Shown: positions 1 to 64,000 of the stretch, piece after piece
How the letters are laid out: each line of letters starts with the position of its first letter
Numbering within the stretch: the first letter of the stretch is position 1
Source of the DNA: a virus
Lineage: Duplodnaviria > Caudoviricetes
IMG/VR virus record: IMGVR_UViG_3300044522_000179
Span: 12,897 to 76,896 of that record
DNA: 64,000 nucleotides
Reading direction: 5' to 3' (one strand)
Position numbers and translations under genes: made by a program
The notes under the pieces: model-generated
Seen by the model: the letters and a program-made list of their open reading frames with translations, nothing else
What the model was told of the DNA's origin: nothing
The model's database searches: none

Positions 1-313
1 GCTCTTTAAATGTTTCATCGTAATGTGGAAACAATGATGGCTTGTAATGAAATTTACCACAGTTACTTGTTACGTTATTGTACCTTGCGTGGCAGTACTC
101 TGACAAAATAATTCTTTTATTTCCACTTACAGATCTTGCAATACTCGTAACTTTTTCAATAATTGCATCTGGCAACTGAATAAAAGTATTTGCCTGGGCA
201 TGGTTCTTTATAAAAGATCCACCGCTATTATTCTGTACGGCCTTATAAATTTCGTTGACTTCTTGGCTAGTAAAGACATTCTCTACTATTGTATTTATTT
301 CATCTTGTTTCAT
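1..313 (-). CDS. 2OG-Fe(II) oxygenase, HWR-type family (3' end outside window)
   Basis: Not in ORF track. Read manually from ATG at 313 with GGAG SD: MKQDEINTIVENVFTSQEVNEIY...YCHARYNN...SLFPHYDETFKE. The ARY...LFPHxD motif matches neighbour 338..1003. Confidence 0.75.
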   Translation of the reverse strand, partial: MKQDEINTIVENVFTSQEVNEIYKAVQNNSGGSFIKNHAQANTFIQLPDAIIEKVTSIARSVSGNKRIILSEYCHARYNNVTSNCGKFHYKPSLFPHYDETFKE

Positions 314-337
314 ATTGTCTCCTTGTATTGTAGTAGT

Positions 338-1003
338 TTAGTCTTTATATAACTCTTCATTTGCTTCAAGATTGTAAAATTGAGAAAGAAATCTTGTTCT
401 TTCTGATAAAATCATATCTTGATCTTTATCAAGAGGTGTTGGATCTATGTATTCTAAATGACAAAAAATCATATCTATTTTGTTTCCAGGAAGAATTTTT
501 GTAATTTCCCTCCAATGCGTTTGCTGTGTTCCAGCAAAAACTAGTGCTTGATTGTCTTTTAAAAAATAACTTTTATCTTCTACAACAAGGCCCCAGTCTT
601 GATCAGCGTGAACTTGAATATCAAACGTAATTCTTTGTTCATCTCTTAAGTCGCAATGTGGAAAAAGTTTACACTCATATCCGTAGGCTGGATCATACCT
701 TGCAAACGAATAATCCCCAACTAATCTAACCTTGCCAGCAAGAGATGTCTTTTCTATAGCCTTGTTAATTTTGTCTTCAATTTCTGGAAGTTTTACATGC
801 CAGGCTCTATGCCCAGCCCACTTTTGTAATTTTGTTTTGTCTTCTGGGGTATTATTTACAATGCTATAAATATAAGCAACATCTGCTTCATCAAAAATAT
901 CATCAACAATCATAACTTCAAAGTCTTGGTTAGAGACCTTTTCTTGAGATTTTACTAGGTTTTGATATTGATCGTAAGCCCTACCCTTAATTCCTTGTTC
1001 CAT
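338..1003 (-). CDS. 2OG-Fe(II) oxygenase, HWR-type family
   Basis: FARY...LFPHCD (HxD) ...FAGTQQTHWR distal His; leaderless promoter upstream. Confidence 0.8.
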   Translation of the reverse strand: MEQGIKGRAYDQYQNLVKSQEKVSNQDFEVMIVDDIFDEADVAYIYSIVNNTPEDKTKLQKWAGHRAWHVKLPEIEDKINKAIEKTSLAGKVRLVGDYSFARYDPAYGYECKLFPHCDLRDEQRITFDIQVHADQDWGLVVEDKSYFLKDNQALVFAGTQQTHWREITKILPGNKIDMIFCHLEYIDPTPLDKDQDMILSERTRFLSQFYNLEANEELYKD

Positions 1004-1005
1004 AA

Positions 1006-1296
1006 TTATATTATACCACTATCTGATATCTGTTCCAATATTGACATCTCTATTATTGCAAGCCTAACCTTTGCGTTTCCTTCGCCAATCACAACAACTA
1101 TGGCAGGATCTTTTCCATTCTTCATTGCATCTGTTGTTGCCTTTGCCCAAACCTCTTTGTTTAATGTAAAAGACTTTCCAACTTCTTTAAAATCTACAAC
1201 AAAGTTTCTCCAAGAGGCATCCCCCTTTTGAGTGTTACGACCAGAGTTCTTATGCTGCTTAGCCCCTATTCTTTTGGACTCACTCTTCTCTGTCAT
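1006..1296 (-). CDS. Holliday junction resolvase-like PD-(D/E)xK nuclease
   Basis: E...SGR...KGD...VDFKE motif next to recA; start trimmed to MTEKSE. Confidence 0.6.
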   Translation of the reverse strand: MTEKSESKRIGAKQHKNSGRNTQKGDASWRNFVVDFKEVGKSFTLNKEVWAKATTDAMKNGKDPAIVVVIGEGNAKVRLAIIEMSILEQISDSGII

Positions 1297-1456
1297 TACC
1301 CTTCCATTTCTGCTTTCCAAACTTGACCGTGCTTAGATGTTTACTTGGACACATCCAGGTCATTGTCTTTGTTTCTGAATAAAGTCTTAGTGACCTTACT
1401 TCTACCTTGCATTCATGGCAAACAAACTTTCCATTGTAAACAGTAAAGTTAGCCAC
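1280..1456 (-). CDS. small zinc-ribbon protein
   Basis: CHEC...CPSKH; probable GTG start overlapping the recA stop. Confidence 0.55.
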   Translation of the reverse strand: MANFTVYNGKFVCHECKVEVRSLRLYSETKTMTWMCPSKHLSTVKFGKQKWKGNDREE

Positions 1457-2459
1457 TGAGTTTTGCCTTGATTGATTCTTGCAAATCAAGATCCTCTCTT
1501 ACACGATTAACAAATGCCTCTTTGCCTTGGACTTTTGATCCATCAGGAAGAATGTACCATGCACCTGTACGCTCTACGATACCATTTAATTCAGCAGTAG
1601 TAACAAGATCACCGATGGTGTCAAGACCAATATCATTACCTCTAAAATAAAAATCATACTCGCCAGATTGAAACCCTGGGGAGGTTTTTGAGAACTGGAG
1701 TTCCCATTTAATAGTTCTACCAATTTTTTCTTCAATTAATTTGTCTCCTACCTTAATCTTTCCTTTAATCGCTTGATTGTCTGACTCGGAACTAAATAAC
1801 TTAACAATGCAAGAAGAATAAAACTTAGTAGCCTGACCACCAGAAGGCTGCTGGCTAGTATACATAGCGTTAATATTATTGCGAGACTGGGAAATAAGAA
1901 CAAGAAGAGTAGGCTTAACCTTGTTGTTAGCATAATTAAGCATTTTCCATGCGTTACTAAAGTCACGAGATTCTGCCCCAATCTGCTTTGTATTTTCTAA
2001 TGCCTTCATCTCATCTGTATCTTTTTCAAAATAGATTGCTGGAAGCATTGATGTAATAGAGTCTACCACGATTAAGTCAACACCAGCGTTCATTAATCCA
2101 ACACCTACATCTACCATGTCACTAATAGTTCTTGCCTGTGAATAGATTAGTTTTTCTGGATCTACCCCCAAAGTTCTAGCCCAATCTTCTGAGTATGACA
2201 TTTCTGAGTCTATCCATGCACACAGTTTTCCTTCGGCTTGTGCTAGAGCAATCATCTGAAGGCACATAGAAGACTTTGCAGAGGACTTGGAGCCCCATAT
2301 AAGAACTTGTCTGCCATAAGGTAGGCCTCCTCCTAGAGCACGGTTTAAACCAAAACTAGGTGTTGGTTGATATTCATAGTTAACCCCCACACCAGTTCCA
2401 AGTCTTTTCCTTAACTTAGGATCAAGTTGTGCTAACGCCTCTTCTATACTAACTGACAT
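1449..2459 (-). CDS. recA: RecA/UvsX-like recombinase
   Basis: LGGGLPYGR, Walker A GSKSSAKS, WIDSE, Walker B LIVVDS, QPSGG.A.KFYSS; start chosen by GGAGG spacing. Confidence 0.93.
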   Translation of the reverse strand: MSVSIEEALAQLDPKLRKRLGTGVGVNYEYQPTPSFGLNRALGGGLPYGRQVLIWGSKSSAKSSMCLQMIALAQAEGKLCAWIDSEMSYSEDWARTLGVDPEKLIYSQARTISDMVDVGVGLMNAGVDLIVVDSITSMLPAIYFEKDTDEMKALENTKQIGAESRDFSNAWKMLNYANNKVKPTLLVLISQSRNNINAMYTSQQPSGGQATKFYSSCIVKLFSSESDNQAIKGKIKVGDKLIEEKIGRTIKWELQFSKTSPGFQSGEYDFYFRGNDIGLDTIGDLVTTAELNGIVERTGAWYILPDGSKVQGKEAFVNRVREDLDLQESIKAKLSG

Positions 2460-5400
2460 GTACATCCTCCAATGTTACGGTTCCGTCTTTAGTCTTGCCA
2501 AAATCAAACTTGTATGACTTTCCTTCTTCGATATGCATGTATGCCTTTGCAAACGATGTAGGAAAAACTGTAATAGAATGTAAGTCTCTGCTTGTATCTG
2601 CAAGTGTAAGAGATGCCATCTTCTTTCCAGTCTTTGTTATTCTTGGCTTAAAAGATACAACAAACATTTCATCATCCTTGTATGGAAGTTGCTTATAACT
2701 TAAGAACTTTACAAGAGCGTGTGATGATTCTTTTATCTCATCTGAAGGTATGAAAGAAACAATCCTGTTATCATTACACAAGACCAGATAAGAACGACCT
2801 GTCTCAATAGTCGTATTTTCATCATCAAATATACCGACACTGCCAGTTTTGTCCAAAATTTCAACTCGTGACCATCCTGTTCCTCGTTTAATTGATTTTA
2901 CCATACCCATAAAAATGTATGATCCTTTTTCTTCAAAGTCAACAATGTCCTCAATAAATGCATAGTAGTGAGAAGGGATTGTAATGTTAAACTCTGGTAG
3001 GTTTAGATACTCATAAAGATTTTCTTTAATCTCTTGATCATTTCTAGGATTATCATTAAATGTTGCAGCACCAATTACTCTTAGTGCCTGAAGTGCACGG
3101 CTATTTACTCCGTTTCCTTTTGTGAAGGTAAATTCTTCAAGTTCTTTATACGAATTGAATGGTCGTGCAGATATGTATCTTTCACCAATTTTGTCAGATA
3201 TGAACTTGATAGCACTGAGTCCAAACCTAATACCTTTACCCTCAATTTTAAAATCAATATCCGAATCGTTAATGTGAGGTAACTTAACGCTAATGCCCAT
3301 TCTTTTTGCTTCAATAAGGTATTCAGTTCTCGCATCTTTGTCCTTTTCATTTTTTAGCACTGAGTACATAAACTCAAGTGGGTAATAATACTTTAACCAT
3401 GCTGTCCAATATGATAGCGTTGAGTATGCTACTGCGTGAGACTTGTTAAATGAGTACCCTGCGTGGGCCTCAAAGTCATGCCAAAGGTCACGGGCAAGGT
3501 TTGGAGAGATAAACTTAGATGCACCCTCTACGAACTTCTCTTTAAACTGATCAAACTCTTTAGCATCTTTTTTCTTTCCAATGATCTTTCTAACTTTGTC
3601 TGCTTCCGACATGGACATACCGCCAAGGTGTACGCATGCTTGCATAACTTGTTCCTGGTAAAGAATACAGCCATAAGTGTCCTCCGTAAATTCTTTTAGT
3701 ACTTGGTGGGTATAAGATATATTTTGACGACCATGTTTACGATCAACATAGTCTTTTCCAATAGTATTCATAGCACCTGGGCGAACTAGAGCATTGGATG
3801 CTGCAAGTTCATTCAGGTTCTTAACTCCCATTTTAACAAGAAGGTTTGTGTACGGTGCTGCTTCACACTGGAAGACACCCTTAGTATATCCATCTGAAAG
3901 CATTTGATAAACATTTGCATCGTCCATCTTAATCTTAAGAAGGTCAATCTTTTTACCATCTCGCTCTTTGATTATATCAATTGTATTCTTAAGAACAGAT
4001 AAAGTCTTAAGACCCAAAGCATCAATCTTAATCAAACCAATTCTTTCAGCCTCTTCCATGTCAACACCAACAACAGGAATTCTTTCGTCTGATCCTGTAG
4101 AAGATCTTGTTTCAAGCGGTGCATATCTAAAGATTGGTTCCTTACTTGTTACTACACCTGCTGCGTGAATTCCAGTACCACGAATTCTTCCACGAAGTTG
4201 TTCTCCATAGATCTCTACTTCTGGATACTTCTCACGAAATTCTCTTGTTGATTTTGATGTACAAAAATCATCCCACGAGTCTACAGTCTTTAAAACCTTA
4301 TTAACATCTGATAAAGGAATATTTAATACTCTTGAAACGTCTCTAACAATTCCTTTACCAGTAAACTCAAGGAAGGTAGCAATAGATGCAACATGTCGAT
4401 ACTGTCTAACTAGATAGTCTTTAACTTCTTCACGACGAGTATCTTGAATGTCTGTATCAATATCTGGAAAGTCATTTCGTTCTGGGTTAATAAAACGGAA
4501 GAACAAAAGGTTGTGCTCAATTGGATCAATGTCTGTAATCTTGAGTGCGTAACAAACAAGAGAACCAGCAGATGAACCACGACCTGGCCCCACCATAATC
4601 TCTTCCTTCTTTGCCCAGTTAATCATATTACTTACGACAAGGAAGTATGAAGCAAACTTTTTATCCTTAATAATCTGCAGTTCTTCTTCAAGTCTGTCAA
4701 GGTATTCTTGATTTTCTGACAACCCACGCTCTACCAAACCTTCTAGTGCAGCCTTTGCGAGTTCTTTGTCAGGACTCTTGTACTGTACAGGAAGAAGGTT
4801 TAGTCCTTCTTGAATGCCATAGTCTCCTACTGTATCTGCTAATAGGAGTGTGTTTGAGTATATGTCTGGTCTATCAATACCCTGCGATTCCATGGCTGCT
4901 TTAATCTCTTCGTATGAGAGCAGGTGAATATCAAATTTGTTAAATGTTATCTGACGGTCTTCGCCGTAGAGATAGTCAAGGCGTTCCATCATGCTGCCTT
5001 TTTTCTTTGACTTCTCGTATGTTGCATCTTTTACAAACTTGCCATGTGTATTCATTAGCAACTTAAACTCTTGTACTTCTTTTTGTGACGAGTCTACATG
5101 GTGACAGTCTGGTGTTACAACAACCTTAATTCCAAACTCATCTGCAAGTTCTATAAGGTACTTGTTAATCTGTGAATCATTGTGAGGCATGACTTCAATA
5201 TAGTAGTCATCTTCAAATCTTTCTTTAAACCACAAAATGTACTTCTTAGCAAGAGCAAACTCTTCTTCTTCAAGGGCTTTAACTAAAACGCTACTTGGAC
5301 AAGCAGAGGTTACAATAATTCCCTCTTTATACTTTTCAAGAATAGTAAAATCAAAGCGTGGTTTCTTAAAGAAACCATCTGTCCAAGATAGTTCACTAAT

Positions 5401-5724
5401 CTTATTAAGGTTTTCCAAACCAATTTGATTCTTGGCTAGAAGGATAATGTGATTGTAGACAAGATCTTGTTGACCTTCTCTTTCAGACTTATCTCTTGTA
5501 TCAGATATGTCTGCACACATGTATCCTTCTAGACCTAGAATTGGCTTAATGCCCTTTGCTTTTGCAATACGGTGCAGTTCCCTATGCCCAGATAAAGTAC
5601 CGTGGTCAGTGATGGCAATTGCTGGCATCCCTAACTCAACTGCACGGTCAACGTATTCTTCTGGAGTAGCAATCCCATCAAATAAACTAAAATGGGTGTG
5701 GACATGTAAGCCTACGTAGTTCAT
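2449..5724 (-). CDS. dnaE: DNA polymerase III alpha subunit (PHP + polymerase)
   Basis: LHVHTHFSLFDG, AITDHG, GPGRGSSAGSLV, FPDIDTD, GIHAAG, YSFNKSH; no intein seen. Confidence 0.97.
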   Translation of the reverse strand: MNYVGLHVHTHFSLFDGIATPEEYVDRAVELGMPAIAITDHGTLSGHRELHRIAKAKGIKPILGLEGYMCADISDTRDKSEREGQQDLVYNHIILLAKNQIGLENLNKISELSWTDGFFKKPRFDFTILEKYKEGIIVTSACPSSVLVKALEEEEFALAKKYILWFKERFEDDYYIEVMPHNDSQINKYLIELADEFGIKVVVTPDCHHVDSSQKEVQEFKLLMNTHGKFVKDATYEKSKKKGSMMERLDYLYGEDRQITFNKFDIHLLSYEEIKAAMESQGIDRPDIYSNTLLLADTVGDYGIQEGLNLLPVQYKSPDKELAKAALEGLVERGLSENQEYLDRLEEELQIIKDKKFASYFLVVSNMINWAKKEEIMVGPGRGSSAGSLVCYALKITDIDPIEHNLLFFRFINPERNDFPDIDTDIQDTRREEVKDYLVRQYRHVASIATFLEFTGKGIVRDVSRVLNIPLSDVNKVLKTVDSWDDFCTSKSTREFREKYPEVEIYGEQLRGRIRGTGIHAAGVVTSKEPIFRYAPLETRSSTGSDERIPVVGVDMEEAERIGLIKIDALGLKTLSVLKNTIDIIKERDGKKIDLLKIKMDDANVYQMLSDGYTKGVFQCEAAPYTNLLVKMGVKNLNELAASNALVRPGAMNTIGKDYVDRKHGRQNISYTHQVLKEFTEDTYGCILYQEQVMQACVHLGGMSMSEADKVRKIIGKKKDAKEFDQFKEKFVEGASKFISPNLARDLWHDFEAHAGYSFNKSHAVAYSTLSYWTAWLKYYYPLEFMYSVLKNEKDKDARTEYLIEAKRMGISVKLPHINDSDIDFKIEGKGIRFGLSAIKFISDKIGERYISARPFNSYKELEEFTFTKGNGVNSRALQALRVIGAATFNDNPRNDQEIKENLYEYLNLPEFNITIPSHYYAFIEDIVDFEEKGSYIFMGMVKSIKRGTGWSRVEILDKTGSVGIFDDENTTIETGRSYLVLCNDNRIVSFIPSDEIKESSHALVKFLSYKQLPYKDDEMFVVSFKPRITKTGKKMASLTLADTSRDLHSITVFPTSFAKAYMHIEEGKSYKFDFGKTKDGTVTLEDVHVS

Positions 5725-5725
5725 A

Positions 5726-6379
5726 TTACCAATCAGCGTTTGTTGCTGATGTGGCAGATGGGCCATCAAAGCCCAAGTAGAACGCTTCTTGTTCTGCGTA
5801 TGGAATCTTGCGTAGTGCAGACTCTAGTGGATAAGGCTTGATGTCTCCCCAATTAAATGGTTCCTTATCTGGTGCTGATGGAATAAGTGTGTAATTAGTT
5901 TCAGTTCCCTGACCATTACGCTTTAACTTCCACTGTACGTTTGAAATGCTTCCTGTCTCAAGAGCATACTCACGAATTGTATTGAATGATGATTGCTTGC
6001 TAACACCCATTGACCAGATTGCAACATATGGTGCCTCAATACCGTCATCTACAATTACGTTGCAATAGAAACGAAGACGTGCTCGCCAGCCAGCCTTTGG
6101 ATCCTTGCGGTGCATTTCTTCAGCCCAGTCACGACCTTCTGTGTCCATCGTGTCTACAGCCTTGCGCTTGTAGTCCTTTGGGTTTGTGTGTTCTGATACA
6201 ACAATTGCTAGTCCACGATCTGCGTTATAGTTTGCTGAATCTTCATCTAGTTCTTCTAAGAACCTAATCTTTACTGATTGTCCGTCAGCAAGTTTTAACC
6301 ACTTAACCTTTGGACCATCGCCACCCTTTGGGCCATCTAGTACTGGGCCCATTTCTTTTATTCCTCTTAGTATTGCCAT
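5726..6379 (-). CDS. single-stranded DNA-binding protein (gp32-like)
   Basis: WLKLADGQSVKIRFL, KRNGQGTETNY, C-terminal ...ADW, position in replication module. Confidence 0.7.
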   Translation of the reverse strand: MAILRGIKEMGPVLDGPKGGDGPKVKWLKLADGQSVKIRFLEELDEDSANYNADRGLAIVVSEHTNPKDYKRKAVDTMDTEGRDWAEEMHRKDPKAGWRARLRFYCNVIVDDGIEAPYVAIWSMGVSKQSSFNTIREYALETGSISNVQWKLKRNGQGTETNYTLIPSAPDKEPFNWGDIKPYPLESALRKIPYAEQEAFYLGFDGPSATSATNADW

Positions 6380-6409
6380 GTGTTTTCTCTTTTCTTTTAT
6401 GTTATTGTT

Positions 6410-7354
6410 TTAGTTTAGCATAGACTGTATTGATTTGTCAAACTGGAAGTCCAGTTCTTGAATTGACTTATCGTCCATATCGCCTATATCTTTATATTTT
6501 TTATCTAGTTTAATTACGGATACACGAGAACCAAGTTTTTCAAGTATCTTAGTTTTCATATTTCCACCTGCTTCATCGTTATCCGCAATGACAATTATAT
6601 CATTAAAGTACTTTTGAAGCAATTCTATTTGTATGTTTGATACATTGGATCCAAGTGTTGCTACTGCTGGAAAGCCACACTGGTCAAGCCTAATAGCATC
6701 AAATGATGATTCCACTATGTAAACTTTGCCAGAACTTTTTACTCTATGCAGATTAAATAGTGTCTTAGATTTTGGCAACCCTGGAGTATTCTTAAACTCC
6801 TTGCCTTCAACAGACCTTCCAACAAAGCCAATTGGCAATCCATCTGGACTGTGTACTGGTACAGTTACCATGTCCTGTTTAACTGAGTAGCCCAAAGAAA
6901 ACTTTGACCAAGAATCCATATTTATTTTTCTATATTTAAAATAGTTTTTTGCTCTATCGGAAACCAACAATCCATTATATAAACGCTTTAAGACTATCTC
7001 GTCAAATGAAATAAACTCTGGTTTTTTATATAAGGCTTTATCAACGTCTTGTTCAATACTTGTTTCTATTTCTTTGCTCTTGATAAATCTCGCAGCCTCA
7101 AAATATGTTCTATTGGACATATGCATAACAAACTCTGTTAATCCAGTAACATGATGACAGGCAAAACAGAAAAATGTACCACTTGATTTATCTATTTCCC
7201 CTGCTGGGGTTCTGTTATTATTGTGATAGGGACAAAAAATTATATAGTCTGAGTCAACCTCTGACTCAATTGTTACACCTGTTCCTGTAATAATTCTTTT
7301 GATTTGCTCTTTGCTATAAGAATTGGCTTGCTTGCGTCTATCCCTACTATCCAT
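6410..7354 (-). CDS. dnaG: DNA primase (CHC2 zinc finger + TOPRIM)
   Basis: CPYH...CFAC; IVESSFDA; ADNDEAG; KDIGD. Confidence 0.88.
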   Translation of the reverse strand: MDSRDRRKQANSYSKEQIKRIITGTGVTIESEVDSDYIIFCPYHNNNRTPAGEIDKSSGTFFCFACHHVTGLTEFVMHMSNRTYFEAARFIKSKEIETSIEQDVDKALYKKPEFISFDEIVLKRLYNGLLVSDRAKNYFKYRKINMDSWSKFSLGYSVKQDMVTVPVHSPDGLPIGFVGRSVEGKEFKNTPGLPKSKTLFNLHRVKSSGKVYIVESSFDAIRLDQCGFPAVATLGSNVSNIQIELLQKYFNDIIVIADNDEAGGNMKTKILEKLGSRVSVIKLDKKYKDIGDMDDKSIQELDFQFDKSIQSMLN

Positions 7355-7599
7355 TTACTTTTTCTCTTTCCCGTGTATGTTCCGTATATTGTTATTTCAA
7401 AATTAAAATAGTTCTTTATCTCATTATAGTCTATAGTAAAATCTATGTTTATGTCAAGTCTTGGGACATACCCATTAAGACGCATTTCTGATACTAATAG
7501 CCTTTCATATTCTTCTCTTAATCGGACAATAGAGGATTCATCCTGAATGATGCCTTCAAGATTAAACCTTTTAATTGCTTTGTGGTGAAAGTTGTCCAT
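7273..7599 (-). CDS. hypothetical protein
   Basis: ORF with TATAAT 5 nt upstream of ATG. Confidence 0.6.
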   Translation of the reverse strand: MDNFHHKAIKRFNLEGIIQDESSIVRLREEYERLLVSEMRLNGYVPRLDINIDFTIDYNEIKNYFNFEITIYGTYTGKRKSKWIVGIDASKPILIAKSKSKELLQEQV

Positions 7600-7611
7600 G
7601 CCATATTATAA

Positions 7612-8832
7612 CTACTTATCTTCAAAATCTTTATATCTATAGTATCCCTTGTCAAAATCGCACTGAACAAGAAAGTCACCCATAAATCCATTACGGTTTT
7701 TGCGAAAAGCACATTCAATAATATCACTATTTGTAGCACGTCCTAGGGCCAAAACCCAGTCTGCATCATATGCAATCTGTCTGGACCAAGAAGTTTGTCC
7801 AAGAGTGGGGACGCTATTTAAATCATTTGCATCGTCAGGTGTGGCGGATGAAATAGCAATGATTGGAACTTCTTCACCAATAGCCATAAGTTTTAGTTCT
7901 CTAGAAAGATTCTTCATTCGTACCGTTTCATTATCTGATTTCTGGTTAGGAGCCATCAACTGAAGGTAGTCAACAATTACAAAGTCTGGCTTATACTGAT
8001 CAATCTTTCCACGAAGAACTGATGGATTAATTTCTCCACCTTGGTCATTTGAAATAATATGAAACTCTGGTTTTCCTTTAAGATTTTTTTCATGCCAGTC
8101 TTTTAACATATCCATTTCAACTTCGCCATTGCTTAATTTTCTATGAGACCATCTACCTTCTCCCATAATTGTAAATACACGGTTGCGAACTTCTGTTTCA
8201 CTCATTTCAAGACTAATGACTAATGGGCTACGACCTTGTTTCCAGGCCTGTACAGCAAAGTAGAGAGCCAACCATGATTTTCCAATACCTGGGTATGCAA
8301 GAAAAACTCCTAATTGCCCTGGCATGATTCCAGAAGGAAGATAATTATCAAAGCCTGGAAGTCCAGTCTTAATACCAACGTGACCAAGTGCTTGCTGTTT
8401 CTTTAAATTTTCAAAGTAAGCAATTGCAGACTCTAGATCTGTTACATCAATGTCACGAATTGCAGATGTGTTCTTTTTTAATTCTGAGGTTTTTGTAATT
8501 AATTCATTCAGAGCATTTGTTCCATTGTTATTCTGAATCTCTGTTGCTGCTGATCTAATAATATCCTTTAGGCTATCTGTAAGGTACTCTCCCTGAAGTT
8601 CTTCAAGATGGTGCTTTGTTGCGCCTACTCCCTGAATTGGTTCAAAGTCACGAAACTTTTCTCTAACCAAATCTACTGGTGGCACTGTAGAGTTATTTTC
8701 AAAATATAATCTTACAAAATTCCAAATATCTCCATGAGTTCTTAGAAGGTTTTCTACATTGGCTTGAAGTAAAACGTGGATTTGTTTATCTTGTAAGACT
8801 GCCGTGATCAACTTTGATTCCGTACTATTCAC
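7612..8832 (-). CDS. dnaB: DnaB-like replicative helicase
   Basis: AYPGIGKS, SLEM, VIVDYLQLM, IAYDAD, KNRNG. Confidence 0.92.
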   Translation of the reverse strand: MNSTESKLITAVLQDKQIHVLLQANVENLLRTHGDIWNFVRLYFENNSTVPPVDLVREKFRDFEPIQGVGATKHHLEELQGEYLTDSLKDIIRSAATEIQNNNGTNALNELITKTSELKKNTSAIRDIDVTDLESAIAYFENLKKQQALGHVGIKTGLPGFDNYLPSGIMPGQLGVFLAYPGIGKSWLALYFAVQAWKQGRSPLVISLEMSETEVRNRVFTIMGEGRWSHRKLSNGEVEMDMLKDWHEKNLKGKPEFHIISNDQGGEINPSVLRGKIDQYKPDFVIVDYLQLMAPNQKSDNETVRMKNLSRELKLMAIGEEVPIIAISSATPDDANDLNSVPTLGQTSWSRQIAYDADWVLALGRATNSDIIECAFRKNRNGFMGDFLVQCDFDKGYYRYKDFEDK

Positions 8833-9133
8833 TTAGCCACTCCTTTGCCATTCTTCTGCGCTCTTCTCTCTCTTTGTCGTCTTTCTTTTTATCTTTTTGT
8901 GCCTGTAAAATTTTTTCTGCATTATATGTAAAGTGATTCCAAGAAGGAGTCTGTGCAACTTTAAAATAATACTCAAGTATATCGTAGCAACCTGACAAAC
9001 CGTATGACTCTACAAGGGCATCTGATGCCCACTGTTCTACGTTTAAGTTTAGAGATGGCTTTGATTCGTACCTTTCGGCATGATACTTACTGTATCTTGA
9101 AAGCAAAGCCATACGGTCTTTGCGTTCTGCCAT
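8825..9133 (-). CDS. hypothetical protein (possible helicase accessory)
   Basis: Overlaps the dnaB start. Confidence 0.6.
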   Translation of the reverse strand: MAERKDRMALLSRYSKYHAERYESKPSLNLNVEQWASDALVESYGLSGCYDILEYYFKVAQTPSWNHFTYNAEKILQAQKDKKKDDKEREERRRMAKEWLSE

Positions 9134-9339
9134 TATTCGTTAATTTCTGCCTTTGCTTCGTTAATCTTTTCAGTTAACTTGTCTTCAACAAATTTATACA
9201 CACGCTCAAAAGCATCGTTTGTATTTTCTGCATCACGTTTTGAGTCTACCACTCCTAAGTCCAATCTAAGTGATTGAAAATTTCCCAAGTTTAACGTATA
9301 TCCTAATGTTACAGATACTTTAGTTGTTTCATTCTCCAT
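9133..9339 (-). CDS. hypothetical protein
   Basis: TLNLGNFQSLRLD motif; coupled to the next gene. Confidence 0.65.
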   Translation of the reverse strand: MENETTKVSVTLGYTLNLGNFQSLRLDLGVVDSKRDAENTNDAFERVYKFVEDKLTEKINEAKAEINE

Positions 9340-9353
9340 TTATATACCCTTCG

Positions 9354-9422
9354 CTAAATAGATCCAAACCGAATTGATATGAATCGTTTATCCTATGTTT
9401 CCTTGTATTTAATTGTACCATT
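9354..9422 (-). pseudogene. decayed duplicate of the 3' end of the 10111..10653 gene, retaining an extended -10
   Basis: Translates as NGTIKYKET*DKRFISIRFGSI* versus DGILTYTRTEDGRYIPIWGESI*, gapless. Confidence 0.65.
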
Positions 9423-9431
9423 TCTGAGCAA

Positions 9432-10100
9432 TTACTGCAACATAGAAAGTATGCCAAATTTATGATTTTTATCTACTACGTACGGAATAATACCTTCTAC
9501 CACTCCCTTAGTAAAAACAACTAGTGGCAAATATACTGTTTTATTATTTTTTGAATATTCTTTAACATATTTTGCATTTTCTGGAATATGTATTTTATAT
9601 TCAGCACATGACCAATCAACAAAACTATTAGATATCCAATAGGTGGGGTGGACAGAATAAAATGACATTCTACATCCAGGATTAACATGACTTTTTAATA
9701 CTTGATTATAAAAATATGTACCTCTTAAGCCGTCTTTATCTTCATGCTTAGAGTTTGGGGCATCATCAAAGAATATACTATCAAACTTTCCTAAATTTTT
9801 TAATTGATTTTGCCATGTTCCTTCTACAATAATAACTTTATGTTTTTGATTTTGTGCCCACAAGTAAAGTTTTTCTAGAACAATTGGATTATCTTCAATG
9901 ATTGTATGAGTATCTATATTATGTTTTTGTATTTGATTTGCTGAGTACCCTAGGCCAAAACCAATTTCTAAAACATTTCCATACGGATTAAGATGATCTA
10001 TTAAAGCCTCCATGTAAGGCTTTTCCCACTCCATCATTACCTGATAGCCAGTGCTATCGATTAATATATCTTTACCATTTTCATCTATTTCATATTTCAT
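9432..10100 (-). CDS. SAM-dependent methyltransferase, GAMT/Rmt2-like
   Basis: VMMEWEKPYM, VLEIGFGLGYSA (motif I), HTIIE, GTWQ, FDSIFFD; start at MKYEID. Confidence 0.8.
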   Translation of the reverse strand: MKYEIDENGKDILIDSTGYQVMMEWEKPYMEALIDHLNPYGNVLEIGFGLGYSANQIQKHNIDTHTIIEDNPIVLEKLYLWAQNQKHKVIIVEGTWQNQLKNLGKFDSIFFDDAPNSKHEDKDGLRGTYFYNQVLKSHVNPGCRMSFYSVHPTYWISNSFVDWSCAEYKIHIPENAKYVKEYSKNNKTVYLPLVVFTKGVVEGIIPYVVDKNHKFGILSMLQ

Positions 10101-10110
10101 AAACCAACTC

Positions 10111-10653
10111 CTATATAGATTCTCCCCAAATAGGGATATACCTTCCATCTTCGGTTCTTGTATATGTAAGTATACCATCCCCCATTCTTCGCGTCAACTC
10201 TTGCTTGCTGGGCGTAATATCATTAGTAATTAATTTATCTTTTCTTGGTCTTCCAATATGATTTGTAGCAAGTATATCACGTATCTCTTTTACTTGTGAT
10301 TCTGAGTAATATGATCTTACTTGAAATCCTCTAGCCCCACCTTTTTGAGAACCCATTGGAAATGGAATAACACCTCGTTTCATTAGTGATGGCATATATT
10401 TTTTATGACGATTAACTAAATCAGCAGTCTGGCCTACTGTGTATGCTCGTTCTCTTTTATTTTTAAAATCACTAACTAAACAACTTTCAATTTGATCTTT
10501 TGTAATATTATAAACAGACATTATTCCATTAGACTGATTTAAATGATAAATTCTTACAAGGCTACCATTAAGGAACCAGACCTTTTTGTTTCCTTTTATT
10601 ACAGGGAGGCTATTGTAGCCTTCGCTCTCAATTGTTCCTTTTTTAGTAGCCAT
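10111..10653 (-). CDS. MerR-like HTH DNA-binding protein
   Basis: YTVGQTADLVNRH...KRGVIP...RSYYSESQV. Confidence 0.6.
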   Translation of the reverse strand: MATKKGTIESEGYNSLPVIKGNKKVWFLNGSLVRIYHLNQSNGIMSVYNITKDQIESCLVSDFKNKRERAYTVGQTADLVNRHKKYMPSLMKRGVIPFPMGSQKGGARGFQVRSYYSESQVKEIRDILATNHIGRPRKDKLITNDITPSKQELTRRMGDGILTYTRTEDGRYIPIWGESI

Positions 10654-10790
10654 CTTCCCTCTTCATAATTTTGTGCTGGATTAAAGAATTTTCTATTTCC
10701 ACATGTAATACAATAAGTTTCCATATGGCTATTTTCACTAAATATCCTGTCAATGAACATTCGCCCTTTGCATCTATTACAGATAAGCAT
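10599..10790 (-). CDS. small zinc-ribbon protein
   Basis: CNRC...CITCG. Confidence 0.65.
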   Translation of the reverse strand: MLICNRCKGRMFIDRIFSENSHMETYCITCGNRKFFNPAQNYEEGRWLLKKEQLRAKATIASL

Positions 10791-11233
10791 TAATTTGGTA
10801 TTCCAATAATTACCAAGTTAATACCAATGCTTGTGTCGCCTCCAGCATTAAACTTGACTGTACCCTCGACCTTTGAAGTTGAAATACTTTTTAGTGTGAC
10901 TGTAACATCCTTACCAGCATCCGTATTTCCAACGTTAACTGGTGTTGCTGTTACTACTGGTGCAAACTTAAACTCGCTTGGAAAATCATAAAAGAACGGC
11001 TGAGAAGATCCAGCAGTTTGTGTTGTGCTTGTTGTAACTTGAACATACCCTCCAATAATTCTTGCCTCAGATGCTTTGACGCTTTGTTTTCCAGCGTTGG
11101 GTGTGTCTATTGTTACATACTTGTAGGCTGATGGAGATACCTGAACAGAAAGATCATTAATAGCCTTAACAATCTGATAGATGTATGTTACGTCTAGTGG
11201 TTGACCTCGTTCTGGTACGGGTAATATTGCCAT
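10790..11233 (-). CDS. minor tail protein (H-type lectin-like C-terminus)
   Basis: FPSEFKFAPVVTAT; end of tail operon. Confidence 0.55.
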   Translation of the reverse strand: MAILPVPERGQPLDVTYIYQIVKAINDLSVQVSPSAYKYVTIDTPNAGKQSVKASEARIIGGYVQVTTSTTQTAGSSQPFFYDFPSEFKFAPVVTATPVNVGNTDAGKDVTVTLKSISTSKVEGTVKFNAGGDTSIGINLVIIGIPN

Positions 11234-11240
11234 AATATAA

Positions 11241-11669
11241 TTATACCAGACTTACGATTCCAGAGTCATATACTTCTAGGTTTTCTGTAAGTGCTGGATT
11301 AATAGATGATATTTGAACTATAGCCCTTACTGACTGTGTTCCTGTTTTTAAAAATGAATAGTTTTGTGATCCAGATGTTCCTAGATAAGACGGAGTTGCT
11401 CCATCAAACCCTACAAAGATATCATAGGTTATTTGTATTGAAACTTCTCCTACTGCCCAATTTAGAAAAATTGTATTACCAATAATATTAAGATCTCCTG
11501 GGCCAGTAACAACAGCCTCAGAACCAAGAATAAATATTTTTGAATATGCTGACTTTCTGTTTTTATCTTCTGCTATTAATCTAAATCTTAAAACTCTTGA
11601 ATTAGACGATGTTACTTTTCCAAGTAAATCTTTTTTAATAATAACATTTTTTATTCCTTTGTCTGCCAT
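11241..11669 (-). CDS. putative minor tail protein
   Basis: Beta-rich; operon position. Confidence 0.5.
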   Translation of the reverse strand: MADKGIKNVIIKKDLLGKVTSSNSRVLRFRLIAEDKNRKSAYSKIFILGSEAVVTGPGDLNIIGNTIFLNWAVGEVSIQITYDIFVGFDGATPSYLGTSGSQNYSFLKTGTQSVRAIVQISSINPALTENLEVYDSGIVSLV

Positions 11670-12823
11670 TATCCAACATCCAAGGCAAATCTAAACTCAA
11701 TATAGTTTGTTGTGTTTGCTGATTTTATAATTGGTTTTGCACCTACACTTTTAATTACAGAGTATCCAGTAAGTCCATACAAAGAATTTGTAGAAGTAAT
11801 ATTTTCAAGTCTTAGCCCATCTAAACAAACATAAAATAAGTCAGAAGGCAATCCAGCCTCTGTTACGCAAGCATAAATTTTTGCTACAGTAACTTCTCTC
11901 CAGTCAAAGTTATCTGTTTTGTTTAAATCTTTAAGTGCTTTTGTAGCAACAACGTATCTGTTTAAAGCAAAATTTGTTTCTTTTACTGCTGTTCCAGCAG
12001 AGTATCCTACATCATCAATATCTACCTCAAACCTTGCATACTCTTGTGAAGAGTTTAAGCCAGTATAAGAAAATTCCAATAAAATTTTAACATTGTCTGG
12101 CACTGTATTGGAGTTGGCAACTTTATTAACAACAGAAAATGCTAATCTTAGTTCATCTAATGGACTATTTTTTGTAAGATCTACTGCTGTATCGTTTAGC
12201 CTTATGTATTTAGATCCAGTGCCAACTACAATTTTACCTAACTGGTTACTTGTAAGGGTTGAATCATTTCCAACTATAGCAATAATATTATTTAAGAATC
12301 TACATCTTTCATTTCTTGCAACTCTGTCTGACTGAGTAAATATTCTATTGTCTGCATTTGTCTTAAATACATTGAGGGACTGGTTTATAATCCCGTTTTC
12401 TGCAACACCATCAAGTGGTTCATATTTTGATTCTATATCAATTGCAGCAGAACCAAATGGTTGATATAGCCAGTTGTCAGTATCTGCAAAAGAATAAATT
12501 GTTCGGCTATCAAAAGATCCAGCAATTGGGTTTGACGCAGCAGAGAATATTCCAACCTCAGTAATCTCATATCTTTCTTCTGTTGGCAACTCTGCTGTTA
12601 ATACTACCTTATCTATCCCGCCCTCATTTACGAATCCTCTAGAAATAATAGGAACACGAAACATCTCAAAATCTAAGGAATTTTTTAGTGCATAGTCTCC
12701 AAAAACACCCCCATCAGAAGCCACTGGGCTAGGCCCACAGCCCACAGCAATGTGTGAGGCATATGATTGTGTCTGACCCACAAGATACTTGGCTAAAAGA
12801 TTTTTACCTATATTAGTTATCAT
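11669..12823 (-). CDS. putative baseplate/minor tail protein
   Basis: MITNIGKNLLAKYL...ITEVGIF baseplate-type N-terminus. Confidence 0.6.
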   Translation of the reverse strand: MITNIGKNLLAKYLVGQTQSYASHIAVGCGPSPVASDGGVFGDYALKNSLDFEMFRVPIISRGFVNEGGIDKVVLTAELPTEERYEITEVGIFSAASNPIAGSFDSRTIYSFADTDNWLYQPFGSAAIDIESKYEPLDGVAENGIINQSLNVFKTNADNRIFTQSDRVARNERCRFLNNIIAIVGNDSTLTSNQLGKIVVGTGSKYIRLNDTAVDLTKNSPLDELRLAFSVVNKVANSNTVPDNVKILLEFSYTGLNSSQEYARFEVDIDDVGYSAGTAVKETNFALNRYVVATKALKDLNKTDNFDWREVTVAKIYACVTEAGLPSDLFYVCLDGLRLENITSTNSLYGLTGYSVIKSVGAKPIIKSANTTNYIEFRFALDVG

Positions 12824-13341
12824 TAATTACTCCCACTATGTATTGTATCATCAAAAATACTTCCACTGTTCAATATATTAATTTCTGCTTGCTCGCCCTC
12901 TTTGACATTAACTAAGTTAATAACTAGGTCTCCGCTTATCGGATCTATGTAGACTGACTTACAGTTTGGAACTTTAACTCCATCCACCAGATCATATCCT
13001 GTACCACAAACTGGCAGATGGTCAAATATGGATAAAGATAAAGACTTAAGATACGAATCAGATGCCTGGAGTCTTAAAACATTATTTGGATTGTATTGTA
13101 GATATAAATCTGTCAAATTTTTAATCGGGGTATAAATAACCTTTTGTCCATTTACCAGGTCATGCCTAGATATAGTGGCAAGTTCATATCCTCCAATATC
13201 CTCAAATATAAGGTCTGTCATTATTTCAATAGACATGGCCTCATCATTTAAAAGAATTAAATCTGGAGTAGCAATTTTTACTGAGTTATCTTGAGATGCA
13301 CTTTCTGGATATGGAAGATTTGCTGTTGCGCTTGTTGTCAT
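12823..13341 (-). CDS. putative minor tail protein
   Basis: Coupled ORF in tail operon. Confidence 0.5.
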   Translation of the reverse strand: MTTSATANLPYPESASQDNSVKIATPDLILLNDEAMSIEIMTDLIFEDIGGYELATISRHDLVNGQKVIYTPIKNLTDLYLQYNPNNVLRLQASDSYLKSLSLSIFDHLPVCGTGYDLVDGVKVPNCKSVYIDPISGDLVINLVNVKEGEQAEINILNSGSIFDDTIHSGSN

Positions 13342-16300
13342 TATAGAACCTCACTTAAAAATACTGTCATGTCTGGACCACTTGGACCTCTTGAAAAATC
13401 AATATTATATACAACGAACCTGCTTGATGCATTTGATGCCATACTTATTCCGTTTTCTTGATAGTCTAAACTTACTATGTCACCAAGTTGAATTGTAGGG
13501 ATTGCAAATATTTTAACTCCAATAGACTTTCTTGGCTTTGATGTTTTTTCAACCATCCACTTCATTAAGTTTGATGCTTCATCTTGTGATTGAATATACG
13601 GAGTAGTTAATGAAAAATCTTTTTTCCCATAAGTCATTCTGCTTAATTTTATATCTTGATAATCTTGTTTAAATTTAAAAGGATTTGAAATTAATTTATC
13701 TGCAACAAACTGTGGGTTTGATTCAAGAGTATTCTTATTAAAATATTCATCGACTGTTAGGTTGTTATCTGACTCCTGTGTAAAAGTAATTCCCTGAATT
13801 CTTAAATAGTTCCCACTTGTTTCATCTAGACTAAGTGCAGTGTCTGTTGCATTAAATATCATAAACTCAGCACCGTATGATCCTGCTCTAAAACCAGAAA
13901 CGACATATCCTTTTATTTTATTAAATGTTGGAGAGATTTTTGCAGTTAATGCTGGATAAGCCTTATCATATTTAAAATTAAACACTGCTGCTTCTCTCAT
14001 GATGCTGCCAAACTCTTCAAAATATATGTCATACTTTGGAGGTTCTGAAGAACCAATTCCAGAAAGATATGTATTTTGTATCAAACCACTGATTGCATAT
14101 TTTCTAAAAGACTCATTTGCGTCAATTTCAGAATCTCCAAATACAGAATTTACTGGTGCGCCCAAAGAGAATGATGTGTTTTGAGAATAGTTATTACATA
14201 GGGCATAAACATTTTCAAACATTGCTCTTGAAGACCCTCTTGTAAATAATGCTATGTTAGAGTATACTGGAAGTGGATCATTATCATCTACTGTTTTTAT
14301 TAGTTTGCCGTTAATGTATAAGTAGAATCTTCTTGTCTTTCCTATGTCTTCATATTCTACTGCTAAATCATATACCGTTGGATTTTCTTCAGCAAAAACT
14401 CTTGACTGTCCAGTAAATCTTCCATCATCAACAGTGATTGTAGCAAGACCATCCCAAAGTCCTACAGGAATGGCTTTGCCATTATTAGATTTTACTTTGT
14501 AGAAAAAAACATTACTAACGCTTTGTCTATCTGTTTCTGAAAGATTACCTAGTCCAAGTGCTGCTATCTCAAAATAATATCCTACATTTGTTGTTGGATT
14601 TAACATTACTGCAATTCCAGCAGAACCACCAGCAACGTTAATATTTTTATCTGGCGTAGAACCATTTACAACATAGTAAGTTGAAGATCCATTAGTTGTC
14701 TGACCACGGTCTTCATTGCTTTCAATCTTGCCAATAATTCTTAGTCTTGTTCCAAAGTGTTTATACTTTTTCCCTTCTAATGATTTATGAACATATGAAA
14801 TAAAATTTCTTGGCTTTTCTTTAGTAGCAAAGTTTGGACCAGTTAAAGAAAGTGCTGATGATTGAACCGAACCTGGAACTTGTTGAGTATTTGTGGTTAT
14901 CTCTCCTACAATAGAGGTTGACAGAAAGTTTTTAATAATTCCGCTTCTAGATGAAGTTCTTGCTAAAGCATCAGAAGATATTCCAGAGTCAGTTAATTTT
15001 CCAGATGAAGCAACGGTGGTTGCAGGTAAAGTTAAATCTTTTTGAAACAAATACTCTGATGACATGTAACAACCTTTAACATTGTCATCTGATTTCCAGT
15101 AGTCAGCAATTCCAGCATTATGTGCAACAACAGTAGTTCCAAATTGTCCACGACCATGCTTTTGAACTTCTCCATTTTGTAATCTAATAACACCAGATTG
15201 CTCAAAATATTTTGGTTCAGAATAAATTCTTACAAGGCCAGTTGGATATATCTTTCCATTGAATGGAAGTTTAGAAAAATAATTTTGATAGTCTTCTGTA
15301 GAAGTTATCCAAACATTTCCAAAACCAGTAACGTTGTATTGAACTGCATCATATTTTATAATTTCTCCTTGTGAATAAAAATATCCATTATATCTTGTAA
15401 TCCAATACGCTGCTTCACCAAGACTAAATGTATTATTAATTACAATGTTATTTTTTACAATTGGAACATCTGCCGAAAGATTAGAGTTTAGTGGTATAGC
15501 ACTAAGAACATATGCCGACTGTCTATTTACTTCGTTATTTATTGATTTTGTATTTTCTGTTCCAGAAACTTCCCACAATAGGGCAGGCTTATAAGTGTAA
15601 AATCTTTCATCATCTAAGAGGCTTGCCTGCCTTAGAGAACCGATAGATCTTTGTATATGTCTTGTTGTGTAATTAATTACTCCATCATTGTAGACATTGT
15701 TTGTCTGGCTAGATACAGAAATCACATTTGCAAGTTTAGCATTTGCAAGTGTTTTATTTTTAATTTCATTATCTTGAAACAGATCGTTAGTTCCCCTAAG
15801 TTCAAATGTTGTTGGTCTTTGTTCTTTTGTTGGCATAATATAGTCTTTGCTCATCATAACAAAGTTATTGTATTCATCAAAAAACATTGCAGTTTGAGTT
15901 GATACCGCTAAATCTTGAAGAATTTGTGCAACGCTGTTGTCTGGCCCAACAAAGAAATATGGAATTATTGTTTCTTTTTCATTTGCCACTCTTCTAAATG
16001 TGTAATTAGAAAAACCAATATGGTCTAATAAAAGAGAAACAGCAGAACTTACAGATACTTCTGTCATTAATATTTGTGGTGCAGTTATTGATTCTAGATA
16101 CCAATACATATCTCTTAAGGAAAGGGACACAGTTTTATTCATAAGATCCTGCTTGGGAAATGAATCGGCATATAGTGTTTTAATTGGAACCCAGTAATCC
16201 CAGCCTGCAACATCAACAATTACTTCATAAAACTTAAACTGAACATGTCTATTTATATATTTTGCTATAATACTTGACTGATTGTTTTCATTAAATGCTT

Positions 16301-17633
16301 GATCATAATCAAATATATTAATATTTCCATTAGATGCAATTAACTGTCCAACTGGTAAACCACTTAGCCCAAGATCTGATGCACTTTTATTAATTGAATA
16401 GTCTAAAGTTTTATCAGATACATTTAAAACAAGTCTTGGAGATATTTCTATAAGGTCAAAGGTTGAGTCTTTTACGTTCATTGAGTCAACGACAATTCTA
16501 ATTCCAGAGATATATTCAAACTCTCTATACTGTTCTTTTCCATCTAATGATTTAGTAAATACATTTGGAGATGTAGCATCTACTACAAAGTTTGTAAGTC
16601 TATCTACTGTCTCATCCTGGATATACCAACCATACTTTGGGGTTATGATTGTATAATCTGTACCGTTCCAAATATAAAACTTGCCTATATCGTTTTCATT
16701 TTCTTTAATAAGATAAGCATATCCAACTACAGACTGCTCAGGAAGCAAAGAAATACTTGAGTATACTTCTGCAAAAACAAAATTTGCTTTCCATTCATCT
16801 GGAACAATTAGTCCATAGGATATTTCAACATAGCCATCACTTTTGATAACTGAAGATCCGTCTACTCTTCGTATTGCGGGATTAAATGAGATAACATCTT
16901 GCCAGTTTGAATCTTTTAAGAACTGAATCTTCCATTTAGTTGGAACCTTTTGATTTAACTCTCCAAAGAATGGATCTGAAAATGCTCCAGTTGGGGATGA
17001 GAAGGGGCCTAGATTTTCTGTACCAGTATGGGTTTGCATCTTAACAACAACTCTATTGGCTGGAATTTTTTCTTTATAGACAACAAAAGGACAAGCATCT
17101 TCTATAGAGTTTTGAGAACCTCTTACCTTTGAGGCAATTCCGTATTCTTGACCAGACTCTGTTCTGTATGAAGTCCAATACTTAAACTTATCATTTTTAT
17201 CTGGCATATAGTACCTTGGCCTATCGGCCATAACTAGATTTGGGTGGTGCAGTTTTCCGTTCTCAAAGAACACTGCCTTGTTAATTCCAGATCTTGGTCT
17301 AAACTGATTAAAGCATTCCTCTAAAGAATAAAGAGTTTTTAACTTTTCTTTCTTTGTTAAAAATGTTGTTGGAATATTGTCATTGTCAAATGTTCCATCT
17401 ACAAGAGTATCTGCATCAGTTGCTCCTGTATAAAAATTTCCATCATCATTAATATCAAAACCTGTTGGAAGTGATGAATAAATAGATCCAGACTGCGTTG
17501 GTCTATATCTATAGTTACCAATATGTTTTATATTGGTTGGTATGTTCATATTCCATTCTGCTGTTATTATTGACTTGTTCCGTACCGTCGGAGAAGTCTC
17601 TAAAAATGTTTGCAGGTCTTTGTCTTCAAACAT
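13341..17633 (-). CDS. large tail tip/hub protein
   Basis: 1430 aa, second gene after the TMP; C-terminal PTIQLGDIV tail-hub motif. Confidence 0.7.
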   Translation of the reverse strand: MFEDKDLQTFLETSPTVRNKSIITAEWNMNIPTNIKHIGNYRYRPTQSGSIYSSLPTGFDINDDGNFYTGATDADTLVDGTFDNDNIPTTFLTKKEKLKTLYSLEECFNQFRPRSGINKAVFFENGKLHHPNLVMADRPRYYMPDKNDKFKYWTSYRTESGQEYGIASKVRGSQNSIEDACPFVVYKEKIPANRVVVKMQTHTGTENLGPFSSPTGAFSDPFFGELNQKVPTKWKIQFLKDSNWQDVISFNPAIRRVDGSSVIKSDGYVEISYGLIVPDEWKANFVFAEVYSSISLLPEQSVVGYAYLIKENENDIGKFYIWNGTDYTIITPKYGWYIQDETVDRLTNFVVDATSPNVFTKSLDGKEQYREFEYISGIRIVVDSMNVKDSTFDLIEISPRLVLNVSDKTLDYSINKSASDLGLSGLPVGQLIASNGNINIFDYDQAFNENNQSSIIAKYINRHVQFKFYEVIVDVAGWDYWVPIKTLYADSFPKQDLMNKTVSLSLRDMYWYLESITAPQILMTEVSVSSAVSLLLDHIGFSNYTFRRVANEKETIIPYFFVGPDNSVAQILQDLAVSTQTAMFFDEYNNFVMMSKDYIMPTKEQRPTTFELRGTNDLFQDNEIKNKTLANAKLANVISVSSQTNNVYNDGVINYTTRHIQRSIGSLRQASLLDDERFYTYKPALLWEVSGTENTKSINNEVNRQSAYVLSAIPLNSNLSADVPIVKNNIVINNTFSLGEAAYWITRYNGYFYSQGEIIKYDAVQYNVTGFGNVWITSTEDYQNYFSKLPFNGKIYPTGLVRIYSEPKYFEQSGVIRLQNGEVQKHGRGQFGTTVVAHNAGIADYWKSDDNVKGCYMSSEYLFQKDLTLPATTVASSGKLTDSGISSDALARTSSRSGIIKNFLSTSIVGEITTNTQQVPGSVQSSALSLTGPNFATKEKPRNFISYVHKSLEGKKYKHFGTRLRIIGKIESNEDRGQTTNGSSTYYVVNGSTPDKNINVAGGSAGIAVMLNPTTNVGYYFEIAALGLGNLSETDRQSVSNVFFYKVKSNNGKAIPVGLWDGLATITVDDGRFTGQSRVFAEENPTVYDLAVEYEDIGKTRRFYLYINGKLIKTVDDNDPLPVYSNIALFTRGSSRAMFENVYALCNNYSQNTSFSLGAPVNSVFGDSEIDANESFRKYAISGLIQNTYLSGIGSSEPPKYDIYFEEFGSIMREAAVFNFKYDKAYPALTAKISPTFNKIKGYVVSGFRAGSYGAEFMIFNATDTALSLDETSGNYLRIQGITFTQESDNNLTVDEYFNKNTLESNPQFVADKLISNPFKFKQDYQDIKLSRMTYGKKDFSLTTPYIQSQDEASNLMKWMVEKTSKPRKSIGVKIFAIPTIQLGDIVSLDYQENGISMASNASSRFVVYNIDFSRGPSGPDMTVFLSEVL

Positions 17634-18268
17634 TATACTTCTTCCAAAGTTATTGAGACGTTCCAGTAATCAAAGTTAGTTCCTCTTTTTTCAACAGAAT
17701 ATGAAAAATCACTAATAAACATTTCTATAAGTTGATTGTATTGCCCAAGGTGGTCGTATGGTTCTGATGTTCCCTTAAAAATTCCTTTTCTATCATATGC
17801 AAGAAATACCCAGAAAGATCCCTTATGTGAATCATACCACTCAAGCATATCTGCTCCACCTGCTCCGCCATCAGTTGTATAGGATACATATGGAGAGGCT
17901 CCAGTAACAGTATCAAAACTTGGAATGTTTGCATGGGATCTAGAAGGAATTAAATTCCAACTTGTACTTAGTGTTATTTTGTCTGCAATATGATATGATC
18001 TCATGCGACCATTAATCATTCTTTCACGCTTTTCAATTCTTTCTTCTGAAAAATCAAGTGGCTGTCTATTATCATCAGTAATAAACAAGAATTGATCTAA
18101 AAGGGTTTGGTCTTCAACACTTTCTGGGTCTACTCCAACTTCATATCCGTAGGGGATGTACAAACCATCTTTAAGAGTGCCAGAGTTTTCAGACCACAGC
18201 ATACCGCTTGGTCTGTTGTATTTCTTACGACCCTGAACATAGGTGACTCTTGGATCAATTTCTGGCAT
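17633..18268 (-). CDS. distal tail (Dit)-like protein
   Basis: Immediately after the TMP; RMINGRMR...WNVSITLEEV. Confidence 0.55.
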   Translation of the reverse strand: MPEIDPRVTYVQGRKKYNRPSGMLWSENSGTLKDGLYIPYGYEVGVDPESVEDQTLLDQFLFITDDNRQPLDFSEERIEKRERMINGRMRSYHIADKITLSTSWNLIPSRSHANIPSFDTVTGASPYVSYTTDGGAGGADMLEWYDSHKGSFWVFLAYDRKGIFKGTSEPYDHLGQYNQLIEMFISDFSYSVEKRGTNFDYWNVSITLEEV

Positions 18269-21200
18269 TTAATGACACCCCTCTAATTCTTCTATCATCA
18301 ACTTGTTTAATTGTTGACATCACTGCTTGTGCAATTTCATTTGGATTAGCATTTGTTTTTGCATTAACAGTTAATGTATATGTATTATTATACACTGCCC
18401 CGCTATTAAGATCTCCATTATTCATTTTTTTCATATGATCTACACCGTAAGAATCTACAGCATACTTGCTCATTACAAATTCTCCTGGAGTTAGCATTGC
18501 TGGCACTGTATCAGTACCCTTTGCAAAACCACCTGCAGCAAACATTTTTGGAACCATTCCGCCTGCACTTAGCCCCATAGACTTCATTGCTTGTCCAGTA
18601 TATCGTGCCGTAGATAGCGCTCCTGCTGTTCCACCTAAAGACTTTGTCATTGTTTTTGAACTTAAAAGCGCTCTTGACATATTAATTGCAATTGATTCTG
18701 GAGAAAGATTTCCTTCAGCAAGAGCAACGGCCTTGTTTAAACTTGTAGTATTTGTTGCTTTTCTAATAGCAAGCGCTGAAATTCCAGCAGCAACTTTTCC
18801 AATCTCTGCTGACTGACTTTCAAGTTCTGCAATGGCTGCTGCTGCTGCTAACGCTGCTGCAGTTGCTTCTGAAAGAGCAGCATTTGCTTCTGCTTCTGCA
18901 TCTGCTGCTGCTTTGTGAGCATCTTCTGCTTCTTTATTTGCTTCAGGTGATGCCTCTGGATCTGGAACATATGGCTTTGAAATTATTGGACTTGGTCCTT
19001 GTGCTGCAGAGTTACTTGATGTATTCCCTGGTTGAGCCTGATATGCTGCAATAAGTTTTGCTTGAATCTCTAGTGCAAGTTTCATAGAATCAACAAATGC
19101 TGCGCTCTTAATTAAGGCAAGGTCTACTTGATTTTTAATTGCTTCCCAAGCATCTTTTGTTAATCCAAGAACGGTAAGACCTTCTATATCTTTGTCTAAT
19201 ACTATTTGTCTTAAACGAATAAACTCTTGTGCTGGTTCTAGTTTATCTTCTTCAATTTTAAATATTTTATCTTGAAGATCTTTAATTTCTTTTTCAAGGT
19301 CTAGTCTAGTTTTTCCACCCTGAGTTTTTACTCTAGACAATTCATATTCTCTAGATTTTTCTATTGCATCTTTTTGTTTTGTTACAGCATCTGCTGCTGC
19401 CTGGGCTCTCATATCCTGTACGGCCCGTGCTGCTGCTGAAATATCGCCAGAGGTTAGTGCCTCAGCAAGAGTTAGTTGACCCTTTTGCTGATTAGAAATG
19501 GAAGAGTTTAACTTTTCTACTTCATCTAAAGCCTTAATTCTTTCATCATACTTATCATTAATTTTTTGCTCTTGATCTTCAATACCTTTTAGTGCTGCTT
19601 CTTTATCATCTATCTCATATTGAATTGCTGCAATTGTATTTTGTGCCTCTTTAATTATTGCATTTTGTGATTTTGTATCTATTTTAAACTGTATGTTTAG
19701 TGCTGTCTCTTGAACATCAAAAGCCTGCATTGCATTGCCAAACCCCTTATCAAATAAACCTTGCATAAATTCAACGGTAGACTTTAATTGATTTAGTCTT
19801 GTATTAAACAACTCAACTAATTCACTTAACTCTCCTAATGCAGCCATAATAACTGCTGGTGGTGCTCCAATTGTTTGCAACCTCTTTACTTGTGCTTCTT
19901 TTGCTTCTAACTGACTTTCCATTAATTTTAAGTTTTCATCTGATGAAATTGCAAAAGCATCTTCTGCTCCATACTTTGATCTTAGTCTTCCTTCTTGAAT
20001 TGTGTTTTTCTTAAATTGTGCGATATCTGTTTTTACCCCGCTAATTGCTGCATATTTTTCTTTTTCTTTTGTTAAACGCTTATAATTATTAATTAAAGTT
20101 TCTAGATTTTTATTACTTACGCCATTAGCAATTGCTTCTGCAATTCCTGCATCAGTAACTAATTGGTATGCCTCTGCTACTGGAACTCCAAGGTTTGCCA
20201 ACTTATTAAAGGCAGTGGATTGATTTTCAATAGCCTTGAGGTCTGCCTCCATGCTAGACTTCCAGTCACCCATAGTTATTGAGTTTAATGCTTCCTGAAT
20301 ATTTTTAGCATCTTCTTTTAGTGCAACAATATTTCCTTTATTGTCAAACTTAAACAATGAGTTCTTTTTCTGTTCATATACCTTTGGATCCATGCCGACG
20401 ATTAGTTCGATAAAGTCTTGGCTTGTACCTAAGCCTCTTAGATCGTTTTCTATACCGCTAAATACACTGATGGTCTTGTTACCACCAAACAGTTTATCTA
20501 ATGCCTTACGAGAAGCACCCCAGCCTTCTGTGACCTTGATCTGGTTCATTCTTACATCTCTTAGTTTCTTTACTAAGTCATCTAGTGGTGAGGACTGGAC
20601 TTTGTTTCCATCGCCATTTGGGGTTGTTCCTGTTGGAGCCTTTGTTCCTACTGATGTATTATCTGTAACGGCTTTGTATCCTTGTGCTTCTCTATATTTT
20701 TGTATTTTATATGAAATACTACCGCTGACTCCTGCTCCTCCATGTGGTGCTGGCTCTTTGAGCCAAGCCTTATAGTCTTCACTTGCTTCAATTTGTGGTT
20801 CTGGAATATTAATTATTGATGCAATAGTAGTTGTATATACAAGTTTTTGATCATCTGTTAATGTTTTAAAATATGCTTCGTCAAAGTTTGCGGTCCCTTT
20901 AAGTTGTGGCATTATATTATAAACAGCATCTATTGTCTTTGGCTTTTGTGTTTCAATTGCATCAAGAACTCGATTTAGTTCCTCGTATGCTGTTTTATTT
21001 TTTGGATCTACATAAAAACTAACCATAAAGTCTGATGGTATAACTGTATTAAGATTATTTAATTTGATCATGTTCTTTGTAAAATCAAGAGCATCTGAGT
21101 CTTTTTCAAATGCTTCTACCTTAGTTATAAATTTTGTTTGAACTGTTTTATTAATGTCACCCTTTGCATTAAGAATGTTTTGTGCTGCTACACCTATTGA

Positions 21201-24200
21201 CTCAGATGTTGCACCAGAAAACTTTGTAATAATGTTCATCATCTTTGGTGCAATGTCTTTATTATCTGTTGCCATTTGCAAAAGAGTTCTAAATACGGCT
21301 GGAGGAATATCTCCACTTGCCATCTTTGCTTGAATTAAAAACTCTTGTCCACTATCAATAAGACCATCTTTTCTTAGATTTTTTGATTGCTGATTTACAG
21401 TATCTATATATGCTAACTGGTTAGGATCATTTTTGTATTTTGCAGTTGTGGCTTTTTTCATTCCAGACATCATTGCTTCTTGAAGTCCACCAGCACTATT
21501 GTATTGAGATACTATGTCTCCTTGCATTTTTGCTTGGGCTGCAGTTAGTTGATCTCTTTTTCCAACTTTGCCTTTTTCTTTATCTCCTAAATACTCTTTC
21601 TCTAGTTCTAACGCCTCATTAATTTTACCCTGCAGCCTTAACTCTTCAATTTTTTTCTGATAATACATATCAAGTGAATCTAGCATTTGTTTATTTTGTT
21701 CCATTGCAATTTTAGCATCTACTGCGTAGGTTGCTCCAAGAACTGCTGCCTCTTTTGCATATTTCTTTGAGGCAAAGTATCCACCAATTGCTCCTACTGC
21801 TGTTCCAATTCCAGCACCTATAATTGCTCCTGCTAGAGTTCCTGCAGGTCCTAGTGCTGTTCCAATTCCAGCACCTGCTGCTGCTCCACCAAGAGCCGAA
21901 GCGCCTATACCTAGTCCTTGTGTTACTTTTTGTCCAGCAAGTTGTTGCAAAACACCAGCATTTTTTACATTATCAGCACTAGTTTTCATATTCGTTGCAT
22001 TTGCATTTACCATATTTATTCTAACATTCAATGGATCGTTAACAAGGTTTTCTCCATTTGGTCCAAGCAAACTTTCTAATTGAGCAATAACCTTTATACC
22101 AATAGACATATCTCCTGCTTGTCTAGCAGCATTCATAGCCAAACTTTTTGCCTGTGACATATCCATAGCGCCAGACATAATTGCTGCAGAAAGTTGGCCA
22201 CCTAAATCTTTCACTGCAACATTTCCCTTACCTTCAGCGTTCTGTTTTGAAATTCTTGCAGTCAAAGCCTTTCCTTCTGCTGTTTGAGCATATGCTTCTC
22301 CATATGTAGTCTTACCAGTTGCTGGGCCAAGCATTGCAAAAGAATTTTTTCTTCTTAGGTCCATTTGTTCTGAGGCTGTTGTCTTACCACCAAATTTTGC
22401 TATAGTCTGTAATGCAGATGTAGATCCTTTAAACTTTTCACCCTCTTCTAAAACCTGATCTGCTGCTTTATCAAATGACATTCTCAAGGCAGCAAATGAT
22501 CCAACTGTTGCAAGAAGTCCTACTGCTAAGGCTGAAGCAGGACTTTTTAACATTGGAATTATCATAGACAATCCCATAAGTGGCATCATTAATTTTTGTG
22601 AGATTTCTCCAACTTTACCTGGTACCATAGAACCAATCATTGCTGCACCTGCTGCCATTCCGACACCGCCAGCAATTCCCATACCACCCTTACCTGCTAC
22701 TTTTGCATTTTGTCTATTATTTTTAAGTCTTTGCAATTTAGTGGTTTCAAATTTACCATTTGCCATTGAAGGTCCCATTGGCGTTCCAGAAACTGAAGGT
22801 GCTGGTGTAAACTGTGCTGCTGCTCTTTCACTAATAATTCTTTTTTGATATGCTACAGAGTTTGCTAATTTAGTTCTTCTTTCCATTTGTCTACGCATAG
22901 ACTTGGCATCTGCATCCATTGGACCCATGCCGTATAGTTTAGTTCTTGATGCTGCCATCTTTGCTTGTGTTTTTGCTTCTGCCCTTTGGCGCTTTTCCAT
23001 TTGTCTACGTAAAGATTTAGCATCTGCATCTATTGATCCCGTTCCATACAAAGCAGTCCTTGATGATGCTGCTGCGGATTGAGATATTGTTTTTCCAATA
23101 GTGGCACCAGCAGCCTTGGCTTTTGCAACAGATCCTTTTACTCCCGCAAGAATTGCGTTTACAGTTGCATTCTTTGATCCTGGGGCATTTGCTTTTCCAA
23201 CAATTCTTCCCTTGGGGCCTTGACGAACCGATGAAGCAACACTCGCTGGAGCAAGTCTTGTATCCTTTATGCTGCCAGAGTCTGATTTTAACTTTCCGTT
23301 ATTTGGCTTTGTTGGTATTGGCTTTAGGTTACCCTTTTTGTCTTCAAGTACTTCATCTGGCTTTACCAAAATTGAACGATGGAAGTTATAAACCTTTTTC
23401 CAGTCTGCGTTTAAGCCAGCCTGAAGTCTCTTATACATATCTTCATAAACTTTTTTGGCTGGATCTCCAGTCTTAAGTTTAAAGCCATCTATAGTTTTTC
23501 TTAATTTTGGAAGAGTTCTATTGATTTCTTCTTTTATTTTTCTTTCATATTCATCTGCAGACTGAATATTTTGTGGAATATCAGCAGTGGCATTTCCAAA
23601 CCAGAAAGGAGAGCCATTAGCATTTGGTCCTGTAACACCCTTAAAGTTATGCATAGCAATTGCTTCCATTGATGGAAGACCACTTGAATAGGCTCTTTTA
23701 CCAGAGGCTGTATCAAATACACCTGCAGCGCCAACATCGGCTACAACATTTCCTCCAAGGTTGCCCTTCTTAAGGTCTTTGTCTCCACGAAGGGCTGCTG
23801 CTACTGTTTGCTTAATATATTCTTTTTCAGTAAAAGTTTTTGGCATTGTGTTTGGATCAAATCTTGAGTCATACGGAGATTCCAAAACAATAATTTTTCT
23901 TTTTTTCTTAACATCTGGTTCATCAATATCTGTAGGATCAATCATTGTTTTGATTGTTTGTCTTGGTGCTAGTAAGCCTTGTGCTCTAGCAATCTCAGTT
24001 CCTCTTTTTTCTGCTATAGCGTCTAACTCACTCAGCATTGGTTTTACAAATACTTTTGACCCATCTGGCTTTGTAAATATTCCGCCGATGGTTGACATAA
24101 AATTACTTCTACCAGAACTCTGTGTTTCTTGAACACCAAAGTTTGTAGGCTTCTTTGCTCCAAAGGCAGTTTGAGATGCCTCTATTGCAACTGCTCTTAG

Positions 24201-27200
24201 TTTTTCTTTGTGCTCCATTGCTTTTTCAAGATCAAGCAATTGTGGGGCTGATAGCGGTGCTGCAACCTTTGTTTTCTTTGCTGCCTTTGTGCCTTGAGAA
24301 ATTACAGGGGTTGTTCCTGCTCCAAGTCTGTTCATATTAACTACTGTTCCTTCTGGAACTTGAACTCCATGGTATGTGCCTGCTGGAAGAGTTATAGTTG
24401 ATGATCCAGTTACTACTCTTTTTTTACTATTAACTCTTTCATCAATGCTGTAGTCTAAGATTAAACCTTGTCTTTTTGCCTCATCAAGAATTTTTCTACT
24501 TTCATCAGGTGTAGTTCCTAATCCCTTACCCATATTAAATCTATAGTCTGTTGCATACAATCCTTGAGATTTTACATAGCCTGGGTCGTTTGGACTTATT
24601 ATTTTTGGAATTTCTTTCTTATATAAATTGTCAACTATTGAATCATTTATAAATGGGCTTTTAGATTCTTGAATTGACTTTAAGAATGCATTATCTAGCG
24701 CTTGTGCCTGTACTGCAGACATTCCAGATGGAGACCATTTGCCTGCTCCACCCTTAATCCATTCATCTATAAACTGTTGCTTAGGTACTCCACCAGTTAG
24801 GCTAGGCATTGCTTTATTCATCCACTCAGGGAAGTTGAACATAAGACTGTGCTTTGTTGTTGTTACTGGTGGCAAACCTTGTGATATTAGAACCTGTTCC
24901 ATAGTTATAAGTTTTAACTTTTGATCGGGAGACATATTAGGATTGCTCTTAATAATGTCTGATATTAGTCTTGGCTCGCTGCGTCCGCCTACGTGTGTTT
25001 CATTAATTGCAACTGATTTAGCATCTGTTGTTGCTGCTACTTCAGGAGCAAATGCTAATCCTTGAACTCTTCCGCCTGCAACCATGTGTGCAATGGCTGG
25101 TCTATTTGCTGGATCCTGTGCTGATTGTTGAGGGATTACTGCTTCGCCAGGAGTTAGGTCTGCGTTTACGCTATCTTTATTTCCAGTTCCTGGAACGCTT
25201 GTTGTTCCTTTACCATATTTTTTAGGTGTAGGCAAGCGCTTTCCAGCACTGGGACCCGTAAATCCTATTTGTGCTGCAATGGCTCTTCTGTATGCATTTG
25301 CCAACATGTTAACTGCTGCTGTTTCAGAAGTAAAAGTTTGTCTTAATCTTTGATGAACCTGATCAAGTGATGCTGCAACTGCTGATGCTTCTAACTGTTC
25401 TTTAGTTAAATAGTTTGTCTGCTCGCCTAATATTTGACTTGATTGGCCTGTTCTGTTGTACATAGATTTTAATCCTGCAAACATTTTAATTATGTTAGCA
25501 ACAGCGTTTGCAATCAAACCAAATCCCATTAAAAGAACTGGTCCAACACCAGCAAGGGCAACTGTAAGAATAGTTAAGAATTTTTTAGTACCGTCTCCTA
25601 AGTTATTAAACTTGTCAAGAATTTTTCCAACAAACTCAACAATAGGGGTTAATGCTTTTAAGAATTGTTCTCCTACTGGAGCAATAGCCAATTTTAAATC
25701 TTCCATTGATTTTTTAAATTTGTATGTTGTTGTATTCTGAATTTTATCTAATTCTCGTTGTGACAAGATTGCAAGTTCTTCTGTAGTTGCTTTTGTTAAT
25801 GATAAGACTCTCTGTGCTTGTGTACCCTGGGTTGTTACGTTTTGGAACAGTGTGGAAAGTCTTGAAAACTGGAACTTACCAAATAGTTGTTCAATAGCAC
25901 GAGCACGGTTAAGTGGGTCAAGAGTATCAAGTGCTTGTGCAAAACCAACAACAGTTGCTTTAATGTCTCCTTGGTTGGCTTCAACAATTCCTTTAATATT
26001 TACGCCAAGTTCTCCAAGAAACTTGCTTGCCTTTGTTGATGGATTAATTAAAGATGCAAGACCAGACTTAAGTGCGTTGGCGCCTTCGGATGCATTGATT
26101 CCACCTTCTTTCATTGCTGTAAGGAAAAATGCTAAGTCTTCAACGTTTCCACCAAGTTGCTTAACAACTGGTCCAGCCTTTGGAATTGCTATTGTTAAAT
26201 CTTCAATAGATACTACAGTCTGGTTTTCAACTGCGTTAAGGAAATCAATTTTGTTTGCAAGATCTTCTGCTGCAACGCCAAAAGCGTTAGTTACAGAAAT
26301 TGTTGTCTCTAATGCCTGCGTTTGTTCTACTCCGCCAAGAACTGCAAGCCTTGTTGCCTGTACAACTTGTGCAACTAATTCTGCACCCATCTTGCCCATT
26401 GCTGCAGCATCTGCAGCCATTTTCATTGTGTCTTCTATTGCAACGCCATACTTAGTATATTCTGTTGCAAGTTTTTGAATTTGCTTAACCATTGCATCAG
26501 TTTCTGCTTGTGTTGTAAACATTTCTCCATACACACGCTTAAACCTAATTGCCTGCTCTTCAAGTTTCATAAATGTTTTTGAAGCAACTGTACCAAGCAT
26601 TGCAAGTGGAACAGTAAAACCAACCATTAACTGACGTCCTGCCCACTGAGTATTCTTACCAAAGTTTAGGAGATTGGTTGATCCTTGTCTTAATAATTGA
26701 TTAAGTAGTTGTTGTCTCTGTGCAGCGATGGCTGTTTGTGTACCCAGATTTTTCATATCAAGCGTTAGAGGTCTTACCGCAATTGCTTGTAGTGCTCCAT
26801 TGGCACCTCTGCCCATCTTTACATACTGGGTCTGTATATCTTTTACACGCTCTCGTGCAACTTTATTTAATGTTTCAAATTCAGATCTAAAGAATCTTCC
26901 AAAAGTTTTTGTTGCTGCTCCAGTATATCTAAAATATTCTCTAGATGTTAACTTGTTTCTTTCTAAAGCATTAGTAAAAGACTCTGTACTTGATGTTACT
27001 GTTCGCATAGATGCTTGGAATTTTCCAGTAGCATTTATGCTGTTCATCAAGTTCTGTGCTTGATTTGCTGCTACCGCTGAGGCTGCGGTACCAGACTTTG
27101 CCATTTGTGTATGGAAGGCTGATATTTGACGTTGTAGAAGTTTTAGACTTGCTAAAGCATCAGACGTATCAATATTTACATGAATATTGGATTCTACATC

Positions 27201-27206
27201 AGCCAT
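18255..27206 (-). CDS. tape measure protein with internal kinase-like domain
   Basis: 2983 aa, Ala/Gln-rich helical; TP901-type core (AGPVVKQLGG...GINASEGANALKS); follows tail chaperones. Confidence 0.92.
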   Translation of the reverse strand: MADVESNIHVNIDTSDALASLKLLQRQISAFHTQMAKSGTAASAVAANQAQNLMNSINATGKFQASMRTVTSSTESFTNALERNKLTSREYFRYTGAATKTFGRFFRSEFETLNKVARERVKDIQTQYVKMGRGANGALQAIAVRPLTLDMKNLGTQTAIAAQRQQLLNQLLRQGSTNLLNFGKNTQWAGRQLMVGFTVPLAMLGTVASKTFMKLEEQAIRFKRVYGEMFTTQAETDAMVKQIQKLATEYTKYGVAIEDTMKMAADAAAMGKMGAELVAQVVQATRLAVLGGVEQTQALETTISVTNAFGVAAEDLANKIDFLNAVENQTVVSIEDLTIAIPKAGPVVKQLGGNVEDLAFFLTAMKEGGINASEGANALKSGLASLINPSTKASKFLGELGVNIKGIVEANQGDIKATVVGFAQALDTLDPLNRARAIEQLFGKFQFSRLSTLFQNVTTQGTQAQRVLSLTKATTEELAILSQRELDKIQNTTTYKFKKSMEDLKLAIAPVGEQFLKALTPIVEFVGKILDKFNNLGDGTKKFLTILTVALAGVGPVLLMGFGLIANAVANIIKMFAGLKSMYNRTGQSSQILGEQTNYLTKEQLEASAVAASLDQVHQRLRQTFTSETAAVNMLANAYRRAIAAQIGFTGPSAGKRLPTPKKYGKGTTSVPGTGNKDSVNADLTPGEAVIPQQSAQDPANRPAIAHMVAGGRVQGLAFAPEVAATTDAKSVAINETHVGGRSEPRLISDIIKSNPNMSPDQKLKLITMEQVLISQGLPPVTTTKHSLMFNFPEWMNKAMPSLTGGVPKQQFIDEWIKGGAGKWSPSGMSAVQAQALDNAFLKSIQESKSPFINDSIVDNLYKKEIPKIISPNDPGYVKSQGLYATDYRFNMGKGLGTTPDESRKILDEAKRQGLILDYSIDERVNSKKRVVTGSSTITLPAGTYHGVQVPEGTVVNMNRLGAGTTPVISQGTKAAKKTKVAAPLSAPQLLDLEKAMEHKEKLRAVAIEASQTAFGAKKPTNFGVQETQSSGRSNFMSTIGGIFTKPDGSKVFVKPMLSELDAIAEKRGTEIARAQGLLAPRQTIKTMIDPTDIDEPDVKKKRKIIVLESPYDSRFDPNTMPKTFTEKEYIKQTVAAALRGDKDLKKGNLGGNVVADVGAAGVFDTASGKRAYSSGLPSMEAIAMHNFKGVTGPNANGSPFWFGNATADIPQNIQSADEYERKIKEEINRTLPKLRKTIDGFKLKTGDPAKKVYEDMYKRLQAGLNADWKKVYNFHRSILVKPDEVLEDKKGNLKPIPTKPNNGKLKSDSGSIKDTRLAPASVASSVRQGPKGRIVGKANAPGSKNATVNAILAGVKGSVAKAKAAGATIGKTISQSAAASSRTALYGTGSIDADAKSLRRQMEKRQRAEAKTQAKMAASRTKLYGMGPMDADAKSMRRQMERRTKLANSVAYQKRIISERAAAQFTPAPSVSGTPMGPSMANGKFETTKLQRLKNNRQNAKVAGKGGMGIAGGVGMAAGAAMIGSMVPGKVGEISQKLMMPLMGLSMIIPMLKSPASALAVGLLATVGSFAALRMSFDKAADQVLEEGEKFKGSTSALQTIAKFGGKTTASEQMDLRRKNSFAMLGPATGKTTYGEAYAQTAEGKALTARISKQNAEGKGNVAVKDLGGQLSAAIMSGAMDMSQAKSLAMNAARQAGDMSIGIKVIAQLESLLGPNGENLVNDPLNVRINMVNANATNMKTSADNVKNAGVLQQLAGQKVTQGLGIGASALGGAAAGAGIGTALGPAGTLAGAIIGAGIGTAVGAIGGYFASKKYAKEAAVLGATYAVDAKIAMEQNKQMLDSLDMYYQKKIEELRLQGKINEALELEKEYLGDKEKGKVGKRDQLTAAQAKMQGDIVSQYNSAGGLQEAMMSGMKKATTAKYKNDPNQLAYIDTVNQQSKNLRKDGLIDSGQEFLIQAKMASGDIPPAVFRTLLQMATDNKDIAPKMMNIITKFSGATSESIGVAAQNILNAKGDINKTVQTKFITKVEAFEKDSDALDFTKNMIKLNNLNTVIPSDFMVSFYVDPKNKTAYEELNRVLDAIETQKPKTIDAVYNIMPQLKGTANFDEAYFKTLTDDQKLVYTTTIASIINIPEPQIEASEDYKAWLKEPAPHGGAGVSGSISYKIQKYREAQGYKAVTDNTSVGTKAPTGTTPNGDGNKVQSSPLDDLVKKLRDVRMNQIKVTEGWGASRKALDKLFGGNKTISVFSGIENDLRGLGTSQDFIELIVGMDPKVYEQKKNSLFKFDNKGNIVALKEDAKNIQEALNSITMGDWKSSMEADLKAIENQSTAFNKLANLGVPVAEAYQLVTDAGIAEAIANGVSNKNLETLINNYKRLTKEKEKYAAISGVKTDIAQFKKNTIQEGRLRSKYGAEDAFAISSDENLKLMESQLEAKEAQVKRLQTIGAPPAVIMAALGELSELVELFNTRLNQLKSTVEFMQGLFDKGFGNAMQAFDVQETALNIQFKIDTKSQNAIIKEAQNTIAAIQYEIDDKEAALKGIEDQEQKINDKYDERIKALDEVEKLNSSISNQQKGQLTLAEALTSGDISAAARAVQDMRAQAAADAVTKQKDAIEKSREYELSRVKTQGGKTRLDLEKEIKDLQDKIFKIEEDKLEPAQEFIRLRQIVLDKDIEGLTVLGLTKDAWEAIKNQVDLALIKSAAFVDSMKLALEIQAKLIAAYQAQPGNTSSNSAAQGPSPIISKPYVPDPEASPEANKEAEDAHKAAADAEAEANAALSEATAAALAAAAAIAELESQSAEIGKVAAGISALAIRKATNTTSLNKAVALAEGNLSPESIAINMSRALLSSKTMTKSLGGTAGALSTARYTGQAMKSMGLSAGGMVPKMFAAGGFAKGTDTVPAMLTPGEFVMSKYAVDSYGVDHMKKMNNGDLNSGAVYNNTYTLTVNAKTNANPNEIAQAVMSTIKQVDDRRIRGVSLNARN
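22876..23064 (-). repeat. internal ~25-aa duplication in TMP
   Basis: SRTALYGTGSIDADAKSLRRQMEKR / SRTKLYGMGPMDADAKSMRRQMERR. Confidence 0.85.
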
Positions 27207-27224
27207 CCATTAACACCTCTTTAT

Positions 27225-27548
27225 TTAGTTATTTGCAAGGTTGCCGAGTAGTGATGCGTCAGAAAGTTTAATTCCTGATGCCTCTTCGACAATCTTGTAT
27301 ACTGTTGGAAGATCTAGATTTTCTTCTAGGGCTTCCTTGTCTTCTGCCAATTCTGGCTTGTATTGTTTCATTGCGATTTGAACACAGTCCATTAACAAAT
27401 CCATAGACTTTTCGTTATCTTCTGCGACCTTTGCAATGTCTTCAAACTTCTTCATAAACGGACGAAGTAGAGAAATCTTAAGTGGTCTTACCTTGATCTT
27501 TGTTCCGTCGATCAGAGTTACTGTCTTTTCTTCAGTGGCGATTGCCAT
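27225..27548 (-). CDS. tail assembly chaperone, short (G-like)
   Basis: Between MTP and TMP; strong AAGGAGG SD; paralog of the next gene's N-half. Confidence 0.75.
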   Translation of the reverse strand: MAIATEEKTVTLIDGTKIKVRPLKISLLRPFMKKFEDIAKVAEDNEKSMDLLMDCVQIAMKQYKPELAEDKEALEENLDLPTVYKIVEEASGIKLSDASLLGNLANN

Positions 27549-27604
27549 TTATTCCTCCTTATAAGGTTTAGTAAAGTATACCACAAATCAGGCTTATTTT
27601 CCGC

Positions 27605-28285
27605 CTATTCGTAAACCTCATAATCAAGGCCCATGCCAATACCAAACCCTGCTCTTTCAGCATTTACTCCTTGTAGGGCCAGAATATCATTTCCATTTCC
27701 TGTTGCACCCTTGCTAAACACTCTAGCCTTCATATCTTCCCATTCATTACCGCTACCAGAATTTTTGTCTAAATCTACTCCCTGCATAGCAGCAGCAAAC
27801 TTTTTATCACTGTAGTCTAATTCTCTTTTTATCTTTAGTGTGGCTGTTAGTTCTTGCATAGACATTGATGACTCTAATTGATCATAGTCTTTCCATATAC
27901 CGATTAAAAAAACCTCTGACTCTAGTTTTGCTAAGTCTAAGGTTTCCCATGTTGATCCACTGTCAACTGCCTGATTTTTAACAGTGTCTTCTGACTTCTC
28001 GTTAATTTTGATTCCTGCTGCAACATCAATAACATCATAGATAGTTGGTAAGTCTAGGCTATCTTCTAAGTCTTCAATAGTTTTAATTGATGGGCAATAT
28101 TGTTGCATTGCAATAAGAGCGCATTGAGCCAAAATAGATATTGATTCATCATCACTTTTTGCTTCTTTAATTTTTTCAAATGTTTCTAAAAATTCTCTTA
28201 GGTATTTTATTTTTAATGGGGCAGCAACAATAACTCTATCATCTACTAGTGATATTTTCTTTGTATCATATATTTTTGTTGCCAT
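27605..28285 (-). CDS. tail assembly chaperone, long (GT-like)
   Basis: N-half aligns with 27225..27548; C-half W..Y..LE..MS..EL; leaderless start MATKIY. Confidence 0.72.
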   Translation of the reverse strand: MATKIYDTKKISLVDDRVIVAAPLKIKYLREFLETFEKIKEAKSDDESISILAQCALIAMQQYCPSIKTIEDLEDSLDLPTIYDVIDVAAGIKINEKSEDTVKNQAVDSGSTWETLDLAKLESEVFLIGIWKDYDQLESSMSMQELTATLKIKRELDYSDKKFAAAMQGVDLDKNSGSGNEWEDMKARVFSKGATGNGNDILALQGVNAERAGFGIGMGLDYEVYE

Positions 28286-28304
28286 TATATAAGTATACCA
28301 AACA

Positions 28305-28336
28305 GAAAGGCCCAACCCCGAAGGATTGAGCCTCTC
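28305..28336 (-). terminator. intrinsic terminator after major tail protein
   Basis: GAGAGGCTCAATCC-TTCG-GGGTTGGGCCTTTC 14-bp stem with UUCG loop, then TGTTT. Confidence 0.8.
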
Positions 28337-28349
28337 ATATTAAGTTGTA

Positions 28350-29006
28350 TTATGCTGATAGTGTGCGGTCTACGATCTTACCGTAAGACGCATTATCGTT
28401 TGGAAGAAGACGGAATGAAACTTCAAACATTGAAGCCTCGTCGCGCTTTGCAGATACTGTTACGTTCTCAATTGAGAGTGCACGGTATGCTACATAAATT
28501 CTTTCCTTTGGATCTAGAGAAGAACCAGAACCTGGTCCTACTGCTACTAGACCACGCTCTAGTGGAACGTCGCCAATATCTCCAGCAGAAATCTTCATTG
28601 TTTGAAGTCCTGATGCTGTTGATAGATCTCCTGTATCTCCTGCAATTGCTACTAGAAGATTCTCTAGTGTTGCTTCTGCGAAAGATGTATTTAGATTAAC
28701 TGTCATACCTTGCTTGAATAAACGAGCAACGTCGAGAAGTTGATCTACTGCTACATCACCAAAGTCTGGTTGGAATGCGAGTTCTAAACCATTTGATGTG
28801 TATCCTATGTTTGTGTAATCTTCGTCAAGTGACAAAGTTTCCTTATAGGATGTTGCGGATGCTGTAAGTGCTGGAAGATCTAACGCTGCTTGAGTGTCAG
28901 TGATTGCTCCTGTTGCGTCTACGTATCCGATTGGGCCTGCATCATGCGTAAATAGTGCTGCTGCACCTACGATAATGTTACTACTTGAACCACGGCTGTA
29001 TGCCAT
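28350..29006 (-). CDS. major tail protein
   Basis: NIIVGAA...IGYTSNGLE...VDQ...AEATLENL; position. Confidence 0.85.
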   Translation of the reverse strand: MAYSRGSSSNIIVGAAALFTHDAGPIGYVDATGAITDTQAALDLPALTASATSYKETLSLDEDYTNIGYTSNGLELAFQPDFGDVAVDQLLDVARLFKQGMTVNLNTSFAEATLENLLVAIAGDTGDLSTASGLQTMKISAGDIGDVPLERGLVAVGPGSGSSLDPKERIYVAYRALSIENVTVSAKRDEASMFEVSFRLLPNDNASYGKIVDRTLSA

Positions 29007-29073
29007 ATATTTCACCTCTTTCATTTTTATTAAAAGGGGGTTGTTTCCTCACCTTAATTATACAACCTTTTTA

Positions 29074-29592
29074 TTATGCTGGTAGTTCTAATGGGTGCCA
29101 GTCGTAGTCGATAATTATCTTATTCCCCGCATAAGTACGGGCTGTTCCAAAGTCAACTATGTCTCTAGTTTCTTCGAGTTGGTATATCTTAAAATTGTGA
29201 AAGAACATAGGCTTAGAATCTATGGTCTCATAATCTAGGTTTGCTTGTGCCCATTCATTAAGGTCTTTTGCTGAGTCGTCACCGTTATCAAGTAAGTCGC
29301 TTACCTGTTGCTGTGTTATAACCATATTCCTTTGTGCGTCATTTCCTACTGAGTAAAAATAATATAGAAGTTGCTCACATTTAATGTATGGGAATGGAGT
29401 CCTTCTCATTTTAAACATTCTGTCGTATACTCCAAATACCCCGTTACTCTGTGGAAAGGTTTCAGTTAGTGCATCAATTTCTGTTGGAAGTGTTGGGAAA
29501 AAATATGTTGTTCCTTGAGAGTTAAATCCAGGATCTATTTTTGCTGCTAAGTATGCGTTAATAATTGTAGGTGGGTGATGAATAAGAGCCAT
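29074..29592 (-). CDS. putative tail terminator
   Basis: Directly upstream of MTP. Confidence 0.5.
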   Translation of the reverse strand: MALIHHPPTIINAYLAAKIDPGFNSQGTTYFFPTLPTEIDALTETFPQSNGVFGVYDRMFKMRRTPFPYIKCEQLLYYFYSVGNDAQRNMVITQQQVSDLLDNGDDSAKDLNEWAQANLDYETIDSKPMFFHNFKIYQLEETRDIVDFGTARTYAGNKIIIDYDWHPLELPA

Positions 29593-30266
29593 TATGCACC
29601 CATCCCTGCGTTAGCAATCCAGCGATATCCAGTTGAAAGACCTTTAGCCTTACCAATTCTTTTGCCTGCTGGCATATCTTTTTTATATACCTGTGGATTT
29701 TCAAGATATCTTGCAACGCCACTTGTTCTTAAAAACGCTTGTGAGAAATATTTATTAAAAAACATGTCAAAGACTTTTTCAAAACCGCCTTCTACTTCTG
29801 TTCCTCCAGGGTTTAAAATTTCTACAGGCCCTCTTGTAAACACCGTTTCTCCGTTATCATCAAACGCTAATATCTGTGCAACTCTTGGTCTAATTGTAAC
29901 TGGAATTCCTTCTTCCATGATTCTTGCTTTATCATAAAATGGTGTGCGTGATCCATCTTTAATAGATTTAGACTGACTAAAAGATGATCTAAAAGATAGT
30001 CCTAGATTGCTTGTTGTGTATGAAATATCGTATAGCCTTGCTTCTGGGCTTCCAGTCATAGTCCATTCATAAACATGATGAAGCATCTGTGGGTTAACCC
30101 TTGCATTAGAATCTATAAACTCTTTCATTATTTCTACTGTTTCCATTCCTAGAGTTTTTAGGAATACAGTCTTTCCTCTTTGAATGCCCTCTAAAAATCC
30201 TACAGAATAATTAACAATATTGTTCATATCTTTTTTAAATTGTTTTGAATTAAATGTTGTTATCAT
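29592..30266 (-). CDS. putative neck/tail completion protein
   Basis: KARIMEEG; synteny. Confidence 0.5.
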   Translation of the reverse strand: MITTFNSKQFKKDMNNIVNYSVGFLEGIQRGKTVFLKTLGMETVEIMKEFIDSNARVNPQMLHHVYEWTMTGSPEARLYDISYTTSNLGLSFRSSFSQSKSIKDGSRTPFYDKARIMEEGIPVTIRPRVAQILAFDDNGETVFTRGPVEILNPGGTEVEGGFEKVFDMFFNKYFSQAFLRTSGVARYLENPQVYKKDMPAGKRIGKAKGLSTGYRWIANAGMGA

Positions 30267-30712
30267 ACATCACCTGATTGATTTTCTGATCTTCTAATTA
30301 CAATTTTGTAAGATTCAACTACACCAAATGGACCAGTAAAAGGTTCATAAGTTGCTACCTCAAACAAAGTACCTTTACCAGATCTTGGACCCGAAGTCTC
30401 CATATAAACAAGGTTTCCTTCTTGGTCTTTGATGTCAGATATTAAGATATTTGTTAGGGCATTTTTGCTATCTAGCAAAGAAATTCTGATGTCAGACTTT
30501 ATTCTTCCAACTAAGATTGAGTTCTGTGTAATATTTACGTTCGGTTTTACCTCTTCTTTAAATGCTGATCCACCTGAAGAAAAACTACAAGCAAAAACTC
30601 TATCAAGAACCCACTGCTTTTTAATTACTCCAAAGTCACCCTGATCAACTATTGGATGATATAAAGATGCCTGCATTGGGAACATAAAGTCTGGTGTTTC
30701 GCAAACTGTCAT
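30263..30712 (-). CDS. putative head-tail stopper
   Basis: Synteny, size. Confidence 0.5.
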   Translation of the reverse strand: MTVCETPDFMFPMQASLYHPIVDQGDFGVIKKQWVLDRVFACSFSSGGSAFKEEVKPNVNITQNSILVGRIKSDIRISLLDSKNALTNILISDIKDQEGNLVYMETSGPRSGKGTLFEVATYEPFTGPFGVVESYKIVIRRSENQSGDV

Positions 30713-31608
30713 TATAACACCCCAAGTTTTGTAATAGACTTAGCATACTTTGAAAGTATCTTGTCTACAATTATATTTCCCGTTCCTTCGAAAAGACCCT
30801 TGTCAAATTGAATTCTAAATTGATCTGTATTGTAAGAAGAAATAAATCTCTTGTAATAATCTAATTTGCCACACTCTATATCGTGAACAAGCATTTCTGT
30901 TGCTCTAACAATGTCTGATGGAACTGCAGTATATCCATGCTCAACAGTTACTAGATAATCCCAACCTCTTCCAAACCCTCTATAGATAAACTGAGGATCT
31001 AGTGAGTCAGATGCTGCTGCAGGCAAAACTAGTGGTGCTGATTCTGCTCTATTAATGTTGTCTGTTGACTTTTCAATAATTGCTGTCTTGTCTGACGAGA
31101 CTTCGTATTCTCTATCTTCTACTAATTTATTGTTTTCATATACCGTCAAAACTTTTTTAACATCATCCCAAACTGGAAGATAATCTGCTCCAGTTCCTTC
31201 AAAGTGTAAAACTTTTTTCTTATAATAAAATCCTTCTGGAATTACAGAATCTATTACCGCTCTTGCAATTTCTTCATTTAAAGCATAGGCTGCAATGTCT
31301 GATGCTGTTGTTGCCTTTGTTGATGGGGCTACATAAGGTCTTACGATTTCATAAGTTTCATCTTTAAGAATTGTTTCTCCAACTGCACCAAGATTTTTAA
31401 CAATTTCAAGCCTATAAGAAGAATCATACTTTCCTGGCAAAGATATATTAAGAATGTTTCCTGATACTTTATTTAAAAATGTTAATGTTGATACTGAAAG
31501 ATCCGCCATATCTGTTATGCTGGCAGTTATTGTTGATGATGTGATTCCAACAGGAACAACAAAATTAACAGATATATCTGCGTATGGCGAAACTCTCAAT
31601 ATCTCCAT
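30712..31608 (-). CDS. head-tail adaptor
   Basis: ARAVIDS...GYTAVPSDIVRAT...TGNIIVDKILSKY. Confidence 0.7.
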   Translation of the reverse strand: MEILRVSPYADISVNFVVPVGITSSTITASITDMADLSVSTLTFLNKVSGNILNISLPGKYDSSYRLEIVKNLGAVGETILKDETYEIVRPYVAPSTKATTASDIAAYALNEEIARAVIDSVIPEGFYYKKKVLHFEGTGADYLPVWDDVKKVLTVYENNKLVEDREYEVSSDKTAIIEKSTDNINRAESAPLVLPAAASDSLDPQFIYRGFGRGWDYLVTVEHGYTAVPSDIVRATEMLVHDIECGKLDYYKRFISSYNTDQFRIQFDKGLFEGTGNIIVDKILSKYAKSITKLGVL

Positions 31609-31614
31609 CTTTAA

Positions 31615-32031
31615 TTATCCAAAAGCCTTTTCGACTTCTTCAGGTGTAGCAATACGAACATGTGAGCGAGTTAGCCACTTGTCTGCTTGCTTTTGTGTTA
31701 CGATGTTGTAGCCCCTATTAAGAGTTCCAACCTCTTCCCAACGAACGCTCTTTGTTGAAAAAAGCGCTACCTTTCCTGAAAGGTTTACATCTGTGTTAAT
31801 TGTCTTACTTGCGCCGTCTGCTGCCATTGATCCAATAGCACCTGTCTCTGTAAAGCCTAGTGCTTGAACTGGCTCAACTGCTGCTGGTGCTTCTACCACT
31901 GCTTCAACTACTGCTTCGACTACAGGTTCTACTGTAGGCTCTACTGCAACTTCTACTACTGGTGCTTCGACATGGTCATTCTCTTCTGCATTTTCTGCTG
32001 AAAACGGATTGTTATAATTATTATTTTCCAT
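31615..32031 (-). CDS. hypothetical protein after MCP
   Basis: Acidic VEA-rich N-half; own TGATATAAT promoter and GGAGG SD. Confidence 0.65.
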   Translation of the reverse strand: MENNNYNNPFSAENAEENDHVEAPVVEVAVEPTVEPVVEAVVEAVVEAPAAVEPVQALGFTETGAIGSMAADGASKTINTDVNLSGKVALFSTKSVRWEEVGTLNRGYNIVTQKQADKWLTRSHVRIATPEEVEKAFG

Positions 32032-32065
32032 TGTATCCTCCTTGTTTGTATTATATCATTAAAGT

Positions 32066-32105
32066 ATTAAGGGGGACAGGAGAGTGAACTCCCGCCCCCC
32101 ATTAA
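32066..32105 (-). terminator. GC-rich hairpin after major capsid gene
   Basis: GGGGGCGGGAG-TTCACT-CTCCTGTCCCCC. Confidence 0.65.
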
Positions 32106-32121
32106 AGGTACTGATTACAGA

Positions 32122-33264
32122 TTATGAATCTGATGCAGAATCAGCGAATGCAATTGCATCCTCTTCTTCCCACTGAATACCAAAGCGGACGAATACTGTG
32201 TACTCAATTGTGTCCTTCTTTGCTACGTACTCACGGTTTACAACGATGTCGCGCTGGAATCCCCATACACGGTTTGCAGGGAATGTCAAGTCGATATAGC
32301 CTGCTGGGTAGTAAGGAACTTCCTGAACTTCAATTCCGAGAACACGTGTTGTACGTGCTCCACCGAATGTCTGTCCTACGCCATCAAGGTATGATTGACG
32401 ATTTGACTGTGTGCTTCCGATAGGAATTCCTGAAAATGCTTCAGCAACTGCATCTGCAAGGGTACCGTTATTCTTAACGATTCCTCCAAATGTATCTGTA
32501 CCTGCGTAGAACTTAAGATTGTTCTTAAGTGCACGGTACTTACGTGGCATTGCATTAATGATTCCCTGCATAACTTCAGGTGTCCAGGCGTTATCTGCTA
32601 CAGTTACAACTGACTCATGTGCTTGTCCAGCACCTGTTCCAGTCTTTGCTTTATTGATAAATCCGTCCATGATTGACAGGAATGAACCTGTTGAACCATC
32701 ACCGTTGATAGCGAGATCTTCGATATCGTTTGCGAATGCGTTGGTCATTAGGCGTACCAAGTGATCTTCTAGAGCGTCACCTTCTACACCATCTTCCAAT
32801 GATTCTGCTGTTACTTCCCAATCAAGACGAATCTTCTTGGTAGTAAGTTCGACCTTAGAGAATGTTGCACCTGTGTTTGTGTATGTACCAATTGCTTGCG
32901 CTGCTGCACGAATTACACGCTCACCGACGTTTACCTTCTCAAGTTCCATAGAATTAGCCTTCATTGTTACACGACGGCCATCCTTTGCTAATACTGTTGC
33001 ATCCCAAACATAGTCGATAAAACGACGTGCCTGCTCGGGGCGCAAAATTCCAGAAGCCGCTGAACCACTAGGGTTTACAGCATTGGCTCCGCTTGTAGAT
33101 CCAAGTGTCGCTGTTGGAATATTTCCAAGTGTACTTGCACCTGGTGTTGATACTCCACCAATTCCACCTGATGCGAAAGCACCTTGACCCTGGTAAAGCC
33201 CTGGTGCTGTTGCACCGAGATCTCCACTTGCGCCTGGCTGGTTTTTGATTATTTCTTCTGACAT
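32122..33264 (-). CDS. major capsid protein (HK97 fold)
   Basis: GILRPEQARRFID, LEDGVEG, FANDIEDLAINGD; GGAGG SD before MSEEII. Confidence 0.9.
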   Translation of the reverse strand: MSEEIIKNQPGASGDLGATAPGLYQGQGAFASGGIGGVSTPGASTLGNIPTATLGSTSGANAVNPSGSAASGILRPEQARRFIDYVWDATVLAKDGRRVTMKANSMELEKVNVGERVIRAAAQAIGTYTNTGATFSKVELTTKKIRLDWEVTAESLEDGVEGDALEDHLVRLMTNAFANDIEDLAINGDGSTGSFLSIMDGFINKAKTGTGAGQAHESVVTVADNAWTPEVMQGIINAMPRKYRALKNNLKFYAGTDTFGGIVKNNGTLADAVAEAFSGIPIGSTQSNRQSYLDGVGQTFGGARTTRVLGIEVQEVPYYPAGYIDLTFPANRVWGFQRDIVVNREYVAKKDTIEYTVFVRFGIQWEEEDAIAFADSASDS

Positions 33265-33287
33265 ATTGTCACCTCCTAGTGATTTTT

Positions 33288-34616
33288 TCATTTGAATAGA
33301 TCGGCTGTTTTGAGGAAACTACCGCCCCATAGGGATTTTTCAACCATTTCAGGTTGAGACTGAAAGATATCGCCGATATCTCCAGACTTTCGGAATGCGG
33401 TTTCTGCTTCCACAGCGTCTACTCGTTTTCCAAATTCATTAAACTCACCTGAAACTGCTGCAATATCTTTTGCAACTGCTTCGAATGAATCTTTTACTGT
33501 GTCAATGTCTACCTTTGAAGACTTAAGAAGTTCTACTTCTGCTTGCAAAGACTTTACTGTTGACACTAGATCGCTAAAGGCTGATTCTAGAGTATTTTTC
33601 ATTTCAGTAACTGCATCTGCAATTACCTCTTCTGACTTAGATACTTCTACAACTGCTTCAACTACTGTTTCGACTGCTTCAGCATCTTCTGCCTTAACAA
33701 TCTCTTCTGCTACAACATCATCAGTTTTAGCAACTTCTGTTGCTTCAACCTCTTCTGCCTTAGCAATTTCTTCAGTAACTTCTACAACTGCCTCTGGAGC
33801 GACCACAACATCTTCAATTACGTCTGTCTTTTCAACTTGTGTTTTTGATTTTGTCATAGGTTGTACCTCCTTGTTAATCTTAGAAGTATTAATGCCTTTA
33901 GCACTATCAACTAAGAATTTTATCATGTCTGTTTTTTCATTATCCGTTTTTTCAACGAAACCTATATTTGCCATTTGCTCACCAGTAGTTGGACTTAACT
34001 CTGATTCATTTTCTGAAACCATAACAATGCCTGATTCCTTGTCATAAAAAACATTTTCTAAAACTGTTTCGTCACCCTTAACAACATCTACTCCGTCAAC
34101 TTTTTCAACAGATACAATGTTTGCAAACTGATTTGCTGGGGAATCTACAAGACTCAACTCAATCAAATCGTATTGCTTAATAATTCTAATTGCTTTGTCT
34201 GATTTCTCGTCAAACCCATCGTCCCATTTGTTCATACGTCCACCAATAGAAAAACCAGTTAGTGTTCCATCTAGAACCTTTTCCCAAGTATCTTGTGCAC
34301 CCTTTGAAACATATGCTGATACGAATACACCGTTATAAAACTTCTTTGAGTCTGGATCAAAATATTTATCTGCTTTGAATGAAACCATCTTGCCTACTGC
34401 TAGTGGCTGATGCATTTCTCTGATGTTCCCTCGGAATTTTGCAAAGGCATCCATTGATGCTTCTGCTGTTACAATGTCATCTTGCTTATCGACATTGTCT
34501 AAAGATGCAAAACCAGAAACGACTCTACGCTCTTTGTCCACTTTGGTAAGGGGCATAGAAAGACGAAGATTATTCCCATCAGTATTCCAATGGGCTTTGG
34601 ATATATTGCTCACCAT
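33288..34616 (-). CDS. prohead protease with C-terminal scaffold
   Basis: IREMHQ (His), GFSIGG (Ser), ELSLVDSPAN; acidic coiled-coil tail. Confidence 0.88.
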   Translation of the reverse strand: MVSNISKAHWNTDGNNLRLSMPLTKVDKERRVVSGFASLDNVDKQDDIVTAEASMDAFAKFRGNIREMHQPLAVGKMVSFKADKYFDPDSKKFYNGVFVSAYVSKGAQDTWEKVLDGTLTGFSIGGRMNKWDDGFDEKSDKAIRIIKQYDLIELSLVDSPANQFANIVSVEKVDGVDVVKGDETVLENVFYDKESGIVMVSENESELSPTTGEQMANIGFVEKTDNEKTDMIKFLVDSAKGINTSKINKEVQPMTKSKTQVEKTDVIEDVVVAPEAVVEVTEEIAKAEEVEATEVAKTDDVVAEEIVKAEDAEAVETVVEAVVEVSKSEEVIADAVTEMKNTLESAFSDLVSTVKSLQAEVELLKSSKVDIDTVKDSFEAVAKDIAAVSGEFNEFGKRVDAVEAETAFRKSGDIGDIFQSQPEMVEKSLWGGSFLKTADLFK

Positions 34617-34668
34617 TATATTATACGCCCTTTTTTACACATATATCACAATATGGACATATGGGACA

Positions 34669-36261
34669 TTAAGGAGTTTTTCTTCCCTCTCCTTTTGGGG
34701 CTCTTCCAGCAACTGTTGAAGTGCTGTCTGAATTATTATTTGTTCTTGCAGAGTCTCTGGCTCTTGTAGTTGTTGCTTCTGCTGCTGCAGTTGCTTTAAG
34801 ATCTAAGACCTCGTCGCCACCTTCTCTTTGTGGCATATCCAAAAGAACTCTTGCCTCGTTTGGAGTCATAATTTGATTCTTAACATATCTTTCAAGAATT
34901 TGAGACTGTGCAATTTCATCTGTTAAGGTTAATTCATTAAAAACAAACTCAAGAATATCGGTTTTTTCACGGACAATCTTGTTGATCATTTTTTCAATTT
35001 GTCTTTGTGCTGGTCTTGCTACCTGCTCTTTAAAGGTGCGATCCTGTGCAAGTGCTGCTGCAATAGATCCAGAATCGCCACCTCCAAGTTTAGACAATGG
35101 AACTTGATGTGCTACCAGAATGTCATCACGGTTTTGTTTACGATACTCTTTAAAGGAGCCATCTTGTATACCGTCTTCAATGGGATCCATTTTAAACTCT
35201 ACCTTATTGTTTTCGCTATCTCCTGGTAATGGAATATATAGAGTTCTATGTGACTGCCCTCTGAGATTTGTCTGTAAGAATCTAAACATCTTATCTTCTG
35301 CGTCTCCAGAAAGTTTTGCACCCTTTAGGGTTACAACGTATCTTGGTACTGCTTTATTTGCAAAGTAATCAATATTGTATTGTGAAGCAAGTGAGTCTCC
35401 ATGCAATGAGTTAATTGCCGACATAATGTCTGGCACTCCATAGAATGTGTTAAGAGGCGAGTACTGCTTAAAGTGAATAATTTCATTTGGTCTAGCATCT
35501 GTAGTTAGTGGATTCTGATTTTTTGCTCCAAAGTTACGGAAGTAAACAATCTTGTTTCCAATAATCTGAACATAGCCATCTTTGATTCTTCTAACTCTCA
35601 TTGTTGTTGATGGGATATGTCCAACATATCCAATCTCTCCACGAGTAGTTCTTCCTATTTCTAAGTATCCGTTTCCAGTTGACTGTAGGTCTGTGTAAAC
35701 TTTTTCCATTGTTGCTGTAAATGAATCGTCATCGTTAAGAGACTCTATCCAATCACGCATTTCAATTTTTGCTCGTTCAATTCTTTTTCTTGCTTTTTGC
35801 GTTGCGCTATTATCTTCTGATGATTCAAGTCTCATCATTGTTCTTTGAGAAACCTTAAACTCATAACCTAGACCAACGATGTTCTCTACCTTAGCATCAA
35901 TGGCTGCGTGGTTTGCAAAAGATGTGTCGTAATAGTTTGCCAACTCATACAAGTTCCATGGTGGGGTGATTACATCAAACATTCCATAGCCGTTTATATA
36001 TACTAGTCCTGGGTTTATTTCTTTTGATTGTGCTCCATCAATACCGCTTTTTCCAGCAAGTGCTGCAGTTGTGTATTGAGTTGTTGGTTCAACCATCTTT
36101 GTTGAAGATCTGCTTATACGTCTTTTAAAGTTTGCTTCTAGTCCGTCAAGAGATTTTAATGAATCCCAATTTCCGTTAAATGGATCTGACTTTGAAAAAG
36201 TATCATCTTTCTTTATTGATTCATCAATCCTTGCACTAATCTCATAATCGTTGTCTTCCAT
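34669..36261 (-). CDS. portal protein
   Basis: TGNGYLE, NEIIHFK, FYGVP, YFANKAVP, HQVP, MTPNEAR. Confidence 0.9.
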   Translation of the reverse strand: MEDNDYEISARIDESIKKDDTFSKSDPFNGNWDSLKSLDGLEANFKRRISRSSTKMVEPTTQYTTAALAGKSGIDGAQSKEINPGLVYINGYGMFDVITPPWNLYELANYYDTSFANHAAIDAKVENIVGLGYEFKVSQRTMMRLESSEDNSATQKARKRIERAKIEMRDWIESLNDDDSFTATMEKVYTDLQSTGNGYLEIGRTTRGEIGYVGHIPSTTMRVRRIKDGYVQIIGNKIVYFRNFGAKNQNPLTTDARPNEIIHFKQYSPLNTFYGVPDIMSAINSLHGDSLASQYNIDYFANKAVPRYVVTLKGAKLSGDAEDKMFRFLQTNLRGQSHRTLYIPLPGDSENNKVEFKMDPIEDGIQDGSFKEYRKQNRDDILVAHQVPLSKLGGGDSGSIAAALAQDRTFKEQVARPAQRQIEKMINKIVREKTDILEFVFNELTLTDEIAQSQILERYVKNQIMTPNEARVLLDMPQREGGDEVLDLKATAAAEATTTRARDSARTNNNSDSTSTVAGRAPKGEGRKTP

Positions 36262-36263
36262 AA

Positions 36264-36650
36264 TTATTCCTCATCCCCATACTTAGCAATTGTATCTTTT
36301 GCTGCTTGTACTGCTCCAAGGTCGTTTAGGTTTGGTATAAGTCCAGACTTCATACGATCAACTTGCTCAGAATATTCTTCTTCTGAAACTCTTGTTAGCC
36401 CTGGAACAAATACGCATGTACCATCTCCTGGATCTCCGTAATGCATTGCAGTCTTTTTTAGTTCTGCCATTCTAGTAAAGTCGTTTTTATCTGAAGGTAT
36501 ATTGAGTACAGAACCGTTTCCATCTGTAAACCATTTACCATTTGCTTTCTTATACACATAAAGGCCCCAGTCATAGTTCTTTTCAATGACCTGACGTCTA
36601 ACGTTTTTTACAATTGGTTGACCAGTTTTTGGGTCTATAAGGGAATCCAT
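36264..36650 (-). CDS. hypothetical protein upstream of portal
   Basis: Leaderless ORF. Confidence 0.65.
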   Translation of the reverse strand: MDSLIDPKTGQPIVKNVRRQVIEKNYDWGLYVYKKANGKWFTDGNGSVLNIPSDKNDFTRMAELKKTAMHYGDPGDGTCVFVPGLTRVSEEEYSEQVDRMKSGLIPNLNDLGAVQAAKDTIAKYGDEE

Positions 36651-36668
36651 AACTACAAGTATACCATA

Positions 36669-39600
36669 TTAGGCTGGGGTCTCTACGAACTGACTCCATT
36701 TTACGTCAGTAAATATAGTATATGCATACTCTTCAAAACGAACTGGTCTATCATCATCTACAATAATTTTGTTTGTGCCCGTATAACTCTTATAAACATC
36801 TGAAGGGTTTACACCATAATAACTTGTTTCTGATAAGACAAGAACCTTATTCCAGTTAAAAGATGGACTATCCCAGAACTCCCAGTCAAGGGGCGAAGAC
36901 CCCAAAACCTTAACTCTAAACCAAGGTCTTTCTGCTATGTTCTGAACTTCTTGTAGATTAGTAGACTGATAGTATGAAAGGCTGTTAAATAGTAGTGGTC
37001 CAGTTAATCTTACTGCCCCTTCAAAAAATGAAAAATTAAGACTGTTTGCAAAATTAATCCCAAGGAATCCCCACTCTTGAAGAGTTATTACTGGCTCTTT
37101 TACTATTTTTCCATTCCAATAAAATCCAATACCGTTTTGGACTAGGCCAGTATTTGCATCTATTGCGTAAATTTTTGCTCTGCGTCCAGAAGGATCATTA
37201 GCAACCATGTAAAATTTTATGTAAGAATCTTTGCTTTGGATTTCAAATATCTGTGTTGGTGCATATGGGAAATAGTCTCCGTCAAACCTTACGGCCATTT
37301 GCATTGCTATAGCCTTAAATCCTTCGGCTCTGCTTTCATTTACAGGAATCATAAGACCTCTATTAACTAATGGATCATACCTTCCTTTTAATTGAATTCC
37401 GCTTGTTTTGGTTAAATAAAGATACGGAGATGATCCTGGATAGATTGCAAAAGGATTATTCTTTTTAAAGTTATAATAAATTCCAGTCTTTGTATATGGA
37501 TAAACAGATGTTCCAAACCTTGTTCCAATTGGACTAGCATCAGATTCATTAAATGCTTGTGATGCATAAGAAAGTTTTTTAATTAATACATTGTTTGTTT
37601 CTGAATTTTTTACATTCATTTCTATGTGTGTAACAATAGACAAGTCATTAAAGTCTACTCCAGTTGGTGGGTATATAATCATATTATCTACAACTTCATA
37701 TTTTGTTGTCATCCAGTCTGAACCAGGAACTAATACTCCATCTCTTGAAGGTCTTTCTGTTTTTGTAAAATAATAGTATGTTTGGTTTGCACCCAATTCT
37801 GTATATTGAAAAGTTACATAACTTTTTACAATTGATCCATCTGTGTCATATTTATATTCTTTTGCTATTTTATTTTTTAAATCATCGTAATCATTGTATC
37901 CAGTAAAAAGGTAATTGTCTAATGATGTGTATGTTCTTTGAACTGGGGTTCCGTATTCATCTGATAACTCTGCATATGTCCAAGCCTCTGGCTCTGTTTC
38001 TATTGCTATAGTCTTTGATGGTATTGGGTAATCAATATTAAACTGAATAAAGTCAAGATCAAAATATTGGTCCCCTCGTTTATCAAGAACGGATTCAGCA
38101 AAATATGTTAGTGGAAGTTGATCTTCCCAATATGCGCTTGCAGATACAGCAAGTTTGTATGTATCAAAAACTATCTCTGGTAAAAGAGTATAACTTGCAA
38201 CATGGTCTAAAAGGGAATCCTCTTCAGCAACAACCACATCTCCACCAGTAAGTGCTCCATTTACAGTGTATGTTCCAAGAGGCAAATGAAAAGATGTTGT
38301 ATCTATTCCTCCGTCTATGTTGATTAACTGGTTATTTTGGTAAATAGCAAACAAGTCTTCATTCCATACTGGAACACCTATCTCATTAAACAAAGATCTA
38401 ATTTTTTGAAAGTTATATTCTGTACATAGTCCTACATTGTATATTTTTCCAGTAAAAGTTGATAGACCGTTCTTGTCTCCACCAACATACATCCTTAGGT
38501 CTGATAAAGATCCAAAAAAGTCTGATGCTGGGTTTCCAAATCTTGATACAAATGCTGGAATGTTTAAGCCTATGTCTACCAACTCTCCTGGCTCAGCGAC
38601 TAAAGGAGAATAGATTGTTTCTGATATTCCGTTATAATTAATAATATAAGATATTTGATTATTTAAAAGTTGTATCTTGAAATAACTATTTGTATTTTCT
38701 TTTTCTATTTTAAAAAGTGTTTGGGCTGAACTTGAGGTTTGTGGCAATCTAAAACAACCATAGAAAGCAGAAATGGGAGTTTTTATAAAATCAAAGTTCT
38801 TAAAAAACAAATATCCAGAAACATTATTCCAAGAAGTGTTTGGTCTAAAGGAAAAAAAGTTTCTTGTATCTGATGATTGAACTAGACCACAATCTGACAA
38901 AAGTTCTTTTTCTGTTTTTGATGACAAGATTGTTTCTGGAAGTGGGTGAGACAAAACAGAAAGAGACTTATTCACAACTAATGTATTGTCATTAAAGGCT
39001 TGACTCCATGAACCTACCTTTGGATATGAGTAGTTTGAGGTGTAGTCTGCAAATGAGTAATCAATAAAAACAGATGTTCCACTATAAGATGTATTAATAT
39101 TTTCTGGAATATCAACGCCTTGCCCAAATACAAACCTTCTTTTTGCAACAGCAGTTGCAACAATGTATGGATAAATTCCAACGCAGTCAACCTCTATTGG
39201 ATATATATCATCATATGCGTAAAAGCCTATCCAGTCTTGATCCTTAAGACTTTCATTTAACATGGAAGGTAAAGAAAGTGACTCAGTTAAATAGTTTAAA
39301 GAAACAACTTCTTGGCCATTTATTACAAGAGATGCAGTGTCTTTTCCAACACGCATGTGAACCAGCATTGGCCTTGTCCACTCACCAACATAGTATGTAC
39401 CATAGTTATCTCCTATCTTTAATCCTATTGATGGTCCATCAACATATATTCCATCTTCTGATGCAATTGGACCAATAATTCTTTTCCTGTCGTTACTGTA
39501 TGAATTTATTCTAAGCCAAGTTTCAAAAGTATACTGCTTAAATTTTCCAGACTCATTTAAAAATCCAGAACCAGGAACTATAAGGGAGGGCAAATCTGTA

Positions 39601-40382
39601 TTTGGATATATAGTTGTAAGACCAGATGTTCCATAAACAATTGGAATGCCTGAGTTTTTTGCTTTAAGCATATTATCAGAAACTAAATAATATGCATCTA
39701 ACTCTTGCAGTCCGTAACATTTTGACACAACACCTTTTTGTGGTGCAATAGATATGGTGGATGGTATGTCAATTACCTCAACACCAAGTGATGTAGATGC
39801 AAACTCTTCTGACCATTGGCCAAGACTTATTCCGTTTACTAAAAATACATCTTCTGTTTCTGATCCACCAATAAAGTTAATTTTAAAGACTAATCTTATG
39901 TTTGTGTCATCTGGAGGCGTATCAAAAGTTTCTGATATAAAAATCCAGTTGCTATTTATTACTGTGTCATAGTTTTTTAAATGAACTATGTCATCTCCAC
40001 TTGTTGTGTCTGTGTATTGGTAACCAATTTCAAGACCAGCAATATATGCGCTTTCAGAATAAAAGTATCCACCTACAGAAAATGTTCTTAAATAAGTATT
40101 AAAGTCTCTTAGGCTCATTATTTCATTACTTGTTGCAACTATAGAAGCCAACTCGTTGTCTGTTGGTGTAGCGGTAATTTTACCAACATAACTATTTATA
40201 AATGGTTCGTCTACTGACTGGGTATAGTTTTGATATGTACCGCCAACAATTGTCCAATTTGATAAATTTCTTTGTGACTCTGAAAGTAAAGAAATATAGT
40301 CTGCTGTATCGTCTAAAGCCCATAGACCAGTCGGATGCTCAGCAAATACTTTTTCGGCATATAGGTTTGATGGGGTAGACAT
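36669..40382 (-). CDS. large virion protein with LamG/ConA-like beta-sandwich regions
   Basis: HPTGLWALDD N-terminus; YTFETWL...LVINGQEV. Confidence 0.6.
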   Translation of the reverse strand: MSTPSNLYAEKVFAEHPTGLWALDDTADYISLLSESQRNLSNWTIVGGTYQNYTQSVDEPFINSYVGKITATPTDNELASIVATSNEIMSLRDFNTYLRTFSVGGYFYSESAYIAGLEIGYQYTDTTSGDDIVHLKNYDTVINSNWIFISETFDTPPDDTNIRLVFKINFIGGSETEDVFLVNGISLGQWSEEFASTSLGVEVIDIPSTISIAPQKGVVSKCYGLQELDAYYLVSDNMLKAKNSGIPIVYGTSGLTTIYPNTDLPSLIVPGSGFLNESGKFKQYTFETWLRINSYSNDRKRIIGPIASEDGIYVDGPSIGLKIGDNYGTYYVGEWTRPMLVHMRVGKDTASLVINGQEVVSLNYLTESLSLPSMLNESLKDQDWIGFYAYDDIYPIEVDCVGIYPYIVATAVAKRRFVFGQGVDIPENINTSYSGTSVFIDYSFADYTSNYSYPKVGSWSQAFNDNTLVVNKSLSVLSHPLPETILSSKTEKELLSDCGLVQSSDTRNFFSFRPNTSWNNVSGYLFFKNFDFIKTPISAFYGCFRLPQTSSSAQTLFKIEKENTNSYFKIQLLNNQISYIINYNGISETIYSPLVAEPGELVDIGLNIPAFVSRFGNPASDFFGSLSDLRMYVGGDKNGLSTFTGKIYNVGLCTEYNFQKIRSLFNEIGVPVWNEDLFAIYQNNQLINIDGGIDTTSFHLPLGTYTVNGALTGGDVVVAEEDSLLDHVASYTLLPEIVFDTYKLAVSASAYWEDQLPLTYFAESVLDKRGDQYFDLDFIQFNIDYPIPSKTIAIETEPEAWTYAELSDEYGTPVQRTYTSLDNYLFTGYNDYDDLKNKIAKEYKYDTDGSIVKSYVTFQYTELGANQTYYYFTKTERPSRDGVLVPGSDWMTTKYEVVDNMIIYPPTGVDFNDLSIVTHIEMNVKNSETNNVLIKKLSYASQAFNESDASPIGTRFGTSVYPYTKTGIYYNFKKNNPFAIYPGSSPYLYLTKTSGIQLKGRYDPLVNRGLMIPVNESRAEGFKAIAMQMAVRFDGDYFPYAPTQIFEIQSKDSYIKFYMVANDPSGRRAKIYAIDANTGLVQNGIGFYWNGKIVKEPVITLQEWGFLGINFANSLNFSFFEGAVRLTGPLLFNSLSYYQSTNLQEVQNIAERPWFRVKVLGSSPLDWEFWDSPSFNWNKVLVLSETSYYGVNPSDVYKSYTGTNKIIVDDDRPVRFEEYAYTIFTDVKWSQFVETPA

Positions 40383-40397
40383 TATAAGTCTATTTTA

Positions 40398-40907
40398 TCA
40401 TACTATGCGTGTAAACCAGCGGGGTATTGTATACCTTGTCCCCTGAGAAATTGGCTTAACTCCATGAACAAAGTCTGGGGTGTCTGGAAAGCATATAAGA
40501 TCTCCTGCGTCAGGCTTAATTGACACATCGTATTCTGGAAAATAGATTTCTCCACCTAAATAGTTATTGTTTAAATATATCAGTGTGGCTATGTCGTTTG
40601 GTTTTGTAGAGTCAAAATGTTCATGCATTCCAAACCCCTCATCAAATTTAGCAATATGTGTCTTAGAACTATCGTAATCTTCAAACGGGCCAGGATAGTT
40701 ATCTCTTACAAACTTGAGTACAAGTTCTCCATAAGAATTTATCAGGCTTTCGATGTTTGCATCTTGGAATTCTGAGTGAAATGTAAACTCTTTTTCACCA
40801 TTTCCAAACTCATTAAAAGACTTATCCATAGACTTGGCATATGAAAAAGCAAGAGTAGAAGCCTGTGGACTCATAAAATCTTTAACAACTTTTATCTGAT
40901 CACTCAT
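40398..40907 (-). CDS. prolyl-4-hydroxylase-like 2OG-Fe(II) oxygenase
   Basis: HFD, LIYLN, GGEIYF, HGVKPI, GTRY. Confidence 0.85.
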   Translation of the reverse strand: MSDQIKVVKDFMSPQASTLAFSYAKSMDKSFNEFGNGEKEFTFHSEFQDANIESLINSYGELVLKFVRDNYPGPFEDYDSSKTHIAKFDEGFGMHEHFDSTKPNDIATLIYLNNNYLGGEIYFPEYDVSIKPDAGDLICFPDTPDFVHGVKPISQGTRYTIPRWFTRIV

Positions 40908-41505
40908 GAAAACCTTTTATCTCCCAATCGTCCCAAGATGTTTCTTCATAGGAAGATCTGTTTGGCATAAAGTGTTGGCCTTTCTTTCCCATCCAGGCCT
41001 CTGATAAAAACAATAGTCCAGACTTGATTTCAGAAATGCCGTGTAAATTTTCTCGATCATCCTTAAAATAGATCAAGTCTCCAGGGTTTGGCTGAAAGGT
41101 TTTATCTAATTTTGAAAAGATGAAGTCTCCACCCTCGTCTGCATTTTGCCAAACAATATAAGATACGTATGTACCTTCTGGCTTTGAATCTTCATTATGA
41201 TGCTGAGGTTCTGAAGAACCAGGATTGTACCTTAGAATATAGTGCTTTGAAAACATTGGTGGGTGATATTCTGAATCATTTTCAGATTGAACAATATCGT
41301 AATACCCTTTTGAATACTTAGAAAATATATCTAAGATGTGATCTGGCATTTCTCCACGAGTGTGGATATCAAATGGGGCACCGCCATTGTACAGATCGTT
41401 ATGCAAAGGTACATGTTCTTCTCTTGTGTGGAATACGATTGTTCCAATATAGTCTTGAACAATTTTTAAGTCTTCTTTTGATATAAAGTTTTCTACTATT
41501 TTCAT
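40900..41505 (-). CDS. 2OG-Fe(II) oxygenase-like protein (possibly degenerate)
   Basis: GGDFIF, PGDLIYF, LHGISEI; HNE instead of HxD and no distal Arg. Confidence 0.7.
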   Translation of the reverse strand: MKIVENFISKEDLKIVQDYIGTIVFHTREEHVPLHNDLYNGGAPFDIHTRGEMPDHILDIFSKYSKGYYDIVQSENDSEYHPPMFSKHYILRYNPGSSEPQHHNEDSKPEGTYVSYIVWQNADEGGDFIFSKLDKTFQPNPGDLIYFKDDRENLHGISEIKSGLLFLSEAWMGKKGQHFMPNRSSYEETSWDDWEIKGFHE

Positions 41506-51015: not shown

Positions 51016-51462
51016 TTACGCCTTAAGTCCCAAACGAGCATATCGTACGGTGACTGGCTTTATCGCAGAATCTGGAGTGACTGTAATAGCCACGGTATTT
51101 CCAGTGCGAGAGACATTAATGGTGCCAATATTCCCATCATTGTCGATTGTTCCATACTCACTAACAGATACATTTGTACCATCAGCAAGAATTGTTAATT
51201 CGGTTGCATAGAACTTATTGTCCCCTGCAGTAGTCTTTGATATTGAAATAATATACTTGACCATACGCCATTCTGTAGCATCAAATGAATCAATAACAGT
51301 TAAGTTTTCAATTCCGCTTATTGTATTTTCATTGTTACCTGAAGAACCCAAATCTGTTGCTTGGGCTGCTGCGGTATCAATTAGATCTACATAATTTTCT
51401 TGAGTAGGTCTGTCTCCTGTTTGAAACAGGGCCTTTACGTTTGAAATTGATATTTTAGCCAT
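51016..51462 (-). CDS. tail fibre-associated protein
   Basis: FQTGDRPT...DLIDT; C-domain homologous to the C-terminus of 49234..50997 (..EYG). Confidence 0.65.
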   Translation of the reverse strand: MAKISISNVKALFQTGDRPTQENYVDLIDTAAAQATDLGSSGNNENTISGIENLTVIDSFDATEWRMVKYIISISKTTAGDNKFYATELTILADGTNVSVSEYGTIDNDGNIGTINVSRTGNTVAITVTPDSAIKPVTVRYARLGLKA

Positions 51463-51494
51463 GTGGTAATTATATCACCCTTTTAATTATATAA

Positions 51495-51701
51495 TTAGAG
51501 AATATAATTGCTGTAGCCAATAACCTGTAATGGAATTGGTGCAGGGTTTGTTCTTGAGTATCCAAATACACTTACGTTAATAAACTGAACTCTAAATGGC
51601 AAAACCTCTTGAACTCTCGCTTTTGGTTGTATGTGATCTATGCGAACTCGTCTTAAATCAAGTTCCTGTACTTGTGCATGTGCTAATTGGTGTGTTGGCA
51701 T
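51495..51701 (-). CDS. hypothetical protein
   Basis: Coupled ORF in fibre cluster. Confidence 0.55.
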   Translation of the reverse strand: MPTHQLAHAQVQELDLRRVRIDHIQPKARVQEVLPFRVQFINVSVFGYSRTNPAPIPLQVIGYSNYIL

Positions 51702-52084
51702 TACTGTGTTACGTCTTCAATAATAACCATTGACCCTTTGGCTACCGTCCAAACTCTACCTTCTGATAGAAGTTCTGTGAGTTGGATATCGAAGATGTCT
51801 CCTGTCTGAAGAAGTTCAGATTGTGACGATGTAATGTTTACCGTAAAACTTCCCTCTGTGTCTTGAAACTCAATTGGCTGAGGGGATAAAGAAACAACAA
51901 GGCTTGCATTACGACGAATGTCCATTTTAACTTGCCAGTCTTCAAGAAGAAGTGGCTCTCTTGCATCGTTGGTTACATAAACACGAAAGGCTGCGGAATC
52001 TCCACGAACAACTGTCCAACGAATTTCTGGAGGTGCTGCACCTAGTGCATAAGAGTCTGTGGGTTGATTTCTAAAAGTTGCCAT
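51701..52084 (-). CDS. fibre adaptor-like beta-sandwich protein (paralog family RGD/KGD)
   Basis: WTVVRGDS...FDIQL...WTVAKG. Confidence 0.65.
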   Translation of the reverse strand: MATFRNQPTDSYALGAAPPEIRWTVVRGDSAAFRVYVTNDAREPLLLEDWQVKMDIRRNASLVVSLSPQPIEFQDTEGSFTVNITSSQSELLQTGDIFDIQLTELLSEGRVWTVAKGSMVIIEDVTQ

Positions 52085-52096
52085 AGTGTTATTATA

Positions 52097-52645
52097 TCAC
52101 GACAAACCGTCCTTGAGTGCACCCCAAGTACCGTTTCCTTTGGCCTGAACTATTAACATTCCAGTAACTGATTGAATAGCAACAACGGCTACATATCTTG
52201 CTGGCCCTGTTGCTGGACGGGATGGAACAACATAACCATCTCCATCAACATAAACTTTTGTTCCTGCTGCTCCTAAAGAAGAAGTATTCATTTCTAAAAC
52301 ACCAGAAACAATTACAAGACCATTTGTGTTATTTGCAATACTGCTTTTTACTAATCCAAGTATTGGAAGATCTGGATTATGAGATTGACTTGATGGATTA
52401 TATTTTTCTATTGTTGAAACCATTTTCCCTCCATAAGAAACAGTTCCACTAATAAAAACTGGAGAACCCTGTGAAATATTAAGACCTGTGATATTTCTAA
52501 CCTCAAGATAGGCTGCGCCATAACCTAATGGCGGAAGAATGTCGTTTAAAGCATCAACTAATACCTTAATGTCTCCGTGTACATTCACGGGATCTGAAGC
52601 AAGAGGGAACTTCATAGTAGGATAATTAGATGATGACTGAGACAT
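52097..52645 (-). CDS. minor tail/fibre protein
   Basis: FPLASDPVNVHGDIKVL N-terminus; RNITG..I..G.PVFI. Confidence 0.6.
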   Translation of the reverse strand: MSQSSSNYPTMKFPLASDPVNVHGDIKVLVDALNDILPPLGYGAAYLEVRNITGLNISQGSPVFISGTVSYGGKMVSTIEKYNPSSQSHNPDLPILGLVKSSIANNTNGLVIVSGVLEMNTSSLGAAGTKVYVDGDGYVVPSRPATGPARYVAVVAIQSVTGMLIVQAKGNGTWGALKDGLS

Positions 52646-52671
52646 AATCTTTATTATACCACCCTCTAAAG

Positions 52672-52701
52672 TTGACTTTTGATAAAATTTTATGTTATAC
52701 T
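52672..52701 (+). promoter_or_regulatory. sigma70/SigA-type promoter
   Basis: TTGACT-N18-TATACT with TG extension; followed by leader hairpin TAACACCT-GCCA-AGGTGTTA and AAGGAGG SD. Confidence 0.75.
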
Positions 52702-52748
52702 AGGAAGTAACACCTGCCAAGGTGTTATTGTTTTCTAAGGAGGAAACT

Positions 52749-53312
52749 ATGATTAAATTTATCGAAAGAAACAAAGAGATCATTAGCACACTCAGTATCG
52801 TAGCACTAGTAACAGTTATGTCTAATTCTGCTAATGCTATTTCAGATTTTGATACCAAGAATAACCTTAGCCTGAAACAGGCTCAGACATCGGAAACCAC
52901 CTCGAAAGAGGTTTTTTTGGTTTCTAAAGCAAAAAAGTTAGAGAGTTTTGAAAATAAGGTTTCTCTAACAGATTTAGAACTAAAGGAACTGCTTTCCCTA
53001 GTTGGCTTCAAGGGTAAAGACCTTGTTGTGGCTTGGGCAGTAGCAAAGAAAGAATCTAATGGACGACCATTGGCCTTTAATGGCAATCACAAAACTGGGG
53101 ATTCGTCTTATGGTATGTTCCAAATTAATATGATTGACGCACTTGGTCCTGATCGCAGAAACAAGTTTGATCTTGACTCTAATGCTGAATTATTCAATCC
53201 CGTCAAAAATGCTGAGATTGCATATTACATGTCTAAGGGTGGAGAGAACTGGTCTTCTTGGAAGGGCATTACTCCAAAGACTAAGGAATGGATGGCCAGG
53301 TTTCCTCGCTAA
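52749..53312 (+). CDS. secreted lysozyme-like / lytic transglycosylase
   Basis: Signal peptide ending ANA; AVAKKES (catalytic Glu), SYGMFQIN, LFNPVKNA, WSSW. Confidence 0.82.
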   Translation: MIKFIERNKEIISTLSIVALVTVMSNSANAISDFDTKNNLSLKQAQTSETTSKEVFLVSKAKKLESFENKVSLTDLELKELLSLVGFKGKDLVVAWAVAKKESNGRPLAFNGNHKTGDSSYGMFQINMIDALGPDRRNKFDLDSNAELFNPVKNAEIAYYMSKGGENWSSWKGITPKTKEWMARFPR

Positions 53313-54262
53313 TCCCTTCTTGGTGGCATTCCAAGTGCTCTAGGCTCAACTATAACATGTGAACTATAGTTTGGAATAAAGTCTGTGTATTTTGTGTCTA
53401 TTCCAGATTCTTTAAGAAAGTTGTAAACTTTTTCTTTTGGAATATCTAACTGCCCAGACATTAGCATTGAAAGTCTATTAGTTGATTCTTCAACATGGGT
53501 CCAATAATGTTCTTTTCTTCCATCTGCCCAAGGCCTAAGAGTTTCTCTTGTTACAGATCCGTTAGACTGCCTATGTGATTGATTGTGGAAAACATCTCTT
53601 GTACCAATAGAGTATATTTTCCAATCTTTAGCATAAGTTCTTAATGATAAACAAAACTCTTCGGTATTAAATGATTCATCTTTATTAATGCCAACTTCAT
53701 CAATCCATTTTTTGGGTGCAAAAAGGTAACAGCATGTAGCCCAATATGAACGAATAACTTCATCCATGTTTAAAAACCTATATCCTGGAAACTTGAATCC
53801 TGGAATTAACTCACTAAATAAATAGCCATACATTGATGTTTTACATGCTGCATCGAAATTAATGGATCCATCTGGCATCATTTCGTAATCTGCTGGAGCA
53901 TAAGCAATAATAAATTTTTCATTATTAATATTTAATTTTTCATATTTTTCAATAGCAAGACTATCCCATTTTGGTGATGCATAGGTGTGGGAGTCAAACT
54001 GTATAAAATAGTCATACTCCACATCAACTTGAGTTGCTAAATTTCTAGCCCAACAAACTCCTCCTCTATATTGTGACAAATCAAAATGTCTATAGATTAA
54101 TTGTTCTTTTGGTATAAAAGATAAATCATATTTTACGTTGTCTTCTGAAACTATAGAAAAATATAAATCATTTTTATTTTTTGCTTGTTTCCATAAAGAT
54201 AGTATTGTAGAATAAAACTCTGGATCACAGTAGTTTACAACACTAACTAATATTTTGTTCAT
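53309..54262 (-). CDS. GT60-like (Skp1-hydroxyproline GlcNAc-transferase family) glycosyltransferase
   Basis: ILVSVVNYCDPE, GVCWARN, YFIQFDSH...WD, EE..LSLR.Y..W. Confidence 0.8.
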   Translation of the reverse strand: MNKILVSVVNYCDPEFYSTILSLWKQAKNKNDLYFSIVSEDNVKYDLSFIPKEQLIYRHFDLSQYRGGVCWARNLATQVDVEYDYFIQFDSHTYASPKWDSLAIEKYEKLNINNEKFIIAYAPADYEMMPDGSINFDAACKTSMYGYLFSELIPGFKFPGYRFLNMDEVIRSYWATCCYLFAPKKWIDEVGINKDESFNTEEFCLSLRTYAKDWKIYSIGTRDVFHNQSHRQSNGSVTRETLRPWADGRKEHYWTHVEESTNRLSMLMSGQLDIPKEKVYNFLKESGIDTKYTDFIPNYSSHVIVEPRALGMPPRRD

Positions 54263-54819
54263 TCTTTATTTCTTATCTTTGTATATAAAAATTGTGGACC
54301 TTCTGTAAAAAACCAATGATCTGGCTCAACATAAAAAAAGAAAGCATTAGCAACAAGATTGTGTTGTGGGTCAGGAAATTCTTCTCTCCAATGCTCTTGA
54401 TCATTTCCATATGAAACAACCATATCATTTTCTTCTGGCTGAAACTTTTCTCCTTCTACATAAAAGTCCCAAGGTGTTTTATGAAAAATTGTGTAATTCA
54501 GATGATATGTACAGGCATTATCATCAACATGTTTCCAAAGCCTTGCTTTATCTCCTTCATAAATACTTATTAAGCACCAGGAAGGAAGAAGAGTTTCTGA
54601 TTCAAACTCTTCTTTTGCTAATGGTAAAAGCATCTCATGAAATTTTCTTAGTGGTTCTGTGCTTTCTCTATGTGTTCCGTCCCAAATTGCCCATTGATGT
54701 CTTCCAAATCCTTCATCAAAAGTAGACTTGTCGGTTGACCATAAATTCATTGCTAAATTTTGCAACTCTTTATATTCTTTTTGTGGAAAAACATTTTTTA
54801 ATAGATATGGAGATTTCAT
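54259..54819 (-). CDS. 2OG-Fe(II) oxygenase, HWR-type family
   Basis: LWKHVDDNACTY, YGNDQEHWRE. Confidence 0.82.
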   Translation of the reverse strand: MKSPYLLKNVFPQKEYKELQNLAMNLWSTDKSTFDEGFGRHQWAIWDGTHRESTEPLRKFHEMLLPLAKEEFESETLLPSWCLISIYEGDKARLWKHVDDNACTYHLNYTIFHKTPWDFYVEGEKFQPEENDMVVSYGNDQEHWREEFPDPQHNLVANAFFFYVEPDHWFFTEGPQFLYTKIRNKE

Positions 54820-54820
54820 A

Positions 54821-55066
54821 CTACCACTTACCTAAAGGACATGTTGCTAACTGTAACTTTGTTTTTGCTGCCATAAAACATCCACATTTTTTGCATTGCT
54901 TTGTTAATTTTATTAACTCTGGACAAGATTTACAAATACTATATCTTTCATTAGATAAAGACTCTTCTGCCCATTCTGTATTTGGATTAACCAAATCTAA
55001 AGGACTAACCAAAGAATATTTATTATTTTGAATTACTTGTTTTATACTTTCTTGGCTATCTGTCAT
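54821..55066 (-). CDS. small Cys-rich protein
   Basis: RYSICKSCPE...QCKKCGCFM..KTKL..A.CPLGKW; own TGGTAAAAT promoter and GGGAG SD. Confidence 0.75.
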   Translation of the reverse strand: MTDSQESIKQVIQNNKYSLVSPLDLVNPNTEWAEESLSNERYSICKSCPELIKLTKQCKKCGCFMAAKTKLQLATCPLGKW

Positions 55067-55107
55067 TTTTACTCCCTATTTATTGTAATACTAATTTTAC
55101 CATATTT

Positions 55108-56361
55108 CTATTCTCTTGTATAAGGCGAGAATGGTGCAAATGAGAATGGTGTTGGATCAGGTGTAGGTGTAACAGGTGCTACAGGTGCTACAGGTGCTAC
55201 AGGTGCTACAGGTGCTACAGGTGCTACAGGTGCCTCTCCTGGAGAGAATGGTGAAAATCCAAATACTGTAAATGCTGCTGGAGGTGTACAATCCTGTGTG
55301 TCTGAATCTGTGGTTGTCGTAACAATTGGATCTGGGTTTGGAGAACATCCACTTGCGGTTTGGGTTGTAGTAGCAGTTCTAGTTCTTGTTTGGGCAAATT
55401 CATCTGGGCCACCAACTCTTACACAAGCACCCCAAGCACCCCAAGCACCGTAAGTTGTTGTTGATGTCCATGTAGGTGTACATGGAACTGGAGTAGGTGC
55501 TACAGGTGCAACTGGTGCAACTGGTGCAACTGGTGCAACACAACTTGTTGATGGATATCCTGAACTACTTGCTGCAGTAATGTTAGTTGCAGTTGGATAT
55601 GTTGCTAATAAATTATCTAATGCCTGTCCTGATGTTGCTCCTGTGTCAGTAACTCTAGTTCCACCAACACAACCAGCAATATACCAAGTTGTTGCAACAG
55701 GTGTAGGTGTAGGTGTTGTACAAGTTACTGATGGATATCCTGAAGAACTTGCTGCAGTAATATTGGTTGCAGTTGGATATGTTGCTAATAAATTATCATA
55801 TGCCTGGCCTGATGTTGCTCCTGTGTCAGTAACTGTAGTTCCACCAACACAACCAGAGATATACCAAGTTGTTGCTACAGGAGTAGGGGCTACAGGTGCA
55901 ACGGGTGCAACAGGTGCAACTGGTGCAACGGGAGTACAATCTCTTGATTCTGAGTCTGTATATGTTGTAACAATTGGATCTGGATTTGGAGTACATCCAG
56001 TTGCAGTTTGAGTTGCAGTAGCCAATCTAGTTCTTGTTTCATAGAAGTCATCTGGTCCTCCCATTCTTACACAAGCACCCCAAGCACCCCACTCACCGTA
56101 AGTTGTTGTTGTTGTCCATGTTGGAACACACTCTGATATTGTAGGTGTTACAGGAGTAACTGGAGTTACGGGAGTAACTGGAGTAACTGGAGTTACGGGA
56201 GTAACTGGAGTAACTGGAGTTACAGGAGTAGGTGCTACAGGAGTAGGTGCTACAGGAGTAGGTGCTACAGGAGTAGGTGCTACAGGAGTAGGTGCTACAG
56301 GAGTAGGAGTTGCTGCTAAAAATATTCCTATACCACTTGGGCCACGAAATAATGGACTCAT
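55108..56361 (-). CDS. Pro/Thr-rich mucin-like virion protein with thrombospondin-like repeats
   Basis: (PTPVA)n, (TPV)n, (PVA)n linkers; A-B-B-A Cys domains; C-terminal FSPYTRE. Confidence 0.8.
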
Positions 56362-56379
56362 GATTCTACCTGTTTACTA

Positions 56380-57138
56380 CTAAGCAAACTTGTTCTGTGA
56401 TGCAAGAGCAGTAAATGTTTCTGCACCTGTTTTCCTAATTGTATAAACATAAACATCTGTTGAGTTAATGTTTCCTGAAGAAGGGGCTATTCCACCTAAC
56501 CATTTAGGAGTTACTGATGCACCATCAACAGTAAGTGCTGTTGGGTAATATGCAGTTCCACTTTGAGGAGATTCAAATACAACAGAGATTTGCTGACCTG
56601 TTGCCATTAATGAATTAAGAGTAGTTGTTGCATTGCCACGAATATTTATTGTCCAATTTGCGACGGCATTGGAAGTACGAATATCAATAGAAGAAGTAGC
56701 AACATCAATATCAATTGCTCCAGTTGCTGCTGTTGCAGAAATAGTTGTTAATTCTTTTGGTGATACAAGTGAAGATTTATCAACTCCGTCTACATAAGAC
56801 TTTGTTGCTAAAAGAGAAGTATCTGCTATACCATGGACATTTGTTGTAGATGAATTATGTGTTGTAATTGCAGCATTTCTGGCTAATACTTCTGCTGCAT
56901 CTGCTGCAGTTCTATTTACTACTTCAAGAGCATCTGTATCTACAAGATTCTGTAAATGTTTTGCAATAGATGGGGTTAAAAGGTTTGCGGTATTTGTATT
57001 TGAACCGTCATAGGCATAAGATCCATAGTGGTAAAGTCTTAGCGCTGCTTGAATATCGGCTGCATCTGAAAGACCAGGAATTTTGGCATTGAATAGCCCA
57101 GTACCACCAACGGTATTGTCAATATTCTCTGCTGCCAC
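56380..57138 (-). CDS. tail fibre-like protein
   Basis: [15 protein letters not shown]; one HGIADT repeat; C-terminal KWLGG.AP...DVY.Y domain. Confidence 0.7.
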
Positions 57139-57157
57139 TATAAATCACCCTTTTTCA

Positions 57158-57757
57158 TTATACCACCGTAATAAATAGGTGGACACGCTTAGGACCAGTT
57201 ATAGGTCCCCAAGTTGTTCCATCATATTCTACACCCTCTATTTCAAGTGGTAATGCTCTAATGCTTCCGCTATCTACTACATCTTTTACTACAAGATTTG
57301 TTGCTAATGGTCCAGCAGTATCTGGAGATGAAATAGAATACTGAATACTAAAACTTGCAGATGTAAGGTTTACATCGCTTGCAATTTCTGTTACATTAAT
57401 TGGCGGAATAGTGAGTTTTCCATTTGCAGCAGTTACATCTTTTACAGCAGAATAAAAATTTGTCTTTAAACTAAGCATTTCAGTCCACTGTGTTCCAGTT
57501 GTTGTTGCTATTCTTTGAAATACTGTTTTATATGTATCTGAGTATGGATTATAGTCAATTGCAATATCTAACGCTTCAATTCCTGTTGGAAGGTTAAGTA
57601 TATCTGCATGAACATTTGCATCTTGTGGGTTTCCATTTGATCCTACTATAATGCTTCCACGATCACCTTGCGGTCCTATGTCTAGGTCAAGGCTTATGCT
57701 TTCTGGTCCACCAAAAACTGTTAAGTCATCATTAGATAAAAGTATATCTGCCATCAA
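57158..57757 (-). CDS. minor tail protein
   Basis: DIGPQGDRGS; fibre cluster. Confidence 0.55.
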   Translation of the reverse strand: MMADILLSNDDLTVFGGPESISLDLDIGPQGDRGSIIVGSNGNPQDANVHADILNLPTGIEALDIAIDYNPYSDTYKTVFQRIATTTGTQWTEMLSLKTNFYSAVKDVTAANGKLTIPPINVTEIASDVNLTSASFSIQYSISSPDTAGPLATNLVVKDVVDSGSIRALPLEIEGVEYDGTTWGPITGPKRVHLFITVV

Positions 57758-58206
57758 GCACCTGATGTTGCAGACGTTGCGCCTGTAACCTGATCTGTAA
57801 TTGTTATTTTTCCTGTCAAAAGGGTCTGTACAACTTCATACTGTCCGCTGCCTGATGCTCCTGCTGGCTTTTTAACCTCAACGTCATAAACATACTCTGT
57901 TCCAGCAACTAGTTGGTTTCCATCTGCTGGTCTGATTGCACATTGAACGTATGTGTTGTCGTCATAAACTCTAGCAAAACATTTTATTGGTGTCCCTGCT
58001 GAGCCACGAACTGTAGATATTGTAAACTGTGCACTATCATATGGAGCAGAAGAGTCTGTTACATCGTCTGGGGTATTTGCATAATTTGTTGGTATATAAA
58101 ACTGACTTAGGTCAAAAACCGTTCCATCGTTCTTTTTCGGGTAGATACGAAACTCAAAGGTGTCACCCTTATAGTAATTAAAGTCATAGGTTGCTGGAAA
58201 TGCCAT
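57754..58206 (-). CDS. fibre adaptor-like beta-sandwich protein (paralog family RGD/KGD)
   Basis: YYKGDTFEF...YVYDVEV...TLLTGKITI. Confidence 0.65.
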   Translation of the reverse strand: MAFPATYDFNYYKGDTFEFRIYPKKNDGTVFDLSQFYIPTNYANTPDDVTDSSAPYDSAQFTISTVRGSAGTPIKCFARVYDDNTYVQCAIRPADGNQLVAGTEYVYDVEVKKPAGASGSGQYEVVQTLLTGKITITDQVTGATSATSGA

Positions 58207-58213
58207 GGTTTTA

Positions 58214-58945
58214 TTATACCACGCTGACGTAGACAGAATTGAAGACTACTGATGCATCAAAGTCTGTTCTAATTTGTGGAACAGCGCCATTGCCCCACAT
58301 TGCTTGGTTTTCAATAAATATTTGTTGAGTGACTGAAAGATTATAAGTATTCTGATATTTAAATGATCCTACTAATTGTACAAACTCTTGATCGTTGCTT
58401 GCAAAATAAGTTCTTAGCCAAACCTCTGTATTGGCACTATATGTTGTTAGTTCAAAGTTGTATGTTACGAATATTTGGGATCCTTGTTTGATACCGTGAA
58501 AGTTTAAGGCTCTTTGATGGCTATTCCAAAGACTGGTACACCCTTTAGGAAGATATGTTTCATCTTGGGTCTTATCTTTTGTATCTAACATAAGAGTTAC
58601 CCACCCATCATCTCCTTCTGAGATTCCAAGTTTTGTTGGTTTGGTAATTGTATTATTATAAGAAGCCCATCCAGATTGTTGGCCTGAAGAGGATAGACTG
58701 CTGAGTCCGTCTGCTCCTTTTGGCCCTTTTTCGCCTTGTGGTCCAATGTTTCCCGTGAAACCTTGTTCTCCTTTTTCTCCATCTCTACCATCTCTACCTG
58801 CAGGACCTTGTGGTCCAACTGGGCCAGGTACTGGAAGAAATGAAAGAGCATTATCTACAGTAGGAGATGCTTGACTTTGTTCTACTTGTGCAGCATAAGA
58901 AGATTTTTTTGCACCTGGGAAATCCATAGATTTAGAAACGGCCAT
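58214..58945 (-). CDS. collagen-like (Gly-X-Y) tail protein
   Basis: GPVGPQGPAGRDGRDGEKGEQGFTGNIGPQGEKGPKGADG. Confidence 0.8.
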   Translation of the reverse strand: MAVSKSMDFPGAKKSSYAAQVEQSQASPTVDNALSFLPVPGPVGPQGPAGRDGRDGEKGEQGFTGNIGPQGEKGPKGADGLSSLSSSGQQSGWASYNNTITKPTKLGISEGDDGWVTLMLDTKDKTQDETYLPKGCTSLWNSHQRALNFHGIKQGSQIFVTYNFELTTYSANTEVWLRTYFASNDQEFVQLVGSFKYQNTYNLSVTQQIFIENQAMWGNGAVPQIRTDFDASVVFNSVYVSVV

Positions 58946-58965
58946 GGATACATTATCTCACGGTA

Positions 58966-59766
58966 TTAAGTAAGTGACTCTATAGATGTAATGATTCCAT
59001 TGGTAACTGTAACTATCTTGCTATCTGAGGTTTGGAATGTTCCTGTTGCTCCCGTTGGCAATTCAGCATCTGCACCTTTAGCAGAAACTAAAATCCACCC
59101 ATTTGTTGGCGGAGAGTATGATGAAAATTGTCCATTAGGATGATAGTAGGTAGATCCTTGAAATTCAACTAAAGATCCAGCAGCATAGTCAATTCCATTT
59201 ACCCATGCACCAGTAAAGTTCCAAAGTGCATCTGCACCATTTGTACCATTTGTACCGTTTGTACCATCTGCACCTTTAGGAATCCAAACTTCCCATTGTG
59301 CAGCGTTTCCAACTGGATCACCAAGTTGTCCACTTGCTTTAGCAAGATATAGTTGTCCGTCTGATCCTCGTACTACTGCAATGTCTGGAACATAACCAGA
59401 AGATGGATTATAATTTCCTAAATAGAAAATTCCAAATCCTGCACCTGGTGCACCATCAGAACCATTTGTCCCGTTTGTACCATCTGAACCCTTTGCTGCA
59501 ATCAAATCAAACTTAACTGTATTGGTTGGAAGTGTTCCAGCAGTTGTTACTGACTTTGTATAATAAAGTTGTCCTTGATAAACTACGACATCGCCAACTG
59601 CATAAGCAGCAGCAGAGTTATATGCACCTTGATATGACCATACTGCATTTGTGCCTGGGGTTCCTTGCAAACCTCTTTCGCCTTGGGGACCTACAGAGCC
59701 TGGTGCTCCTTCGTCTCCCTTGTCTCCAACTGCGCCTGGCATTGGAACAATCTTAATAACTGCCAT
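58966..59766 (-). CDS. collagen-like protein with Y..GD.V carbohydrate-binding-like repeats
   Basis: GXY runs; three G.Y/W....Y..G..V.Y.G..Y units; start MAVIKIV. Confidence 0.75.
   Translation of the reverse strand: MAVIKIVPMPGAVGDKGDEGAPGSVGPQGERGLQGTPGTNAVWSYQGAYNSAAAYAVGDVVVYQGQLYYTKSVTTAGTLPTNTVKFDLIAAKGSDGTNGTNGSDGAPGAGFGIFYLGNYNPSSGYVPDIAVVRGSDGQLYLAKASGQLGDPVGNAAQWEVWIPKGADGTNGTNGTNGADALWNFTGAWVNGIDYAAGSLVEFQGSTYYHPNGQFSSYSPPTNGWILVSAKGADAELPTGATGTFQTSDSKIVTVTNGIITSIESLT

Positions 59767-64000: not shown

Follow-up and report, generated by a model that had tools for sequence, protein, structure and literature searches.

Tape measure proteins (TMPs) exit the tails of siphophages during infection, and their fate and role after leaving the tail are an old open question. 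They are usually regarded as multimeric, and some bear peptidoglycan hydrolase motifs; those of mycobacteriophage TM4 and others are reportedly thought to be active as the TMP exits the tail. To our knowledge, the activities known to be embedded in TMPs are wall-cutting enzymes that are free of cofactors. These hydrolases resemble the case described here in that a catalytic module is built into a TMP, but they act unaided on the wall outside the cytoplasm, whereas a kinase, being dependent on ATP, must be able to reach the cytoplasmic side.

The nearest published concept is that of Iyer et al. 2017 (PMC5512222) on the kinase of polyvalent proteins. It is embedded in giant multidomain phage and plasmid proteins and, on the model of the T7 kinase, is predicted to accompany the DNA into the cell and act there by modifying proteins of the host. 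According to that paper, this family has lost its entire C-terminal subdomain and has extra sequence inserted between a conserved His and a conserved Asp. A full-text literature search found no paper reporting that a tape measure protein carries a kinase domain, the 2017 study being the nearest, and the word ‘tape’ is absent from PMC5512222.

Here we analyse the giant TMP of an uncultured freshwater phage, in which an earlier reading of the sequence (the original prediction) had proposed a protein-kinase-like domain. The same idea of a kinase-like domain within a giant phage protein applies, now in a TMP, and it raises the prospect that this phage brings an enzyme into the cell along with its DNA.

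The tape measure protein and its variable slot

The window (the whole stretch of 64,000 nucleotides of the virus record that was analysed) contains one very long open frame; its parts and neighbours are collected in Table 1. The original prediction took the product for a TMP, and Pfam, NCBIfam, PHROGs and gene order agree. Specifically, PF10145 matches aa 244-443 (E 1.4e-24, 87.5 bits against a cut-off of 33.2), TIGR01760 matches aa 210-553 (E 9.5e-30, 103.8 bits against a cut-off of 28.8), and nine PHROG tape-measure families match aa ~8-727. With both family models above their cut-offs and a fitting position in the tail block, the 2983-aa ORF is a TP901-type TMP. Portal, protease and head protein lie upstream of it. 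The two phrog_10504 ORFs directly before the TMP gene are, judging by their position, probably tail assembly chaperones, and the tail-tip genes that follow it include a 1430-aa ORF matching phrog_10359 ‘minor tail protein’ (E 5e-58). Among 22 full-length relatives the N-terminal core is the best-conserved part of the TMP, and 28/103 columns are invariant in the C-terminal region. Hydrophobic segment III has a weak PF13488 match (aa 1771-1814, E 0.004) that is under the cut-off.

Table 1. Features of the TMP gene, its product and the adjoining genes, in nucleotide positions of the window
Feature	Residues (aa)	Position	Strand	Basis or remark
Two chaperone-like ORFs directly upstream of TMP		27605-28315 and 27225-27548 (span 27225..28315)	(-)	both phrog_10504, E ~1e-20
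TMP gene P0001	1-2983	18255..27206	(-)	single open frame, 2983 aa
N-terminal TMP core	1-640	25287..27206	(-)	Pfam and NCBIfam matches; 306/640 columns invariant
Hydrophobic segment I	541-579	25470..25586	(-)	Kyte-Doolittle 19-residue mean up to 2.13
First ‘VPG..D.V...LTPGE.V’ motif	663-696	25119..25220	(-)	sequence; start of variable cargo slot
Domain X	~734-960	24327..25007	(-)	conserved module upstream of kinase-like domain
Protein-kinase-like domain (predicted)	~1020-1280	23367..24149	(-)	conservation, AF2 model, structural matches
IGGIF, Gly-containing loop or strand	1040-1044	24075..24089	(-)	G1042 238/238, G1041 196/238; strand begins at model residue 29
VFVK	1052-1055	24042-24053	(-)	literal in translation
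K1055, candidate ATP-binding Lys in strand KVFVKPM	1055	24042..24044	(-)	238/238; model strand E38-44
AEKRG	1065-1069	24000-24014	(-)	literal in translation
E1066, candidate helix-C Glu	1066	24009..24011	(-)	236/238; model helix H47-62
GDKDLKKGNL, catalytic-loop-like	1141-1150	23757..23786	(-)	D1142 233/238, D1144 237/238, N1149 238/238
VADVG, DFG-like	1155-1159	23730..23744	(-)	D1157 238/238, G1159 235/238
Tandem ‘SRT.LYG.G..DA.AKS.RRQ’ repeat pair	~1380-1445	22872..23069	(-)	sequence
Hydrophobic segments II	1509-1578	22473..22682	(-)	hydropathy
Glycine-zipper hydrophobic segment III	1788-1813	21768..21845	(-)	hydropathy
C-terminal copy of ‘VPAMLTPGEFV’ motif	2882-2913	18468..18563	(-)	sequence
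Tail-tip genes downstream of TMP		17633-18268 and 13341-17633 (span 13341..18268)	(-)	gene order and PHROG match

A variable cargo slot extends from the first LTPGE motif (aa ~690) to the hydrophobic segments at aa ~1510. In that motif P672, G673, G675, D678, G687, E688, V690 and P692 are invariant (alignment A2), and in some relatives the profile region matching it reappears beyond the kinase domain. In three related TMPs (L016, L019 and L021) this slot is occupied by unrelated inserts, 451, 361 and 464 aa long, and additional domains in other relatives are of the M23, CHAP, LysM, cytidylyltransferase-like and HAD phosphatase types. In this one TMP lineage the slot is modular, and the kinase-like domain is one optional occupant.

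The original prediction also suggested a second cargo domain upstream of the kinase-like one. A conserved module does exist there (domain X), in which H738, G741, L788, F792, N797, G806, W816, K823, D838, D855 and G895 are invariant (A2); it was found by phmmer in 68/260 stored relatives and, in the copies compared for position, ends immediately upstream of the kinase-like domain. The suggestion is thus supported in part; Pfam, NCBIfam, PHROGs, PDB sequences and the Atlas all lack a match to domain X. Its best ESM Atlas score, 0.84, is at an uninformative level, and a complex prediction that pairs it with the kinase domain was likewise uninformative, at 0.01 against a mark of 0.32.

Motifs and conservation of the kinase-like domain

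The five motifs originally read as a Gly-containing strand, an ATP-binding Lys, a helix-C Glu, a catalytic loop and a DFG-like element are all literal in the translation of the 2983-aa ORF, stand in the claimed order and fall within positions 23370-24120. Their key residues are kept in homologues as well. Across 238 aligned copies of the domain, which are 27-60% identical to this phage’s copy, K1055, N1149 and D1157 are invariant, and D1144, E1066, G1159 and D1142 differ in only one, two, three and five copies. Among the 22 full-length relatives, 47/277 columns of the domain (17%) are invariant, set against 4/210 (aa 1291-1500) and 7/330 (aa 1501-1830), or 1-2%, in its flanks. Judged from this conservation across 238 copies, the motif set exceeds what chance produces.

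Predicted fold and structural neighbours

We modelled the domain with AF2 from a 54-row alignment (pLDDT 92.5, pTM 0.90); a model from the single sequence reached a pLDDT of 41.9, was discarded and served as the basis of no search. In the retained model the strand with K1055 is followed by the helix with E1066, two strands, a helix, the D1144..N1149 loop, short strands, D1157-V-G and a helical lobe. The features sought for membership of the PKL superfamily are present: a bilobal fold, its N-lobe rich in beta-strands with a single helix and its C-lobe made of helices (model residues 167-264), a Lys on a strand and a Glu on a helix (the K1055-E1066 pairing and the site geometry being read from the order of elements alone), and a D-x4-N loop with D-x-G 8 residues further on. 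In kinases the catalytic loop comes after helix E, and in the model the D1144-LKKG-N1149 loop comes straight after helix H114-127. The spacing from N1149 to D1157 is 8 residues, compared with about 13 in classical kinases.

Comparison of the model with 48,161 PDB representatives using VIA-align places it among kinases: the best 50 chains listed are all kinase or pseudokinase chains, and 23 chains have a Z of at least 8. The best match is CotH (5jda; Z 11.6, 220 residues aligned, rmsd 4.5 Å, 8% identity), followed by PI4KIIalpha (4hnd, Z 10.1), MavQ (7m7a, Z 9.9), Fam20C (Z 9.4), Vps34 (Z 9.2), CtkA (Z 9.1) and HipA (Z 8.3), while classical protein kinases reach a Z of only about 6. In this comparison the rmsd values are 4-5.5 Å at 8-15% identity. 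A repeat left the order of neighbours unchanged, with CtkA now at Z 10.6. Kinase entries also make up the top listed rows of a Foldseek search of the PDB, the best being CtkA (E 4.5e-4), at scores that are marginal (TM-scores 0.22-0.39, with large rmsd); SidJ appears at ranks 18 and 50. A predicted-structure search returned large phage proteins with similar predicted folds (E 1.9e-5 to 8.7e-4), named as ADP-ribosyltransferase, portal, head morphogenesis and PI3K/PI4K domain proteins. Taken together, the model and the two structural searches support the kinase-like fold that had been proposed, and we regard it as almost certain that aa ~1020-1280 form such a predicted fold. Both checks set for the original prediction, a kinase-like predicted fold and conservation of the K/E/D/N/D residues in homologues, therefore support it.

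These neighbours are instructive about what the domain does and does not resemble. CotH, the spore-coat kinase of Bacillus cereus (5jda/5jd9), is likewise an atypical kinase-like fold that lacks the classical substrate-docking lobe, but it is a free-standing cellular protein rather than a TMP domain in a virion, and the identity is minimal. PI4KIIalpha/beta and Legionella MavQ align over 211-217 residues (Z 9.9-10.3), and the R-x-D-x-D-x4-N catalytic loop of the TMP domain resembles the PI4KII loop RNTDRGNDN. MavQ and LepB are, in addition, enzymes injected into another cell, as we propose for the TMP domain; the differences are that the recipient here is a bacterium and the vehicle a phage tail instead of a secretion system. 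HipA (Z 8.3-8.5) and CtkA are bacterial kinases that shut off cell functions, whereas the TMP domain has no antitoxin context, and the His in the HipA loop has no counterpart in it. The polyvalent-protein kinases share the concept and, as they are described in PMC5512222, are set apart from the TMP domain, which keeps its helical C-lobe and has no His in RGDKDLKKGN.

Sequence families and distribution

No family model recognises the domain. Pfam searched at E up to 10 gave nothing, and NCBIfam and PHROGs hold no family for it. The classical protein kinase models PF00069 and PF07714 do not match at E <= 10 in the domain or at E <= 1 in 54 members of the family; PF08757, which models CotH, fails to match the domain or any of the 54, and in a six-frame search of the whole virus record it gave 0 matches at E <= 0.01 while matching 4 control genomes. 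PF00454, the model of the PI3/PI4-kinase catalytic domain, and PF18640 match none of the 54 at E <= 1; the likeness to PI3/PI4 kinases is structural, at Z 8-10. One of the 54 has a weak, sub-threshold HipA_2 match (PF20613, E 0.014), and PF07804 was not listed. PDB chains searched by sequence and by profile returned chance-level rows only, with the ‘protein kinase C’ rows falling in its C2 domain, and a profile of the whole TMP found nothing among PDB sequences. Because no Pfam, NCBIfam or PHROG model matches, we assign the domain to a family of its own within the protein-kinase-like fold, new and of the atypical sort to which CotH, type II PI4K, MavQ and HipA/CtkA belong. ESM Atlas offers leads only: bacterial clusters without names, 300-350 aa in length (score 0.96-0.97), and, as a language-model lead, a Sca4/LepB_N cluster at rank 30 (score 0.93); HMMER linked none of them to the domain.

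Among 1.84 billion representatives, relatives of the domain make up 156 clusters (50% identity level), and those found sit only in metagenome TMPs, mostly of 2000-4500 aa. Candidates for free-standing relatives were rejected. Six profile matches among proteins of 143-531 aa all lie on contigs of <=6.6 kb and were taken as fragments; in 26 stored matches of <=1500 aa the domain is cut through or TMP-type flanks are present. The domain is absent from 50,697 GenBank phage records searched by tblastn; since no cultured phage in that set carries it, it is tied to no phenotype. This phage’s domain had no match in 185,579 species genomes. The whole-TMP alignment found 10 contigs in metagenome bins of the same collection, labelled Flavobacterium, Chitinophagia, Lishizhenia, Flavipsychrobacter, Acidimicrobiaceae (2), Aquiluna, Bifidobacterium and Methylococcus (2); because these labels conflict, we draw no host from them.

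Proposed function and alternatives

The model and the conserved residues suggest that the domain is probably a catalytically active phosphotransferase. In such an enzyme, K1055 on its beta-strand and E1066 on the next helix would grip the phosphates of ATP, the loop that follows the helix ending at R1140 would supply D1144 and N1149 as catalytic base and metal ligand, and D1157 of DVG would bind Mg. As for the role, the original prediction suggested host takeover or anti-defence by a virion-delivered kinase active at injection. We propose that the domain leaves the tail together with the TMP at infection and, at the inner membrane or close to it, phosphorylates a target in the host ahead of any phage gene expression; proteins, membrane lipids and envelope precursors are the candidates. 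That it acts in the newly infected cell seems to us slightly favoured. The periplasm is without ATP, so activity after ejection would require the domain to get to the cytoplasmic side. Our best explanation, to which we give a probability of roughly 55%, is that a competent phosphotransferase of an atypical kinase-like family restricted to TMPs is carried by the TMP and would act on the host at entry.

There is a packing problem in this explanation. Several folded 30-kDa domains lying side by side should not fit a tail-tube lumen of ~4 nm, so the domain would be stored unfolded or stacked.

An alternative is that the kinase works in the producer cell, phosphorylating the TMP, the chaperones or other virion proteins during tail assembly and leaving the next host alone. 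It would then resemble CotH, which phosphorylates spore coat proteins, and might help a 3000-aa TMP to stay soluble, fix its register or ready it for ejection; the top structural match is indeed a kinase of structural proteins, and ATP is surely present during assembly. A Ser/Thr/Lys-rich stretch and the conserved SRT.LYG repeat could be substrates in cis, the LYG.G..D motif lying 55-110 aa C-terminal of the kinase domain in 53/220 full-length kinase-bearing TMPs. The repeat is, however, missing in the other 167/220. The close relatives with unrelated inserts have no such domain, which means that it is not required for assembling such tails, and the M23, CHAP and LysM cargo of the same proteins targets the host envelope, pointing to a slot for entry tools. 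We therefore consider a role confined to the producer cell unlikely.

A further possibility is that the kinase-like fold carries out other chemistry, for example AMPylation like that of SelO or glutamylation like that of SidJ, or binds a nucleotide merely as a switch or structural plug. A common fold does not prove function, the N-to-D spacing is odd, no kinase family model matches, and SidJ is among the Foldseek rows. Pseudokinases commonly lack one or more of the K, E, D, N and D residues; here the full canonical set is present in 236-238 of the 238 copies, and such retention marks phosphotransfer. The best 50 VIA-align rows listed include no SelO-type chains, an absence that does not amount to exclusion. 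On this evidence we hold other chemistry to be improbable. Chance resemblance within a structural TMP spacer, conceivable given that DLKxxN and VFVK are common short motifs and TMPs are long, is refuted by near-invariance in 238 copies at 27-60% identity, the confident bilobal AF2 model and VIA-align neighbours whose best 50 listed are all kinase folds.

Entry-associated phosphotransfer, the reading we prefer, has implications for how TMPs work. An apparently active kinase-like domain implies that part of the TMP reaches a compartment containing ATP and works there. The domain offers a direct handle on TMP topology during DNA entry, on the storage of folded domains in the tail tube and on effectors that precede transcription. 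Whatever its activity, it adds a sequence family to the atypical kinase-like folds. A more tentative extension, on which we would place somewhat worse than even odds, is that giant TMPs are injection devices with a swappable enzyme slot. The kinase would then be a first-strike effector, at work seconds after adsorption on the cytoplasmic face of the inner membrane. By phosphorylating membrane lipids, envelope precursors or host proteins bound to the membrane, it would open the path of the DNA or disarm a defence before any phage gene is expressed. If this is true, the domain would be the first ATP-dependent enzyme known as TMP cargo and a new, virion-borne branch of CotH/PI4KII/MavQ-like kinases.

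Two ORFs on the + strand (23123-23476 and 23761-24132) run antisense to the conserved TMP frame and were taken as spurious.

The kinase-like motifs lie within a tape measure protein

The single open frame of 2983 codons encodes a tape measure protein (TMP). PF10145 matches it with 87.5 bits (cut-off 33.2), TIGR01760 also matches, and nine PHROG tape-measure families align to its N-terminal ~640-730 residues; the gene is preceded (5′) by genes for a portal, a protease and a head protein and by two phrog_10504 ORFs, and followed (3′) by a 1430-aa ‘minor tail protein’. Profile matches and gene order thus agree with the original prediction that kinase-like motifs are embedded in a TMP, and all five predicted motifs are present in the translation, in the proposed order and region, between the first and second hydrophobic segments. 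Two plus-strand ORFs overlap this region; they are antisense to a strongly conserved frame, and we treat them as spurious.

The source IMG/VR record (76,896 bases; completeness 71% by CheckV) also codes for DNA polymerase, ribonucleotide reductase, RecA, a DnaB-like helicase and primase; no terminase large subunit was recognised among the ORFs scanned. The two phrog_10504 ORFs look like paralogous chaperone genes. A 1237-aa ORF shortly 5′ of the portal gene, separated from it by a 128-aa ORF, matches neither Pfam at E <= 1e-4 nor PHROGs at E <= 1.

Coordinates of features in the window, the TMP, and related proteins (P) and metagenome loci (L)
Feature	Protein position	Nucleotide position (strand)	Remark
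TMP frame		18255-27206 (-)	translation
PF10145 match	aa 244-443
TIGR01760 match	aa 210-553
Hydrophobic segments	aa 541-579, 1509-1578, 1788-1813		hydropathy
IGGIF	from aa 1040		TMP sequence
VFVK	from aa 1052		includes K1055; TMP sequence
AEKRG	from aa 1065		includes E1066; TMP sequence
GDKDLKKGNL	from aa 1141		includes D1142, D1144, N1149; TMP sequence
VADVG	from aa 1155		includes D1157; TMP sequence
Overlapping ORFs		23123-23476, 23761-24132 (+)	treated as spurious
G..VP....D.VPAMLTPGEFV	aa 663-696, 2882-2913	25119-25220, 18468-18563 (-)	C-terminal TMP motif, two copies
SRT.LYG.G..DA.AKS.RRQ.E	aa ~1380-1445	22872-23069 (-)	tandem ~38-aa repeats
phrog_10504 ORFs		27225-27548, 27605-28315 (-)	second also matches phrog_10474
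1237-aa ORF		36669-40382 (-)
Two 2OG-Fe(II) oxygenases, sulfotransferase-like, GlcNAc-transferase-like and collagen-repeat proteins		40398-40907, 43641-44240, 53309-54262, 58214-59829 (-), 60448-61074 (+)	CBM5/12 match on one collagen-repeat protein
Tail-fibre-like ORFs, several		46898-50997
Unrelated slot inserts		L016:12077-13429, L019:2028-3110, L021:12155-13546	no Pfam match
Cytidylyltransferase-like domain	P0062 aa 804-930
HAD class-B acid phosphatase	P0199 aa 1458-1591	L017:13079-15223	past kinase-like domain
M23 peptidase	P0257
CHAP and LysM	P0178, P0008

Conservation and predicted fold

We aligned the window copy of the domain with 237 others that cover most of it. K1055, N1149, D1157, G1042, P1081, Q1133 and F1203 are present in all 238 copies, D1144, G1032 and A1167 in 237, E1066 and S1034 in 236, G1159 in 235, and D1142 and R1140 in 233; the predicted K/E/D/N/D set is therefore kept among homologues (236-238 of 238 copies each). 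Thinning to < 62% pairwise identity left 56 copies, the most distant 27% identical to the window copy, and the 54 of these used for modelling (pieces of two related proteins, P0150 and P0152, were omitted) give the same conservation picture. Among 22 aligned full-length TMPs, 47 of 277 columns are invariant in the kinase-like domain, 13 of 294 in the module upstream of it (domain X), and 4 of 210 and 7 of 330 in stretches 3′ of it. The domain also has features of its own: an invariant G1032-x-S1034 precedes the Gly loop, the helix leading into the catalytic loop bears Q1133 and R1140, the loop has a second Asp (D1142), N and D are 8 residues apart, and A1167-S-G follows DVG.

A model made without an alignment was poor (pLDDT 41.9), whereas the 54-sequence alignment gave a confident one (pLDDT 92.5, pTM 0.90, no stretch < 50). 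It runs from a strand and GG loop through the strand KVFVKPM (K1055) and a helix (E1066) to two strands, the second ending in a conserved LES, a helix ending at R1140, the loop GDKDLKKGN, short strands, D1157-V-G and five helices. Such an element order is the kinase topology, and from it we infer the active-site geometry. VIA-align against 48,161 PDB representatives returned 23 chains at Z >= 8, and all of the best 50 matches listed are kinases or pseudokinases: CotH leads (Z 11.6, 220 aligned, rmsd 4.5), followed by PI4KIIalpha (10.1), MavQ (9.9), Fam20C (9.4), Vps34 (9.2), CtkA (9.1), actin-fragmin kinase (8.4) and HipA (8.3), with RIO and Bud32 at ~7 and classical kinases at ~6. A best Z of 7-8 is typical for models without a true match; the predicted structure exceeds this yardstick, with a uniform neighbour list. 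Realignment of the best 1000 Foldseek chains concurs (CotH 11.6, CtkA 10.6, PI4KIIbeta 10.3, MavQ 10.1). Foldseek itself is weaker against the PDB, with three matches at E <= 0.001 (best CtkA, 4.5e-4) and TM-scores of 0.22-0.39, the matches listed all being kinase entries. The confident model and the uniform kinase lists bear out the predicted kinase-like fold, and the model places the domain closer to the atypical CotH/PI4KII/MavQ/HipA/Fam20 group than to classical protein kinases.

A sequence family of giant TMPs

No known kinase family model in Pfam matches the domain at E <= 10, HipA_2 giving one sub-threshold match among the 54 members; the CotH model, which does match control genomes, has 0 matches over the whole virus record, and PDB sequence and profile searches returned chance-level rows alone. 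Because no known kinase sequence model matches, we regard the domain as a new sequence family of predicted kinase-like fold.

A phmmer search of 1.84 billion cluster representatives with aa 1014-1300 as query found 156 proteins at E <= 0.001, 118 of them at E <= 1e-30, and a word-seeded search with aa 730-1300 among proteins of 1640-5221 aa gave 315 matches, with PF10145 on nearly all of the best 120. All 260 relatives collected contain the domain; 234 exceed 1500 aa, and the 26 shorter ones are truncated inside it or have TMP-type flanks. A profile search of proteins of 143-531 aa found six, all on contigs <= 6.6 kb. None of the 50,697 GenBank phage records searched matches the domain, and no PHROG family spans it. 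As far as these searches reach, it appears restricted to giant TMPs of uncultured phages. Metagenome bin labels of ten related contigs conflict as to the host.

The same fold occurs in structure predictions for further large phage proteins (E 1.9e-5 to 8.7e-4). One, from Mycobacterium phage Onyinye (1340 aa), is annotated as ADP-ribosyltransferase, another (1201 aa) as HK97 portal, and two (614 and 490 aa) as PI3K/PI4K domain protein; a 1140-aa ‘head morphogenesis’ protein gives only a weak match (E 1.5e-2). The BFVD entries A0A6B9L6W7, A0A6J5PWC9, A0A6J5MJB0, A0A6J5S481, L7TJZ0 and R4T6E8, whose predicted structures include a domain of this fold (E 1.9e-5 to 6.7e-4), are large proteins from phages and haloarchaeal viruses, with the names ADP-ribosyltransferase, portal, PI3K/PI4K domain protein or uncharacterized. 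Kinase-like cargo may be widespread among virion proteins outside TMPs. By language-model features, the ESM Atlas neighbours of the domain are unnamed bacterial clusters (Spirochaetota and Chlamydiota, 300-350 aa; score 0.96-0.97) and a rickettsial Sca4/LepB_N cluster (0.93); the phmmer search and the 143-531 aa profile search found no link to these clusters.

TMP-embedded enzymes and virion-delivered kinases are both familiar ideas; to our knowledge, no ATP-dependent enzyme family restricted to TMPs has been described. We found no kinase domain in a TMP described in the full-text literature searched, a coverage that mostly excludes subscription journals. Iyer et al. 2017 (PMC5512222) predict kinase domains within ‘polyvalent proteins’ that phages deliver alongside their DNA and describe a kinase family without the C-terminal subdomain; TMPs are not mentioned there, and the external alignment of that study may affect how clearly the two families are separated.

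An exchangeable cargo slot

In most relatives the kinase-like domain begins near residue 750, immediately past the first LTPGE motif. TMPs on three related loci (L016, L019 and L021) are 45-65% identical to the window TMP over the N-terminal core and lack the domain, carrying at the same place unrelated inserts of 451, 361 and 464 aa. These inserts, and the extra domains of other relatives, show that the stretch from the first LTPGE motif to the hydrophobic segments is a slot exchangeable within one TMP lineage. M23, CHAP and LysM lie more distal than the slot in other relatives. As the first motif copy directly follows the conserved 640-aa core, that core resembles a complete short TMP, and the protein looks like such a TMP with a 2300-aa extension. 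In P0156, P0185 and P0152, all related proteins, the motif’s profile region is repeated 3′ of the kinase-like domain, which is thus bracketed.

The core of domain X (aa ~734-960) is present in 68 of the 260 relatives and, in the copies compared by position, stops just short of the kinase-like domain. Its invariant residues include H738, G741, N797, W816, K823, D838 and D855; searches of Pfam, NCBIfam, PHROGs, PDB sequences and the Atlas gave nothing for it.

Proposed mechanism

The domain, an optional part of a virion protein, combines a confidently predicted kinase-like fold with a full and strongly constrained catalytic set. We propose that it would bind ATP and Mg and transfer phosphate, leaving the tail together with the TMP; it would work at the cytoplasmic side of the inner membrane, because only that side has ATP, and its location between hydrophobic segments would permit this. 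It could instead act in the producer cell, during assembly. Storage poses a difficulty: TMPs are generally taken as multimeric, and several folded 30-kDa domains side by side should be too wide for the ~4 nm tube lumen, so that the domain would have to be packed unfolded or in a stack.

Both protein kinases (CotH, Fam20C, HipA, CtkA) and lipid kinases (PI4KII, MavQ, Vps34) are among the nearest folds. The phosphatase and cytidylyltransferase-like domains that accompany it in some relatives are a hint of chemistry on small molecules or the envelope, but they are rare (PF01467 is on 1 of the best 120 of the 315 proteins). Of 220 full-length TMPs with the kinase-like domain, 53 have the LYG.G..D motif, in every case 55-110 aa past the domain, and the repeat could be a candidate cis substrate or docking site.
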